Shown here piece by piece: positions 1 through 50,883 of a stretch of DNA of 50,883 nucleotides. How positions within the stretch are numbered: the first letter of the stretch is position 1; each line of letters opens with the position of its first letter. The DNA comes from Acidimicrobiales bacterium. GTDB lineage: Bacteria > Actinomycetota > Acidimicrobiia > Acidimicrobiales > VFJN01. A model generated the notes under the pieces. It saw only the letters and a list, made by a program, of their open reading frames with translations. It was not told the origin of the DNA and searched no databases. Location of the stretch: positions 1 through 50,883 of the forward strand of contig DASUQS010000047.1 in assembly GCA_036280455.1 (NCBI GenBank), written 5' to 3'. Position numbers and translations under genes: made by a program.

Positions 1-424
<424 letters not shown>

Positions 425-729
425 ATCAATGCCCCCATCGCAAGCGATGAGGACTTCGATAGAGAAGCCTCGTATCGGGCGGAATCTCCCGAACACGAGG
501 CACTGGCACCATCGGATGGTGCGAACACCATCCGGATATTGACGGTGCGTTTCGTCATAAACGACCACGTCGGAACCGAAGCTCCGAGGCGGTCGCCCGC
601 ACTCGCTCTCTCGTCCTGTCTTCTGTTTTCAAGGAGCGACTTGCGCTCATGGCACGTGCCCCGAAGGGGCTTTGGTGCCGATTTCGCTGTCCCGTTCCGG
701 TCCGTATCGGCCGTGCGGGGCGAGGAGTT

Positions 730-758
730 AATCTAACGATTGCCCCCTACCCCGTCAA
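730..758 (-). promoter_or_regulatory. Candidate rrn promoter: -35 TTGACG (753-758), 17-nt spacer, -10 TAGATT (730-735)
   Basis: Read on the minus strand as TTGACG-GGGTAGGGGGCAATCGT-TAGATT. It lies about 300 nt upstream of the 16S 5' end. It is an A/T-rich hexamer pair in an otherwise GC-rich spacer. Confidence 0.5.
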
Positions 759-927
759 CCTGGGAACCAGGTTTCTGGGAGATTTCTTCGGGCACCTGCG
801 CTGACCAGGGGTTTTGTCCCGCCGGTTGGCGCAGCCCCCAGCCTAGGGGCGCCGAAGAGCGAACCGTCGCGGCGATGCGAAGAAGTTTCCGCACCGTCAG
901 CGCGTGCTGCGGGGCTGTGGGTGTGGA

Positions 928-2232
928 TCACACCCGGTCAGGTGCAACAGCCACGAGGAGCGCGTAATTCCGCTTTCCCTTGCGCAGGAGGACGTAGCGC
1001 CCGTGGAGGACGTCGTCCACGCCCACGACCGCGTCGGCACCGACCTTCCGCCCGTTCACCGACACGGCGCCCTGCTCGATCGACCGACGGGCATCGCCCT
1101 TCGAGCTCGCCAGTCCGCTCTCGACGAGGAGGGGGACGAGGTCAGCTCCCTCCCCCAGCTCGCCGGCGGACGGGAGAGGTGCCGTCGGTACCTCGTCAGC
1201 CACCGCCGCCAGTGCCCCGGGCCCCGCCTCGAGCGGCGACCCGCCGAACAGCAGCGCGGCGGCCCCGGCGGCCGCGTCCGCCGCCTGGTCCCCATGGACC
1301 AGTGCGGTGACCTCGCAGGCCAACCTGCGTTGGCCGGCGCGCCGCTCGGGGTGCTCCAGGTGCTCGGCGGCGATCGCATCCACCTCGCCCATGGGGAGGA
1401 GCGTGAACTTCGCCAGGAACTCGCGCACCTGACGGTCGTCGATCTGCATCCAGTGCTGGAAGAACTGGTACGGGGTGGTGCGCACCGGATCGAGCCAGAT
1501 GCGGGCCCCGGTCGTCTTCCCCAGCTTCGAGCCGTCGGGCGCGGTGAGCAGCGGCCACGACAGCCCGTGGGCGGTGGCTCCCCGCACCCGGCGGATGAGA
1601 TCGATGCCCGACAGGATGTTGCCCCACTGATCGGACCCGCCGATCTGCATCTCGACGCCCTGGTCCTCGTGCAGGCGCAGGAAGTCGTGAGCCTGCAGCA
1701 GCATGTAGCTGAACTCCGTGTAGCTGATGCCGTGCTCGCTGGCGAGCCGCGCCTTCACCGACTCGCGCGCCAGCATCTGGTTGACCGTCACGTGCTTGCC
1801 CACGTCCCGCAGGAAGTCGAGGAGCGTCACCCCGACCGTCCAGTCCCGGTTGTCGACCAGCAGGGCACGCCCGTCGTCGAAGTCGAGGATGCGCGCCATC
1901 TGCGCCTTGATCGCCGCCACGTTGGTGCTGAGGGTGTCGTCGTCGAGGAGGTTGCGCTCCTCGGACCGGCCGCTCGGGTCGCCCACCATGCCGGTGGCGC
2001 CGCCGGCGAGCGCGACCGGGCGATGCCCGGCGTCCTGGAAGCGGCGGAGCACCAGCAGGCCGATCAGGTTGCCGATGTGCAGGCTGTCGGCCGTCGGGTC
2101 GCAGCCGTAGTAGAGGGAGATCGGTCCCTCGGCCAACCGGTCGGCGAGTGCCTGCAGGTCGGTGCTGTCGTGCACCAGGCCGCGGGCCTCGAGGTCGTCG
2201 AGGATGCTCACATCTGCCGTCACGGGTGACAT
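928..2232 (-). CDS. tyrS: Tyrosyl-tRNA synthetase
   Basis: Class I motifs HIGN (HIGH variant) and KLGKT (KMSKS variant) are present, with a C-terminal S4-like domain (...GRYVLLRKGKRNYALL). I chose the start at ATG 2232 (MSPVTADVSILDDLEARGL), because the ORF's upstream 47 codons look non-coding. Confidence 0.95.
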   Translation of the reverse strand: MSPVTADVSILDDLEARGLVHDSTDLQALADRLAEGPISLYYGCDPTADSLHIGNLIGLLVLRRFQDAGHRPVALAGGATGMVGDPSGRSEERNLLDDDTLSTNVAAIKAQMARILDFDDGRALLVDNRDWTVGVTLLDFLRDVGKHVTVNQMLARESVKARLASEHGISYTEFSYMLLQAHDFLRLHEDQGVEMQIGGSDQWGNILSGIDLIRRVRGATAHGLSWPLLTAPDGSKLGKTTGARIWLDPVRTTPYQFFQHWMQIDDRQVREFLAKFTLLPMGEVDAIAAEHLEHPERRAGQRRLACEVTALVHGDQAADAAAGAAALLFGGSPLEAGPGALAAVADEVPTAPLPSAGELGEGADLVPLLVESGLASSKGDARRSIEQGAVSVNGRKVGADAVVGVDDVLHGRYVLLRKGKRNYALLVAVAPDRV

Positions 2233-2362
2233 GGTCCCCGGCCCGGCCGCGACCGGTCCAGCGCGATCCTCCTCCCCCGTTCGCCCGTGGGCCTCCGTGC
2301 CCACGGAGGACGGGCCTCCCGACTGGACTCGACAGGCGCCCGACGGGGAGCCTGTGCAGGTG

Positions 2363-2926
2363 ATGACCGACACGCGACCCGCGGACGAGCCCGACGCGCC
2401 GGAGGGTCGGCGCTGGACGCCGGTGCGGGCCTTCCTCGCCGTCGTCGTGCTCTCCCTCGTGGCGATGTGGGTCTACGTGCTGTTCCTGGCGATCGGACCC
2501 GGCCGCCAGCCTCCGATCGACCGCCTCGAGGATCCCGCCTTCGCCGAGGCCGGCGAAGCCCGGTGCGCCGAGGCGCTCGAGGACGTCGAGGCCTTGCCCG
2601 TCGCCAACGAGTCGACCACGGCGGCCGAGCGGGCGGAGGTGCTCAGCCGGGCCGACGCCGTCTTCGCCGACATGCTCGACGACCTCGACGCCTCGGTCGA
2701 CCTGGCTCCCGCCGGCGATCAGCGGCGCCGGGCCACCGAGTGGCTGGCCGACTGGCGCACCTACCTCGCCGATCGCGAGGCCTTCGCCGACGCCCTGCGC
2801 GTCGACCCCGAGGCTCGGCTGCTGGTCTCCGAGAAGCCCGGCGAGGGTCGCCAGATCACCGGTTGGATCGACGAGTTCGCCAAGGCCAACCGCATGCCCT
2901 CCTGCATCACCCCCGTCGACGCCTGA
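2363..2926 (+). CDS. Hypothetical single-pass membrane protein, divergent from tyrS
   Basis: Starts at ATG 2363 (MTDTRPADEP...). It has one hydrophobic helix (AFLAVVVLSLVAMWVYVLFLAI), an acidic soluble domain and high GC3. No family recognised. Confidence 0.65.
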   Translation: MTDTRPADEPDAPEGRRWTPVRAFLAVVVLSLVAMWVYVLFLAIGPGRQPPIDRLEDPAFAEAGEARCAEALEDVEALPVANESTTAAERAEVLSRADAVFADMLDDLDASVDLAPAGDQRRRATEWLADWRTYLADREAFADALRVDPEARLLVSEKPGEGRQITGWIDEFAKANRMPSCITPVDA

Positions 2927-3025
2927 TCATCCGTCGACCACCAGGCTGAGCCCCTCGGGACTCCCATCAGGGGGCGACGAGCACGATCCGTCCGGGACGG
3001 CCCGGCAGCCCACACCGCGTCTCGG

Positions 3026-3646
3026 TCAGGCCCGCCCGCGCTCCCCCTCGATCTCGTCCAGGGCGGCCAGCGCCGCCCGCGCCATGCGCAGTGTGCCGTC
3101 GTCCACCTCGAGCTCGGGCAGCTCGTCGTAGCTCGCCCAGCGGAGCGCCAGCGACTCGTGGTTGCCGACCGGGACGGCGCCGGGCGGCGCGATCGCCAGG
3201 TAGCGCACGTCGAGGTGCAGGTGCGGCCCGTGGGGCGGGCCCACCTCGTGGATGTCGAGGTCGATGGCGGGCAGCGCCACCGCCAGGCCCGTCACGCCGG
3301 TCTCCTCGACGGCCTCGCGCCAGGCCACCCCCGGGAGGTTGGCATCGCCGTCGGCGTGCCCGCCCGGCTGGAACCACCGACCGAGCTTGGCGTGGAGCAT
3401 GAGGAGGAACCGTCGATCGGCCGGGTCGACGACCATCGCGGAGCCCGTGAGGTGACCGGGCTCGCACGTGCGTTCCAGCGCGTCGGCGTGGGCGTCGACG
3501 AAGGCCAGCATCTCGCGCCGGTGGCGCTCGTGGTCGGCGTCGCCCGGGCGAGCCGCCGCGATGTGGGCACGGGCGTCGACCAGGCGCGAGGACCGGTCCA
3601 GCGCCGCGCTCGGCGGCCGGTGGACGGCGAACGGCCCGGCGCTCAC
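3026..3646 (-). CDS. NUDIX hydrolase (206 aa)
   Basis: This is the C-terminal 206 codons of track ORF 3026..8344. The Nudix box is GGHADGDANLPGVAWREAVEETGV (3293-3364), with REAVEETGV matching REUxEExGU. The GTG start at 3646 overlaps the upstream TGA stop (3643-3645) as GTGA. Confidence 0.85.
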   Translation of the reverse strand: MSAGPFAVHRPPSAALDRSSRLVDARAHIAAARPGDADHERHRREMLAFVDAHADALERTCEPGHLTGSAMVVDPADRRFLLMLHAKLGRWFQPGGHADGDANLPGVAWREAVEETGVTGLAVALPAIDLDIHEVGPPHGPHLHLDVRYLAIAPPGAVPVGNHESLALRWASYDELPELEVDDGTLRMARAALAALDEIEGERGRA

Positions 3647-6600
3647 CCTCGATCCGCCGCGTCGAGGTGAGCGTCGCCCGCACCGGGGTGGAGGGGGTCG
3701 AGGCTGCGGCCGCCCCCGTTGCCGGACGCCGCCGGCGACGCGCCTGCCGGCTCCGCGGCGACCATCTCGGCGCCGGCTGTCGGAGCCACGGCCGTCTGGG
3801 TGCCAGCGGTCGGAGGAGGACTCGTCGGGGCGGGCGCCACGGCCGGCGCAGGCCCGGGGCGCAGCGCACCGAGCCGATCGCCGATGACCCCCAGCTGGGC
3901 GGCGATGCGGGCCACCGGGTCGGACCCGTCGCCCAACGCCTGCACCCGGGCGAACGCATTCGTGACCTCGGCCCACCGCGCCGCTTGCTCCGGCGTCGTG
4001 CGGCCGCGGAGCTCCGCCAGCTTCAGCAGGTTGTGCTCGGCGCCGGAGGTGAGCGTCTGCGCCTCGGACCGGTAGTGGTCGTCGAGCAGCGACTCGACCT
4101 CGGCGTCGGTCATGCCCGGCACGATCCGCTCCACCAGCTTGTTCATGTTGCGATAGCTGCCCTGCAGCAGGAACGGCGGCTCGGTGCGGAAGGCGGCGTC
4201 CTGGCCCGCCGACGCGATGTACGCCTGGTTGACCGCCATCACGACCCGCTGCACACGGCGCACGATGCGCAGAACCGACACCAGCTCGGCGAGCTCGACC
4301 GCGCTGTACGGGTGGCTCAGGCGATCGGCCGGCACCTCCTCGCCGTCTGCCATCCGGACGAGCAGGGCCACATCCGCCAGATCGCGCCCCGCCAAGGGGG
4401 CGAGCACCGGGTTGGCGGTCAGGGAGTTCTCGACGTAGCTGAGAGCGAAGAGGTCGTCCTGCCCGGTGAGCACGTCGCCGAGGTTGTGGACGTCGGCCCG
4501 GTTGGCCAGCATGTCCGGCACGCGGAAGCGTTGCCCCGATTCGGTGTACGGATTGCCCGCCATGCACACGGCGAAGCGCTTGCCCCGCAGGTCGTAGGTG
4601 CGGGTGCGGCCCGCCCACACGCCTTCCATGCGCCGCTGGGCATCGCACAACGAGATGAACTTCTGCAGCAGCTCCGGGCTCGTGTGCTGGATGTCGTCGA
4701 GGTAGAGCAGCACGTTGTTGCCCATCTCGAGGGCGACGTTGATCTTGTCGACCTCCTGGCGGGCCGTGGCGTCGGGGGCGTCCGCGGGATCGAGCGACGT
4801 CACCCCCGTGCCCAGCGCCGGCCCGTTGACCTTGACGAACACCAACCCGAGGCGGCTGGCCACGTACTCCATCAGGGTCGTCTTGCCGTAGCCCGGTGGT
4901 GACACGAGGAGCAGGAGGCCGCTCTGGTCGGTGCGCCGGCCCTCGCCGACGGTGCCGAGCTGACGGGCGAGGTTGGCGCCCACCAGCGGGAGCACCGCCT
5001 CGTCGACCAGGTGGTTGCGCACGAAGGTGGACATCACCTTGGGCCGCAGCTCGTCGAGGCGCAACGCGTGCCGGGCCCGGGCGAGCGCCTGCTCGCGGGC
5101 CGCCGTCCAGCGGCGGAAGCCGGGCACCGTGGTGCGACGGAACCGCGCGGTGCGCGCCAGCACCTCGTCGAGCCGCACGGCGAGCGCGCCGTCGACGACC
5201 CGGGGATGCTGGCCGACGAGCCCGGTGACCTGCACGGTCCGCAGCCCCGACGACGTCGCCCGGGGCACCGGCGCCGCGGTCGACGCCCCGACCGGATCGG
5301 CCGCGGCGGGGCCGGCGGACGCACCCGTGCCTCCCGTCGGGGTGCCACCCGCCGCCGGGTTCGCACCCGAGGACGTGGACGAGCGTCGCCGCGGCGAGGA
5401 CGGCGTTGGGACGACGGCGTCTGTGAGGACGAGGGCCGCCGCCTCGTCGACCTCGGTCGCCAGGGCGGCGAGCTCCGGGTCGTCGGTCGCGCCGAGGAGG
5501 CCGGCCAACCAGGCGTGGACGAGCTGCCAGCGGGCGGCCAGGCCGCCGGCCGGACCGTCGCCCGCGCCACCCACGGCCGCCAGGTCGTCGTCGAAGGCCC
5601 GGCGCTGGCCGCTGCGCTCGAGGTGAGCCCACAGCCCGTCGCGGAGGGCGACCGCCTGGGCGCTCGTCGCGAACTGCAGCGAGGGCCGGGCCAGCTCTTC
5701 GAACAGGTACGCCGCCGCGGCGGTCGCGTCGTCCGGCGCCACGTCGAGCCCTGCGCCGTCGGCGCCCAGCGCGGCGGCCAGGCCTGTCGCCATCTCCGCC
5801 TGGAGGGCGGGGATCGCGGGACCGGACCCGAAGCTGGCACGCAGCCGGGCCAGGCTGGCGGCCCGGTGGCGCCAGCCGACGGCCCTGGCGCCCGCGCCCT
5901 GCTGGGCCCAGAACAGGCAGGCCAGCGCCCGGGGCAAGGGCGGCCAGCGCAGGCGGTCGGCGGTCTCGGTCGCCAGGACCAGCTGGTGGAGGATGAGCGC
6001 CGCGTCGTGGTCGTGGACACCGCGCTCGTAGCCCTCGTCGTAGCGGTCGGCGGCGTACGTGCGCACGACGTCGAGGAGCGTGCCCTCGGCCCCGGCCGCC
6101 AGCAGCCTCTCGACCGACAGGTCGCCCGTCCGGGCCTCCGCGTCGGCCAGCAGCGCCGTCGCCAGGAACTCCGCCCGGTAGACCTCGGCGGTCTCCGACA
6201 CGAGCCGCTGGTCCCAGTGGGCCTCGGTGCCGGCCAGCTCGGGATCGTCGAGAGGCTGGCGGAAGTCGGTGCCCGTCACCGCCAGTTCGAGATGACCGTC
6301 GCGGGGCACGACGGTGAGCTCGAACGGCTCGGTGGTGACCGAGAACCGGTGCCCGCCCAGGCGGATGACCTCGGCGCCGTCCTCGAACAGGTCGCGGCGG
6401 TCGCGCAGCGTCCGGGCGGCCTCCTGGCGCGCCGCGGTGAGCCGCCCGTCGATCTCGTCGGCCCGCACCGCGTCGTCGAGCTCCCGCAGGCGCGTCGAGA
6501 GCGACCGCAGGCGCTCGACCATGGGGTCGGCGGCGAAGTAGGCGTTGACGTCGTCGGGCGAGTCGAGCTGGGCCGCCCGGCGGGCCACCGTGGCGAGAAC

Positions 6601-8925
6601 CCGCTCGGCGTTGGCCACGAGGCGGTCGGCGTCGCGCTGGCGCTCGTCGAGCATGGCCTGCTTGCGGGCCGTGAACGCCTCGTAGATCTCGTCGCGGCGA
6701 CCGGCCAGCTGCTCTGCGTGGGCGTCGTCGTCGCCGAAGCGCGCCTCGAGCCCTTCGACCTGGGCCAGGAGGCGGGCGAGCTGGTCGTCGCAGGCGGCGG
6801 GCGTGGCCGCCAGGCCCAGTCCGCTGCCCACGGCCTCGGCCAGCAGGGCGAGCTGCGCGCCGAACTCCGCCGCCCCCTCGGACCGTGCCAGGTCGCGGCG
6901 GCGCCCCTCCGCGGAGGAGCGGGCGCGGTTCACCCCGGCCAGCACCTCTGACACCGATTGGAGCACCCGCGTGCGGTCGCGGGCGTCGTCGATCTTCAGG
7001 CCGTCGATCACCTCGGTGACGAGCGCCATCTCGTCGGCCACCGCGGTCAGCCCGGCCGCGCCCTCCGCTGCGTCCGCGGCCGCGCCGGCGGCCCGCCCCT
7101 CGGCGTCGAGGGCGGCGACCCGCTCGTGGTACGGGTCGAACGCCCCCTCCGCGAGCACGAAGCCCACCATGTCGGCGGCGATCCCGTCGAAGGTCTCGGC
7201 GACGCGGGACTCGAGCGCCTCCACCCGGTCGAGGTCGACGTAGCGCAGGTCGCGCAGGGAGACGACCCGCCCGCGCAGGGTCCGCAGCCGCGCCAGCGAA
7301 TCGACGAACCGCGTCACCGAGTCGAGCTTGACGGCCGGAAGCTCGCGCAGGAGCACGCGCAGGTCGCCGTCGACCTGGTCGGCGGCCTCGCCGGCCTGTG
7401 CGCGCAGCGCCTCGACCTTCTCGAACTCGTCGATGACCAGCTCGGCCGTCGAGCGCAGCTCGTGCAAGGGCGTCGCGAGGTCGCCCACCTGAGGATCGCC
7501 CAACCAGTGGTGCGCATCCTGCATCCGGCCGATGCGGGCGACCAGGTCCTCGTACCCGGCGCGCGACGGGTCGGGGTTGGCGGCCAGCCGCTCGATCGAC
7601 ACCGCGTCGCTGACGGCCCGCACGAGCTCGGCGTTGCCGACGACCTCGAGGAACGACTCCCCCACCGGTGCGGCCGCCGCGTGGTCGTCGGTGGCGAACG
7701 GCGTGCGCCAGATCTGCAGCGGGTGGACGCGCGTGGGCTCCTCGCTCTCCGCCCGCAGCACGACCATCGTGCCGTCGTCGAAGATGCCGTAGCCGTGGCA
7801 GACGACCTGCTGGGCCACGTCCTTGCGGATCAGGTTGTACGGCAGCAGGTTGGTGCGCCCGGCCTCGCGCTCGTGGAACGCGTAGAGGACGTCCTCCCCG
7901 TTCGGCGCCCGGCGAGCTTCGACGAAGATCATCGAGTCGACGTCGCCTTCGAACGTCCGGTGCTCCCCGGACGCCAGCACGTAGCCGCCCGGGAAGATCA
8001 GCCCGTGGTCCTCCGGCAGCTGCTGGCAGGCGGCGCCGATCGCGTCGATGCGCTCGACCTGGCGGGTCCGCGTGTTGAACACGAGGTGGCGCCAGGTGTC
8101 CTCCTTGTACGGGCGGATGCGCAGGAGGATCAGCGGGCCGAGCCGGCAGTGGTGGATGTCGGCGTCGGCGAGGCCCTGGGTGGGCTGGTCGACGGGCTCG
8201 GACCAGATCCCCTCCCCCGTCTCGGTGTTGTTCTCGACCTTGATGGTGAGGTCGCCACCGATCGTCTCGACGAACAGCTCGTCGCCGATGCTGACGTGCG
8301 GGTACCGGCCGGTCACGTGGTCGTCGCGGGTCGTCTCGACCCACTCGAAGTCGTGCGCGGACGGGAACACGTGCTCGCGCTCGCCCCGGTCGTCGATGTA
8401 GCGCACCGTGCCGTCGCGCTCGAGGGCCCAGCGGAACACCTTGAGGTCGGCGGCGGCCCGGCCCGTCTGGAAGACCGCCAACAGGCGACCCTCCAACCGG
8501 CGCAGCTGCACGAGACGGGTGTCCTTGTAGTAGCGGAACACCTCGCCGAAGTCGTGGACGAAGGCCGGGTCGGCCAGGAAGTTGGCGGGGTCGCCCGCGT
8601 CCACGTCGTGCAGCTCGTAGGAACCGCCGTCGTTCGCCTCCAGCCGGTGGAGGCTCAGCACGTCGGCGACCGCGGTCTCGGACCGCAGTCCGATGAAGAC
8701 GTTGTAGCCGAACAGCAGCAGCGGGCCGACGGTGACCGCGTCGCGCGGGACGCAGTTGTTGCGCGTGCGGATGCGGGCGGCACCGACGAGCGCCAGATCG
8801 GTGGATCCGAAGGTCTCGTGGCGGGCGTCGTTGAGACGACGGGCCCGCGCGGCGAGCTCGCGCGCCTGGTCGCCCAGGCGCGCCCGCAGCAGCTCGTAGG
8901 TGCCGCCCTCGGCGGGGGTGCTCAC
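3643..8925 (-). CDS. Giant AAA+ ATPase (1,760 aa). Members of this family are usually given the generic label 'DNA repair ATPase' (DUF3686-type N-terminus, from my recollection).
   Basis: I found a single P-loop, LVSPPGYGKTTL (Walker A GYGKTT, 4876-4893), and a Walker B LLYLDD (4693-4710). The N-terminal ~420 aa are beta-rich, followed by a long Ala/Arg/Glu/Leu helical middle. A Ser/Pro/Gly/Thr linker lies at ~5242-5409, and the C-terminal tail is Pro/Ala-rich. The GTG start at 8925 overlaps the flotillin stop as GTGA. Confidence 0.85.
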   Translation of the reverse strand: MSTPAEGGTYELLRARLGDQARELAARARRLNDARHETFGSTDLALVGAARIRTRNNCVPRDAVTVGPLLLFGYNVFIGLRSETAVADVLSLHRLEANDGGSYELHDVDAGDPANFLADPAFVHDFGEVFRYYKDTRLVQLRRLEGRLLAVFQTGRAAADLKVFRWALERDGTVRYIDDRGEREHVFPSAHDFEWVETTRDDHVTGRYPHVSIGDELFVETIGGDLTIKVENNTETGEGIWSEPVDQPTQGLADADIHHCRLGPLILLRIRPYKEDTWRHLVFNTRTRQVERIDAIGAACQQLPEDHGLIFPGGYVLASGEHRTFEGDVDSMIFVEARRAPNGEDVLYAFHEREAGRTNLLPYNLIRKDVAQQVVCHGYGIFDDGTMVVLRAESEEPTRVHPLQIWRTPFATDDHAAAAPVGESFLEVVGNAELVRAVSDAVSIERLAANPDPSRAGYEDLVARIGRMQDAHHWLGDPQVGDLATPLHELRSTAELVIDEFEKVEALRAQAGEAADQVDGDLRVLLRELPAVKLDSVTRFVDSLARLRTLRGRVVSLRDLRYVDLDRVEALESRVAETFDGIAADMVGFVLAEGAFDPYHERVAALDAEGRAAGAAADAAEGAAGLTAVADEMALVTEVIDGLKIDDARDRTRVLQSVSEVLAGVNRARSSAEGRRRDLARSEGAAEFGAQLALLAEAVGSGLGLAATPAACDDQLARLLAQVEGLEARFGDDDAHAEQLAGRRDEIYEAFTARKQAMLDERQRDADRLVANAERVLATVARRAAQLDSPDDVNAYFAADPMVERLRSLSTRLRELDDAVRADEIDGRLTAARQEAARTLRDRRDLFEDGAEVIRLGGHRFSVTTEPFELTVVPRDGHLELAVTGTDFRQPLDDPELAGTEAHWDQRLVSETAEVYRAEFLATALLADAEARTGDLSVERLLAAGAEGTLLDVVRTYAADRYDEGYERGVHDHDAALILHQLVLATETADRLRWPPLPRALACLFWAQQGAGARAVGWRHRAASLARLRASFGSGPAIPALQAEMATGLAAALGADGAGLDVAPDDATAAAAYLFEELARPSLQFATSAQAVALRDGLWAHLERSGQRRAFDDDLAAVGGAGDGPAGGLAARWQLVHAWLAGLLGATDDPELAALATEVDEAAALVLTDAVVPTPSSPRRRSSTSSGANPAAGGTPTGGTGASAGPAAADPVGASTAAPVPRATSSGLRTVQVTGLVGQHPRVVDGALAVRLDEVLARTARFRRTTVPGFRRWTAAREQALARARHALRLDELRPKVMSTFVRNHLVDEAVLPLVGANLARQLGTVGEGRRTDQSGLLLLVSPPGYGKTTLMEYVASRLGLVFVKVNGPALGTGVTSLDPADAPDATARQEVDKINVALEMGNNVLLYLDDIQHTSPELLQKFISLCDAQRRMEGVWAGRTRTYDLRGKRFAVCMAGNPYTESGQRFRVPDMLANRADVHNLGDVLTGQDDLFALSYVENSLTANPVLAPLAGRDLADVALLVRMADGEEVPADRLSHPYSAVELAELVSVLRIVRRVQRVVMAVNQAYIASAGQDAAFRTEPPFLLQGSYRNMNKLVERIVPGMTDAEVESLLDDHYRSEAQTLTSGAEHNLLKLAELRGRTTPEQAARWAEVTNAFARVQALGDGSDPVARIAAQLGVIGDRLGALRPGPAPAVAPAPTSPPPTAGTQTAVAPTAGAEMVAAEPAGASPAASGNGGGRSLDPLHPGAGDAHLDAADRG

Positions 8926-10985
8926 CGGCCGGCGATGTCGGCGACCCGGACCTCGTCGAGGCCGAGCGCCTTGGCCTCGGCGAGGAGCTTGGAGAGCTTC
9001 TCGCCGCCGCCGTTGCCGTCGGCCACGATGAGCCTGGTCAGCAGCGCCGTCAGGGTGAGGTCGCGCAGGTCGGCCGTGCTGGTGCCGCCGAGCAGCGATC
9101 GCAGGTCGCCCGGCAGGTCACGCGACCCGTCGAGGTAGCCCCCGAGCAGCATCTGCGCCGTCTGGCTGTGCTCGATGGCGCCGTCGACCGCCTTGCCCAT
9201 CGTGATCGCGCCGGCCAGCCGGTCGAAGAACACCGAGTCGCCACCGATGATGTCGATGTCGGCCTTCTCGAGGCCCTTGGCCAGCACCTCGGCCTGGCTC
9301 TGGGCGACCGATCGCCGGGCCTCGATCTCCGAGAGCTGGACGTCGCGCCCGGCCTCGATGCGCAGGCGGTACTCCTCGTGGGAGCGGCTGGCCTCGTCGA
9401 GTGCCCCCATGGCGGCGGCCTTGTCGGTGAGGCCCTCGGCCTCGCCGCGCAGCCGGGCAGCGATGGCGTCGCCCTCGGCCAGCCCCAGCTCACGCGCGAC
9501 GGTGGCCTCGGCCTCGCCCTGCACCTGGCGGGCCGCGGCGTCGGCGTGCTTGACCCGCGCCTCGGCCTGGCCCAGCTTCTCGACGGCGTCGGCCTCGCGC
9601 TCGCGCACCTCCACCTCGGCCAGGCCCGGTGCCGCCGTCTCGGCCCGGACACCCTCGGCCAAGCGGATCTTCGCCTTGGCCTCCAGGTCGGCAGCGGCGA
9701 GCTCGGCCTCGGCCAGCGCCAGGCGCTCGCCCGCCTTGTGCGACGCGGCGGCCTCGGCGGCCTCGGCCGCCTTGATGTCCTTGACCAGGCCCTCCTGCGC
9801 CTCGGCCTCCGCCGCGATGATGGCGGACTCCTTCAACCGGTTGGCCTCCTCGACCGCCTGGACCCGCTTGATCGCCTCCTCCTGCTCGACCACGGTCTTC
9901 TCGACGACGACGCGCTCGCGGACGACCTCGGCGATGTTGCGCTTCTCGACCTCGACCTCGCGGTCCTTCGCGATCGTGTTGAGCTCGACCTCGCGGTCGC
10001 GGGCGATGACCTCGAGCATGCGGTCCTTCTCGATGCGCTCGCGCTCGACCGCCACCACCCGGTCGCGGTTGAGCGTGGCCACCGCCACCTCGCGCTCGAG
10101 GTTCTCCTGCTGGACGGCGACCTGCTGCGCGGTGGTGAGGCGGGCCGTCTCGCTCTTCAGGTTCTCCTCGGCCTGCACGCGCAGGATCTCGGCGCCCTCG
10201 CGGGCCTTGACCGTCTCGACCTCGCGGTTCGCCCGGGCCTCGGCGTCGGCCTGCTGGCGCTCGAGCTCGAGGATGGCCTCGGTCGCCTCGACGTTCTGCT
10301 TGGTGATCTGCTTGCGCTCGGTGTTCTGGAACTCGTTGGTGAGCACCGACTCCAGCGCCGTCAGCTCGGTGATCTTGCGGATGCCCTGGGCGTCGAGGAT
10401 GTTCTTCGGGTCGAGGTTGGTGATCGGGGTCTGCTCGAGGAAGTCGATGGCGCAGTCCTCGAGCACGTAGCCGTTCAGGTCGGTGCCGATGACGGCCACG
10501 ATCGCGTCGCGGAACTCGTTGCGCTTCGTGTAGAGGTCGACGAAGTCGAGCTGCTTGCCGACCGTCTTGAGGGCCTCCGCGAACTTGGCGTTGAACAGCT
10601 CGTCGAGCGTGCGCTGGTCGGACGCCCGGGCGCAGCCGATCGACTGGGCCACCTTGATGACGTCGTCGGAGGTCTTGTTGACCTTGACGAAGAACGTCGT
10701 CTTGATGTCGGCCCGGATGTTGTCGCGGCAGATCAGGCCCTCGGTGCCGCGGCGATCGATGTCGATCGTCTTGACCGAGATGTCCATGACCTCGGCCTTG
10801 TGGATGATGGGCATCACCACCTGACCGGTGAAGGTCACCTTGACCGAGCGCATCGTGCTCACGATGAGCGCCTTGCCCTGCTCCACCTTGCGGTACAGCC
10901 GCGACACCATGAGCAGCGCGCCCACACCCAACAGGACGAGGACCGCGACCACCACGACGATGCCGGTGATCAGTACAGAAGACAT
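8922..10985 (-). CDS. SPFH/Band-7 flotillin-family membrane protein (YqiK/FloT-like, 687 aa)
   Basis: It has an N-terminal TM helix (ITGIVVVVAVLVLLGVGALLMV) and an SPFH core (ALIVSTMRSVKVTFTG...IDIDRRGTEGLICRDNIRADIK...). A ~350-aa Ala/Glu/Arg coiled-coil follows. An SD-like GGGAGC lies upstream of ATG 10985. Confidence 0.9.
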   Translation of the reverse strand: MSSVLITGIVVVVAVLVLLGVGALLMVSRLYRKVEQGKALIVSTMRSVKVTFTGQVVMPIIHKAEVMDISVKTIDIDRRGTEGLICRDNIRADIKTTFFVKVNKTSDDVIKVAQSIGCARASDQRTLDELFNAKFAEALKTVGKQLDFVDLYTKRNEFRDAIVAVIGTDLNGYVLEDCAIDFLEQTPITNLDPKNILDAQGIRKITELTALESVLTNEFQNTERKQITKQNVEATEAILELERQQADAEARANREVETVKAREGAEILRVQAEENLKSETARLTTAQQVAVQQENLEREVAVATLNRDRVVAVERERIEKDRMLEVIARDREVELNTIAKDREVEVEKRNIAEVVRERVVVEKTVVEQEEAIKRVQAVEEANRLKESAIIAAEAEAQEGLVKDIKAAEAAEAAASHKAGERLALAEAELAAADLEAKAKIRLAEGVRAETAAPGLAEVEVREREADAVEKLGQAEARVKHADAAARQVQGEAEATVARELGLAEGDAIAARLRGEAEGLTDKAAAMGALDEASRSHEEYRLRIEAGRDVQLSEIEARRSVAQSQAEVLAKGLEKADIDIIGGDSVFFDRLAGAITMGKAVDGAIEHSQTAQMLLGGYLDGSRDLPGDLRSLLGGTSTADLRDLTLTALLTRLIVADGNGGGEKLSKLLAEAKALGLDEVRVADIAGR

Positions 10986-11010
10986 CTAGTGCTCCCTAGC
11001 TGGCTGTCGT

Positions 11011-11769
11011 TCAGGAGAGGCCGTCTGCGCCGGCCTCGAGCGCCTCGACCGGGCACACGAGGAAGACCTCGGCCGCCGGGTCGTAGTCGAAGATCAACGC
11101 CTGCTCGCCACGGGCGAACGAGGCGGAGGCGTGCCCGTCGGCGTCGGGTGGCACCCGTACCTGGACGAGCACGGTCGCACCGGACGGATCGGCGGCCTCG
11201 GCCTGGCCGAAGCTCGTGCTGACCCCCGCGGTGCGGATGGTGCACGTGCGGCCGACGAAGGCCTGGTTGCTCTCGGCCTCCGTCGTGACGAACAGGCGCC
11301 CGAGCGGCCGGGCGAGCACCGACGCGCCCAGCGAGCCGGCGACGAGCGCCACGGCGATGACGACCAGGCCGGCGAGCAGCCGGACGGTCGGGTCGACGTC
11401 CCAGCTGTCGGCCGCGGCGGTGGCCACGAGGGCGACCAGCCACCCGAACACCACGACGAGGCTGGCCGCGAGCGTGACGGGCACACCGGCCAGACCCAAG
11501 GCCTGCCACCATCCCGCCAACAGTCCACCGTCGGTCGCGGCGTCGCCCGCTCCGTCGCCCCCGGCATCGCCGTGAGCGCCGACGCCGTCACCGACGTCGA
11601 GGCCGCCGTCCACGTCGACGCCGTCGACACCGTCGACACCCAGGTCACCGAACAGGTCGATGTCGAGAGCCCCGAGCACCACGGCGAGCCAGTAGGCGAG
11701 GACGGGCGCGAGCAGCACGGTGAAGACCACCGCCGGAAAACCGAGAGCCGCATCGAAGAACCCGCCCAT
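11011..11769 (-). CDS. NfeD/YqiJ-like (DUF1449-type) membrane protein with a C-terminal OB-like domain
   Basis: Several TM helices and an acidic Gly/Asp-rich loop (DGVDGVDVDGGLDVGDG) are present. The C-terminal soluble segment (FVGRTCTIRTAGVSTSFGQAEA...VLVQVRV) resembles an NfeD OB fold. It sits immediately upstream of the flotillin gene, as in yqiJ-yqiK and yuaF-floT pairs. An alternative GTG start exists at 11805. Confidence 0.7.
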   Translation of the reverse strand: MGGFFDAALGFPAVVFTVLLAPVLAYWLAVVLGALDIDLFGDLGVDGVDGVDVDGGLDVGDGVGAHGDAGGDGAGDAATDGGLLAGWWQALGLAGVPVTLAASLVVVFGWLVALVATAAADSWDVDPTVRLLAGLVVIAVALVAGSLGASVLARPLGRLFVTTEAESNQAFVGRTCTIRTAGVSTSFGQAEAADPSGATVLVQVRVPPDADGHASASFARGEQALIFDYDPAAEVFLVCPVEALEAGADGLS

Positions 11770-11837
11770 GCCTGGCGCCGACGCTACCTGCCACCGCGCC
11801 ACCACGAATCGCGGCCGGGGGAGGTGTCATCCACCTG

Positions 11838-12587
11838 TCACGCACCGGGCGCGGAGGGCGGCGACACACCCCGCAGCGCGGCCGTACCCGACACGTTGGG
11901 GTCGCCGGGGACGCACCACCGCCAGGGATGCTCGGCACCGGCGGTGAGGCCGATGCGGGTGGTCTGGTGGGGTCGGGCGGGCGGCGGCGTGCCGTCGTCG
12001 GCCAGCCACACGCCACGGTCGCCGCGCACGAGGTCGGCGCCGTCGAACGACCCGTCGAGCCCGAACGCCTGGCACAGCTTGGCGGGACCGCTGCACAGGT
12101 CGCGGTCGCGCCGCGCCCGCGGCCGGGCCGCGCGCATGGCCTCGACACCGGCCACCGGGGCCAGCGCCCGTAGGAGCACCGCCACGCCCTCGCCGTCGTC
12201 GCCGCACACGACGTTGGCGCACCAGTGCATCCCGTAGGAGAAGTACACGTACAGGCCACCCGGCGGGCCGAACATCGTGCGGTTCCGGGGCGTCATCCCC
12301 CGGAACGCGTGGCTGCCCGGATCGGCCGCGCCGCAGTACGCCTCGACCTCGACGATCCGCCCGACGCGCAGCCCGCCACCGTCCTTCCCGACAGCTCCAG
12401 CGCCCGCGTCGGCCTCATCTGCCTCGACCTCCGGGTCGGCCCGGTCGTCCCAGCGGACCAGCAGCTTGTTGAGGAGGTCGGGAGCGACCGCCCGCGAATC
12501 CCGTCGCAGGAACGAGCGGTCGACGACGGCACCGAACGCCGGCGGTCGCCCACCCGAGGACGGACCGGCCGCCGACCGGCCCGTCAT
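11838..12587 (-). CDS. mpg: DNA-3-methyladenine glycosylase (AAG/Mpg family)
   Basis: Contains GRIVEVEAYCGAADPGSHAFRGMTPRNRTMFGPPGGLYVYFSYGMHWCANVV, typical of the Mpg family. The ATG at 12587 overlaps the upstream stop as ATGA. Confidence 0.85.
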   Translation of the reverse strand: MTGRSAAGPSSGGRPPAFGAVVDRSFLRRDSRAVAPDLLNKLLVRWDDRADPEVEADEADAGAGAVGKDGGGLRVGRIVEVEAYCGAADPGSHAFRGMTPRNRTMFGPPGGLYVYFSYGMHWCANVVCGDDGEGVAVLLRALAPVAGVEAMRAARPRARRDRDLCSGPAKLCQAFGLDGSFDGADLVRGDRGVWLADDGTPPPARPHQTTRIGLTAGAEHPWRWCVPGDPNVSGTAALRGVSPPSAPGA

Positions 12588-12973
12588 GACAGCGCCGACC
12601 GCACCGCCTCGGGCACCGGGGTCGGCTCGATCGTTCCCGGCGTGACCGCCACGTAGGTCACGACCGCGGTGAACACGGGCTGCTCGTCGACCGAGCCCTC
12701 GAACCCGATGTCGAAGCTCGTGCGCCCCCACCGGCGGGCTCCGACGTCGATCGCCAGCACGTCGCCGAAGCCGGCGCTTCCGTGCCACGTGAGGTCGGCC
12801 CGCTTGAGCACCATGTCGACCGCGCCCGAGCTGTGGTAGTCGTCGCCGAGCACGGCCCGGAACCACCCGTCGCACGCCTCGTCGACGTAGGTCAGGTAGT
12901 GGGCGTTGAAGGCGTGGCGCTGCATGTCCACCTCGCCGTAGCGGATGCGGATCTCGTGGCGGTACAGGCTCAC
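12584..12973 (-). CDS. Acyl-CoA thioesterase, 4HBT/YbgC-like hotdog fold (129 aa)
   Basis: This is the C-terminal part of track ORF 12584..14011. The sequence VSLYRHEIRIRYGEVDMQRHAFNAHYLTYVDEA... matches the hotdog thioesterase N-terminal pattern. The GTG at 12973 overlaps the argH stop as GTGA. Confidence 0.8.
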   Translation of the reverse strand: MSLYRHEIRIRYGEVDMQRHAFNAHYLTYVDEACDGWFRAVLGDDYHSSGAVDMVLKRADLTWHGSAGFGDVLAIDVGARRWGRTSFDIGFEGSVDEQPVFTAVVTYVAVTPGTIEPTPVPEAVRSALS

Positions 12974-14367
12974 CGGGCGTCTCCGGCGGCGCCGATGCGT
13001 TCGGCGTCGGTGTCGAGGCGGCGTGCGAACCGCTCGACCTGCACCGCCACCGGGTCGGGACCGGCGCCGCCCGGCGTGGTGCGCCGGGTCACCGGTCGTC
13101 CCGGTTCGAGCAGGGCAGCGCCGTCGACCCCCAGAGCCGGATGGGCCTCGACCAGCTCGGCGAGCGGCACCCGTCGCTCCAGGCTGTCGCGCACCAACCC
13201 GCCGACGAGGGCGTGGGCGTCGCGGAACGGCGTGCCGCGCTCGACCAGCAGCTCCGCCAGGTCGGTGGCCGCGGCATAGGGAGAGTCGGCCGCCTGCTGC
13301 ATGCGGTCGACGTCGAAGACCAGCGTGCCGTAGAGCCCGGCCATGGCGGTGAGCGCGAGCGCCATCTGGTCGACGGCGTCGAACAACGGCTCCTTGTCCT
13401 CCTGCAGGTCGCGGTTGTAACTGAGCGGCAGGCCCTTCAGCGTGGCCAGGATGCCGGTCAGGTCGCCGATCACCCGGCCCGCCTTGCCGCGGGCCAGCTC
13501 GGCGATGTCGGGGTTCTTCTTCTGGGGCAGCATCGACGAACCGGTGGAGTAGGCGTCGTCCAGCCGGGCGAAGCCGAACTCGTCGGTCGACCAGAGGATG
13601 ACCTCCTCGCCCATGCGCGACAGGTGGATGGCCAGCATGCTCAGGGCGAACAGCGCCTCGGCCACGAAGTCGCGGTCGCTCACCGCGTCGAGGCTGTTCT
13701 CGAAGCGGGCGGCGAAGCCGAGGTCCTCGGCCGTGCCGTCCGGGTCGAGCGGCAGCGACGATCCGGCCAGCGCCCCGGCGCCGAGAGGCGACACGTCGAG
13801 CCGGCGGCGGCAGTCGAGCAGCCGGTCGACGTCCCGGGCGAGCGCCCAGCCATGCGCGAGCAGGTGGTGCGCCAGCGACACCGGCTGCGCCCGCTGCAGA
13901 TGGGTGTACCCGGGCAGGTAGGCAGGCCCCGCCTCCCCGGCCCGGTCGAGCAGGGTGCGCTGCAGCGTGACGACGCGCCGGGCGATCTCGCCCAGCTCGC
14001 GCCGGGTCCACAGCCGCAGGTCGGTCGCCACCTGGTCGTTGCGGCTGCGGCCCGTGTGCAGCTTCGCCCCGGGCGGACCGGCGAGCGCGGTGACCCGGCG
14101 CTCGATGGCGGTGTGGATGTCCTCGTCGGTCGGCTCGAAGGCGAACTCGCCGGTGCGGAGCTCGTCCTCGACACGGTCGAGGGCGGCGAGCACCACCCCC
14201 GACTCGTCGTCGCTGAGGATGCCCGCCCGTGTCAGGCCCCGGACATGGGCGCGGCTCCCGGCGAGATCATCCGCCGCCAGCCGCCGGTCGTAGTCGAGGC
14301 TGACCGTGAAGGCGAGCAGCTCGGCCGCCGGCCCGCCCTCGAACCGCCCGTGCCAGAGCGTGCTCAT
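12970..14367 (-). CDS. argH: Argininosuccinate lyase
   Basis: Begins MSTLWHGRFEGGPAAELLAF and carries the fumarate-lyase signature GSSMLPQKKNPD. The start is placed at ATG 14367. Confidence 0.95.
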   Translation of the reverse strand: MSTLWHGRFEGGPAAELLAFTVSLDYDRRLAADDLAGSRAHVRGLTRAGILSDDESGVVLAALDRVEDELRTGEFAFEPTDEDIHTAIERRVTALAGPPGAKLHTGRSRNDQVATDLRLWTRRELGEIARRVVTLQRTLLDRAGEAGPAYLPGYTHLQRAQPVSLAHHLLAHGWALARDVDRLLDCRRRLDVSPLGAGALAGSSLPLDPDGTAEDLGFAARFENSLDAVSDRDFVAEALFALSMLAIHLSRMGEEVILWSTDEFGFARLDDAYSTGSSMLPQKKNPDIAELARGKAGRVIGDLTGILATLKGLPLSYNRDLQEDKEPLFDAVDQMALALTAMAGLYGTLVFDVDRMQQAADSPYAAATDLAELLVERGTPFRDAHALVGGLVRDSLERRVPLAELVEAHPALGVDGAALLEPGRPVTRRTTPGGAGPDPVAVQVERFARRLDTDAERIGAAGDAR

Positions 14368-14569
14368 CGGCCCCTCCCCGATCCGCTGTCGGCCGGCACC
14401 ACTCGTGTCGCCATCGGTCTGCTTCCTTCGTCTCGTCGTGAACGTTCGTGCGCGGCCCCGGACGACCGGCGCCACCGCGGCGGGGCACGAACCCGGCCGG
14501 CGTGTCTGCTCGGATGTGGGTCCCCCGCGCGGATGCGAGGTCGGTGGTCTGGGCGTCAGGTCCGCGAGA

Positions 14570-15130
14570 TCATCGCAGGCCGGCCAACTCGGCCAGCACG
14601 TCCGCCATCGCTGCTCCGCTGGTGCCCTCGGCGACGATCACGACCAGCGTGTCGTCACCGGCCACGGTACCCAGCACGTCCGGCAGGCCCGAACGGTCGA
14701 GGGCCGAGGCGACCACGTGCGCGGACCCCGGCGGCGTGCGCAGCACGACCAGGTTGGCCGACTGCGCCACCTCGACCACCCACTCGCTGAACACGCGGCG
14801 GAGGTGGTCCTCGGGCGCCCGCTGCTGCGAGGGCAGCTCGGGGATGGCGTACACCGTCTCGCCGCCACCGACCCGCACCTTGATGGCGCCGAGGTCCTCC
14901 AGGTCGCGCGACACGGTCGCCTGCGTGGCGGCGACGTCCTCGGCCGCCAGCAGCTCGACCAGCTGGCCCTGGCTCGTCACCGAGTGGTCGGACAGCAGGC
15001 GGGCGATGCGATGCTGGCGTTGCGGCTTGGCGAGCGTGCGCGGCGCGGCGTCGTCGCCTGGAGACGACCCGGCGCCGTCCCGCGGTGCGGTGGCCTCGCC
15101 GGACCGGCTGTCGGTCGACGCCTCGGTCAC
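14570..15130 (-). CDS. argR: Arginine repressor
   Basis: The winged-helix segment is RQHRIARLLSDHSVTSQGQLVELLAAEDVAATQATVSRDLEDLGA, and the C-terminal oligomerisation domain contains GTVAGDDTLVVI. The GTG at 15130 overlaps the argF stop as GTGA. Confidence 0.9.
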   Translation of the reverse strand: MTEASTDSRSGEATAPRDGAGSSPGDDAAPRTLAKPQRQHRIARLLSDHSVTSQGQLVELLAAEDVAATQATVSRDLEDLGAIKVRVGGGETVYAIPELPSQQRAPEDHLRRVFSEWVVEVAQSANLVVLRTPPGSAHVVASALDRSGLPDVLGTVAGDDTLVVIVAEGTSGAAMADVLAELAGLR

Positions 15131-16029
15131 CGGTCGACCTCCTCGAGCAGCCACGACAGGAGGCCGCGGACGCTGTGCAGGCGGTTGTGCGCCTGCGCGA
15201 ACACGACGCTCTGGGCACCGTCGACGACCGACGCCGCCACCTCCTCGCCCCGGTGGGCGGGCAGGCAGTGCATGAAGACCGCCCCGGGGGCGGCGGTGGC
15301 CATGACCCGGTCGTCGACCTGGAAGCCCTCGAACGCCCGGTTGCGGGTCTCGGCCTCGTCCTCCTGGCCCATCGAGGCCCACACGTCGGTGTGCACCGCG
15401 GTCGCGCCCGCCGCGGCCTCGTCGGGCCGGCTGGTCACCATCGGCTCGCCGCCGAGCGCCCGCAGCCGGTCGAGGTCGGCATCGGTGGGGCCGTAACCCG
15501 GTGGGCAGGCGAGATGGACCTTCATGCCGACCATCGTGGCGCCGAGCGCCAGCGACCGGGCCACGTTGTTGAAGTCGCCGATCCACGCCACCGTGGCGCC
15601 TGCCAGGTCGCCCTGGGTCTGCCGCATCGTGACCAGATCGGCGAGCGCCTGGCACGGGTGACCACGGTCGGACAGGAGGTTGACGACCGGGATGGTGGCG
15701 GCGGCCGCCAGCTCCTCGAGCAGCGTGTGGTCGTAGACGCGGGCGCCGAGTGCGGCGTGGTAGCCCGACAGCACCCGGGCGGTGTCGGCGGTCGACTCGC
15801 GCTCCCCGATGGACACCTCGTCGCGGCGGAACGTGACCGGATGGCCCCCGAGCTGCACGACCGCCACCTCGCACGAATGCCGCGTGCGCAGCGACGGCTT
15901 CTCGAAGTAGAGGCCGACGGTGCGGTCGGCGAGCGGTCGCGACATCGGGGGTGCGGCCGCCCGGCGCAAGACCTCGTCCAGCTCGGCCGGGGTCAGGTCG
16001 TCGATCTCGAGGAAGTGGCGCAGGCTCAC
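15127..16029 (-). CDS. argF: Ornithine carbamoyltransferase
   Basis: Motifs FEKPSLRTR, HPCQALAD and HCLPAHRGEE are present. The GTG at 16029 overlaps the argD stop as GTGA. Confidence 0.95.
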   Translation of the reverse strand: MSLRHFLEIDDLTPAELDEVLRRAAAPPMSRPLADRTVGLYFEKPSLRTRHSCEVAVVQLGGHPVTFRRDEVSIGERESTADTARVLSGYHAALGARVYDHTLLEELAAAATIPVVNLLSDRGHPCQALADLVTMRQTQGDLAGATVAWIGDFNNVARSLALGATMVGMKVHLACPPGYGPTDADLDRLRALGGEPMVTSRPDEAAAGATAVHTDVWASMGQEDEAETRNRAFEGFQVDDRVMATAAPGAVFMHCLPAHRGEEVAASVVDGAQSVVFAQAHNRLHSVRGLLSWLLEEVDR

Positions 16030-17315
16030 GGAGCGCTCCGGGAGGTGTCGGTCGTGGCGGGGTCGGACGGGCCGCCGGCGATCGCGTCGGCGGGGAGGCT
16101 CACGGCACTGGGCGTTGCGGCGCCCTCGGTGGCCGCTGCGGCGATCGCGTCGGCCAGGACTCGCCCGATCGCGGCCACCGCCTCGTCGATCTCGTCGTCG
16201 GAGATCAGCAGCGAGGGGGCGAGCCGCAGGGCGGTGGGCGTGACCGCGTTGGCGACCACCCCGCTCGCCAGCAGGGCGGCGTTCACGGCGCGGGCGTCGA
16301 GCCCGTCGAGCTCGACGCCGAGCAGCAACCCCTGGCCCCGCACGCCGGCGACGCCCGGGAGAGCGCCGATCTCTTCGGTCAGGCGCTGCCCCGCCTTCGC
16401 CGCCCGGCCGGGGGCATCGACGGCCTCCATGGTGGCCAGCACCGCCCGGGCGGCCGCCGCGGCCAGGGGCTGGCCGCCGTAGGTCGTGGCGTGGTCGCCC
16501 GGCTCGAACACCGCGGCGATCTCGGCCCGCGCCCAGCAGGCGCCGATCGGCACCCCGTTGCCCAGTGCCTTCGCCATCGTCACGACGTCGGGCACCACGC
16601 CCAGGTGCTGGAAGCCGAACCACCGCCCGGTGCGGGCGAGGCCGGTCTGCACCTCGTCGACCATCATCAGCAGGCCCCGCTCGTCGCACAGGCGGCGCAC
16701 GCCCTGGAAGTAGGCCGCGCTCGCCGGGTTGACGCCACCTTCGCCCTGCACCGGTTCGAGCAGCACGGCGGCGACGGTGGGATCGAGGGCGGCGGCCAGC
16801 GCGTCGAGATCGTCCCAGGCGACGTGGCGGAAGCCCTCCGGCAACGGCTGGAACGCCTCGTGCTTCGCTGGCTGCCCGGTCGCGTGCAGCGTGGCCAGCG
16901 TGCGCCCGTGGAAGCTGCCGTAGGCCGACACCACCACGTGGCGCCCCCGCCCGCCGAAGCGCCGGGCCAGCTTGATGGCGCATTCGTTGGCCTCGGCCCC
17001 CGAGTTGCAGAAGAAGACCTGGCCGCCGAGGGGCTCGCCGTCGCCGATGAGACGGTCGAGCGTGCGCGCCACCTCGGGGCCGATCTCGGTGCCGTAGAGG
17101 TTGGACACGTGCAGGAGGGTGGACGCCTGGGTGGCGAGCGCCTCCGCCACGGCAGGGTGGGCGTGGCCGAGCGACGTGACGGCCAGGCCGGAGAGCAGGT
17201 CGAGGTAGCGCCGTCCGGCGTCGTCCCACAGGTAGGAGCCCTCGCCGCGCACGAACGTGACCGGCGCCGGTGGGTAGGTCGGCATCAGCGGACTGGTGGT
17301 GCCGGCGGCGGTCAT
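16026..17315 (-). CDS. argD: Acetylornithine aminotransferase
   Basis: This is a class III aminotransferase (SGAEANECAIKLAR, DEVQTGLARTGRWF, VTMAKALGNG). Its start overlaps the argB stop as ATGA. Confidence 0.95.
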   Translation of the reverse strand: MTAAGTTSPLMPTYPPAPVTFVRGEGSYLWDDAGRRYLDLLSGLAVTSLGHAHPAVAEALATQASTLLHVSNLYGTEIGPEVARTLDRLIGDGEPLGGQVFFCNSGAEANECAIKLARRFGGRGRHVVVSAYGSFHGRTLATLHATGQPAKHEAFQPLPEGFRHVAWDDLDALAAALDPTVAAVLLEPVQGEGGVNPASAAYFQGVRRLCDERGLLMMVDEVQTGLARTGRWFGFQHLGVVPDVVTMAKALGNGVPIGACWARAEIAAVFEPGDHATTYGGQPLAAAAARAVLATMEAVDAPGRAAKAGQRLTEEIGALPGVAGVRGQGLLLGVELDGLDARAVNAALLASGVVANAVTPTALRLAPSLLISDDEIDEAVAAIGRVLADAIAAAATEGAATPSAVSLPADAIAGGPSDPATTDTSRSAP

Positions 17316-18319
17316 GCGTCCTCCTCGACGGACGGGTCGGCGACGGCCGTGCGGCCGGCGGACGGCGGGTCGACCGCGGTCGGGCCGTCCGGCACGGCCG
17401 GGCCGTCGGTGATCATCGTGCCGATGCCTGCGTCGCTGAACAGCTCGAGCAGCAGCACGTGGTCGATCCGGCCGTCGAGCAGGTGCGCGGAGGCGACCCC
17501 GTGGCGCACCGCGTGCAACGCCGCCGCCACCTTGGGGATCATCCCGCCGGTGAGCTGACCGTCGTCGATCATCGCCTGCAGCTCGTCTGCCGTCGTGCGC
17601 CTGATGAGCGAATCGGGATCGTCGACGTCCGCCAGCAACCCGGCGACGTCGGTGAGGAACAGCGCCTTCTCGGCGCCCAGCGCCTCGGCGAGCGCCCCGG
17701 CCACGGTGTCCGCGTTGATGTTGTACGCCTGCCCGCTGGGGTCGGAACCGATGGTCGACACGACCGGGATCAGCTCCTCGGCCAGCAGACGCTCCAGGAT
17801 CGTCGGGTTCACCGCGTGGACGTCGCCGACGAAGCCCAGCTCGGGGTTGCGGGCGCCCGCGGCGATGAGCCCGGCGTCCTCACCCGACAGGCCGACGGCC
17901 AGCGGCCCGTGCACGTTGATCGCCGAGACGATGTCGCGGTTGACCTTGCCCACGAGGACCATCCGGGCGATGTCGACGGTCTCGGCGTCGGTGACCCGCA
18001 GGCCGTCCCGGAACTCGGTCTCCTTGCCCAGGCGAGCCATCAGCTCGCTGATCTGGGGCCCGCCTCCGTGGACGACCACGGGCTTGAGCCCCACCGCCCG
18101 CAGGAGCACGACGTCGTCGGCCACCGCCCGGCCGAGCTGCGGGTCGATCATCGCGTTGCCGCCGTACTTGACCACGACGACCGCACCGCGGAAGCGCTGG
18201 ATGTAGGGCAGGGCCTCGAGCAGGACGTCGGCACGGTGCGCCGCATCGGCCTGCGAGGTGGGTGATGCGGATGCCCCGCCCGAGATCCGGGCCGCGGCAC
18301 CGCCGAGGCCGCCGGTCAC
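17312..18319 (-). CDS. argB: Acetylglutamate kinase
   Basis: Contains VVVKYGGNAM, VVVHGGGPQI and NINADTVAGALA. The GTG at 18319 overlaps the argJ stop as GTGA. I counted 335 codons back from the stop. Confidence 0.95.
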   Translation of the reverse strand: MTGGLGGAAARISGGASASPTSQADAAHRADVLLEALPYIQRFRGAVVVVKYGGNAMIDPQLGRAVADDVVLLRAVGLKPVVVHGGGPQISELMARLGKETEFRDGLRVTDAETVDIARMVLVGKVNRDIVSAINVHGPLAVGLSGEDAGLIAAGARNPELGFVGDVHAVNPTILERLLAEELIPVVSTIGSDPSGQAYNINADTVAGALAEALGAEKALFLTDVAGLLADVDDPDSLIRRTTADELQAMIDDGQLTGGMIPKVAAALHAVRHGVASAHLLDGRIDHVLLLELFSDAGIGTMITDGPAVPDGPTAVDPPSAGRTAVADPSVEEDA

Positions 18320-19485
18320 GACGTGCCCTTGTTCTCGTCGATGTAGCCGTGGGTCAGGTCGTTGGTCAGCACCCGGGCCTGTCCCCCGCCGACGCCGAGG
18401 TCGCAGTGCAGATCGAGGTGCTCGCCGGCCATGTGCTCGGTGACCGCGGCCGCGTCGTGGTCGACCGCCACGCAGCCGCGACTGACCACGGTGCCGCCGT
18501 ACGCGATGGCGAGCGTCGTCGGGTCGAGCGCCACGCCTGCCGTGCCGAGGTCGCTCGCCACGCGACCCCAGTAGGGGTCGCGGCCGAACCACGAGCACTT
18601 GACGAGCTGGCTCTCGGCCACCTTGCGGGCCGCCTGCCGAGCGTCGTCGTCCGACGCCGCGCCGGTGACCCGCACGGTCACGACCTTCGTGTGGCCCTCG
18701 GCGTCGCCCACCATCTGGGAGGCGAGGTCGAAGCACGCCTCCGCCACGGCCGCCGCGAACGCGTCGGGGTCGGGCGCACCCGCCCGCCCGTTGGCCAGGA
18801 GCAGGACCGTGTCGTTGGTCGACGTGCAGCCGTCGACGGTCATGGCGTTGAAGCTGTCGGCCACACCCGCCTGCAGCACGGTGTGCAGCGTGTCGGGATC
18901 GACGTCGGCGTCGGTGGTGAGCACCGCCAGCATGGTCGCCATGTTCGGGGCGAGCATCGCCGCACCCTTGGCCATGCCCCCGACGACGAAGCCCTCGCCC
19001 CGCACCACGGTCTGCTTGGCGCGGGTGTCGGTGGTCATGATCGCCTCGGCGGCGGCGACGCCATGGGCGCGCTCGGCCCCCCGGGCGGCGGCCAGGGCGG
19101 GGATGCCGGTGGTCAGGCGGTCCATCGGCAGCTCGTAGCCGATCAGGCCGGTCGAGCACACGAGCACCGACTCGGGCGCCGCCCCGATCTCGACCGCGAC
19201 CAGCTTGCACATCTCGTCGGCATCGGCCTCGCCGCGGGCGCCGGTGCCGGCGTTGGCGTTGCCGCTGCTGAGGACGACCGCCGAGGCCCGTCCCCCGGTG
19301 GCGGCGAGGTGGCGGCGACTGGTGGTGACCGGTGCCGCCACCACGAGGTTCTGCGTGAACACGCCCGCCGCGGCGACGGGGACGCCGTCGTCGGTGGCCA
19401 CCAGCGACAGATCGGCGTCGCCCGATTCCTTGATGCCGCAGGCCACGCCGGCGGCGACGAAGCCGTCGGGTGCGACGACGCTCAC
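18316..19485 (-). CDS. argJ: Bifunctional ornithine acetyltransferase / N-acetylglutamate synthase
   Basis: Contains GGMAKGAAMLAPNMATMLAVLTTD, with the autoprocessing ATML site, and DGCTSTNDTV. The GTG at 19485 overlaps the argC stop as GTGA. Confidence 0.95.
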   Translation of the reverse strand: MSVVAPDGFVAAGVACGIKESGDADLSLVATDDGVPVAAAGVFTQNLVVAAPVTTSRRHLAATGGRASAVVLSSGNANAGTGARGEADADEMCKLVAVEIGAAPESVLVCSTGLIGYELPMDRLTTGIPALAAARGAERAHGVAAAEAIMTTDTRAKQTVVRGEGFVVGGMAKGAAMLAPNMATMLAVLTTDADVDPDTLHTVLQAGVADSFNAMTVDGCTSTNDTVLLLANGRAGAPDPDAFAAAVAEACFDLASQMVGDAEGHTKVVTVRVTGAASDDDARQAARKVAESQLVKCSWFGRDPYWGRVASDLGTAGVALDPTTLAIAYGGTVVSRGCVAVDHDAAAVTEHMAGEHLDLHCDLGVGGGQARVLTNDLTHGYIDENKGTS

Positions 19486-20531
19486 GGGTACATCCCGACC
19501 GTCGGCAGGCCGGCACCCTCGGGCAGGTCGAGCATCAGGTTGGCGCACTGCACCGCCTGACCCGACGCGCCCTTCACCAGGTTGTCGAGCGCGGCGATGG
19601 CCACCACCCACCCCGTGCGGGCATCCGCCCGTGCTGTCACGTGCACGCTGTTGGAGCCGAGGGTCGCCTTGGTGGAGGGTGACCCGTCGGTCACGACCAC
19701 GAAAGGCTCGTCCGCCCAGGCGTCGTGGAGGGCGGCCAGCACGTCGTCGGTCGACACCCCGGGCGATGCGGGCCGGGCGTAGCAGGTGGCGAGGATGCCC
19801 CTGTTCATCGGCGCCATGTGCGGGGTGAACAGCACCTGCGTGTCGACGCCGGCGACCGACGTGAGGCCCTGCTCGATCTCGGGGGTGTGCCGGTGGTCGA
19901 GCAGTCCGTAGGCCGTGAAGTCCTCGTCGACCGTGCAGAACGTGGTGGTGGGCTTGGGTGGTCTTCCCGCGCCCGAGGCGCCGCTGGCGGCGTCGACGAT
20001 GATGCCGGTGGTCTCGACGATGCCCGCCCGGAGCAGCGGCGCCAGGGCCATCACCGCCGTGGTGACGTAGCACCCCGGCGCAGCCACCCGCTCGGCCCCC
20101 ACGATCTGGTCGCGGAAGAGCTCGGGCAGCCCGTACACGAAGGTGTCGAGCAGCTCGGGATGGCCGTGCTCGGCTCCGTACCACCGGGGGTAGAGCGAGG
20201 CGTCGCGCAGCCGGAAGTCGGCGCCCAGGTCGACGACCGCCCCGACACGGCCGAGGAGCTCGGGCACGACGTCCTGCGATGCGCCGTGCGGGAGGCCGAG
20301 GAAGACCACGTCGAGGCCGTCGAACCGGTCGGCGTCGAACTTCTCGAAGGTCAGGTCGGGGTAGCCGGCGGCGAGGCTCGGGTAGAGCTCGGCGACGCGG
20401 GCGCCGGCCTGGGTGGCGCCGGTGGCGACACGCACGTCGAACGCAGGATGGTGTGCGCACAAGCGCAGGAGCTCCGCCCCGGTGAACCCGGATGCGCCGA
20501 TGATGCCGACCGCTGTCACCCGCACGAGCAT
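19482..20531 (-). CDS. argC: N-acetyl-gamma-glutamyl-phosphate reductase
   Basis: Contains VGIIGASGFTGAELLRL and the active-site segment AAPGCYVTT. The start is uncertain: ATG 20531, or GTG 20525 or 20519. The track's TTG at 20555 lies inside the ARG box. Confidence 0.9.
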   Translation of the reverse strand: MLVRVTAVGIIGASGFTGAELLRLCAHHPAFDVRVATGATQAGARVAELYPSLAAGYPDLTFEKFDADRFDGLDVVFLGLPHGASQDVVPELLGRVGAVVDLGADFRLRDASLYPRWYGAEHGHPELLDTFVYGLPELFRDQIVGAERVAAPGCYVTTAVMALAPLLRAGIVETTGIIVDAASGASGAGRPPKPTTTFCTVDEDFTAYGLLDHRHTPEIEQGLTSVAGVDTQVLFTPHMAPMNRGILATCYARPASPGVSTDDVLAALHDAWADEPFVVVTDGSPSTKATLGSNSVHVTARADARTGWVVAIAALDNLVKGASGQAVQCANLMLDLPEGAGLPTVGMYP

Positions 20532-20540
20532 ACGCAGCAG

Positions 20541-20554
20541 TGCATAGTCATGCA
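20541..20554. promoter_or_regulatory. Candidate ARG box (ArgR operator), TGCAT-N4-ATGCA
   Basis: The minus strand reads ATTGCATGACTATGCACT immediately upstream of argC. It is a perfect TGCAT/ATGCA inverted repeat, analogous to the TGAAT-N4-ATTCA ARG-box core. Confidence 0.5.
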
Positions 20555-20579
20555 ATGCGGCTGCGGGGCGCTCCGCGGG

Positions 20580-22580
20580 TCATCTCGCCAGGCCGAGCGC
20601 CTCCGGGACCAACCAGTCGGCCACACGCTCCGCCCCGGCCTCGGACAGGTGCACCGGGTCGCGGAACATGCTCCCCCGCTCGCTCTCCTCCCCCGCCGCC
20701 ACGACCGCGGCCATGTCGACCACCGCCGTGTCCGGCCTGGCGGCCGCAACCGCGTCGAGGGTCGCCCGCCGGCAGCCGAGCGCGCCTCCCACGTGCGAAC
20801 CTCCCATCGTGAACGGGCCCGCCGGCGTGGTCGCGAACAGCACGGTCGCCCCACTGGCGCCGAGCAGATCGGCGTCCTCCCGTAGCGCACCGACGAGGTA
20901 GCGGTCGTAGTCGGGCTCGCACTCCCGCACCCACCGGCCGTCCATGAGCACCTCGGCCGAACCGCCCCCGGCAGCGATGTAGTACACGACCACGTCGGGC
21001 TGGTACTCCTCGACCAGGCGACGCCAGGCCCCCCGCCGGACGTCGTGGCACGGCTCGCCGTCGCCCTCGATCGAGCCGTCGTTCCACCGCGTCGTGCCCT
21101 CGGGTTCGAGGGGGTTGCAGAAGGGCTGGGAGCTGCTCGCGGCCACCGCCCCCGCCTCCTCGGCCACGACCGCCAGCTCGGGCCCCAGGTAGGTCGGCCC
21201 GCTGTCGCCCACGAGCAGGATGCGCGTGGCCCCGGCGGGGATGTCCTCCGGATAGACCTCCGCGCCACCGGGAGGCGTCGACCCCATCGCCACGTCGGTC
21301 CCCGGCACGCGGGCCACTCCCGCGGTGGCGACGACCGCCGCCAGCGCGGCGGCTGCGATCCCCCCGACGAGCCCCACCGGCGCCCGCCAGCCCACGAGCG
21401 CGCCCCGGCGGATCGGCTGCTCGACCACCACGAACGAGACGACCGACGCGGCCAGCGTGACGCCGACGCACACCGCGTCGAGCGCCCAGCCGTCGAGGCC
21501 GATGCGGTCCGGGGTCAGGTAGACGATCACGGGCCAGTGCCACAGGTACACCCCGTAGCTGATCGTGCCCAGCGCGGCGAGGGGGCGGAGCCGGAGCACG
21601 GTCACGATCGGACCGCTCCCACCTGCGGTCACCAGGTGGACCAGCGCCACCGCGGCGACGGAGAAGACGACCAGACCGCCGCGGTAGTAGGCCGGCCCGA
21701 TGCCGTCGAGCGCAGCGACCGCCCACCCGGTCGCCGCCAGCGCGGCGACGCCCAACGCCACCTGCCCGGGCTCCGGCCACGACCGCCGGCCTGCGTCCAC
21801 TCCCCCACGCGCCACGAGCGAGGCGCGCCCGCGGGCGATCGACGCCGCCGCGAGGGCCGCGCCGAGCAGGGTCGGGCCCACCCGCGCATCGGTGCCGTAG
21901 TAGGCACGGCTGGTGTCCAGCGGGTCGTACGTGGCGGCGAGCACGACGAACGAGGACGCCGCTCCCACCGTCGCCACCCCGGCCACCAAGCCGGGCGTCG
22001 ACCACGAGCGGCGCCGGGCGAGCGCCACCAACCCCAGGACGGCGAGCGGCCACACCACGTAGAACTGCTCCTCGATCGCCAGGCTCCACATGTGATCGAA
22101 CGGCGACGGCTGGACGAACATGTCCCAGTAGTCGGCCTCGTCGGCGAGAGCGTGCCAGTTGGCGACGTAGCCGAGGGTGGCGAGGGCGTCGCCGCGGAAC
22201 CCCGGCCGCTCGCCCGCGGGGGTGAGGACGGCGATCAGCAGCGCGGCTCCGAGCACGACCACGAACAGGGCGGGCAACAGGCGCCGCGCCCGGCGGACCC
22301 AGAAGCGGCGGAGCCCGATGCCTCCGGTACCCGCCTGCTCCGCGAGCAGCAGGGACGTGATGAGGTACCCCGACAGCACGAAGAAGAGGTCGACCCCGAG
22401 GAACCCCCCGCGGAGGTGCCCGAGGTGGAAGGCGACCACCGCGGCGACAGCGAGGCCCCGCAGCCCGTCGAGTCCCGGCTCGTGGCGCAGGCGCGGCGGT
22501 TCCCCGACCCGCCGCTCCCGCAGGGCAGCATGCGCATCGGCGTCGGCCGAGCGCTCTGATTCATCCCCAACCACCAGCAT
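20580..22580 (-). CDS. Membrane acyltransferase family 3 with a C-terminal SGNH/GDSL domain (OafA-like)
   Basis: AT3 motifs are LDGLRGLAVAAVVAFH and WSLAIEEQFYVVWP, with about 10 TM helices. The C-terminal domain has SGNH block I, ILLVGDSGP. The start is ATG 22580; the upstream 281 codons of the track ORF are antisense to the SDR gene. Confidence 0.85.
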   Translation of the reverse strand: MLVVGDESERSADADAHAALRERRVGEPPRLRHEPGLDGLRGLAVAAVVAFHLGHLRGGFLGVDLFFVLSGYLITSLLLAEQAGTGGIGLRRFWVRRARRLLPALFVVVLGAALLIAVLTPAGERPGFRGDALATLGYVANWHALADEADYWDMFVQPSPFDHMWSLAIEEQFYVVWPLAVLGLVALARRRSWSTPGLVAGVATVGAASSFVVLAATYDPLDTSRAYYGTDARVGPTLLGAALAAASIARGRASLVARGGVDAGRRSWPEPGQVALGVAALAATGWAVAALDGIGPAYYRGGLVVFSVAAVALVHLVTAGGSGPIVTVLRLRPLAALGTISYGVYLWHWPVIVYLTPDRIGLDGWALDAVCVGVTLAASVVSFVVVEQPIRRGALVGWRAPVGLVGGIAAAALAAVVATAGVARVPGTDVAMGSTPPGGAEVYPEDIPAGATRILLVGDSGPTYLGPELAVVAEEAGAVAASSSQPFCNPLEPEGTTRWNDGSIEGDGEPCHDVRRGAWRRLVEEYQPDVVVYYIAAGGGSAEVLMDGRWVRECEPDYDRYLVGALREDADLLGASGATVLFATTPAGPFTMGGSHVGGALGCRRATLDAVAAARPDTAVVDMAAVVAAGEESERGSMFRDPVHLSEAGAERVADWLVPEALGLAR

Positions 22581-22611
22581 CCGGTGTCCATCGTGCCACG
22601 CGAGCGCGTGG

Positions 22612-22645
22612 GTTGCAGTGCAACTGGAACTGTCGTCGACGACAG
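22612..22645. promoter_or_regulatory. Two adjacent perfect palindromes in a divergent promoter region
   Basis: GTTGCA-G-TGCAAC lies at 22612-22624 and CTGTCGTCGACGACAG at 22630-22645. Both sit between the acyltransferase (minus) and the SDR/QueA-like pair (plus). Confidence 0.3.
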
Positions 22646-22856
22646 GAGGCCGTCGCTCGCACCCCGGGCGGGGTTCCCAGGTGATCAGGAGGTGGCCCAG
22701 CCGTCGGGCCCCACCTGTGCGCGCGGGGTCGTCGAGTTGCCGGAGGTCGACGCGCCGGGGACTAGGTCCTCCGACCGAGGAGAACCGGTCTCGGGGCCGA
22801 TGGCGTCGCCGCGAGGCGTTCCTACGTTGACCGGGCACCGACGAAGGGAGCGCGAG

Positions 22857-23579
22857 ATGCGCAGGACAGCACTGGTCACCGGCGCCAGCAAGGGCCTCGG
22901 ACGGGCGTTCGCAGAACGCTTGGCGGCCGACGGCTGGTCGCTCGTCGTCGACGCCCGCGACGCCGACGCGCTGGACGCGGCGCGGGTGGTCCTCGACGGG
23001 GCCGGCGGCGGGACCGTGATCGCCCTGCCGGGCGACGTCGACGAGCCGGTCCACGTCGCGGCGCTGGTCGGGGCGGCGGCCGCCCAGGGCCGCTTCGAGC
23101 TGCTGGTCAACAACGCCGGCACCCTCGGCCCCACGCCGCTGCCCCCGGTCGCCGGGCTGCGCGCAGCCGACCTCGAGCGGACGTTCCGCGTCAACGCGGT
23201 CGCGCCGCTGAGGATCATCCAGGCTGCGCTCCCCCACCTGCGAGCAGCACGCGGCACCGTCCTGAACGTCACCTCCGACGCCGCCGTCGAGGGCTACGAG
23301 GGCTGGGCCGCCTACGGGGCGTCGAAGGCCGCGCTCGAACAGCTCAGTCGGGTGCTCGCGGCCGAGGAACCGGACATCCGCGTGTACTGGGTCGACCCCG
23401 GCGACATGCGGACGCAGATGCACCAGGACGCGTTCCCCGGCGAGGACATCTCCGATCGCCCGCTCCCCGAGAGCCGGGTGCCGGGGCTGGTGCGCCTCGT
23501 CGAGGAGCGGCCTCCGAGTGGCCGCTACCAGGTCTCGGACCTGCTGGCCGCCGCCGAGCCGGCGGAGGCGGGCCGATGA
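22857..23579 (+). CDS. Short-chain dehydrogenase/reductase
   Basis: Contains TGASKGLGRAF (TGxxxGxG), NNAG and YGASKAAL (YxxxK). GGGAGC lies upstream of ATG 22857. Confidence 0.85.
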   Translation: MRRTALVTGASKGLGRAFAERLAADGWSLVVDARDADALDAARVVLDGAGGGTVIALPGDVDEPVHVAALVGAAAAQGRFELLVNNAGTLGPTPLPPVAGLRAADLERTFRVNAVAPLRIIQAALPHLRAARGTVLNVTSDAAVEGYEGWAAYGASKAALEQLSRVLAAEEPDIRVYWVDPGDMRTQMHQDAFPGEDISDRPLPESRVPGLVRLVEERPPSGRYQVSDLLAAAEPAEAGR

Positions 23580-24823
23580 GGCTGATCGACGTCACCGACG
23601 ACGGCCGGCACCGCCGCCACGGCCACCCGGCCGCGGTCGCGACCACCGTCCGGTCCGCACGACCTGGTGGCCCGGCGGCGACGGAGCACGCCGACGCACG
23701 GGCGGGTGCGGCCGCGACATCGACCGCGGCAGGTTCGGCGCGGTCCGCCGCCGTGACGTCGATGGCGCCGTTCCGCATCCCCGACGGAGGCGAGGCCGGG
23801 ACGCCGGCCGAGCTGCGCGGCGCAGCGGCCGAGATCGGCACGGACGGCCGGGCGGCCGTCCGGCTGATGGTCACCCACCGGGCCGGCACGACCGTCGAGC
23901 ACCTGCCGTTCGGCCGGCTCCCCGACGCGCTCGACGCCGGCGACGTCCTCGTCGTCAACACGTCCGCGGTCATCCCCGCCGCGCTCGACGCCCACGCCGC
24001 CGGGCCGGGCGACCCCGAGGTCCGCCTGCACCTGTCGACCGAGCAACCGGGGGGCTTCTGGGTCGTCGAGCCCCGGCGCCCCGCCGGGGCCGGCAGCGAC
24101 CGCCTGACGGGCACGCCCCCCACCCGGCTCGCGCTGCCGGGCGGGGGCCGGGCCGAGCTGCTGGCCCCGTATCCCTCGTCCACGGCGATGCGCCGCCTGT
24201 GGCTGGCCCGTCTCGACCTGCCGACCGACACGCTCGCCTACCTGGGGGCCCACGGTCAGCCGATCCGCTACGCCCACGTGGAGGGTGCCTGGCCGATCGA
24301 GGCGTACCAGTCGGTGTTCTCGTGGATCCCGGGGTCGGCCGAGATGCCGAGCGCCGCCCGGCCGTTCACCCACGGGCTGGTGACCGACCTCGTGACCCGG
24401 GGCGTGGCCATCGCGCCGGTGACGCTGCACACCGGCGTGTCGTCCCAGGAGGCCGGCGAGCCGCCCTACGCCGAGCGCTACTCCTTGCCCCCCGCCACCG
24501 TCGCGCTGGTCAACGGCGCCCGGCGCGACGGTCGGCGGATCATCGCCGTGGGCACGACCGTCGTGCGGGCGCTGGAGACGACGGCCGACGAGCAGGGCCG
24601 CGCCCACCCCGGCAGCGGATGGACCGAGCTGGTCGTCACGCCCGAGCGAGGCGTCCGGGTGGTCGACGGGCTGATCACCGGATGGCACGAGCCGGAGTCG
24701 TCACACCTCGCCCTGCTCGAGGCGATCGCAGGACGCGACCTGCTGGACACGTCCTACGCGGCGGCCGTCGCCGGTGGGTACCGCTGGCACGAGTTCGGCG
24801 ACAGCCACCTCATCCTCCCGTGA
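23576..24823 (+). CDS. QueA-family protein (S-adenosylmethionine:tRNA ribosyltransferase-isomerase-like)
   Basis: Family-like blocks are GDVLVVNTSAVIPA, IIAVGTTVVRALE, GLITGWHEPESSHLALL and YRWHEFGDSHLIL. The ATG at 23576 overlaps the SDR stop as ATGA. An alternative start at ATG 23762 (MAPFRIPDGG) would remove a low-complexity 62-aa extension. Confidence 0.75.
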   Translation: MRLIDVTDDGRHRRHGHPAAVATTVRSARPGGPAATEHADARAGAAATSTAAGSARSAAVTSMAPFRIPDGGEAGTPAELRGAAAEIGTDGRAAVRLMVTHRAGTTVEHLPFGRLPDALDAGDVLVVNTSAVIPAALDAHAAGPGDPEVRLHLSTEQPGGFWVVEPRRPAGAGSDRLTGTPPTRLALPGGGRAELLAPYPSSTAMRRLWLARLDLPTDTLAYLGAHGQPIRYAHVEGAWPIEAYQSVFSWIPGSAEMPSAARPFTHGLVTDLVTRGVAIAPVTLHTGVSSQEAGEPPYAERYSLPPATVALVNGARRDGRRIIAVGTTVVRALETTADEQGRAHPGSGWTELVVTPERGVRVVDGLITGWHEPESSHLALLEAIAGRDLLDTSYAAAVAGGYRWHEFGDSHLILP

Positions 24824-24908
24824 CGTCGGGATGGCGAGCGGGGGCCGTCCCTGACGGGGCCGCCTGCCGACCGGGTCGCCGATCCGCAGCCCCCGGCGGG
24901 CGGCAGGG

Positions 24909-25673
24909 TCAGGCGCGGGCGCTCGGCCAGTCGTCGGCGCGGGCGGCGGCGTCGCCTCCGCCGTCGACCGGGAGGACGACACCGACCACGTAGGACGCGG
25001 CCTGCGACAGCAGGAAGGCGATGGCCGCCGCCTGCTCGTCCGCCGTGGCCACCCGCTGGATGGGGACGGGATAGGCGTCGCCCAGGTCGAGCACGGGGAA
25101 GGCGAGGTCCTCGGTCATCGGCGTCGCGGTCGGACCCGGGGCGACGGCGTTGAGGCGCACCCCCTCCCCGATCCACCCGGCCGACGGGGCCTGGCGTCGC
25201 ACCCAGCGGGCCAGCGCCAGCTTGGAGGACGGGTAGTCGACGATCTCGGCCGCGGCCGCCCGGGCCGCGTGCTCGTCGCCCCGCAGGCAGGCGTCGACGA
25301 TGGCCGGATCGACGCCCTGCATGGTCGTGGACGAGTTGGAGCTCACCGCCACCGCGGCCGCGTGGGTGCCCCGCGCCAGCAGGGGCCGCAGCCCCTCGAG
25401 CGTGGCCACGGCCCCGAAGTAGTTGACCGACACCACGAGCGGGGGGCCGCCGCCGTTGACACCCGCCGCGACGACCAGCCCGTCGAGCGTCCCACCGCTG
25501 GCGGCGCCGACGCCCTCGACCATGGCGGCCCGGCCCTCGGGGGTCGACAGGTCGGCGACGACCTCGGCGTCGCGCAGGTCGACCCCGACCACCGTGTGCC
25601 CCGACGCCTCGACCTGGCGGCGCGTCGCCGCGCCGATGCCGCTGGCCGCGCCGGTGATGCAGATGGTTCCCAC
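24909..25673 (-). CDS. SDR resembling 3-alpha-hydroxysteroid dehydrogenase/carbonyl reductase
   Basis: The N-terminus ICITGAASGIGAATRRQVEASGHTVVGVDLRDAEVVADLSTPEGR closely matches my recollection of Comamonas 3-alpha-HSD/CR (...GCATGIGAATRKVLEAAGHQIVGIDIRDAEVIADLSTAEGR). It also has YPSSKLAL (YxxxK). Confidence 0.8.
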   Translation of the reverse strand: MGTICITGAASGIGAATRRQVEASGHTVVGVDLRDAEVVADLSTPEGRAAMVEGVGAASGGTLDGLVVAAGVNGGGPPLVVSVNYFGAVATLEGLRPLLARGTHAAAVAVSSNSSTTMQGVDPAIVDACLRGDEHAARAAAAEIVDYPSSKLALARWVRRQAPSAGWIGEGVRLNAVAPGPTATPMTEDLAFPVLDLGDAYPVPIQRVATADEQAAAIAFLLSQAASYVVGVVLPVDGGGDAAARADDWPSARA

Positions 25674-25682
25674 GCCCGGCCC

Positions 25683-26432
25683 TCAGCTCATGAGGGCGAG
25701 GTCGCCGCAGGTGGCGCCGCCGTCGACAGCCAGCTCTGCGCCGGCGATGTAGCTGGCCTCGTCGGACGCGAGGAACAGCACCGCGAGCGCGGCCTCGTCC
25801 GCCGTGCCCATGCGCGACACCGGGAGGCGCTTGTAGAAGGGGGCGTCGCTGGACGTGCCGGCCACCATCGGCGTGTCGATGCCGCCGGGGTGCACCGAGT
25901 TGACCCGGATGTTCTTGTGCCCGAGATCGATCGCCGCCGTCTTGGAGAGGCCGCGCACCGCCCACTTGCTGGCCACGTACGCCCCCAGGTACGGCAAGCC
26001 CTGCAGGCCGGCCGTCGACGAGATGTTGACGATCGAGCCGCCGCCGGCCCCGGCCATCGAGTCGGTCACCGACTTCATGCCGAGGAACACTCCGTGGACG
26101 TTGACCCGCAGGATGCGGTCGAAGTCCTCGAGCTCGGTCTTGTGCAGCGCCTGGAAGTGCAGCACCCCCGCGTTGTTCACGAGCACCGTGACCGGGCCGT
26201 ACCGCTCCTCCGCCAGCGCGACCGTTGCCGTCCACTGGTCCTCGTCGGTGACGTCGAGGTGCGCGTAGGTGGCGGCGTCGCCCAGCTCGGCGGCGACCGC
26301 CTCGCCCTCCTCGTCGAGGACGTCGGCCAGCACCACCTTGGCGCCCTCGGCCACGAACAGGCGGGCCTCGGCCGCCCCCTGGCCCCGGGCCGCGCCCGTG
26401 ATGATCGCCACCTTGCCGTCGAGCCGTCCCAT
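25683..26432 (-). CDS. SDR resembling 3-alpha(20-beta)-hydroxysteroid dehydrogenase (FabG3-like)
   Basis: Contains GKVAIITGAARGQGAAEA...KVVLADVLDEEGE...LDVT, NNAG and YVASKWAVRGLSK. The start is ATG 26432. Confidence 0.85.
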   Translation of the reverse strand: MGRLDGKVAIITGAARGQGAAEARLFVAEGAKVVLADVLDEEGEAVAAELGDAATYAHLDVTDEDQWTATVALAEERYGPVTVLVNNAGVLHFQALHKTELEDFDRILRVNVHGVFLGMKSVTDSMAGAGGGSIVNISSTAGLQGLPYLGAYVASKWAVRGLSKTAAIDLGHKNIRVNSVHPGGIDTPMVAGTSSDAPFYKRLPVSRMGTADEAALAVLFLASDEASYIAGAELAVDGGATCGDLALMS

Positions 26433-26478
26433 CAGAGCGTCCTTCCTCGTCGTGCGATCACCGTCGCCTCGAACCGCC

Positions 26479-27642
26479 TCACGATGCCGGCTTGTCGGCG
26501 CCGACGAGCCACATGGCGAAGAACTGCGCCCCGCCGCCATAGGCGTGGCCGAGCGCGACGCGGGCGCCGTCGATCTGGTGCTCGCCCGCCTGGCCCCGCA
26601 CCTGCATGGCGGCCTCGGCGAACCGGATCATGCCCGAGGCGCCGATCGGGTTGGACGACAGCACGCCGCCCGACGGGTTCCACGGGATGTCGCCGTCCAT
26701 CTGGGTGGCGCCCTTCTCGACGAGCTGCCAGCCGGTGCCCTCCTCCGCGAAGCCGAGGTTCTCGAGCCACATGGCCTCGTACCACGAGAACGGCACGTAC
26801 ACCTCGGCCACGTCGATCTGGCGGCGCGGGTCCGTGATGCCGGCCTGGGCGTACAGGTCGGCCGCGCAGTCGCGGCCGGCCTGCGGGTTCACCTGGTCGC
26901 GGCCCGGTGCCAGCGTCGGCTCGGAACGCATGGCCCCGCCGAGCATCCACGCCGGGTTCTCCGCTGCGTCGCCGCCGGCCTCGTCGGTGAGCACCATGGC
27001 GCACGCCCCGTCCGAGCTGGGACAGGTCTCCGAGTAGCGGATCGGGTCCCACAGCATGATCGAGTCCTTCACGGACTCGAAGCTGAGGTTCTCCTCGTGG
27101 AGGTGCGCCTTCGGGTTCTTCCAGGCGTTCTGCCGGTCCTTCAGCGCGGTGAGCACGCCGATGTGGTCGGGCGCACCCGAGCGGCGCATGTAGGCGCGGA
27201 TGTGGGGGGCGAAGTAGCCGCCGGCCCCGGCCACCAGCGGCGGCGAGAACGGGATGGGCAGCGTGAGCGCCCACATGGCCTCGCTCTCCGACTGCTTCTC
27301 GAAGGCCACCGTCAGGACCCGGCGGTGGATGCCGGCCTGCACCAGGCTCGCGGCCACCAGGGCGGTCGAGCCGCCGACCGAGCCGGCCGTGTGCACCCGC
27401 AGCATCGGCTTGCCCACGGCCCCCAGCGCGTCGGCCAGGTACAGCTCGGGCATCATCACGCCCTCGAAGAAGTCGGGCGCCTTGCCGATGACCACGGCGT
27501 CGATGTCGGCCCAGGTCATCTGCGCGTCGGCGAGCGCCTCGACGGCGGCCTCGCGGACCAGTCCGGCGATCGAGACGTCGCCGCGCGTCGCCTGGTGGTG
27601 CGTCTGGCCGATGCCGACGACCGCGACCTTTTCCTTCCCCAT
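26479..27642 (-). CDS. Thiolase-fold protein (SCP-x / Ltp-type, non-canonical)
   Basis: Begins MGKEKVAVVGIGQT, with NPSGGVLSSNPIGASGM near the C-terminus. No Cys is evident at the usual nucleophile position (...RVHTAGSVGGSTALVAA...). Confidence 0.8.
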   Translation of the reverse strand: MGKEKVAVVGIGQTHHQATRGDVSIAGLVREAAVEALADAQMTWADIDAVVIGKAPDFFEGVMMPELYLADALGAVGKPMLRVHTAGSVGGSTALVAASLVQAGIHRRVLTVAFEKQSESEAMWALTLPIPFSPPLVAGAGGYFAPHIRAYMRRSGAPDHIGVLTALKDRQNAWKNPKAHLHEENLSFESVKDSIMLWDPIRYSETCPSSDGACAMVLTDEAGGDAAENPAWMLGGAMRSEPTLAPGRDQVNPQAGRDCAADLYAQAGITDPRRQIDVAEVYVPFSWYEAMWLENLGFAEEGTGWQLVEKGATQMDGDIPWNPSGGVLSSNPIGASGMIRFAEAAMQVRGQAGEHQIDGARVALGHAYGGGAQFFAMWLVGADKPAS

Positions 27643-27727
27643 CAGTGGCCCCTTCGGGCCGCGCTGATGGGATCGCCGCTACGCGTCAACAAGCCCACTG
27701 TGCTCATGACTCGCTCGCTTCGCTCGC

Positions 27728-28789
27728 TCATGCTTCCCCCTCCAGCACGCACACCAGGTTCTGTTGCAGGCACGGGCCGCTCGTGGCGTGCGCCACCGCG
27801 CGACCGGCCTCGCCGCGGCTGATCCGGGTGGCCGCCTCGCCGATGCGGACCAGGCCCGCAGCGATCAGCGGGTTCGCGGCCAGCGGACCGCCGGACGGGT
27901 TCACCACCACGTCGTCGCCCAGCCCGAGGGCCCGGCGCACCACCACCTCCTGGTGGGAGAACGGGGTGTGCAGCTCGGCGATGTCGACCGGCCGGTCGCC
28001 GACGCCGGCCCGCTCGCCGGCCAGCGCGGTCGACGGCGATGTCGTCAGGTCCCGCACGCCGAGGCTGTGCGCCTCGATGCGGTGGTCGATGCCCCGGATC
28101 CAGGCGGGCGCCGCCGTGAGCTCGCGGGCCCGGTCACCGGCGGCGAGGACGATCGCCGCGGCCCCGTCGGTGATCGGCGGGCAGTCGTGCCGCCGCAGCG
28201 GCGCGGCGATCTCGGCCTCCTTGAGCAGGACGGCCGGGTCGTCCGAGCCCTGGAGCTGGGCGAACGGGTTGTCGGCGGCCGCCCGCCGGCTGCGGGCCGC
28301 GATCTCGGCCATCTCCTCGGCCGTGGTGACGCCCGCGTCGAGGCAGGCCCGGGCCTGCAGCGCGGCGAGCGCCACGCTGTCGGGCCACAGCGGGGCGACG
28401 TAGTACGGGTCGAGCTGGCGGGACAGCACGTCGCGCAGCGACCCGGGCGACGACTTCCCGTAGGCGTAGACGAGCGCGGTGTCGGCGGCACCGGTCTGGA
28501 TCTTGACCCAGGCCTCGTACAGCGCCCAGGCGCCGTCCATCTCGACGTGGCTCTCGCTGATCGGCGGCTTGGGCCCCACCCCGTCGAGGGTCATCACGAA
28601 GCTGAAGGCGGAGCCGGCGAGGTAGTCGGTGCTGCCGGAGCAGGTGAAGTCGATCTGGGACTGATCGATGCCCAGCTCCTCCTTCACCTGGTGGAGCACC
28701 GGCATGACCATCTCGACCTCGTTGCGCGCCTGCTCGCGGCGCACGTGGTGCGACTGGGCGAAGGCGACGACGGCGACGTCCCGGGTCAT
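27728..28789 (-). CDS. Thiolase-fold protein (second SCP-x / Ltp-type subunit)
   Basis: Begins MTRDVAVVAFAQS, with FTCSGSTDYLAG and NPSGGPLAANPLIAAGL. The ATG at 28789 overlaps the upstream DUF35 stop as ATGA. Confidence 0.8.
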   Translation of the reverse strand: MTRDVAVVAFAQSHHVRREQARNEVEMVMPVLHQVKEELGIDQSQIDFTCSGSTDYLAGSAFSFVMTLDGVGPKPPISESHVEMDGAWALYEAWVKIQTGAADTALVYAYGKSSPGSLRDVLSRQLDPYYVAPLWPDSVALAALQARACLDAGVTTAEEMAEIAARSRRAAADNPFAQLQGSDDPAVLLKEAEIAAPLRRHDCPPITDGAAAIVLAAGDRARELTAAPAWIRGIDHRIEAHSLGVRDLTTSPSTALAGERAGVGDRPVDIAELHTPFSHQEVVVRRALGLGDDVVVNPSGGPLAANPLIAAGLVRIGEAATRISRGEAGRAVAHATSGPCLQQNLVCVLEGEA

Positions 28790-29307
28790 ACGTGCTCCCT
28801 GTAGGTCTCGTAGTCGGCGTCGGGCTCGCCGGTGGGCTTCCACCACTTGATCGAGGCGAGGTCGTGGGTGAGCTCGTCGTCGTCGACCCACACGGCCTCG
28901 ACCCGCAGGCCCATGCGGATCTGGTCGAACGGGATCTCCTGCACCATCCCGAACAGCCCCGTGTCGCTGCCGTCGGGGACGACCGTGGCGCACACGTAGG
29001 GCAGCTCCATGGCCGAGCCGGAGAACTTCACGTTGACGACGCAGAACGTGGTGACGATGCCCCGGTCGGGCAGCTCGACCTGCTCGCTGGTGGGGATGCC
29101 GCAGTTCGGGCACGAGCCCCGGGGCGGGAGGACGACCTTGTGGCAACGGCCGCAGCGCTCGCCCAGGATCTTGCGGGAGGCGATGCCCCGCAGGAACCTG
29201 GAGGTCGCCTCCCCGGCGGTGAAGGTGTACTCCAGCCGGGCGGGGGTGCGGATGCTGCGGACGGGCTCGACGTCGCGCAGCGACGGCGGCAGGGTCAGCT
29301 CGCTCAT
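28786..29307 (-). CDS. DUF35 OB-fold protein with a rubredoxin-like zinc ribbon
   Basis: The four-Cys ribbon is CGRCHKVVLPPRGSCPNCG, followed by an OB-fold segment. The ATG at 29307 overlaps the upstream stop as ATGA. Confidence 0.85.
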   Translation of the reverse strand: MSELTLPPSLRDVEPVRSIRTPARLEYTFTAGEATSRFLRGIASRKILGERCGRCHKVVLPPRGSCPNCGIPTSEQVELPDRGIVTTFCVVNVKFSGSAMELPYVCATVVPDGSDTGLFGMVQEIPFDQIRMGLRVEAVWVDDDELTHDLASIKWWKPTGEPDADYETYREHV

Positions 29308-29783
29308 GTTCCGGCCTCCGGGGTCTCGGCGGGGTCCGCGGACTCGGCGGGCTCGAAGCAGGCGATGTCGGCGATCGAGCCCTCTCGCTCCTCGCTCCAG
29401 CGGATGCGCACCTGCATGCCGGTGGACACCGCCTCGGGCGAGCCGGCGTCGAGAGCGTGGAGCAGCCCCGTGTCGGCGCCGTCGAGCTGCACCAGCGCCC
29501 ACGCGAAGGGCCGGTCGAGCGGCTGGTTCGGGCGCGGCTCGGGCTCCCACGACCAGGTCGTGACCGTGCCTGTGGCGCCCAGCTCGACGAGCTCGGTGAG
29601 CTCCGCGCTCGTGACGGGGTCGTACTCGACGGGCGGGCACAGCACCCGGCCGTCCTCCGCCCGGACGCCCAGCACGAGGCCCTCGCGCAGGCCCGTCAGG
29701 AACGCGCTCTGCACCGGCCCGACCGTCCGTTTGAACGGATACTCGAGCACGAGCGGCGCCGACAGGATCTCGGCCTCCGACAT
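29304..29783 (-). CDS. DUF35-like OB-fold protein (zinc ribbon degenerate)
   Basis: Its length and pattern are similar to the downstream DUF35 protein, but it has only one Cys in the ribbon region (RVLCPPVEYDPVT). SD GGGGGAGGTGG lies upstream of ATG 29783. Confidence 0.75.
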   Translation of the reverse strand: MSEAEILSAPLVLEYPFKRTVGPVQSAFLTGLREGLVLGVRAEDGRVLCPPVEYDPVTSAELTELVELGATGTVTTWSWEPEPRPNQPLDRPFAWALVQLDGADTGLLHALDAGSPEAVSTGMQVRIRWSEEREGSIADIACFEPAESADPAETPEAGT

Positions 29784-29800
29784 GCCACCTCCCCCACAAG

Positions 29801-29814
29801 TGAAACAGGTTCTA
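29801..29814. promoter_or_regulatory. KstR-type operator box TGAAACAGGTTCTA (TnnAACnnGTTnnA)
   Basis: It lies 18 nt upstream of the DUF35 operon start. It is embedded in a longer imperfect palindrome, CCCCCACAAGTGAAACAGGTTCTACTTGGGGG. Confidence 0.5.
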
Positions 29815-29897
29815 CTTGGGGGTGTGTCTAGCAGTTCCCGGGGCGGCCCGGAAACCGATGCGCCAAGCCGTCCGGTGGTGCGCCGGCCGGACGCGAC

Positions 29898-29923
29898 GAG
29901 GGGCCCGCCGCCGCGGGCCCCTC
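29898..29923. repeat. GC-rich hairpin, copy A (GAGGGGCCCG-N6-CGGGCCCCTC)
   Basis: It has a 10-bp perfect stem. The 37-nt context at 29889-29925 matches 31491-31527 at 34 of 37 positions. Confidence 0.6.
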
Positions 29924-30034
29924 ACCTGGCAGTTCGATCAGACCCGCGACCTCTCCGCCGGGCGATGACCCGAAACCGGTGCCCACCCCAGCAGCACCGC
30001 GGCCGCCAGCAGAGGACCGCGCCTCGTCACGCGA

Positions 30035-30060
30035 AGAAGGGGGCCCGAAGGCCCCCTTCT
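30035..30060 (-). terminator. Intrinsic-terminator-like hairpin downstream of the thioester-domain protein gene
   Basis: AGAAGGGGGCC-CGAA-GGCCCCCTTCT forms an 11-bp perfect stem with a tetraloop, 28 nt past the stop at 30088. No clear U-tract follows. Confidence 0.6.
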
Positions 30061-30087
30061 CCGTCAGATCGTCACCTCAGCCGAGGA

Positions 30088-31257
30088 TCACTCCTCGCCG
30101 GCGAGGCGCTTGCGACGGCTCACGATGCCGAAGCCCGCACCGATGGCCAGCAGCACGGCGGCGACGCCCACGAGCATCAGCGACTGCGCACCGGTGACCG
30201 GCAGGCCGCCACCCTCACCCTGGTTGGGGGTGACGGGCACCGTGGTGGTCGGGGCGTCGGGCACGGTCGACTGGACCGTGATCGGCACCGTCGTGGTGGT
30301 GGTCGCCTCGGTCGTGGTGGTGGTCGACTCGGTCGTCGACGAGGTCGGCGGCGCAGTCACGAACGAGACCGACGCCTCGGCCGACGCCTCGACATCCGTC
30401 GAGTTGGCCAGGATCAGCGTCTGCTGACCCTGGGCGACGAACACCTGGCCTGCCATCGCCGTGGCCGACGCAGTCGCCGAGATCGTGCCCGTGCCGACGG
30501 CGCCGGAGGTGAGGTACAGCTCGGTACCGTCGACGACCTCGCCGACGAAGGGTTCACCGTCGCTGTCGACCAGTGACACGCCCTCGGACGGCGTGACCGT
30601 CACGCTGGCGGCCGTCGTGTCGACCACGTAAGGGCCGACGAGGCCACCCTCCACACCCTCGGTCGAGTCCGGCGGCGTGATGCTCAGTGCGACCGTCGGC
30701 TCACCGAAGCCCTCGATGCCGTCAACGACAGCGGCAAGGATCGCTTCGTAGTTTGCGATGACGTTCGGCGGGTTGTCATCGGGATCGGTGCTCGGCTCGA
30801 AGCCATCCGTGAAGTGCCAGATGGCGGCCTGCGTACCTCGCGCCTTCTCGGAGTCCGACCCGGTGAGCGTGAAGCCCTCGGGGCCGTTGCCGTTCGGGTA
30901 GTAGTTGGCGAGGATCGCCTCGACCGTCTCGAGGTTCGCGATGTCGGACGTGTTCCAGTCGGCATCTTCGTAGGTCGGGTTGCCCGAGATGCCGGTGGCG
31001 ATGTCGATGCAATAGGCCTTCGCGTCGACCTCCCCATCGATCGAGATCGCGAACAGACCGCCACCGAAGGACGCTTCGGCGCCACCATCGATGGAGCCGC
31101 GGATGGACCCGCTCTCGCCGGGGATCGCACCACCGAACGTCGCAGTCGCAGCTGCGGCGGGAGCCGCGGTGCCCGCGATCAGCCCAGCCGCGGCAGCGAT
31201 CGCCGCAATCATCGCAACCGCGCGCCGTCGCGCTGGCTGGCGTTGCCCTGTGATCAT
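30088..31257 (-). CDS. LPXTG-anchored surface protein with a Cys-Gln thioester (TQXA) domain
   Basis: It has a signal peptide (MITGQRQPARRRAVAMIAAIAAAAGLIAGTAAPAAAA). The thioester Cys motif is AYCID (Cys codon 31009-31011) and the Gln motif is GTQAAIWHFTD (Gln codon 30829-30831). A Thr-rich stalk is followed by LPVTG (30190-30204), a TM helix and an RRKR tail. SD GGGGAGAG precedes ATG 31257. Confidence 0.85.
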   Translation of the reverse strand: MITGQRQPARRRAVAMIAAIAAAAGLIAGTAAPAAAATATFGGAIPGESGSIRGSIDGGAEASFGGGLFAISIDGEVDAKAYCIDIATGISGNPTYEDADWNTSDIANLETVEAILANYYPNGNGPEGFTLTGSDSEKARGTQAAIWHFTDGFEPSTDPDDNPPNVIANYEAILAAVVDGIEGFGEPTVALSITPPDSTEGVEGGLVGPYVVDTTAASVTVTPSEGVSLVDSDGEPFVGEVVDGTELYLTSGAVGTGTISATASATAMAGQVFVAQGQQTLILANSTDVEASAEASVSFVTAPPTSSTTESTTTTTEATTTTTVPITVQSTVPDAPTTTVPVTPNQGEGGGLPVTGAQSLMLVGVAAVLLAIGAGFGIVSRRKRLAGEE

Positions 31258-31497
31258 GACTCTCCCCAAGCTCCGGGTGCCGCCCGCGGGCACACACGTG
31301 TTCTGACGACTGATGTGGGCCCGGTTTCGCTATGGCTCCCCGCGGACGCAGCGACCAGATTCGCCCGTGGTTCACAGCCTGCCCCAGCGACGGGCTTCCC
31401 TTCACGTCGCCGGTGCGCAAGCTAACACGTGCTCGCATCCGAACGCGGCATCCCCCGAAAACCCCGTAGCCGCAGGGTGGATCGCGCCCCGGACGCG

Positions 31498-31527
31498 GCG
31501 AGGGGCCCGCCGCTGCGGGCCCCTCGC
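31498..31527 (-). terminator. GC-rich hairpin, copy B; likely terminator of the alcohol dehydrogenase gene
   Basis: GCGAGGGGCCCG-N6-CGGGCCCCTCGC forms a 12-bp stem, 45 nt downstream of the stop at 31572. Confidence 0.55.
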
Positions 31528-31571
31528 CATCGCGGTTCGTGGGCCGGCGGACCGGCCCGGCGCCGGCAGAG

Positions 31572-32702
31572 CTAGACCGCGGCCGCCGCCTCGCCACTGG
31601 TCGCACCGGCGTCCGCGCCATCGAACGTGATGACGGAGCGGATGACCGAGCCGGCCTTCAGATCGGCCACGGCCTCGTTCACGTCGTCGATGTGGATCTT
31701 CTTCGAGATCATGCCCTCGAGGTCGAGGCGACCGTTGCGCCACAGGTTGAGCATGCGGTTGAAGTCGCTGCGCACATCCGCCGAGCCGTAGTACGACCCC
31801 ACGAAGGTCTTCTCGTCGAAGAACAGCTCGAACGCGTTGAACGAGATGGTCTTGTCCGCACCGCCCACGCCGATGATGCACGTGGTGCCGCCGCGGCGGG
31901 TGGCGTCGTACGCGGCGCGCATCGTCACCGGCAGGCCGATGGCCTCGAACGCGTAGTCGAACCCGTCGCCGCCCGTGATCGACGTCTTGGCGTCGTTCAG
32001 GTCGTCGGGCTTCACCGCGTGGGTCGCACCGAGCCGGAGCGCGTCCTCGAGCTTCGAGTCGACGAGGTCGACCGCCACGATCTCCGACGCGCCGGCGACC
32101 TTGGCGCCCTGGATGGCCGAGATGCCCACGCCGCCGCAGCCGAACACCACGACCGACGAGCCGGGCGTGACCTTGGCGGTGTTGAGCGCGGCGCCGACGC
32201 CGGTCATCACGCCGCAGCCGACGAGCGAGGCGATCTCGTGGGGCGTGTCGGGGTCGATCTTCACCACGCCCTGCTGCGGCATGATCATCTCCTCGGCCCA
32301 CGTGCCCGATCCGGCGAAGCCGAACAGCGGGTTGCCGCCCTGCGAGAAGTGCATCGTCCCGAACGCGGCCATCTGCACGTTGACGCACAGGTTGGGCTGC
32401 TTGCGGTCGACGCAGAACTTGCAGGTGCCGCAGGGGGCGCTCCACGCGATGATGACGTGGTCGCCGGGCGCGACGTTGGTGACGCCCTCGCCGACCTCGC
32501 TGACGACGCCCGCGCCCTCGTGGCCCGGGATGAACGGGGCCGGCTGCGGGATGGTTCCGTTCATGCCGGACACGTCGGAGTGGCACACGCCGGTGGCGTG
32601 GATCTTGACCTTCACCTCGCCCGGGCCGACCGGGCCCAGCTCGACGTCGTCGACGATCTCGAGCTTCTCGTCGCCGGTGGTGCGGAGCACGGCTGCGCGC
32701 AT
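31572..32702 (-). CDS. Zinc-dependent alcohol dehydrogenase (class III / mycothiol-dependent formaldehyde dehydrogenase-like)
   Basis: Contains GVCHSDVSGMNG, GHEGAGVV and the structural-zinc Cys cluster CGTCKFCVDRKQPNLC. The NAD-binding segment is VVVFGCGGVG. The start is ATG 32702. Confidence 0.9.
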   Translation of the reverse strand: MRAAVLRTTGDEKLEIVDDVELGPVGPGEVKVKIHATGVCHSDVSGMNGTIPQPAPFIPGHEGAGVVSEVGEGVTNVAPGDHVIIAWSAPCGTCKFCVDRKQPNLCVNVQMAAFGTMHFSQGGNPLFGFAGSGTWAEEMIMPQQGVVKIDPDTPHEIASLVGCGVMTGVGAALNTAKVTPGSSVVVFGCGGVGISAIQGAKVAGASEIVAVDLVDSKLEDALRLGATHAVKPDDLNDAKTSITGGDGFDYAFEAIGLPVTMRAAYDATRRGGTTCIIGVGGADKTISFNAFELFFDEKTFVGSYYGSADVRSDFNRMLNLWRNGRLDLEGMISKKIHIDDVNEAVADLKAGSVIRSVITFDGADAGATSGEAAAAV

Positions 32703-32838
32703 GGCTGGCTTCCCCTCGTTCAGCTTGCGTGGACGGACCGGGCGCAGCGTAACCGCCTCGCCCACCCCCATGAGACCGTGGTCACGACTGTTGACCGGGC
32801 GGTCAGCTCGGCCGGCCGACGGCGGCCCGCTCGACGGT

Positions 32839-33432
32839 TCAGCCGAAGCGGTCGGCGATCAGGTCGGCCGCCTCGCGCAGCTCGCCCGCCACCCAGTCGA
32901 CATCGCCCATGCCGTTGGCCCACGAGATCGTCGCCGACCACCACACGTGCCCCAGCGCCTTGGCCGCGGACGCCTCCAGCGCGGGATCGACGTCGGCGGG
33001 GAACGCGGACTGCATGATGCGGGCCATGGCCCGGGTGACCTCGTTGATGGCGCCCACGCTGGCCGGGTCGCCCGCCGTCATCGCGCCGATCACCGCGGCC
33101 GTCAGCCGGGGGTCGCGGTCCATGGCGCGCAGGGCCCGTGTGAGCACGTCCATGATGCGCTCGACCGTCGTGGCGCCCGCCGGCGGATGGCGGGTGACCC
33201 GCTGCTCCAGGTCGCCGAGCCACTGCACCATCACCGCGAGCAGCAGCGCGTCCTTCGACGGGAAGTAGCGGTAGATCGTGCCGAGCGCCACCTCCGCCCG
33301 GGTCGCGACGTCGCGCATCTGCACGGCGTCGTAGCCGCCCTCGGCCCCCAGCTCGAGCGCGGCCCGGATCACCCGGTCGCGGCGGGCGGCCTGGCTCTTC
33401 GTGAGCACCGGGGAGGCGGAGGTGTCGCTCAT
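32839..33432 (-). CDS. kstR: TetR-family regulator, KstR-like
   Basis: The HTH segment GGYDAVQMRDVATRAEVALGTIYRYFPSKDALL closely matches my recollection of M. tuberculosis KstR (GGYEAVQMRAVADRADVAVGTLYRYFPSKVHLL). KstR-type boxes are present nearby. Confidence 0.75.
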   Translation of the reverse strand: MSDTSASPVLTKSQAARRDRVIRAALELGAEGGYDAVQMRDVATRAEVALGTIYRYFPSKDALLLAVMVQWLGDLEQRVTRHPPAGATTVERIMDVLTRALRAMDRDPRLTAAVIGAMTAGDPASVGAINEVTRAMARIMQSAFPADVDPALEASAAKALGHVWWSATISWANGMGDVDWVAGELREAADLIADRFG

Positions 33433-33444
33433 CGGTGCGGGAAC

Positions 33445-34668
33445 CTACCGAACCGGACGGGCGAGCTCGCGGAAGGGGACGTCCTTGTCGGTGCGCGGCT
33501 CGGGCGGCAGGCCGAGCGCCCGCTCCCCCATGATGTTGGCCTGCACCTGGTCGCTGCCCCCGGCGATGCGCAGGGAGGGCGAGTGCAGGAAGCGGCGCAG
33601 CCACATGCCGTCGGCCACGTCCGGCCCGGCGAGCAGGCCGTGGGCGCCCTGCACGTCGACCGCCGCCTCGGACAGGGCCTTCATGTAGCGGGCGAAGGCG
33701 AGCTTCATGACCGACGCCTCGGCGCCCGGGCGGCGGCCCTGGCTGAGCGCGGTCTGGCTGCGGTAGCGCAGGAACCGCAGCAGCTCGAAGCGGATGTGGG
33801 TGTCGACGAGGCGCGCCCGCACGAGCGGCTGGTCGGTGACGCCGAACCCCTTGGCGAAGTCGATGAGCGCGGCCGGCGTCGCCCCGACGCCGCCGGCGAT
33901 CGACGAGCGCTCGCTGTTGAGCGTGGTCTGGGTGACGCGCCAGCCCTCGCCCTCGGCGCCGAGCAGGTTGCCCGCCGGCACGCGCACGCCGTCGAGGAAC
34001 ACCTCGGAGAAGTGGCTCTCCCCCGTCATCTGGCGCAGCGGCCGGACGTCGATGCCCGGGCTCGTCATGTCGAGCAGGAAGTAGCTGATGCCGCGGTGCT
34101 TGGGCACGTTGCCGTCGGTGCGGGCGAGCAGCATCCCCCAGCGGGCCCGGTCGGGCGAGGAGGTCCACACCTTCTGGCCGGTCACCACCCACTCGTCGCC
34201 GTCGCGCTCCGCCCGGGTGGCGAGGTTGGCGAGGTCGGAGCCCGCGCCTGGCTCGCTGAAGAGCTGGCACCACAGCTCGTCGCCGCGCAGCATCGGCGCC
34301 AGGAACCGCTCCTTCTGCGCGTCGGTGCCGTGCGCCAGGATGGTCGGCCCCGCCATGCCGATCGAGATCATGAAGGCGCCGTTCGACACGCCGTAGCGGG
34401 CCTGCTCCTGGCCGAAGATCACCTGGTGGATCGGCTTGCCGCCGCGGCCGCCGTACTCCTTCGGCCACGTGATGCCGGCCCAGCCGCCGTCGTAGAGGGT
34501 GCGCTGCCACGCCTGGCAGCGGGCGATGTAGGTGGGCTCGTCGTAGGCGTCGGTCCACAGGCCGAGCGAGAAGTCGTCCGGGTGGCCCTTCGGGATGGCG
34601 TGGGCGTCGAGCCAGGCGCGCGCCTCGGCCCGGAAGGCGGCTTCCTCTGGCGTGTCGTCGATGTCCAC
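33445..34668 (-). CDS. Acyl-CoA dehydrogenase
   Basis: Contains ELWCQLFSEPGAGSDL, GQKVWTS and the C-terminal GGSDQVQANIMGE. The GTG start at 34668 abuts the 36-bp palindrome. Confidence 0.9.
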   Translation of the reverse strand: MDIDDTPEEAAFRAEARAWLDAHAIPKGHPDDFSLGLWTDAYDEPTYIARCQAWQRTLYDGGWAGITWPKEYGGRGGKPIHQVIFGQEQARYGVSNGAFMISIGMAGPTILAHGTDAQKERFLAPMLRGDELWCQLFSEPGAGSDLANLATRAERDGDEWVVTGQKVWTSSPDRARWGMLLARTDGNVPKHRGISYFLLDMTSPGIDVRPLRQMTGESHFSEVFLDGVRVPAGNLLGAEGEGWRVTQTTLNSERSSIAGGVGATPAALIDFAKGFGVTDQPLVRARLVDTHIRFELLRFLRYRSQTALSQGRRPGAEASVMKLAFARYMKALSEAAVDVQGAHGLLAGPDVADGMWLRRFLHSPSLRIAGGSDQVQANIMGERALGLPPEPRTDKDVPFRELARPVR

Positions 34669-34703
34669 GCCACCAGAGTAGAACGCGTTCTACTCTGGTG
34701 GCG
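34668..34703. promoter_or_regulatory. 36-bp perfect palindrome containing the KstR-type box TAGAACGCGTTCTA (34679-34692)
   Basis: I verified base by base that CGCCACCAGAGTAGAACGCGTTCTACTCTGGTGGCG equals its own reverse complement. It lies between the hydrolase stop (34751) and the acyl-CoA dehydrogenase start (34668). Confidence 0.7.
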
Positions 34704-34750
34704 AGGCGGACCGTGGACGACCGGGCGTGGCGAGGGCGACCGCCCGGGTG

Positions 34751-36103
34751 TCAGAGGTCGTCGCGGAACTGGATCGAGATGTGGTGCTGCGACGACGCCC
34801 AGTTGGGCACGTTCACCACCTGGGTGCGGCCCGAGCCGGTGCGCGGCCGGAGGGCCACGGTGATCGTGTCGTCCGGCGGGGTGGCCGCCGGCAGGTGGAG
34901 GTCCGCCCCGCTGATGAAGGGCAGGGCGGATACGTCGGGGATCGGCGCCGAGAGGTCGGACGCACCGTCGCTGCCGTCGTCGAACACGAACAGCGCGTTG
35001 ACCCGCTCGGCCCGGGGAGCCAGAGCCGGGGTGACGACGTCGTGGCCGTCCACGGTCAGCACGTCGCCGGCGGGTCCCTGGTCGCCCCACAGCTCCTTGT
35101 AGCGGGTGATCGTCAGGCTGCTGTGGGCGTCGCTCCTGTCGCGCAGCAGGTCGATGCCCGTGCCCGGCTCGGACGTGAGCAGGCGCACCAGGTTGTCGCT
35201 GCGCACGAACGGCGGGACATAGAAGTGGTGGGCCGAGCCGTCGTCGCGGGTGAGCACGAGCTCGTAGTTCTGATGACGGGACGCCCGGAACGGCCCCCAG
35301 GCGCCGTCGTCGCCGATGTCGAAGGTGGCGACCGGTCGCCGCCCGCGCCGGCTGCCGCTGTCCCCGTCGACCTTCCACACCTCGAGGGTGGTGCCCGCAG
35401 CACCGATGTTGGCCGGGAACAGGTTGGCCTCGCCGGAGATGCGGATCCGTCCCCGCTCCGGCACCACCGCGGTCGTGCGCGGCGACCGGCCGGTGAAGAA
35501 CTCGTGGAACTGGGCGAACGTCTCGGCCGACGTCGCCACCTGCACGTGGCTCTGATCCGGCGCGTACCAGTTGGTGGCGCCGACCACCTGGCGGGACGGA
35601 TCGCCCTCGCCCCACACCGCCAGCGTCGGCACCCCGCCCGGCGGCGAGGCCGCGGGCCGACCGTCGATGTTGACGTAGTGGGCCACGGCGGCGGCCCGCT
35701 CGGGCGAGCTGGTGAGGTAGCCCTGCGACACGACCGTGCCCAGGGAGTGGCCGAGCAGGTCGACCTTGTCGGCACCGGTCTGGTCGCGCAGCGTGGCGAT
35801 CAGCTCGTCGAGCCCGGCCCACACGTCGGCCATCGTGTTCGTGCCGAACGTCGAGTCGTACTCGTGCACCGCGATGCGGTCGATCGGGTAGCCGTTGGCG
35901 GCCAGCCGGAGCGCCTGCGTCTCGAACTGGGCACCCGAGCCGAACCCACCGTGGACGAACACGACCGGGCGGGGCGGCTGGTGCCCTCGGCCGACCCCGT
36001 GACGGCCGGCATCGTTCTCGGCGGCGGCGCCGGAGGCCGCGGTGGCGAACGCCGTCACCGCCATGAGGACGGCGCCGAGCGCACCGATGAGCTTGCGTGT
36101 CAT
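34751..36103 (-). CDS. Secreted alpha/beta-hydrolase (lipase/esterase-like) with a C-terminal domain of unknown function
   Basis: It has a signal peptide (MTRKLIGALGAVLMAVTAFATAASGAAA), PVVFVHGGFGSG and the nucleophile elbow GHSLG. The ~250-aa C-terminal beta-rich region was not recognised. Confidence 0.75.
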   Translation of the reverse strand: MTRKLIGALGAVLMAVTAFATAASGAAAENDAGRHGVGRGHQPPRPVVFVHGGFGSGAQFETQALRLAANGYPIDRIAVHEYDSTFGTNTMADVWAGLDELIATLRDQTGADKVDLLGHSLGTVVSQGYLTSSPERAAAVAHYVNIDGRPAASPPGGVPTLAVWGEGDPSRQVVGATNWYAPDQSHVQVATSAETFAQFHEFFTGRSPRTTAVVPERGRIRISGEANLFPANIGAAGTTLEVWKVDGDSGSRRGRRPVATFDIGDDGAWGPFRASRHQNYELVLTRDDGSAHHFYVPPFVRSDNLVRLLTSEPGTGIDLLRDRSDAHSSLTITRYKELWGDQGPAGDVLTVDGHDVVTPALAPRAERVNALFVFDDGSDGASDLSAPIPDVSALPFISGADLHLPAATPPDDTITVALRPRTGSGRTQVVNVPNWASSQHHISIQFRDDL

Positions 36104-36240
36104 GCGTGGACCCCTCGCTGTCCGCCTCGAACGACAGCCCGCCGCCGCAACTGTCTATCGCGTCAGTCAACAAGGGGTGGGAGCGACCGGCCTGAGGTCG
36201 GCCGGCGCGATCCGGTGCCGGATCGTGCCAGGCTGCGGGG

Positions 36241-37770
36241 GTGACCTCGCACGCGGACACACCGCCGATGCCCGCCGGCCCGTTCGCCGGCGGCCCACCC
36301 GCGTCCGCCCTGCGGGTCGCCGCCCCGCGCCTCGCCGGGTTCGGCTGGCGCGAGCTGGTGCGGGGCGCCGAGATCTGGGCCACGATCGTGTTCGTCGTCG
36401 CCCGCGCCGTCGTCATCCACCTGGTGCGCCACCCACGGGCGCTCGTGGCGCTGCGCGGCGACAAGGACGCCCGCACCGCGCTCGCCGAGGCCGCCAGCAC
36501 GGGCCTGGTCGAGGCCTTCATGACGCTCGGGCCCACGTTCGTGAAGCTGGGCCAGCTGATCGCGTCGTCGCCGGGGATGTTCCCCACTCCCCTCGCCGAC
36601 GCGTGCCTGCGCACCCTCTCCGACGTGCCGCCCTTCCCCGCCGACCAGGTGCTCGCCATCGTCGAGGACGACCTCGGCGCGGCCGCCGACCAGGTCTTCG
36701 CCAGCTTCGACCCGGAGCCGCTGTCGGCCGCGTCGATCGCCCAGGTGCACGCCTGCGTCCTGCGTGACGGCCGCCAGGCGGTGCTGAAGGTGCAGCGCCC
36801 CGCCATCGCCGATCGCATGAACCGCGACCTGCGGATCATGTACCGCATCGCCCGCCTGGTCGACCGCACCCGCACGGGCCACCTCATGAACGCCCCGGGC
36901 ATCGTCGAGGACCTGCACCAGGTCACGAACGAGGAGCTGAACTTCGCCCTCGAGGCCCACCGCCAGACGCGGTTCCGCGAGAACATCGACGCCTTCGGCG
37001 ACAACGCCTGGATCACGGCCCCGGAGGTCTACTGGGACCACTGCGGCCCCCGTGTGATCTGCATGGAGCGCCTCTTCGGCACGCCGATGGACCGCTTCGC
37101 AGAGGTGCGCGCCCGGGGCGTCGACGGCGAGCTCGTGCTGCGCCGCGGGCTGAAGGTGTGGATGGAGGCGGCCCTCGTCCACGGTCCGTTCCACGGCGAC
37201 GTGCACGCCGGCAACATCTGGGTGCTCGACGACGGGCGGGCCGCCTACCTCGACTTCGGCATCATGGGCGACCTGCCGCCCGAGCACCGCGACGCCGTGC
37301 GTGACGCCCAGTACACGGTGATGATCGACGGGGACTACACCCGCATCGTGCGGTCCTGGCAGACGATCGGCATCCTCTCCGAGGACGTGGGCCCCGTCGA
37401 GGAGGTGGCCGAGCGGCTCAAGATGGTGCTCGACCCGATGTTCGACATGACGCTCGGCGAGACGAGCCTGGCCGAGATGCTGCGCCAGCAGGTCGAGCTG
37501 CAGCAGGAGTACGGCGCGCGGGCCGCCCGGGAGCTGGTGCTCGTGAGCAAGCAGCTCATGTACTTCGAGCGGTACGCCAAGGAGCTGGCGCCCGACTACA
37601 ACATGGCCCGCGACCTGTTCCTCATCCGCAACGTCTTCCCCGAGGCGGTGGCGGCCACCGCGGCCGAGCGGGGGGTCACGCTGCCGGACGACTCGGTGCC
37701 CAACATGCGCCCGGTCCCGGCCCCGAGGCTCGACGCCGACAGCGGCCTCGACCCCGACGTCGTCGCCTGA
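36241..37770 (+). CDS. ABC1/UbiB-family atypical kinase
   Basis: Contains LGPTFVKLGQLIASSPGMFP, FDPEPLSAASIAQVHACVLRDGRQAVLKVQRP and HGDVHAGN. The start is GTG. Confidence 0.85.
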   Translation: MTSHADTPPMPAGPFAGGPPASALRVAAPRLAGFGWRELVRGAEIWATIVFVVARAVVIHLVRHPRALVALRGDKDARTALAEAASTGLVEAFMTLGPTFVKLGQLIASSPGMFPTPLADACLRTLSDVPPFPADQVLAIVEDDLGAAADQVFASFDPEPLSAASIAQVHACVLRDGRQAVLKVQRPAIADRMNRDLRIMYRIARLVDRTRTGHLMNAPGIVEDLHQVTNEELNFALEAHRQTRFRENIDAFGDNAWITAPEVYWDHCGPRVICMERLFGTPMDRFAEVRARGVDGELVLRRGLKVWMEAALVHGPFHGDVHAGNIWVLDDGRAAYLDFGIMGDLPPEHRDAVRDAQYTVMIDGDYTRIVRSWQTIGILSEDVGPVEEVAERLKMVLDPMFDMTLGETSLAEMLRQQVELQQEYGARAARELVLVSKQLMYFERYAKELAPDYNMARDLFLIRNVFPEAVAATAAERGVTLPDDSVPNMRPVPAPRLDADSGLDPDVVA

Positions 37771-37849
37771 TCCCGGGAGGGACGCCGGATCATCCACGGC
37801 CTTCGCCCACACGCAACCGTGCAGTTGCACATGCGCGTGGGCGTGGTGG

Positions 37850-39379
37850 TCACGTGAAGATGCCCTGCCCGGGGGTGAGCACCTGGTCGGGGTCGTACCA
37901 GTGCTTGGCGGCCTTGACGCGCCACCAGTCACGGCCGTAGTGGGCAGCCCAGTCGTCGGTGGTCAGGCCGGGCACCGCGCCGATGATGTAGCGCTTGCCG
38001 CCGAGGCCCACGGCGAGATCGTGGAAGGCGCGGTTCTGGGCGAGCATCGCGTCGATGTCCGCACCCGGGAACGGGAACCGCAGCAGCGTGAGCTGGAACG
38101 CCTGCGGCGACCCGGGCACCTCGAACAGCGGCCTGTGGAGCGTGTCCGTGCGGAACGGGACCACGGTGGCCAGACCAGCTCCCAACTCCGCCGGGTCGAG
38201 CTCGGCGCTCACCTGGGCGAAGAACTCCTGCGCCCGATCCCCCGGGACGAACAGGCTCAGCCACGGCTTGGGCAGATCCCACAGCCCTGCGTCGCGCAGG
38301 ATGGTCACCAGGGGGTCGACCCGGTGCACCCACTCGAGGTAGGTCAGGTCGACGACCTCGAGGCTGGTGCGGTCGTCGGCCAGGCCGGCCAGCAAGCGGT
38401 CCTGGTCCGGCGCGTCCGGCGGCGTGTAGTAGACGCCGACCTCCATCATGTAGCGCCACCCCGAGCCGTCCGACCGAGGCGCCAACTGGCCCTCCTGGTA
38501 GGTGAACCGCTCGTCGCCCATGACCATGAGCTGGTCGGCCAGGTAGGTCGCGAGGTCGTCGTAGAAGACGTTGAAGATCACGGCCCGGGTCTCCGCCGGG
38601 ACGAGCGCCACCCTGACGCGCACGATGATGCCGACCTGGCCCGCCCCGGCGAGCACCGCGTCGAACAGGCCCCGGCGCCGGTGGGGCGAACAGGTCACGA
38701 CCTCGCCGCGTCCGGTGACCACCTCGAGCTCGCGGACGGTGTCGACCACCGCCCCGTTGCGCTGCATCGTGCCCCCGGTGCCGCCGACGCTGAGGGTGCC
38801 GCCCACCGAGAGGTGGAGGAAGTCCGGAAGCGCCGGCGGCGTCTGCCCCGCCTCGGCGGCTGCGGCGACGAGCTCCGCCCAGGTGACGCCTGCATCGACG
38901 TCGGCGAGCCCGTCGCCGACATCGTGGATCGTCGACAGCCCCTTCGCGTCGATGGCGATGCCGCCGTCCACCAGCGCCTGGCCGTAGTTGGAGTGCGATT
39001 CGGGCGGGCCGGCGGTGCTCCCCTGCCCGTTCATGGCGATCGCCAACCGGTGCCGCCGGGCGAAGCGCACCATCGCGGCCACGTCGGCCACCGACCCGGG
39101 GCGCAGCACGGCGTGCGGGACGGCGGTGACCAAGCGCCCGAAGTCGCCAGAGAACGACTCGAGCACGTCGGGCGCCGTCTCGACGGTGCCGTCGAGACGC
39201 GGCAACGGCGCGAGGCCACCACCGGGACGCCCCTCGTCCCCTGGACGTCCGTCACTCCCGCCCGCGGCCTCCGCCGCCGTCACCCAGGACCGGCGGGTGG
39301 CGCTCCACCCGATCACGGCCGCCCCGGCCATCCCCGTGATCACGCCGCGCCGCGTGATCCCACTCGTGCTCCGGTCCAT
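37850..39379 (-). CDS. Tat-signal FAD-binding oxidoreductase (PCMH-type, cytokinin-dehydrogenase-like)
   Basis: The twin-arginine signal is SGITRRGVITGMAGAAVIGWSA. The FAD-binding domain includes AMNGQGSTAGP and LSVGGTLSVGGTGG. The C-terminal substrate domain is CKX-like by eye. The start is ATG 39379. Confidence 0.7.
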   Translation of the reverse strand: MDRSTSGITRRGVITGMAGAAVIGWSATRRSWVTAAEAAGGSDGRPGDEGRPGGGLAPLPRLDGTVETAPDVLESFSGDFGRLVTAVPHAVLRPGSVADVAAMVRFARRHRLAIAMNGQGSTAGPPESHSNYGQALVDGGIAIDAKGLSTIHDVGDGLADVDAGVTWAELVAAAAEAGQTPPALPDFLHLSVGGTLSVGGTGGTMQRNGAVVDTVRELEVVTGRGEVVTCSPHRRRGLFDAVLAGAGQVGIIVRVRVALVPAETRAVIFNVFYDDLATYLADQLMVMGDERFTYQEGQLAPRSDGSGWRYMMEVGVYYTPPDAPDQDRLLAGLADDRTSLEVVDLTYLEWVHRVDPLVTILRDAGLWDLPKPWLSLFVPGDRAQEFFAQVSAELDPAELGAGLATVVPFRTDTLHRPLFEVPGSPQAFQLTLLRFPFPGADIDAMLAQNRAFHDLAVGLGGKRYIIGAVPGLTTDDWAAHYGRDWWRVKAAKHWYDPDQVLTPGQGIFT

Positions 39380-39428
39380 GTCGTCGTCTCCGCTCTCGTC
39401 GTGTGCCCGTGGCGCCTCGTGCAACGCG

Positions 39429-40253
39429 TCAGGCCCCCGGCTTGCGCCCGACGCCGACGTGCAGCGGATTGGCGTCGCCGTTCGGCTGCGCCGACTCGGC
39501 ATCGGGGCGCCAGTCGTCGACCGGCACCAGCCCGGGCTCGACCATCTCCAGCCCCGCGAAGTAGGCCGCCACCGCGTCGCGGTCGCGGAAGAGCAGCGGC
39601 TCGTCCATCTCCGCGTCGAGCTGTTCGCCGGCCTCGACGTACCCGTCCGCGTGGATGTCGCTCGCCAGGTGCGACACCACCAGGTAGCTGCCCGCGGGCA
39701 CGCCGGCCATGTACCGAGCCACCAGCCCCGCCGGATCGTCGGCGTCGCGCAGGTGGTGCAGCAGCCCGACCATCATCACGGCGACCGGCTCGGATGCGAG
39801 GTCGAGCAGGTCAGCGGCCCGGGCGAGGATCTTCTCGTGGGCGCGGACGTCCTCGAGCAGGAAGGTCGTCGAGCCTTCGGTCCCCCGCAGCAGCACGTGC
39901 GCGTGGGCGAGCACCACCGGATCCTGGTCGACGTAGACGATGCGGGCGTCGGATGCCTCCTGGAGCGCCACGGCGTGGACGTTGTCGCCGGCGGGGATGC
40001 CGGTGCCGAGGTCGAGGAACTGGCGAACGCCGGCCTCGCGGACCAGATGGCGGACGGCGCGGACGAGGAAGGCGCGGTTCGCCTGCACCTCGGCCCGGAC
40101 GCGTGCGAGACCACCCGCCATCTCGGCAGCGGCCTCGGCGGCCGCGCGATCGACGGCGAAGTTCGTCTCGCCACCGAGGAAGTAGTCGTAGACGCGGGCC
40201 GCGTGCGGCACGGTCTCGTCGATCCCCCGGAGCTCGGATCTTTGGTCCGACAT
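39429..40253 (-). CDS. SAM-dependent methyltransferase (DUF574-type)
   Basis: Contains ARVYDYFLGGETNFAVDR, FLDLGTGIP and YVDQDPVVLAH. This is the characteristic actinobacterial DUF574 pattern. Confidence 0.8.
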   Translation of the reverse strand: MSDQRSELRGIDETVPHAARVYDYFLGGETNFAVDRAAAEAAAEMAGGLARVRAEVQANRAFLVRAVRHLVREAGVRQFLDLGTGIPAGDNVHAVALQEASDARIVYVDQDPVVLAHAHVLLRGTEGSTTFLLEDVRAHEKILARAADLLDLASEPVAVMMVGLLHHLRDADDPAGLVARYMAGVPAGSYLVVSHLASDIHADGYVEAGEQLDAEMDEPLLFRDRDAVAAYFAGLEMVEPGLVPVDDWRPDAESAQPNGDANPLHVGVGRKPGA

Positions 40254-40314
40254 GCCTCATCCCCGCAGTGTTGGCCCGCCTCCGCACCGTAGCGCGTCGA
40301 GAATCAGGGCTCCG

Positions 40315-42321
40315 TCACGCCGCCAGAGCCTTCGGCAACGGGTCGGCGTGGATCACCACCAGTTCCTGCACGGCCCGCGTGAGGGCGACGTACAGCAGGC
40401 GCAGTCCCCGGGCGGAGTCGCCCGCGATGGCGGCAGGCTCGACGACCACGACGGCGTCGAACTCCAGGCCCTTGGCGTCCGGCGGGTCGAGGACGGTGAC
40501 GCGCGCCCGGCGATCGGCGGGAAGGCCGGCCACCGCCTCGTCGACCGCGCCGGACAGGTCCCGCGGCCGGACGACACCGACCGTCGTGTAGGTGTCGACC
40601 AGCTCGCCCACCGCCGCCACGACCGCCGCCCCACCCCCGTCCGGAGCGACCGCGACGAACGCCGGCTCCCGGCCGTCGAGTCGCACCGACCGGCACGGGG
40701 TCACATCCGGGGCCGCCTCGGCGAGCAGCCCGTTGGCCATGTCCATGATCGACGCGGGGACGCGGTAGCCGAGGTCGAGGTCGGCGCGCTGGGCGGAGGC
40801 CGGCCCGCCGAGGTGGGCGATGGCGTCCTCCCACGACTCCTGCGCGCCCGGGGCGGTGGCCTGGGCAAGGTCGCCGAGCACGGTCATCGATGCATCCGGG
40901 CTGCGGCGGGCGAGGCATCGCAGCCCCATCGCCGTGAGGTCCTGCGCCTCGTCGACGACGATGTGGCCGTAGCTGCGGGGCGGCCCGGCGACGGCAGCGT
41001 CCGCCTCGTCGAGCAGCGCGAGGTCGGCCGGCGTCCACGGCTCGTCGGCCACCCGGCGGGCGCTCCGCCGACGGATGGTCGCCTGCTCGTCCTCCGACAG
41101 CACGCCGGCGGCCGCCGCGGCGAGGGCGGCCCTGTTGCCGAGCAGGCGCCGGACCAGTGCCGGGGCGCCGAGCTGGGGCCAGATCCGGTCGAGGGTGCGC
41201 GCCCACTCCCGGTTGGACCGCAGGTCGGCGTCGACGGCGTCGGTGGTGACGATCTCGTCGCTGCGCCGCCGCAGGAGGTCGGCCCGGACGAGCCGGGCCA
41301 TCCGGGTGCGGAACGCGCCCCGTCCGACGTTGTGGGGAACGTCGCGCTCGCGCACGGCCTCGAGTGCCTCGGCCACCGCGTCGCGGGTGATGCGGGCGGT
41401 CCCCCACATCGTGGTCACCGCCAGATCGTCGTCCGGGGGGCGGATCGACGCGGCCACGGCGCGGGCGATCACCGAGGCCATGCGGGCGTCGCCCTTCAAC
41501 GCCGCGGCGACGTCGCTGTCGGCGCCGACGGCCCGGTAGGTGGTGCCGGCCAGAAGGCGGTCGAGGGTGGTCTGGCGAGCGGCCGTCTCGCCCAACGACG
41601 GCAGCACCTGGGCGATGTACCGCAGGAAGATCGGGTTGGGACCGATCACCAGCACGCCCTGCACGTCGAGTTGCCGGCGGTGCTCGTAGAGGAGGAAGGC
41701 GGCGCGGTGCAGCCCGACCGCCGTCTTGCCCGTGCCGGGCCCGCCCTGCACGACGAGGCACGTGTCGAGCGGCGCGCGGATGACGACGTCCTGCTCGCCC
41801 GCGATGGTGGCGACGATGTCGCGCATCTCCCCGGTGCGCTCCCGCTCCAGCTCGGCGAGCAGCGGATCGGGGATGCCGCCGTGGTGGGCGGCGTCGACGC
41901 TGTCGGGGTCGTCGAACACCTCGTCGAACAGGTCGTCGATGCGGCGGTCGGTCATCATGAACCGCCGCCGGCGCCGCAGGCCCTGGGCGTCGACGGCGGT
42001 GGCGCGGTAGAAGGGCGTGGCCACCTCGGCGCGCCAGTCGACCACCACGGCGTCGCCTCGGGCGTCCTCGACGTGGCGCCGGCCGACGTACCACGTGTCG
42101 TCGTCCTCGTCGTCGAGGCGGCCGAAGCTCAGGCCGGGAACGTCCGCGTCGAGGGTTGCGAGCCGGTGGCGCAGGTGGGCCTGGGCGATCGCCGAGTCGA
42201 CGGCCTGGGCCGCCGACTCGGTGATGTCGGCGGCCCGCGCCGTCTTGTCGCGCATCGCCGCGAGGCAGCGGTAGGCCTCGTCGACGTACGCCTGCTCGGT
42301 TGCGAGATCGGGGTGTGCCAC
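40315..42321 (-). CDS. helD: HelD-like superfamily-1 helicase (UvrD/Rep-related RNA-polymerase-associated ATPase)
   Basis: The N-terminal segment (EQAYVDEAYRCLAAMRD...) looks coiled-coil-like. Walker A is VVQGGPGTGKTAVG, and IVVDEAQDLT and the C-terminal LYVALTRAVQELVVI are also present. Confidence 0.8.
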   Translation of the reverse strand: MAHPDLATEQAYVDEAYRCLAAMRDKTARAADITESAAQAVDSAIAQAHLRHRLATLDADVPGLSFGRLDDEDDDTWYVGRRHVEDARGDAVVVDWRAEVATPFYRATAVDAQGLRRRRRFMMTDRRIDDLFDEVFDDPDSVDAAHHGGIPDPLLAELERERTGEMRDIVATIAGEQDVVIRAPLDTCLVVQGGPGTGKTAVGLHRAAFLLYEHRRQLDVQGVLVIGPNPIFLRYIAQVLPSLGETAARQTTLDRLLAGTTYRAVGADSDVAAALKGDARMASVIARAVAASIRPPDDDLAVTTMWGTARITRDAVAEALEAVRERDVPHNVGRGAFRTRMARLVRADLLRRRSDEIVTTDAVDADLRSNREWARTLDRIWPQLGAPALVRRLLGNRAALAAAAAGVLSEDEQATIRRRSARRVADEPWTPADLALLDEADAAVAGPPRSYGHIVVDEAQDLTAMGLRCLARRSPDASMTVLGDLAQATAPGAQESWEDAIAHLGGPASAQRADLDLGYRVPASIMDMANGLLAEAAPDVTPCRSVRLDGREPAFVAVAPDGGGAAVVAAVGELVDTYTTVGVVRPRDLSGAVDEAVAGLPADRRARVTVLDPPDAKGLEFDAVVVVEPAAIAGDSARGLRLLYVALTRAVQELVVIHADPLPKALAA

Positions 42322-42528
42322 CGTGTGCCTCCGCGCGCGACGACCCGCCCCGGCGACCCGCCGGGGTGGGGGTCGATGACCCTAGCGGAGCGCGGCATCG
42401 GGGACGTGACGCATTTCTCGTCGTCAAACGGAAAAAAGGCGCACGAAGGGCACGTGGATTCTCACGGATCGTGTCATCCTGCGATCGGGCCGCGGTCACC
42501 CCGTCCGCGGCGCCGGGGGAGGATCTCC

Positions 42529-44193
42529 ATGGAACGACTGTCAGGCCTGGACTCCGCGTTCCTGGCCATGGAAACGCCGACGATGCACCTGCACGTGGGC
42601 ATCACTGCGGTCATCGACCCGACCACGATGACCGCGCCGTACTCGTACACCCGGCTCCGGTCGTTCATCGCCGGGCGGCTGATGACCCACCCCACCTTCC
42701 GGCGGCGGGTCGTCGAGGTGCCGTTCGGCCTCAACCACGCACTCTGGGTCGAGGACCCCGACCTCGACCTCGACGCCCACATCAGCCGGCACGTGCTCCC
42801 CGCCCCCGGTGGGCCGCGCGAGCTGGCCGACCTGACGGCCGCGATCGTCGGCGTGCCCCTCGACCGGTCGCGGCCCCTGTGGGAGATCCACGTCGTCGAG
42901 GGCCTGCACGACGGCAACGTCGCCCTCATCGGCAAGATCCACCACGCTGCCGTCGACGGCATCTCCGGCGCCGACCTGTTCGTCCACCTCTTCGACCTCA
43001 CGCCGACGCCGGCCGAGCCCACCACCAGCGTGGGCCCCGACGGCCCCGGGGTGGACGACGGTGCTGCGGATGACGGCGGGGGCGCGACCGTCCCGTCCCC
43101 GTCGGCGACGGACCGCATGCCGTCGGACATCGAGCTGATCGGGCAGGCCCTCGTGTCCCAGGCCCGACGCACGCTGACCCTTCCCCGGCTCCTCGGGCGC
43201 ACGGCCCGCACCGCCACCCACCTCGTCAACCGGCACCGCGACCCGGAGGCCGCCGTCGGTGCCGTGCCCCTCCGTGCCCCGCGCACGCCCTGGTCAGCAG
43301 CGATCTCCTCCGAGCGCACGGTCGCCTTCGCCCGGGTGCGGCTCAGCGACGTCAAGCGCGTCCGCACCGTCTTCGACGTGAAGGTGAACGACGTGGTCCT
43401 CGCCGTGGTCTCCGGCGCGACCCGCCGCTACCTCGCGGCGCGCGACGCGCTCCCCCGCGAACCGCTGGTGGCCATGTGCCCGGTGTCGGTGCGCGGCGAG
43501 GACGAGAGGGGCCGCGCCGACAACCGCGTGTCGGCCATGTTCGTGCACCTGCGCACCGACGTGGCGGACGTGGCCGACCGCGTGAGCGCCATCGCCCGCA
43601 CGACCCGCGGCGCCAAGGCGGACCACAACGCCGTCGGGGCCACGTTCCTGCAGAGCTGGGCCGATCACGTCGCGCCGAACGCCTACGCGGTCGCCGCGCG
43701 CCTGTACTCACGGCTCAACATCGCCGATCGCCACCCACCGGTCTACAACGTCGTGGTGTCGAACGTCCCGGGCCCCGACTTCCCCCTGTACCTCGACGGT
43801 GCCCGACTCGTCGCCACGTACCCGATGGGGCCGGTCATGGAGGGCGCGGGCCTCAACGTGACCGTGCTGTCCTACCTGGACAACGTCGACTTCGGCTTCC
43901 TCGCCGGCGCGGAACTGGTGCCCGACCTCAGCGAGCTGGCCGACCACATCGACGACGCCATGGCCGAGCTGCTGGCCGCAGCCGACGCCCTCGACCCGCG
44001 GGACGCGGCGCCGGCAACGCCGGTGGCCGCGCCGCCGGTAGCCCCTGCCCCGACGATGCCGGCTGCCCCGGCCCCGTCACCCGGCGCGAGCGCAGGACCG
44101 GCGGCACCTGCCGCGGGACGACCGCGACGCCCGCGTCGCGAACCGGTGCGGACCACGGCGTCGGTCGCCCGCGCCGGCAGCCGCGCCGATTGA
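42529..44193 (+). CDS. Wax ester synthase / diacylglycerol acyltransferase (WS/DGAT)
   Basis: Begins MERLSGLDSAFLAMETPTMHLHVG, has the active-site HHAAVDG, and SNVPGPDFPLYLDGA. SD GGGGGAGG precedes ATG 42529. The upstream 759 codons of track ORF 40252..44193 are antisense to helD. Confidence 0.9.
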   Translation: MERLSGLDSAFLAMETPTMHLHVGITAVIDPTTMTAPYSYTRLRSFIAGRLMTHPTFRRRVVEVPFGLNHALWVEDPDLDLDAHISRHVLPAPGGPRELADLTAAIVGVPLDRSRPLWEIHVVEGLHDGNVALIGKIHHAAVDGISGADLFVHLFDLTPTPAEPTTSVGPDGPGVDDGAADDGGGATVPSPSATDRMPSDIELIGQALVSQARRTLTLPRLLGRTARTATHLVNRHRDPEAAVGAVPLRAPRTPWSAAISSERTVAFARVRLSDVKRVRTVFDVKVNDVVLAVVSGATRRYLAARDALPREPLVAMCPVSVRGEDERGRADNRVSAMFVHLRTDVADVADRVSAIARTTRGAKADHNAVGATFLQSWADHVAPNAYAVAARLYSRLNIADRHPPVYNVVVSNVPGPDFPLYLDGARLVATYPMGPVMEGAGLNVTVLSYLDNVDFGFLAGAELVPDLSELADHIDDAMAELLAAADALDPRDAAPATPVAAPPVAPAPTMPAAPAPSPGASAGPAAPAAGRPRRPRREPVRTTASVARAGSRAD

Positions 44194-44312
44194 CGCGGGG
44201 GAGTCCGGACGGGCCGGTGCGGGGCTGGCGCCGAGTCCCCGGCGGCGGGGCGCTGCACGTGCGCTGACCACGCAGGTGACCGGCCGGCCTGGCCGGAACG
44301 GTGGCGCAGGGG

Positions 44313-44702
44313 CTAGCCGACGCGCTCCGCCTGCTCGTGCCCGTTGCCCGACGGGGAACCGACGGCCGCGGCGATGCGATCGGCCTGCGCCTGCTGCTCG
44401 TAGCACAGGCGGGCCATCCAGAACCGCAGGAACCCGGCGATGGCACCCTTCACGAACAGGGCACCGCCCACCACCGCCACGGTCAGGCCCAGGAGCGCCA
44501 CGACGATCGCGTCGCGCTGCTGCAGCGGATTGCGGGTGCCGTGGGCGATGAACCAGGCGGCGATGCCGAAGCCGGGCCCGGCCACGAGCCCGATCACGCC
44601 GAGCTTGACGAGCAACCGGTCGAGGCCGGTCGCGGGGTCGCGCAGCTTCATGCCGGCCACCTCGGCCTTGAACTGCTCGATGCGTTGCGTGTTGTCGTTC
44701 AT
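44313..44702 (-). CDS. Small two-TM membrane protein, last gene of the ABC operon
   Basis: It has two hydrophobic helices and high GC3. It starts 7 nt downstream of the livF-like stop. No family recognised. Confidence 0.65.
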   Translation of the reverse strand: MNDNTQRIEQFKAEVAGMKLRDPATGLDRLLVKLGVIGLVAGPGFGIAAWFIAHGTRNPLQQRDAIVVALLGLTVAVVGGALFVKGAIAGFLRFWMARLCYEQQAQADRIAAAVGSPSGNGHEQAERVG

Positions 44703-44708
44703 GGCTGG

Positions 44709-45458
44709 TCAACCACCCAGGTATGCCGAGGACAGCTTGGATTCGATCTCGTGCGGGGAGCCCACGTCGGTGACGCACCCGTGGAGCATGATGGCGGCGC
44801 GGTCGGCGACGCCCAGGACGACCCGGGCGAACTGCTCGACGACCAGCACCGAGACGCCCGTGCGGGCGAGCGAGGCGACCTGCTCGTACAGCTCCTCGAC
44901 CACGAGCGGGGCGAGACCCATCGACAGCTCGTCGAGGACGAGCACCGCCGGGTCGGTGGCCAGCCCCCGGGCGAGGGCGAGCATCTGCTGCTCGCCGCCC
45001 GACATCGTGCCGGCGATCTGCTTGCGCCGGTCGCCGAGGCGCGGGAAGCGTTCGAAGGCGGCGGCCTCGATCTCGCGGGCCGAGCGCCGGCCGTGGCTGG
45101 CCATGCGCAGGTTCTCGCGCACGGTCAGGTTGGGGAAGATGCCCCGGCCCTCCGGGATGAGGCAGAGGCCGGTGCGGGCCAGGTCGGACGGATCCGCGCC
45201 GTTGACCCGCCGCCCGGCGACGAACACGTCACCGCCGGTGAGGGGGTGCAGGCCGGCGAGCACCTCGAGGGTCGTGGTCTTGCCGGCCCCGTTGGGACCG
45301 AGGACGGCCAGCACCTCGCCCGGCCGCAGTGCCAGGTCGACGCCGTGCAGCACCTCGATCGTGCCGTAGGCGGCCCGGACCCCGCGCAGCTCGACGATGG
45401 GCGTCGAGGCGCGGCCGTCGCTCTCCCCGGTGGGCGCGTGCGGGTGGACGGCGGTCAC
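44709..45458 (-). CDS. ABC transporter ATP-binding protein (LivF-like)
   Basis: Walker A is GPNGAGKTT, the signature is MSGGEQQML and Walker B is LVLDE. The GTG at 45458 overlaps the upstream stop as GTGA. Confidence 0.9.
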   Translation of the reverse strand: MTAVHPHAPTGESDGRASTPIVELRGVRAAYGTIEVLHGVDLALRPGEVLAVLGPNGAGKTTTLEVLAGLHPLTGGDVFVAGRRVNGADPSDLARTGLCLIPEGRGIFPNLTVRENLRMASHGRRSAREIEAAAFERFPRLGDRRKQIAGTMSGGEQQMLALARGLATDPAVLVLDELSMGLAPLVVEELYEQVASLARTGVSVLVVEQFARVVLGVADRAAIMLHGCVTDVGSPHEIESKLSSAYLGG

Positions 45459-46198
45459 GCGGTCACCTCCGGTGCGGCGCCGAGGTAGGCGTCGAGCACC
45501 GCCCGATCCGCCTGGATCTCGTCCGGTGTCCCGCTGGCCAGCACGGACCCGAAGTCGAGGACGTGGATGCGGGTGCAGGTGCGCATGACCAGCTGGACGT
45601 CGTGCTCCACCAGCACCACGGCGATGCCCTCCCCCGCGACCGCCAGGAGCACGTCGCGGAACGCCTCGGTCTCCGCGTCGTCCTGGCCCGAGGCCGGCTC
45701 GTCGAGGAGCAGCACCTGAGGCCCGGTGGCGAGCGCCCGCGCCAGCTCGACCAGGCGGGCCTTGCCGGTGGGCAGTTCGTCGGCCCGGACATCGGCCTCG
45801 GCGGACAGACCGACCAGCTCGAGCGCGTCCGCAGCGCTGCGGCCCGGACGACGACGCCGCACCGATGCGGCCAGCTCGACGTTCTCGCCGACGGTCAGCA
45901 GCCCGAAGAGCTCCAGCCGCTGGAAGGTCCGGGCCAGGCCCCGGCGCGCCCGCCGGTAGGGAGGCAGCCCGGTGACGTCCTCGCCGTCGAGGCGGACGCT
46001 CCCCCGCTGCGGGCCGAGCAGGCCCGTCACCACGTTGAACAGGGTGGTCTTGCCCGCGCCGTTGGGCCCGATCAGCCCGGTCACCTCGCCGGGGGCCGCG
46101 CTGAGGCTCACGTCGTCGAGCGCGAGGTGGCCGCCGAACCGCACGGTCACGTTGCGCACCTCGAGGACCGGGCTGGGCCCGGATCGCGGCACCGTCAT
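45455..46198 (-). CDS. ABC transporter ATP-binding protein (LivG-like)
   Basis: Walker A is GPNGAGKTT, a signature-like LPTGKARLVELARAL is present and Walker B is LLLDEP. The ATG at 46198 overlaps the permease stop as ATGA. Confidence 0.9.
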   Translation of the reverse strand: MTVPRSGPSPVLEVRNVTVRFGGHLALDDVSLSAAPGEVTGLIGPNGAGKTTLFNVVTGLLGPQRGSVRLDGEDVTGLPPYRRARRGLARTFQRLELFGLLTVGENVELAASVRRRRPGRSAADALELVGLSAEADVRADELPTGKARLVELARALATGPQVLLLDEPASGQDDAETEAFRDVLLAVAGEGIAVVLVEHDVQLVMRTCTRIHVLDFGSVLASGTPDEIQADRAVLDAYLGAAPEVTA

Positions 46199-48525
46199 CG
46201 CCCCACCTCCGTCGTCCCGTTCCCGGCCCGGCCGGGCGTCGCGGCGGAGGCGGTCGAGCCTGCGCCCCTGGGCGTCGCGGCGACGGCGGTCGAGCCCGCG
46301 CCGACCGTGACGAGTGACGGCCCCGCCGGCCGCTCCAGCCCGAGCATCCGGTCGAGCGTGGCGACCTCGTCGTCGGTGAAGGGCCGCTCGATCCCCGCCC
46401 ACTCGAGCGGCAGCGGAACGTCCGCCCCGACGTGCCCCGTGGCGTCGACGCCATCGCCGGCGCCGTCGGCTGTCGCGCCGGCCTCGGGGGCCTCGGTTCC
46501 ACGGACGGATCGGCGGGCCTCGATCATCTGGGCGGCCAGTCCGCCCGCCGCGAGCTCGCCCGCGAGGGCGAGCGCGAACGGTCCCCCGCTCAGCACGTCG
46601 GCGAGCCGCAGCGCCACCACGGCCGCCACGCCCACGAGCGTGCCGGCCAGCAGGACCGGGCTCCGGCGGAGCGGGCCGAACGCCTCCCGCAGCGTGTGGG
46701 CGATGCCGTTGGGGTTGCGGCCGAGGGCGATGCCCATCGTGCCGGGCAGCACCCGGTTGACGTTCTCGAACCAGGGAGCGACGTCGATGAGCAGGGGCAG
46801 GCCGCCGATGAGCACGCCGGCCACGAGCGCCCCGGCCGCGGTGCCGATGCCGCCGACGACCCCGAGGAGCAGCAGCGGCAGGCTCTGCACGAAGGCGAAG
46901 TTCATGGCGCTGGCGGTGCCCAGGGTGCCGCCGTACAACGCACCGCCGAAGCCGGCCATCGCCGCCGACAGCGTGAACACCGCCAGCTTCACCAGCGTCG
47001 TGTTGATGCCGAGCGTGGCGGACGCCGCGGGGCTGTCCTTCAGGGCGAGGAGACGCTGCCCGAACGTGCTGCGCCGGATGCCCACCACCAGCAGGTACAT
47101 CAACGCGAACACGACGCTGAGGAACACCAGCATGTCCTGGTCGGTGTCGACGCCCGGGACGTCGAGGCGGTCGACCGCCACCGAGCCGGTGCCGAAGATG
47201 CTGATGTCGACCGGCCCGACCGAGAAGTCGCGCAGGCCGAAGATCCACTGGTCGAGCAGCATCGCGAACGCCGCGGTGCCGAGCGCCAGGTAGATGCCGG
47301 CCATGCGCACGGTCGGCAGCGCGATCAGCGCGCCGATCAGGCCGGTGACGACGGTGGCGACCAGCAGGCCCTTGGGGTCGCCGCCGTGGCCGTGGTGGGC
47401 CATGAGCACCGCGCCGATGCCGGCGAAGCTCATCTGGCACAGCGACAGTTGGCCGGCGAAGCCCACGAGCGGGACGAGCGACAGGCCGATGATGGCGACC
47501 GCCACGATCTTCTGCACCGACACGGCGTCGGGGCCCGAGGCGATCTGTGCGGCGACGAGTCCGGCGGCGACGAACGCCGCGGCGGTCGCCACCGAGCCCA
47601 GCCACGGCGGCCGGGGGATGACCTCGCGGGTCGCCCGGCTGGTGTGGCCGCGCAGCCGTTCCTGGGGCAGCACCAGCAGCACCACGAACAGGAGGATGAC
47701 GGGGATGGCGAACCGGAACTGCGCGAGCAGGATGCCGTCGGTCGGCAGGTACGCCAGCGCGTAGGCGTCGAGCAGCCCCACCAGCAGCGCACCGACGAAC
47801 GTCATGGGCAGGCTGCGCAGGCGACCGATCATCGCCGCCGCGTAGGCGTTGACGATCATGAGCGTGAGGTTCACGTGCGACAGGCCCACGCTCGGGGCGA
47901 CGAGGATGCCGGCCACCGCCGCAGAGGTGCAGCCGATCGCCCAGGCCAGCATGGCGGAGCGGCGGGGCCGGGCGCCGTTGAGCATGGCGAGCGAGCGGTC
48001 GTCGACGGCCGCCCGCATGGCCAGGCCCGGCCGCGACCGGTAGAGCAGCACCCGCAGGCCCACGGCCAGCGCGACGGCGACGGCGAGCGCGGCGACGTCG
48101 TGCCAGGTCAGGTTCACGCCGAGCACCGCCACGCTCTCGTCGCCCCAGAACCGGTCGAACCGTCGCGCCGTGTCGGGCGGCCACATCCACAGGCCGAGGC
48201 CGAGCAGCGCCGCCAGCAGGCCGATGCTCACCACGACGCGGCTGGTCTCGGGGGCGTCGTACAACCCCCGCATCACCACCCGCTCGATCACCACCCCGAG
48301 CAGCGGGGCGAGGACGCCGAGCACGACGACGAGGGCCACCGGCGCGGGCCAGTCCCAACCGAAGCGCAACTGCCAGTAGGCGAAGGCGCCGAGCATGCCG
48401 ACGGCCCCGTGGGCGAAGTTGAAGATGCCCGTCGTCGTGTAGGTGAGGACGAGGCCGCTCGCGGCCACGGCCAGGATGGCCGCGACCGCGAGGCCCGTGA
48501 TCGTCGCCTGGAGGAACTGGTCCAT
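46195..48525 (-). CDS. Fused LivH-LivM-type ABC permease (776 aa) with a cytoplasmic C-terminal tail
   Basis: The N-terminal half is LivH-like (MDQFLQATITGLAVAAILAVAASGLVLTYTTTGIFNFAHG). The second half is LivM-like with multiple TM helices. The last ~110 aa are hydrophilic. Confidence 0.85.
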   Translation of the reverse strand: MDQFLQATITGLAVAAILAVAASGLVLTYTTTGIFNFAHGAVGMLGAFAYWQLRFGWDWPAPVALVVVLGVLAPLLGVVIERVVMRGLYDAPETSRVVVSIGLLAALLGLGLWMWPPDTARRFDRFWGDESVAVLGVNLTWHDVAALAVAVALAVGLRVLLYRSRPGLAMRAAVDDRSLAMLNGARPRRSAMLAWAIGCTSAAVAGILVAPSVGLSHVNLTLMIVNAYAAAMIGRLRSLPMTFVGALLVGLLDAYALAYLPTDGILLAQFRFAIPVILLFVVLLVLPQERLRGHTSRATREVIPRPPWLGSVATAAAFVAAGLVAAQIASGPDAVSVQKIVAVAIIGLSLVPLVGFAGQLSLCQMSFAGIGAVLMAHHGHGGDPKGLLVATVVTGLIGALIALPTVRMAGIYLALGTAAFAMLLDQWIFGLRDFSVGPVDISIFGTGSVAVDRLDVPGVDTDQDMLVFLSVVFALMYLLVVGIRRSTFGQRLLALKDSPAASATLGINTTLVKLAVFTLSAAMAGFGGALYGGTLGTASAMNFAFVQSLPLLLLGVVGGIGTAAGALVAGVLIGGLPLLIDVAPWFENVNRVLPGTMGIALGRNPNGIAHTLREAFGPLRRSPVLLAGTLVGVAAVVALRLADVLSGGPFALALAGELAAGGLAAQMIEARRSVRGTEAPEAGATADGAGDGVDATGHVGADVPLPLEWAGIERPFTDDEVATLDRMLGLERPAGPSLVTVGAGSTAVAATPRGAGSTASAATPGRAGNGTTEVGR
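46235..46306 (-). repeat. 36-nt tandem direct repeat (x2) inside the permease tail
   Basis: GGCGTCGCGGCGGAGGCGGTCGAGCCTGCGCCCCTG is followed by GGCGTCGCGGCGACGGCGGTCGAGCCCGCGCCGACC. They encode GAGSTAVAATPR / GAGSTASAATPG. Confidence 0.7.
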
Positions 48526-48538
48526 CGTGCGCCGCGGC

Positions 48539-49942
48539 TCAGGCCGCCGGCCTCGGCACCCCGTAGTCGTCGGTCAGCTCGACGACGTTGCCGGGGTCGC
48601 AGTTGTAGATGCCCTCGTTGGGTTCGGTGAGCTCCTCGTCGTAGACGAACCCCTGGGCGGTCACCTGGATGGCGAGGCTGCACTGGGTGGCGACGAGGTT
48701 CCCGGGCGTCTGGGGCGAGTGGAGACCGCCGGCCGTCCAGCCGTCCTGGGCCGCCGCCTTCTCCAGCAGGCACGCCCGTGACAGGTCGGCGCCGCACTCG
48801 TTGGCCGCCGTGGCGAAGAGGAGGAAGGCCGACAGGCCCTGCATGCCGAGCATGGCGGTCTTGCCCTCGGGGTTGTAGCGCTCCATCAGCTCCAGGTAGT
48901 CGGCCATGGCCGGCACCTCGTCCGCCATCTCGAAGGTCGGGAACGGCGAGCGCATGTAGGTGGCCTCGCTCACGCTCCCGGCGCCCTCCTCCTGGAACTT
49001 CTTGTCGTAGTAGTTCGGCTGCAGGTGGATGAACTCGGGGTACCAGCCCTCGATCTGCATGGCCTGCTGCAGGGCGACCATGTTCTCGGGCTCGCCGATC
49101 ATCTCGAACGCCGTGACCCCCTCCTCGCGCATCTTCTGCACGAAGCCCCGCCAGCCGGTCTCGCCGAGCGGGCGGTACTGCTCGTCGAACACGATCTCGA
49201 AGCCCAGCGTCTCGGCCATCTCGGCGATCTGGTCGTGGATCGTGGCCGGACCGTCGAGGTTCACCCACAGGATGCCGAGCTTGTCGGCCTCCGGGAACCG
49301 CCCCTGCAGCCAGCGGTAACCCGCCGACGCGAACGAGTAGACGGGGTTCGGGACGGGCTGCACCTGCAGCTCTGCGACGCGGGCCTGCGGGGTGACCGCG
49401 TAGCCGGGCAGGTTGGGCAGGCCGCAGGCCACGCGGGCGCCGTTGTCCTGGGCGTCGAAGACGGCCCCGCCGCCGACCAGCGCGAAGTCCCGCTGGCACG
49501 CCTCGCCCACCCGCTGGCCGTACTCGAACAGCTTGGCGTCGAGGTCGTCGATCACGATCTGCCGGCCACCGATGCCGCCGTGCTCGTTGCACCAGGCGGC
49601 GAAGGCGACCGCGCTGTCGTACATCTCCTGCGTGAGGCCGGGACGCTCGGCCGACCCGCGATCGGTGACCGTGCCGAGGTGGATCTCGTCCGCGGTCAGC
49701 CCTGTCTCGGTGACCGTGCCGGGCTCACCGTCGGCGCACAGGTTGTCCAGGTCGCCGAACGTGCCCTGGTCGAGGCGGCTGCCGCTCGTCCCGCCGGCAC
49801 CGCCACCGTCGGCCGTCTGGGCCTGGTCGCCGGACCCCGTGGCGGCCGCTCCGATCTCGGTCTCGCCCTCCGCCCGGGTGCACGCCCCGGCCATCAGGGC
49901 CACGACCGCCAGGGAGGCGATGGCTTGGCGTCGTCTTCTCAC
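48539..49942 (-). CDS. ABC transporter substrate-binding lipoprotein (LivK / Peripla_BP_6-like)
   Basis: The lipobox is LMAGAC after MRRRRQAIASLAVVA. The type I periplasmic-binding-fold pattern was judged by eye. Confidence 0.8.
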   Translation of the reverse strand: MRRRRQAIASLAVVALMAGACTRAEGETEIGAAATGSGDQAQTADGGGAGGTSGSRLDQGTFGDLDNLCADGEPGTVTETGLTADEIHLGTVTDRGSAERPGLTQEMYDSAVAFAAWCNEHGGIGGRQIVIDDLDAKLFEYGQRVGEACQRDFALVGGGAVFDAQDNGARVACGLPNLPGYAVTPQARVAELQVQPVPNPVYSFASAGYRWLQGRFPEADKLGILWVNLDGPATIHDQIAEMAETLGFEIVFDEQYRPLGETGWRGFVQKMREEGVTAFEMIGEPENMVALQQAMQIEGWYPEFIHLQPNYYDKKFQEEGAGSVSEATYMRSPFPTFEMADEVPAMADYLELMERYNPEGKTAMLGMQGLSAFLLFATAANECGADLSRACLLEKAAAQDGWTAGGLHSPQTPGNLVATQCSLAIQVTAQGFVYDEELTEPNEGIYNCDPGNVVELTDDYGVPRPAA

Positions 49943-50005
49943 TGGACCCCTCCAACGTCACGGTGCCGCCGGCGGCGGGATGCAGCCTCGCCGTCAGACC
50001 CGAAC

Positions 50006-50019
50006 TAGAACGAGTTGCA
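50006..50019. promoter_or_regulatory. KstR-type box TAGAACGAGTTGCA (TnnAACnnGTTnnA)
   Basis: It lies 64 nt upstream of the binding-protein start. It is immediately downstream of the candidate -10 element. Confidence 0.45.
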
Positions 50020-50048
50020 AATCTAACGGACCGTCAGATTCCTGTCGA
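50020..50048 (-). promoter_or_regulatory. Candidate promoter of the ABC operon: -35 TCGACA (50043-50048), 17-nt spacer, -10 TAGATT (50020-50025)
   Basis: Read on the minus strand. It overlaps an imperfect 21-bp inverted repeat, AATCTAACGGACCGTCAGATT (50020-50040, 18 of 21 positions symmetric). Confidence 0.45.
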
Positions 50049-50099
50049 TGCGGCCCCGGTCCCGCGTCGGGGGCCGGTCGACGGACTAGTAAAGGCATC

Positions 50100-50555
50100 G
50101 TGCGCATCACGGCGAAGGTCGACTACGCGGTCCGAGCGGTGGCCGAGCTGGCCGCCGCCCCCGACGGGCCGACGAAGGGCGACCGGCTCGCCGAACGGCA
50201 GTCGATCCCGGCGAAGTTCCTCGAGAACATCCTCGCCGACCTCCGCCGCGCCGGGCTCGTCGCGAGCCAGCGCGGCGCCGAGGGCGGTTACTGGCTCGCC
50301 AAGCCGGCGGATGCGGTCTCGGTCGCCGACGTCATCCGAGCCGTCGAGGGCCCCCTCGCGGACGTCCACGGCACGCCACCCGAGACGGTCAGCTACGAGG
50401 GCGCGGCCACGAGCCTCCAGCGGGTCTGGGTGGCCACGCGCGGCGCTCTGCGCTCCGTCCTCGAGGAGGTCACCATCGCCGACATCGTCGCCGGTACGCT
50501 GCCTCCCACGGCCGAGCGCTTCCTCGACGAGCCGGACGCCTGGTCCCGCCGCTGA
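50100..50555 (+). CDS. Rrf2-family transcriptional regulator
   Basis: Begins VRITAKVDYAVRAVAELA and contains IPAKFLENILADLRRAGLVASQRGAEGGYWLAKP. No three-Cys cluster ligand motif was seen. The GTG start at 50100 is in frame with the track ORF. Confidence 0.85.
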   Translation: MRITAKVDYAVRAVAELAAAPDGPTKGDRLAERQSIPAKFLENILADLRRAGLVASQRGAEGGYWLAKPADAVSVADVIRAVEGPLADVHGTPPETVSYEGAATSLQRVWVATRGALRSVLEEVTIADIVAGTLPPTAERFLDEPDAWSRR

Positions 50556-50712
50556 TCCACCCGGTCACCCGACGCACTCGTTGCAGGGCGGCCACCGAAC
50601 CGGTCGGCGCAGGCGATGGTCGTGCAGGCTGGCCGACGTGACACGAGCCACACCGGCGAGCAGGGGCCCGGGTAGGAGTCCCGAGGGGCGAGCGCGCTAG
50701 CGTTGCACATCT

Positions 50713-50883
50713 ATGTCCCGCCGGATCGACATCGAGCTCACCAGCTCTCGCGAAGACGGGTCCTGGACCTGGCGAGCCGCGGGTGCCCGTGAACCAAAGG
50801 GCACCCTCGAGGGTGCGATCCTCCCCAGTGGAGCCGCCGTCGGCCACGTGCTGCGCGCCGAGGTCGAGGGCTTCCTCGACGGC
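50713..50883 (+). CDS. Hypothetical protein, 5' fragment (runs off the window)
   Basis: The ATG at 50713 opens MSRRIDIELTSSREDGSWTWRAAGAREPKGTLEGAILPSGAAVGHVLRAEVEGFLDG, with high GC3 and no stop before the window end. Confidence 0.4.
   Translation, partial: MSRRIDIELTSSREDGSWTWRAAGAREPKGTLEGAILPSGAAVGHVLRAEVEGFLDG

Follow-up and report, generated by a model that had tools for sequence, protein, structure and literature searches.

Operons in which a YqiJ/YuaF protein, a band-7/flotillin protein and an AAA+ ATPase are encoded together were described by Ravi, Anantharaman, Aravind, Gennaro et al. (mSystems 2024; PMC11237479). A long form, which also carries a DUF2170 chaperone, PspA and phospholipase D, was distinguished there from an abbreviated form, which is found widely and may cooperate with a PspA encoded elsewhere, and chaperone-like assembly roles were proposed. 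A related operon is bacABCDEF of Pseudomonas aeruginosa (PA3732-PA3727; Macé et al. 2008, PMC2587700; Front Microbiol 2024, PMC10948618), which was defined as an operon by RT-PCR and proteomics and forms a single transcript by RT-PCR (PMC10948618). It is de-repressed in a bacA mutant and is needed for normal biofilm, rhamnolipid, swarming and virulence; the published phenotypes are those of bacA and bacB, not of the ATPase gene bacE. From gene order and domain content, rather than from a look-up of locus tags, we infer that the proteobacterial long form is this operon.

The locus described here lies in a 50,883-nucleotide stretch of DNA (the window) from an Acidimicrobiales-like genome. Its YqiJ-like–flotillin–ATPase trio is not new and belongs to the published, widespread operon type, so that the view of an earlier sequence-only reading, according to which no mechanism linked the ATPase to flotillin microdomains, had already been superseded (PMC11237479). 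The same reading had proposed a translationally coupled module of four genes, the fourth encoding a NUDIX hydrolase. All four open reading frames were recovered on the minus strand where that reading had placed them, and the features of the locus are as follows.

Positions 2363 to 2926, plus strand (opposite to the four genes): flanking conserved hypothetical protein, 187 aa
Positions 3026 to 3646, minus strand: NUDIX hydrolase, 206 aa (PF00293)
Positions 3643 to 8925, minus strand: giant soluble ATPase, 1,760 aa, BacE (PA3728) homologue
Positions 3646 to 3849, minus strand: Pro/Ala-rich C-terminal extension of the ATPase, ~65 aa
Positions 3856 to 5253, minus strand: ATPase residues 1225-1690, predicted single AAA+ module with C-terminal helical domains
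Positions 5509 to 7488, minus strand: ATPase residues 480-1139, predicted helical/coiled-coil region
Positions 7507 to 8859, minus strand: ATPase residues 23-473, predicted N-terminal helix followed by a beta-propeller (DUF3686)
Positions 8922 to 10985, minus strand: YqiK/FloT-type flotillin, 687 aa, BacD (PA3729 / PaFlo3) homologue
Positions 11011 to 11769, minus strand: YqiJ/YuaF-like small membrane protein, 252 aa, BacC (PA3730) homologue
Positions 11838 to 12875, minus strand: methylpurine-DNA glycosylase, Mpg (Pur_DNA_glyco, E=1.6e-60), apparent upstream border of the insertion

The tight co-directional packing could be read directly from the sequence. The TGA of the YqiJ-like gene (11013-11011) is separated from the flotillin ATG (10985) by 25 nt, which include an AGGGAG Shine-Dalgarno element, while a GTGA at 8925-8922 joins the flotillin stop to the ATPase start and another at 3646-3643 joins the ATPase stop to the NUDIX start. 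The YqiJ-like protein most likely starts at ATG 11769 (252 aa) rather than at GTG 11805, because the aligned methionine is where its homologues begin. A long overlapping frame at 3026-8344 was set aside as a high-GC alternative-frame artefact. No sigma-54 promoter was identified at the window operon.

Conservation of this arrangement was examined in 80 loci from Actinomycetota, Myxococcota, Acidobacteriota, Gammaproteobacteria and one Clostridia MAG. In 78 of them the flotillin gene precedes that of the ATPase in the same orientation, the contigs being cut in the remaining two, and in at least 76 the two genes are immediate neighbours; a YqiJ-like gene stood directly upstream of flotillin in 66–69, and the order YqiJ-like, flotillin, ATPase was found in 66–78. 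When all open reading frames within 10 kb on either side were clustered, these three were the only families common across lineages, and their adjacency was far beyond chance, which was not the case for NUDIX. The identities of ATPase and flotillin to the window proteins also covary (r=0.84, 74 loci). Synteny of the ATPase with the SPFH/NfeD-type pair, on which the sequence-only reading had staked its proposal beforehand, thus held: the trio has been passed on as a unit in at least four phyla and in the Clostridia MAG.

DUF2170 and PspA were confined to gammaproteobacterial loci, where they stood upstream in 14 and 12 cases, respectively; PLD lay downstream in 8 such loci, and the P. aeruginosa locus has the order DUF2170–PspA–213aa–688aa–1746aa–PLDc_2. 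In the window no homologue of BacA or BacB was found by tblastn with P. aeruginosa queries, and none of BacF, the gene downstream of the ATPase being NUDIX. The window locus is therefore the abbreviated and not the long bacABCDEF form. A weak tblastn test likewise found no PspA homologue in the 50-kb window, and for this reason a link to PspA in this organism would be drawn only by analogy.

The fourth gene behaves differently. Its product matches PF00293 (E=3e-8), and in its NUDIX box GHADGDANLPGVAWREAVEETGV, which divides into GHADGD, A, NLPGVAW and REAVEETGV, alanine replaces the first glutamate of the GX5EX7REUXEEXGU pattern while the REUXEE core is kept, which agrees with assignment to the NUDIX hydrolase class on motif grounds. 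If this protein were a true component of the module, the GTGA overlap would couple its synthesis to that of the ATPase at a fixed ratio, and it would cleave an ATPase-linked nucleotide signal or substrate. The overlap is real, and the ATPase–NUDIX arrangement is kept in a metagenomic contig whose ATPase is 94% identical, where, as in the window genome, the NUDIX gene may well be co-transcribed and a local functional link is conceivable. Against this, a homologue of the window NUDIX was present in 0 of the 80 ATPase loci; the only NUDIX-box frame within 10 kb, at one locus, was ~9.5 kb off on the other strand; and this NUDIX does not follow the ATPase gene in relatives whose ATPases are 80%, 77% and 66% identical. 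Furthermore, the window ATPase reaches the GTGA only through its ~65-aa unconserved tail, which ends in the TGA overlapping the NUDIX start, is present only in the window and in the 94% twin (P0001), and is absent from P0002-P0004 and from more distant homologues.

The origin of the junction is suggested by Acidimicrobiales genomes that are free of the module. In these, NUDIX homologues stand in arg–mpg–(ECH)–NUDIX–188aa–tyrS arrays and keep the GTGA overlap, the preceding gene being Mpg or enoyl-CoA hydratase. The window has the same surroundings (arginine biosynthesis, mpg, tyrS); its 187-aa flank protein, which has no Pfam match, is near-identical to the 188-aa protein of locus L090 and in related genomes (L090-L092 and L084) always separates NUDIX from tyrS, and Mpg is retained upstream in relatives at 77–94% ATPase identity. 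Because module-free genomes have NUDIX in this array with the identical overlap, the module is, as judged from gene order, inserted beside it, between mpg and the resident NUDIX of an arg–tyrS housekeeping array. The NUDIX gene is then a resident housekeeping neighbour outside the conserved module, and the GTGA belongs to its own start site. Since this overlap occurs without the module, it is uninformative on stoichiometric co-expression with the ATPase, for which the sequence-only reading had taken it as a sign. According to these comparisons the proposal of a four-gene module stands for the YqiJ-like, flotillin and ATPase genes, while NUDIX as its fourth component appears largely refuted by synteny and is very improbable.

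The two smaller proteins of the trio are the only ones with transmembrane segments. The YqiJ-like protein has three hydrophobic segments and is predicted to consist of an N-terminal TM segment, an acidic variable linker, two further TM segments and a C-terminal beta-rich (NfeD-C/OB-like) domain. Neither it nor its 32 homologues matched any Pfam model, those of YqiJ and NfeD included; however, a profile of the 33 homologues matched E. coli YqiJ in hhalign (89% probability, E=2e-6), and P. aeruginosa BacC aligned with the window protein at 28% identity (tblastn, E=5e-13). Profile–profile comparison and gene context thus point to membership of the YqiJ/YuaF type. The flotillin has a single hydrophobic segment at residues 1-31, followed by an SPFH/Band-7 domain, a long coiled coil rich in Ala and Glu, and a C-terminal region of flotillin type. 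The whole protein gave no Pfam match, including the C-terminal 'Flot' model, and its N-terminal 195 aa scanned alone matched Band_7 (E=1e-11); it is 28% identical to E. coli YqiK over 497 aa (BLASTP, E=9e-36) and 49% identical to P. aeruginosa BacD (E=1e-160). The profile matches anticipated by the sequence-only reading were accordingly obtained for DUF3686/AAA_5, NUDIX and Band_7, and not for the NfeD/YqiJ models.

The ATPase was correctly predicted to be soluble with a single P-loop: it contains no hydrophobic or TM segment and one Walker A motif, SPPGYGKT (1342-1349). It matches DUF3686 (E=2.5e-197), DUF7902 (E=2.6e-23) and AAA/AAA_5 in Pfam and belongs to a family with over 6,000 clusters at 90% identity, which is ~55% identical across phyla; the P. 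aeruginosa member (P0207) shares 46% identity with its N-terminal and 57% with its C-terminal part. The AF2 models of the propeller, coiled coil, helical domain and AAA+ module were confident. In the N-terminal model (whole-model mean pLDDT 83.5) a helix at 9-39 precedes beta strands at 45-407, the predicted propeller, and a helical/coiled-coil region occupies 425-847. Foldseek matched the propeller with those of Vps11, Vps18, Elp1 and prolyl oligopeptidase at low TM-scores, and clustering of 1.84 billion proteins at 50% left only 735 representatives of the region. Residues 480-1139 show conserved patches in the family alignment and comprise DUF7902 at 595-677, a small beta element at 870-891 and a helical domain at 917-1139 (AF2, Pfam).

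In the AAA+ module (AF2 model, pLDDT 84.9) the Walker B motif LLYLDD (D1410, D1411), sensor-1 N1458, candidate arginine finger R1476 and a beta-hairpin ahead of sensor 1 were recognised. The motif residues are invariant in 14–73 homologues and are located at the expected strand ends in the model, which is consistent with the AAA+ class, with DD and not DE in Walker B. Because of this DD, hydrolysis may be slow or the protein may act as a switch. Foldseek matched the module with RuvB, NorQ/CbbQ (MoxR) and MCM at E ~1e-7, with probability 1.00 against RuvB, NorQ and MCM and with modest TM-scores, so that its AAA+ clade and oligomeric state are tentative.

The database name of the family, DNA repair ATPase in NCBI and Pfam, would imply a role in DNA metabolism, and it is in keeping with RuvB and MCM among the best Foldseek matches, with Mpg directly upstream here and with RecJ two genes downstream in P. 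aeruginosa. However, the likeness to RuvB and MCM is generic for AAA+ proteins, has low TM-scores and is equalled by the MoxR-type NorQ and CbbQ; no DNA-binding or nuclease domain was detected in Pfam, NCBIfam and fold searches; the 80 loci yielded no Mpg homologue; and conservation of partners is limited to the two membrane proteins. Full-text literature searches yielded nothing on DUF3686, PF12458 or 'DNA repair ATPase' together with flotillin, in agreement with the doubt that the sequence-only reading had cast on this label. A DNA repair function is therefore highly unlikely.

That reading had also left membrane stress and defence side by side. As an anti-phage or conflict system, the scaffold would sense infection and the large NTPase would be the effector or switch, acting with PLD in Proteobacteria or with NUDIX here. 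Giant ATPases are indeed frequent in defence systems, some proteobacterial versions include an HKD/PLD-family hydrolase, and PA3728-PA3732 were up-regulated in all phage-infected P. aeruginosa samples (PMC12041424), but such induction is equally typical of classical Psp envelope-stress genes. The only PADLOC match was a trivial one, a 29-residue P-loop to IetA (E=0.0018), and the window holds housekeeping genes around the locus and no defence island. In addition, defence genes are fast-evolving and patchy, whereas this ATPase keeps its cross-phylum identity and is co-inherited with flotillin, and 3,222 P. aeruginosa sequences in one 90%-identity cluster suggest a core-like gene. According to these facts a defence role is improbable, and membrane stress is the favoured part of the earlier proposal.

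By analogy with known systems, the trio would combine a flotillin scaffold for membrane stress with a remodelling ATPase dedicated to it, a reading to which we give a probability of about 60%. Flotillin and its YqiJ partner would build an SPFH scaffold or cage at the cytoplasmic face of the membrane, on which the soluble ATPase, probably as an AAA+ ring, would dock via its propeller and coiled-coil arm. ATP would then be spent in assembling, disassembling or remodelling the flotillin lattice, or PspA or a held client, during membrane stress, in parallel to FtsH with HflK/C or Vps4 with ESCRT-III; NUDIX would have no part in this mechanism.

It is well established that HflK/C cages enclose the AAA+ protease FtsH, and the ATPase might in the same way be a client or cargo concentrated by the flotillin scaffold, for example a chaperone or unfoldase that acts on damaged membrane proteins. 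Such a role would fit the assembly functions proposed by Ravi et al. (PMC11237479) and the stabilisation of unfolded proteins by Staphylococcus aureus FloA–NfeD, as cited in PMC13086221, while no protease or substrate-binding domain was recognised in the ATPase. The synteny is compatible with the client and remodelling models alike; we regard the client model as possible, at rather low odds.

The remodelling reading thus has its functional analogues in HflK/C–FtsH and ESCRT-III–Vps4, where a membrane SPFH cage or polymer is combined with a dedicated AAA+ machine. This is an analogy of function only: no homology of the ATPase to these systems beyond the AAA+ fold was found, and unlike FtsH and Vps4 it has no protease or MIT domain and belongs to a separate family (DUF3686), in which a propeller and a coiled coil are present. 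In the E. coli YqiJ–YqiK and Bacillus subtilis YuaF (NfeD2)–FloT operons a small NfeD-type membrane protein gene is followed by flotillin, as here, but these operons are without an ATPase gene, and the ATPase-linked flotillins are longer and carry an invariant H-E-E-x-R motif that is missing from YqiK. With bacABCDEF, for which a stress- and envelope-related reading applies as for the window trio, the gene order is alike and BacC, BacD and BacE are homologous (28%, 49% and 46–57% identity, respectively), while bacA (DUF2170, CesT-like), bacB (PspA) and bacF (PLD) are lacking in the window. In the abbreviated operon (PMC11237479) the genes are likewise adjacent and co-directional; the window copy differs from it in its place in the arg–mpg–NUDIX–tyrS array of an Acidimicrobiales-like genome, in the 4-nt overlap by which it abuts NUDIX, and in the extra unconserved C-terminal tail of its ATPase.

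The window locus is a member of a published membrane-stress operon, found here in an Acidimicrobiales-like genome, and its identification as a YqiJ-flotillin-AAA+ operon is held with a probability of about 0.9. In the Ravi et al. 2024 study an operon of a CesT/Tir-like chaperone, PspA, and three further proteins, including a 3-TM YqiJ/YuaF protein, was reported (PMC11237479), to which phospholipase D is sometimes added (PMC11237479). The linkage of the ATPase to flotillin and an NfeD-type gene, noted in the sequence-only reading, is already contained in that work (PMC11237479), and the locus is a three-gene operon described by comparative genomics and not a new four-gene system. The genes concerned are the following:

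11011-11805, minus strand: ORF of the first gene (YqiJ-like)
8922-10985, minus strand: ORF of the flotillin
3643-8925, minus strand: ORF of the ATPase
3026-3646, minus strand: ORF of the NUDIX protein

The four consecutive minus-strand ORFs with a 25-nt gap and two GTGA overlaps were confirmed from the sequence: 25 nt containing the ribosome-binding site AGGGAG separate the TGA of the first gene from the ATG of flotillin, and both the flotillin/ATPase and the ATPase/NUDIX junctions (the latter at 3643-3646) are GTGA overlaps. The first gene is real, while its start is moved by the alignment of 33 homologues from the GTG at 11805 to the ATG at 11769, leaving a product of 252 aa. The window has a G+C content of ~73%, and very long alternative-frame ORFs, up to 1,772 aa and typical of high GC, overlap the real genes (3026-8344, minus strand; 6958-9138 and 9168-11222, plus strand) and, when ORFs are clustered across loci, give rise to "shadow" families; the largest of them, the 1,772-aa ORF at 3026-8344, was rejected as a gene, being an artefact of this kind.

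The four gene labels were right according to Pfam, the comparison with YqiK, and hhalign. The 190-kDa ATPase has no hydrophobic segments and a single Walker A motif, SPPGYGKT, which begins with Ser, and it matches DUF3686 (residues 23-473, E=2.5e-197), DUF7902 (595-677), and AAA/AAA_5 (1338-1462). The NUDIX protein matches PF00293 (E=3e-8); in its NUDIX box, GHADGD-A-NLPGVAW-REAVEETGV (residues 95-117, nt 3296-3364), Ala replaces the first conserved Glu of GX5E, and the REUXEE core is intact. Flotillin scanned whole gave no Pfam or NCBIfam match, and in a Pfam scan of pieces residues 1-195 matched Band_7 (E=1e-11); with authentic E. coli YqiK it shares 28% identity over 497 residues (E=9e-36). 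Probably, the full-length protein escapes hmmscan owing to its biased coiled coil. The YqiJ-like protein possesses three hydrophobic segments and, scanned whole, has no match in Pfam or NCBIfam; no relevant Pfam model was matched by it or by 32 homologues, and the family profile found only noise in the PDB. In hhalign this profile matches E. coli YqiJ across the final two TM segments and the beta domain at the C-terminus (probability 89%, E=2e-6). Both membrane proteins lack precomputed Pfam annotation in every contig examined (the window and contigs L081-L089), and, since flotillin also escapes hmmscan, domain-based neighbourhood screens would miss the operon.

A C-terminal domain unique to the ATPase-linked flotillins was considered as a possible docking site and dropped, because in the alignment this region is an ordinary, though divergent, flotillin C-terminus with a variable tail after it. 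An H-E-E-x-R motif is invariant in the C-terminal region of the ATPase-linked flotillins (HEEYRLRIE in the window, residues 536-540, nt 9366-9380), whereas it is missing from E. coli YqiK, a protein without an ATPase partner.

At 90% identity the ATPase family falls into more than 6,000 clusters, and its conservation is, to judge from sequence comparison, unusually high, members from Actinomycetota, Acidobacteriota, and Myxococcota still being ~55% identical. Clustering at 50% left only 735 representatives of the N-terminal domain in a set of 1.84 billion proteins, and those of full length have 1,600-1,930 aa. When relatives were sought in one genome per GTDB species, at least 571 were confirmed, and the best 80 of these, from Actinomycetota, Myxococcota, Acidobacteriota, many Gammaproteobacteria, and one Clostridia MAG, were taken with 10-kb flanks. 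In tblastn searches of these best 80 loci with the window proteins, flotillin lies upstream of the ATPase on the same strand in 78/80, the two exceptions being contigs that end at the ATPase start, and it immediately adjoins the ATPase in at least 76; the YqiJ-like gene stands immediately 5' of flotillin in 66/80. The synteny of the ATPase with flotillin and an NfeD-type gene is thus real (78/80 and 66/80 of the best 80 of at least 571). In one Myxococcales MAG (L042, 3557-10001) flotillin and ATPase are separated by a ~6.4-kb insert encoding, on the same strand, three envelope/surface proteins (OmpA with TSP3 repeats, DUF11, and laminin-G-like).

The flanks of the best 80 loci contain no homologue of the window Mpg (tblastn, 10 kb), the methylpurine-DNA glycosylase encoded at the upstream border of the module. 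When all stop-to-stop ORFs of 80 aa or more in the flanks of these 80 loci were clustered without supervision, only three families proved common across lineages, namely, ATPase (80 loci), flotillin (78), and YqiJ-like (69), the remaining large clusters being alternative-frame shadows of these three genes. The identities of ATPase and flotillin to the window proteins covary (r=0.84, 74 loci), which fits inheritance of the two as a unit, with shared phylogeny contributing. The spacing between flotillin and ATPase varies (median ~100 nt), so operons of this kind do not in general have the start/stop overlap.

The NUDIX gene was also claimed as a fourth component of the module, with the GTGA overlap as an argument for stoichiometric co-expression. 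This four-gene alternative is contradicted by the neighbourhoods: no homologue of the window NUDIX was found by tblastn within 10 kb in the best 80 of at least 571 loci, and any NUDIX-box ORF occurred there in only 1/80, ~9.5 kb away and on the other strand. The downstream NUDIX is absent in relatives with an ATPase 80%, 77%, and 66% identical to that of the window, and among these relatives it follows the ATPase only in the contig with a 94%-identical ATPase. Homologues of the window protein are Acidimicrobiales proteins of ~200 aa, and the gene is resident in module-less arrays; on three long contigs of this order (L090, L091, and L092) the order is argCJBDFR(G)H, (thioesterase), mpg, (enoyl-CoA hydratase), NUDIX, then a gene for a 188-aa protein on the opposite strand, and tyrS. 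In 3/3 of them, at 9001-9004, the NUDIX start overlaps the stop of the preceding gene, Mpg or enoyl-CoA hydratase, by the same GTGA. The window carries the same array with the module inside (argF, argR, argH, mpg, module, NUDIX, 187-aa gene, tyrS):

928-17229: housekeeping array (tyrS, 187-aa hypothetical, NUDIX, module, mpg, argH, argR, argF), kept in Acidimicrobiales contigs without the module
2363-2926, plus strand: conserved hypothetical protein, 187 aa, one hydrophobic stretch
3646-3849, minus strand: Pro/Ala-rich C-terminal tail of the ATPase, ~65 aa

The simplest history would be an insertion of the trio between mpg and NUDIX, in which the ATPase ORF appears to read on to a TGA already embedded in the GTGA start of NUDIX. 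The Pro/Ala-rich tail, by which the window ATPase extends to this GTGA, is found only in the window and its 94% twin, the only two cases with NUDIX following, and the nearest NUDIX-less relatives of the ATPase are without it. As the overlap exists with Mpg, hydratase, or ATPase alike, it can belong to the downstream gene and travel with it, and, being inherited from the resident NUDIX, it is no evidence of a four-part machine.

The ATPase was modelled by AlphaFold2 with a 73-sequence alignment, resulting in the following architecture:

residues 9-39: helix
residues 45-407: beta-propeller
residues 425-847: long helices or coiled coil
residues 870-891: small beta element
residues 917-1139: helical domain
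residues ~1165-1224: unconserved low-complexity linker between the N- and C-terminal modelled parts

The mean pLDDT was 83.5 for the N-terminal model (residues 1-1140) and 84.9 for the C-terminal model (residues 1225-1700), which is a single AAA+ module with a beta-hairpin between helix 3 and strand 4 and helical domains after it. Walker A, Walker B (LLYLDD), sensor-1 N1458, and R1476 are invariant and occupy the expected positions. The C-terminal module is a genuine AAA+ fold and may belong to the pre-sensor-1-hairpin group. The Walker B motif (residues 1406-1411, nt 4693-4710) differs from the usual hhhhDE, and both its Asp residues are invariant in 73 homologues. The best Foldseek matches of the module, with modest TM-scores, were RuvB, MoxR-type NorQ and CbbQ, and MCM, and the ATPase sequence found only P-loop-level matches in the PDB (Cdc48, NVL, RuvB); the module is not close to any solved family. 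For the N-terminal model Foldseek indicated, at low TM-scores, generic propellers (Vps11, Vps18, Elp1, prolyl oligopeptidase), helices resembling dynein stalks, and also clathrin and nucleoporins, matches that are not taken as a guide to function. A "protocoatomer-like" kinship based on these coat and tether matches was not accepted at TM-scores of ~0.1.

One cluster of ATPase homologues (3,222 sequences) is named from P. aeruginosa, where the genes code in turn for DUF2170, PspA_IM30, proteins of 213 and 688 aa, the ATPase (1,746 aa), and a member of the PLD family; yaeQ and recJ (13260-16357 of contig L089) and an M4 protease come next. From order and content we infer the locus tags of bacABCDEF (PA14_16140-16200 / PA3732-PA3727). 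Here PA3731 is bacB, the PspA homologue; bacB and bacA mutants have biofilm, rhamnolipid, swarming, and virulence defects, the transcript spans all five junctions by RT-PCR, the five partner proteins all rise 6- to 13-fold in the bacA mutant, and a sigma-54 promoter was proposed (PMC2587700; PMC10948618). PA14_16160 was designated a short NfeD and PA14_16180 the flotillin PaFlo3 (PMC13086221). Neither Hinderhofer 2009 nor the 2026 paper on SPFH proteins of P. aeruginosa mentions the ATPase. Among the best 80 of at least 571 loci only gammaproteobacterial ones have the long form (DUF2170 in 14, PspA in 12, PLD in 8), in comparison with which the window carries the abbreviated form.

In RNA-seq PA3728-PA3732 were raised in every phage-infected sample (PMC12041424); as for a defence system as an alternative reading, the PADLOC search of the window proteins gave nothing useful. 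Another alternative, true DNA repair, is suggested by the name "DNA repair ATPase", which is unfounded: a full-text literature search for DUF3686, PF12458, and "DNA repair ATPase" with flotillin found nothing, and the name may stem from the proximity of recJ or from the RuvB-like P-loop region.

An experimentally tractable version of the operon exists in P. aeruginosa, and the role of the 190-kDa AAA+ protein at the flotillin scaffold is a question already posed in the literature. To the published description are added the tightness of synteny counted over the best 80 of at least 571 loci, confident domain models of the ATPase, and evidence against its "DNA repair" name. The locus also serves as a worked example of a start/stop overlap inherited from a resident gene and falsely suggesting operon membership.

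SPFH proteins assemble into cages attached to the membrane (HflK/C, QmcA–YbbJ, flotillin dome) and are bound by NfeD partners. The operon products are two membrane proteins, of SPFH and NfeD type, and one soluble AAA+ protein, and the three genes have been shown to be inherited together. In one phylum the trio sits inside a PspA operon, which is co-transcribed, co-regulated, and induced by envelope-type stresses. The ATPase would dock on the flotillin assembly via its propeller and coiled coil and would spend ATP to remodel the flotillin lattice or a client within, a proposal whose chances are a little under even, with the ATPase as a cargo or chaperone as one alternative. The more specific form of the docking proposal, in which the DUF3686 protein would be a flotillin-lattice mechano-enzyme, that is, a ring-forming AAA+ motor gripping flotillin (and PspA/ESCRT-III where present) by its propeller and coiled-coil arm and driving its disassembly or remodelling, is compatible with the evidence but rather unlikely. 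If true, flotillin cages would have in this family, widespread across phyla, a bacterial equivalent of Vps4 or FtsH, the proposed action on the flotillin assembly being analogous to that of FtsH in HflK/C and of Vps4 on ESCRT-III.

Follow-up and report, generated by a model that had tools for sequence, protein, structure and literature searches.

The 1,760-aa ATPase encoded in the window (the whole 50,883-nucleotide stretch of Acidimicrobiales DNA analysed here) is a typical representative of a large bacterial family already catalogued in databases. Its most informative feature is a conserved operon that also encodes an SPFH protein resembling flotillins and a membrane protein resembling YqiJ. 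The domain plan runs from a β-propeller through a long helical arm, an α domain and a flexible linker to one AAA+ module (Table 1). A preliminary description of the sequence, which did not note the operon, had called this architecture unusual, but it is the standard colinear layout of a large named family and has been published (Ravi et al. 2024).

The gene and its family

The reading frame of the ATPase is a genuine coding sequence because its in-frame GC3 is 0.95. An overlapping ORF of 1,772 aa (3026..8344) was rejected as an Arg-rich shadow frame, except for its last ~200 codons, which are the coding sequence of a NUDIX protein. The NUDIX gene lies downstream of the ATPase, and the two overlap start to stop in the source genome. 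At the other end, the junction sequence reads GTGA, with the GTG start of the ATPase overlapping the stop of the upstream SPFH gene. No TM segment was found in the ATPase.

Judged by its sequence, the protein is an orthologue within the DUF3686 + DUF7902 + AAA family, which NCBI/RefSeq labels 'DNA repair ATPase'. The DUF3686 match (PF12458, 656.2 bits, cut-off 25) spans profile positions 1-448 of 448, and DUF7902 (PF25472) scores 82.5 bits against a cut-off of 26. Homologues number more than 6,000, and most of them have this Pfam set. A relative occurs in at least 518 species genomes, and the N-terminal domain is present in 735 clusters at 50% identity. A set of 120 colinear homologues (1,604-1,943 aa) shares 52-94% identity with the ATPase across 90-100% of the query. 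Conservation among them extends over the full length apart from the linker and the Pro/Ala tail, the sole variable parts (44-74% gaps). The family is spread patchily over Actinomycetota, Myxococcota, Acidobacteriota, Gammaproteobacteria, Bacteroidota and Deinococcus. Among 72,556 plasmid records it occurs in 13, chiefly those of megaplasmids or of misfiled chromosomes; the megaplasmid pQBR103 is one carrier of the module. No experimental work on any DUF3686-family member was found in the literature searched.

Domain architecture

Two AF2 models of the ATPase reached pLDDT 85.7 and 81.7, with pTM values of 0.52 and 0.69 that leave the placement of the domains relative to each other uncertain. 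In the models, aa 45-407 are all-β, and the Foldseek matches of the N-terminal domain are β-propellers only, of the prolyl-oligopeptidase, paraoxonase, clathrin terminal-domain and WD40 kinds (E 1e-4 to 1e-6, about 10% identity). The propeller-like fold suggested earlier for the first ~420 aa is thus borne out, and the domain is Pfam DUF3686 instead of a characterised ligand-binding domain. The ~700 aa described as helical correspond to aa 413-1165 (about 750 aa), which AF2 models as helices save for a β unit at aa 854-891 whose sequence is kept among homologues. The all-α domain that follows this unit gave neither a Pfam nor a PDB match. The low-complexity linker and Pro/Ala tail were also present as described, and recomputing the positions of GYGKTT, LLYLDD and the linker returned exactly those first reported.

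Table 1. Features of the ATPase and its two partner genes, in window coordinates.
Feature	Position	Strand	Basis
ATPase CDS, 1,760 aa, DUF3686 / 'DNA repair ATPase' family	3643..8925	(-)	GC3, Pfam, homologues
N-terminal α-helix before propeller, aa 9-39	8809..8901	(-)	AF2, pLDDT about 90
Pfam DUF3686, aa 23-473, with the propeller as its core	7507-8859	(-)	Pfam E = 2.5e-197
β-propeller, aa 45-407, about seven four-stranded blades	7705..8793	(-)	Pfam, AF2, Foldseek
Long-helix/coiled-coil arm, aa 413-846, longest helices 58 residues	6388..7689	(-)	AF2
Pfam DUF7902 inside arm, aa 595-677	6895-7143	(-)	Pfam E = 2.6e-23
Small β unit within helical region, aa 854-891	6253..6366	(-)	AF2, lower pLDDT 55-78
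All-α domain, aa 901-1165	5431..6225	(-)	AF2, pLDDT mostly 86-96
Ser/Pro/Gly/Thr low-complexity linker, aa 1173-1228, variable	5242..5409	(-)	Composition; homologue alignment
Pre-AAA region, aa 1229-1335, two short strands and two long helices	4921..5241	(-)	AF2
Single AAA+ α/β core, aa 1336-1481	4483..4920	(-)	Pfam, motifs, AF2, Foldseek
Walker A SPPGYGKTT (K1348); GYGKTT, aa 1345-1350	4876-4893	(-)	Motif scan
Walker B LLYLDD, aa 1406-1411 (D1410-D1411)	4693-4710	(-)	Motif scan
Pre-sensor-1 β-hairpin, aa 1432-1445	4591-4632	(-)	AF2 model
Sensor-1 N1458; candidate Arg finger R1476	within 4483..4920	(-)	Invariant, 100 homologues
Lid and C-terminal helical domain, aa 1482-1687	3865..4482	(-)	AF2, pLDDT mostly 89-97; conservation
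GSYRN motif with R1592, candidate sensor 2	within 3865..4482	(-)	Conservation
Pro/Ala/Gly-rich C-terminal tail, aa 1688-1760, variable	3646..3864	(-)	Composition; homologue alignment
Flotillin-like partner, 687 aa: N-terminal TM, divergent SPFH/Band-7, coiled coil, conserved C-terminal domain	8922..10985	(-)	Orthologues
Putative YqiJ/YuaF (NfeD-like)-type membrane protein, 264 aa, first module gene	11011..11805	(-)	Position, hydrophobicity, orthologues

The AAA+ motor

Motif scans of the ATPase found one P-loop and one Walker B, both near the C-terminus as the preliminary description held, and Pfam reports one AAA stretch only. When the AAA-core profile was compared by hhalign with five other regions (within aa 1-1165, 1229-1324 and 1491-1690), each comparison gave a probability below 1%. 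Outside aa 1336-1481, the AF2 models contain solely all-β or all-α structure. Pfam, AF2 and hhalign agree on a single module, with no extra degenerate AAA modules.

In 100 of 100 homologues the Walker A and Walker B motifs are invariant, as are the active-site residues K1348, D1410, D1411, N1458, R1476 and R1592; with its catalytic residues kept in this way the ATPase is predicted to be an active enzyme. The Walker B motif is Asp-Asp, not Asp-Glu, throughout the homologues aligned. The β2-α2 loop, GPALGTGVTSLDPADAPD (consensus GPALGHxVTSxDP), is without an aromatic-hydrophobic pore-loop motif, and an aromatic residue is absent at the pore-loop-1 position (aa 1368-1385).

In the AF2 model of the motor, a β-hairpin lies between α3 and β4. 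The stretch from β2 (model segment 134-139) to α2 (segment 158-173), modelled at a pLDDT of about 89-93, is a loop and a short helix, with no helix-2 β-insert. As modelled, the motor is of the pre-sensor-1 β-hairpin type, nearest to RuvB by structure and by sequence. Its best Foldseek match is RuvB 7x5b (E = 8.8e-7), with MCM, NorQ/CbbQ and Skd3 also among the matches. RuvB is likewise its top NCBIfam match, though at 20.3 bits against a cut-off of 282, and Pfam RuvB_N reaches 19.2 bits against a cut-off of 27. The AAA_5 score (26.1 bits, cut-off 22) is close to that of the generic AAA profile (27.2 bits), and there is no AAA_3 match. The classical AAA clade (FtsH, Vps4, p97) was ruled out by the α3-β4 hairpin and by a partial PF00004 match, which covers only profile positions 1-69 of 131.

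The three-gene module

The ATPase is the third gene of a module on the minus strand, after the YqiJ-like and SPFH/flotillin-like genes. We surveyed 87 related loci, of which 81 are informative, having upstream DNA. All 81 carry an SPFH homologue upstream on the same strand, and it is immediately upstream in all but one (L077). Linkage of the ATPase to a flotillin-like gene is thus near-obligate across several phyla.

The SPFH-like protein has one N-terminal TM helix (aa 1-32) and a long Ala/Glu-rich coiled coil. It falls below the Pfam Band_7 threshold itself and was assigned through its orthologues: when it was aligned with five of them, three of the six sequences reached Band_7. The protein at 5915-7993 of locus L001, which matches Band_7 at 1.5e-7, shares 65% identity with it, and the pQBR103 orthologue is named 'SPFH domain-containing protein' in RefSeq. 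In the SPFH-like protein of the window, Pfam detected no Flot C-terminal domain. The YqiJ-like protein has N-terminal and central hydrophobic segments (aa 13-53 and 100-168) and a conserved, soluble C-terminal β region. It had no significant match of its own in Pfam, NCBIfam or PDB and was likewise assigned through its orthologues. Orthologues occupy the equivalent position in about 70 of the 81 loci, and the one from Hymenobacter is named 'DUF1449 family protein' in RefSeq.

The module is occasionally extended by PspA/IM30 and CesT/Tir genes, with a PspA/IM30 gene adjoining it in 11 of 87 loci. An HMM made from the PspAs of these loci picked up no PspA-like ORF in the 50.9-kb window. The conserved operon contains no protease gene, and no VWA family occurs near the module in the window, L001-L005, L086 or L087. 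In the window the module is surrounded by the housekeeping genes tyrS, 16S rRNA and argH, and next upstream, likewise on the minus strand, comes a gene for a methylpurine-DNA glycosylase (11838..12875). None of the 87 related loci has the glycosylase, ArgH, TyrRS or NUDIX neighbours. L001 adjoins RloB and AAA_21 genes, and L004 adjoins toxin-antitoxin genes.

Proposed role and alternatives

Our overall reading, which we hold with about even confidence, is that the ATPase uses ATP to remodel scaffolds of the flotillin/PspA type on the cytoplasmic side of the membrane under envelope stress. The AAA+ domains would oligomerise into a ring, as suggested by the invariant R1476 at the expected Arg-finger position, and this ring may act where the membrane faces the cytoplasm. 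There, the propeller and coiled-coil arm may dock on the flotillin-like scaffold, a contact that we infer solely from gene order, and possibly also on PspA polymers encoded elsewhere. ATP hydrolysis would assemble, remodel or disassemble the scaffold during envelope stress, in a logic that may parallel that of Vps4 with ESCRT-III or FtsH with HflK/C. We favour a remodeller or switch over a processive polypeptide-threading unfoldase because pore loop 1 has no aromatic residue and the Walker B is Asp-Asp.

A reading that we would call unlikely makes the ATPase an unfoldase or disaggregase that threads its substrates in the quality control of membrane proteins, with the propeller as substrate receptor. 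The ATPase would then correspond to an FtsH that has no protease and is held in a cage of SPFH proteins. The AAA+ protease FtsH is held within SPFH cages (HflK/C-FtsH), a precedent that by analogy would favour such a role, and the motor falls in the pre-sensor-1-hairpin group alongside ClpX, Lon and HslU, with Skd3 among its structural matches. Against this stand the β2-α2 loop, the absence of a protease from both the ATPase and the operon, and an Asp-Asp Walker B, in place of Asp-Glu, in all homologues. Somewhat less probable again is an anti-phage or conflict system in which disturbance of the envelope would be sensed by the flotillin/YqiJ pair, with the ATPase as effector or switch. In favour of such a system are the patchy distribution over several phyla, which suggests horizontal transfer, carriage on megaplasmids such as pQBR103, the defence-like genes beside L001 and L004 and weak P-loop matches to IetA/IteA. 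PADLOC, however, returned only P-loop matches of about 30 residues for the ATPase and nothing for its two partners, and Pfam finds no toxic effector domain, such as a nuclease or protease, in the ATPase. Plasmid carriage is also rare, and the setting of the module in the window is one of housekeeping genes.

The names 'DNA repair ATPase' and 'ATPase involved in DNA repair', used by NCBI and Pfam, would make the protein a RuvB-like translocase on damaged or branched DNA, which we regard as very improbable. RuvB is the nearest neighbour of the motor in NCBIfam and Foldseek, and a glycosylase gene does lie next to the module in the window. The RuvB scores are nevertheless far under their cut-offs, that glycosylase neighbour does not recur, and Pfam and PDB searches detected no DNA-binding domain in the ATPase. 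Its conserved partners are membrane proteins, and no paper linking DUF3686/PF12458 to DNA repair was found in the literature searched. The name probably derives from RuvB-like P-loop similarity, and given the constant adjacency of the family to a membrane flotillin gene it is probably wrong. The MoxR/dynein-like motor with a sensor or scaffold arm proposed in the preliminary description fared no better, and we think it the least probable of these readings. In its favour are an AAA_5 (dynein-related) match slightly over threshold, the MoxR ATPases NorQ and CbbQ among the Foldseek matches of the motor, and dynein heavy chains among the low-TM matches of the helical arm. The dynein matches reflect long helices only, because their TM is at most 0.12 and their rmsd above 48 Å. 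The confidently modelled β2-α2 region has no helix-2 β-insert, the operon includes no VWA-domain partner, there is one AAA module instead of six, and the closest neighbours are of RuvB type.

Comparison with known systems

In its modelled motor the ATPase shares the α3, β-hairpin, β4 layout of RuvB, and RuvB motifs presumably resemble it near Walker B (IDEIHR against LDDIQH) and at the Arg finger. Unlike RuvB, it scores far below the family cut-offs, has no RuvA/RuvC partners and no detected DNA-binding domain, carries 1,330 additional N-terminal residues and has DD in place of DE in Walker B. The MoxR proteins RavA, CbbQ and NorQ resemble it in having a single AAA+ module, with the NorQ/CbbQ matches as a further likeness and the marginal AAA_5 score as a possible one. 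Unlike them it shows no helix-2 insert in its model and has no VWA partner, and at about six times their size it also carries a propeller and a coiled-coil arm. Dynein and midasin differ in having six concatenated AAA+ modules, against one here.

By analogy, functional parallels may be HflK/C-FtsH and Vps4 with ESCRT-III/PspA-family polymers, in which an AAA+ enzyme acts on, or within, a scaffold at the membrane. In the present module, the ATPase is genetically coupled to an SPFH scaffold, joined by PspA/IM30 in some loci, at the cytoplasmic membrane. Unlike those systems, the ATPase has no protease domain, MIT domain or TM anchor, and its pre-sensor-1 hairpin sets it apart from the classical AAA clade of FtsH and Vps4.

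The same arrangement has been described by Ravi et al. (2024, mSystems 9:e00847-23; PMC11237479) as 'Betapropeller+Coiled-coil+AAA-ATPase' beside a Band-7/flotillin and a YqiJ/YuaF protein, with Dokdonia donghaensis ANH61663.1 as an example neighbourhood. These authors tied the operon to PspA envelope-stress systems, proposed a role in sub-membrane dynamics and found 'abbreviated' operons without PspA to be widely distributed. Our ATPase has the same domain order, and the window holds the 'abbreviated' form, which lacks the CesT/Tir-PspA dyad of the full operon and otherwise shows no difference in kind. Where they report a YqiJ/YuaF partner with 3TM, the window gene is right in position, size and hydrophobic segments. 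Beyond their account, the flotillin-like linkage, viewed from the ATPase, is essentially obligate (81/81).

Coupling to a flotillin-like gene

The informative feature of the ATPase is its neighbourhood, key context that the preliminary description overlooked. Two genes lie directly upstream on the same strand and code for an SPFH-like (flotillin-like) and a YqiJ-like protein (see the table of features). Neither product has a significant match in Pfam or NCBIfam, so both were assigned through orthologues. The 687-aa SPFH-like protein falls under the Pfam thresholds but is 65 per cent identical to its counterpart in Sphaerisporangium, which itself matches Band_7/SPFH at 1.5e-7. Band_7 matches were found for three of six aligned sequences (the 687-aa protein and five orthologues), the window protein not being among the three, and the orthologue on pQBR103 is named ‘SPFH domain-containing protein’ in RefSeq. 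A PDB search with the SPFH-like protein alone returned nothing, and its profile gave only a marginal match to QmcA (E = 0.019). The profile of the 264-aa YqiJ-like protein likewise found nothing in the PDB; in Hymenobacter, the orthologue bears the annotation ‘DUF1449 family protein’, a name that denotes the YqiJ type.

Linkage was counted by searching 85 related loci with the window proteins (tblastn), of which the 81 with upstream DNA were informative. An SPFH homologue was found upstream on the same strand in every one of these (81/81; 6.5 kb away in one case), and a YqiJ-like gene in about 70. In the window, the stop codon of the SPFH-like gene and the start of the ATPase gene overlap in GTGA. 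No transmembrane segment was found in the ATPase. The coupling of the ATPase to a flotillin-like gene is near-obligate and spans at least five phyla. It marks out an ATPase without experimental history, connects an AAA+ motor with bacterial flotillins in a way that lends itself to clean tests, and could be a handle on the role of bacterial flotillin/NfeD/PspA scaffolds.

Defence-like genes adjoin the ATPase at some loci. Just downstream of it are RloB and AAA_21 in Sphaerisporangium (L001 13705-15607, minus strand), and DUF433, Unstab_antitox, CTD10, and DUF2326 at another related locus (L004 15318-19382). Such defence-like neighbours are not systematic among the loci.

Features of the window and of the encoded ATPase (nt, window positions; aa, ATPase residues)
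Feature	nt	Strand	aa	Description
16S rRNA gene	1-423	-		bacterial; 5′ 417 nt, cut by window edge; Rfam RF00177, 403 bits
Tyrosyl-tRNA synthetase gene	928-2373	-		adjoins 16S rRNA gene
NUDIX hydrolase gene	3026-3646	-		206 aa; GTG start overlaps ATPase stop (GTGA)
SPFH-like gene	8922-10985	-		687 aa: N-terminal TM helix, globular domain, ~350-aa Ala/Glu-rich coiled coil, conserved C-terminal domain
YqiJ-like gene	11011-11805	-		264 aa: hydrophobic segments, conserved soluble C-terminal β region
Methylpurine-DNA glycosylase gene	11838-12875	-		Pfam Pur_DNA_glyco, 1.6e-60
N-terminal helix		-	9-39	AlphaFold2 model
All-β region		-	45-407	AlphaFold2 model; ~7 groups of 4 strands
Very long helices		-	413-846	AlphaFold2 model
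Small β unit		-	854-891	AlphaFold2 model
All-α domain		-	901-1165	AlphaFold2 model
Ser/Pro/Gly/Thr stretch	5242-5409	-	1173-1228	
Walker A	4876-4893	-	1345-1350	GYGKTT
Walker B	4693-4710	-	1406-1411	LLYLDD

Coding frame and family

With a G+C content of about 74 per cent, the window abounds in long spurious ORFs, and the length of an ORF is by itself no evidence for a gene. At the ATPase locus, the minus strand has two overlapping ORFs, each about 1,770 codons long. The frame at 3643-8925 has a GC3 of 0.95 and a normal protein composition. The other (3026-8344, minus strand, 1,772 codons) is a shadow ORF rich in Arg, Pro, and Gly, as is typical at 74 per cent G+C, in which only the 3′ ~200 codons are coding, as the NUDIX gene. 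All coordinates in the preliminary description proved exact, and regular-expression scans found a single copy of each Walker motif (A and B) in the ATPase.

A word-indexed search identified 6,057 homologous proteins. In the best 120 of these, lengths run from 1,604 to 1,943 aa, and all but one show the Pfam set of the window ATPase; many have the NCBI name ‘DNA repair ATPase’. As the homologues share one layout, the architecture is the norm in the family and no oddity of the window gene, and calling it ‘unusual’ was mistaken. The ATPase is an ordinary orthologue within a catalogued, Pfam-defined, and NCBI-named family, already described computationally (in print since 2024), and the architecture carries little weight as a discovery. 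Conservation is high over the full length and peaks in the AAA core, with only the linker and tail not conserved.

When one genome per species was scanned, at least 518 loci were confirmed. Those listed include Actinomycetota, Myxococcota, Acidobacteriota, a Clostridia MAG, and Gammaproteobacteria (Pseudomonas, Xenorhabdus, Moellerella, and Paraglaciecola). With the first 480 aa as query, an exhaustive HMMER search gave 735 clusters at 50 per cent identity; the domain is N-terminal in nearly all long matches (~1,600-2,000 aa), and the shorter matches look like fragments. In the literature searched, we found no papers on DUF3686, on PF12458, or on ‘DNA repair ATPase’ together with flotillin, and no experiments on family members. 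The module is not covered in a paper on SPFH proteins of P. aeruginosa (PMC13086221).

Domain architecture and the AAA+ motor

Pfam assigns residues 23-473 of the ATPase to DUF3686 (PF12458, ‘ATPase involved in DNA repair’; E = 2.5e-197) and residues 595-677 to DUF7902. We aligned two segments (residues 1-1165 and 1229-1690) with 100 full-length homologues and ran AlphaFold2 on both. When the model of the first segment (mean pLDDT 85.7) was compared with the PDB using Foldseek, only β-propellers were found (E 1e-6 to 1e-3, ~10 per cent identity), including prolyl oligopeptidase, paraoxonase, the clathrin terminal domain, the LRRK2 WD40 domain, and IFT-A. The N-terminal fold is thus a propeller for which no specific relative is known. 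A likeness of this segment to protocoatomer or dynein was considered and rejected: at TM ≤ 0.12 and rmsd 40-60 Å, the Foldseek matches to clathrin (leg), IFT-A, and dynein were treated as generic propeller/long-helix resemblance.

The motor is a single Pfam stretch (AAA/AAA_5, residues 1338-1462). Its model (residues 1229-1690, pLDDT 81.7) has one AAA+ α/β core, in which β1 leads into Walker A and Walker B lies on β3. There is no β-hairpin in the β2-α2 connection, while a hairpin between α3 and β4 (residues 1432-1445) is the pre-sensor-1 β-hairpin; β4 ends at N1458, and a large helical lid and C-terminal domain follow β5. The top Foldseek match in the PDB is RuvB (7x5b, E = 8.8e-7), followed by MCM, NorQ/CbbQ, and Skd3. 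RuvB also gives the best NCBIfam matches, far under threshold, and PDB sequence searches, whether with the family profile or with the ATPase sequence alone, matched only ~35 residues around the P-loop. Six residues are invariant in 100 of 100 homologues (K1348, D1410, D1411, N1458, R1476, and R1592). R1476 occupies the place where an Arg finger would be expected, while R1592, within GSYRN, is a candidate sensor 2. None of the 100 aligned homologues has a DE Walker B: in every one the motif reads hhhhDD, and the Q-H that comes after it (LDDIQH) is likewise invariant. Across the family, the loop at the pore-loop-1 position lacks an aromatic residue.

A hidden second AAA module is ruled out by the single Pfam stretch, by hhalign of the AAA-core profile against residues 1-480, 481-850, 851-1165, 1229-1324, and 1491-1690 (probability below 1 per cent each), and by the secondary structure of the models, neither of which has a β-α-β region outside the AAA+ core. 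The preliminary description is confirmed as an observation in all details: Pfam, motif scans, hhalign, and the models agree on one AAA+ motor, and the model and Foldseek on a propeller plus helical arm, whose N-terminal domain is a Pfam DUF and not a well-characterised domain. Its interpretation was right in part.

Proposed mechanism and alternatives

What the analysis shows, as a basis for a mechanism, is how the domains are arranged, that the catalytic residues are invariant, and that the ATPase gene is coupled to one for a membrane-anchored SPFH protein, usually with a YqiJ-like gene and occasionally with PspA. We suggest that the propeller and coiled-coil arm recruit the soluble ATPase to the cytoplasmic face of the membrane, that it oligomerises through its AAA+ domain, and that, in envelope stress, ATP would be spent on assembling, remodelling, or recycling the flotillin-like scaffold and perhaps that of PspA. 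We regard this reading, a membrane-recruited ATP-driven remodeller of a flotillin-like scaffold, as evenly balanced between right and wrong. The function of bacterial flotillins has long been debated, and we know of no dedicated ATP-driven remodeller of their assemblies. That the family is such an enzyme, and obligately so, is a more tentative idea that we hold to be possible but rather doubtful. The seven-bladed propeller and coiled-coil arm would then hold the cognate SPFH protein by its conserved C-terminal domain while a RuvB-like AAA+ ring opens, closes, or recycles the flotillin/PspA scaffold in envelope stress. If true, the family would be a bacterial SPFH counterpart of Vps4/ESCRT-III, and flotillin function could be tested with a clean ATPase-dead allele.

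The lack of an aromatic pore loop, together with the DD Walker B, favours a remodeller or switch over a processive unfoldase. A threading unfoldase for quality control of membrane proteins would have a precedent in SPFH-FtsH, but with both the pore-loop motif and a protease missing we think it unlikely. A role in conflict or defence would fit the patchy distribution, the presence on megaplasmids, and some defence-like neighbours; however, PADLOC models give only P-loop-level matches, there is no effector domain, and the surroundings in the window are housekeeping genes, leaving this somewhat less likely still. The MoxR/dynein-like motor of the preliminary description can scarcely be credited, as the ATPase has no helix-2 insert, no VWA partner, and one module only.

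True DNA repair is very improbable. Only the name and the RuvB-like core favour it, whereas the glycosylase, ArgH, TyrRS, and NUDIX neighbours are conserved at none of the related loci, so that the idea of a ‘DNA repair neighbourhood’ is rejected. The glycosylase gene ends 32 nt from the YqiJ-like gene on the same strand, and the two may therefore be co-transcribed; the ~120-aa Arg-rich N-terminal extension of the listed glycosylase ORF indicates that its true start is probably further downstream. A glycosylase adjoining a ‘DNA repair ATPase’ is nonetheless a coincidence of the window genome. The NUDIX/ATPase overlap suggests translational coupling in that genome, and a NUDIX homologue lies beside the module in 0 of 87 related loci. 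The automatic name, carried by thousands of database entries, is unsupported here and contradicted by the conserved membrane context; it is likely a mis-annotation.

PspA and the published operon

Of 87 loci, 11 have PspA/IM30 genes beside the module, namely the Pseudomonas group, pQBR103, a Hymenobacter plasmid (where a ‘chaperone Tir’-PspA pair is at the module), L005, and L070. On pQBR103, a P. fluorescens megaplasmid (L086, NC_009444.1 85449-100870) and a tractable system, the module ends a gene run and is followed by an MvaT/MvaU gene. Judged by annotations, the upstream part of the run is similar to the yjf cluster of E. coli; it comprises PspA/IM30, rhomboid protease, DUF2491, DUF350, DUF1190, and a glutathionylspermidine-synthase-like gene. 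In L005, a MAG, the genes directly after the module (13453-16026, plus strand) are PspA_IM30 and one for a distinct 588-aa AAA protein; the latter may be the PspA-associated two-domain AAA+ mentioned by Ravi et al. (PMC11237479).

Ravi et al. (2024, mSystems 9:e00847-23, PMC11237479) described an operon joining CesT/Tir-PspA to three genes, with abbreviated operons without PspA being widely distributed, and proposed a chaperone-like role, in sub-membrane dynamics. Compared with that operon, the window contains the same module but no PspA-like ORF, as searched by tblastn and an HMM made in-house.
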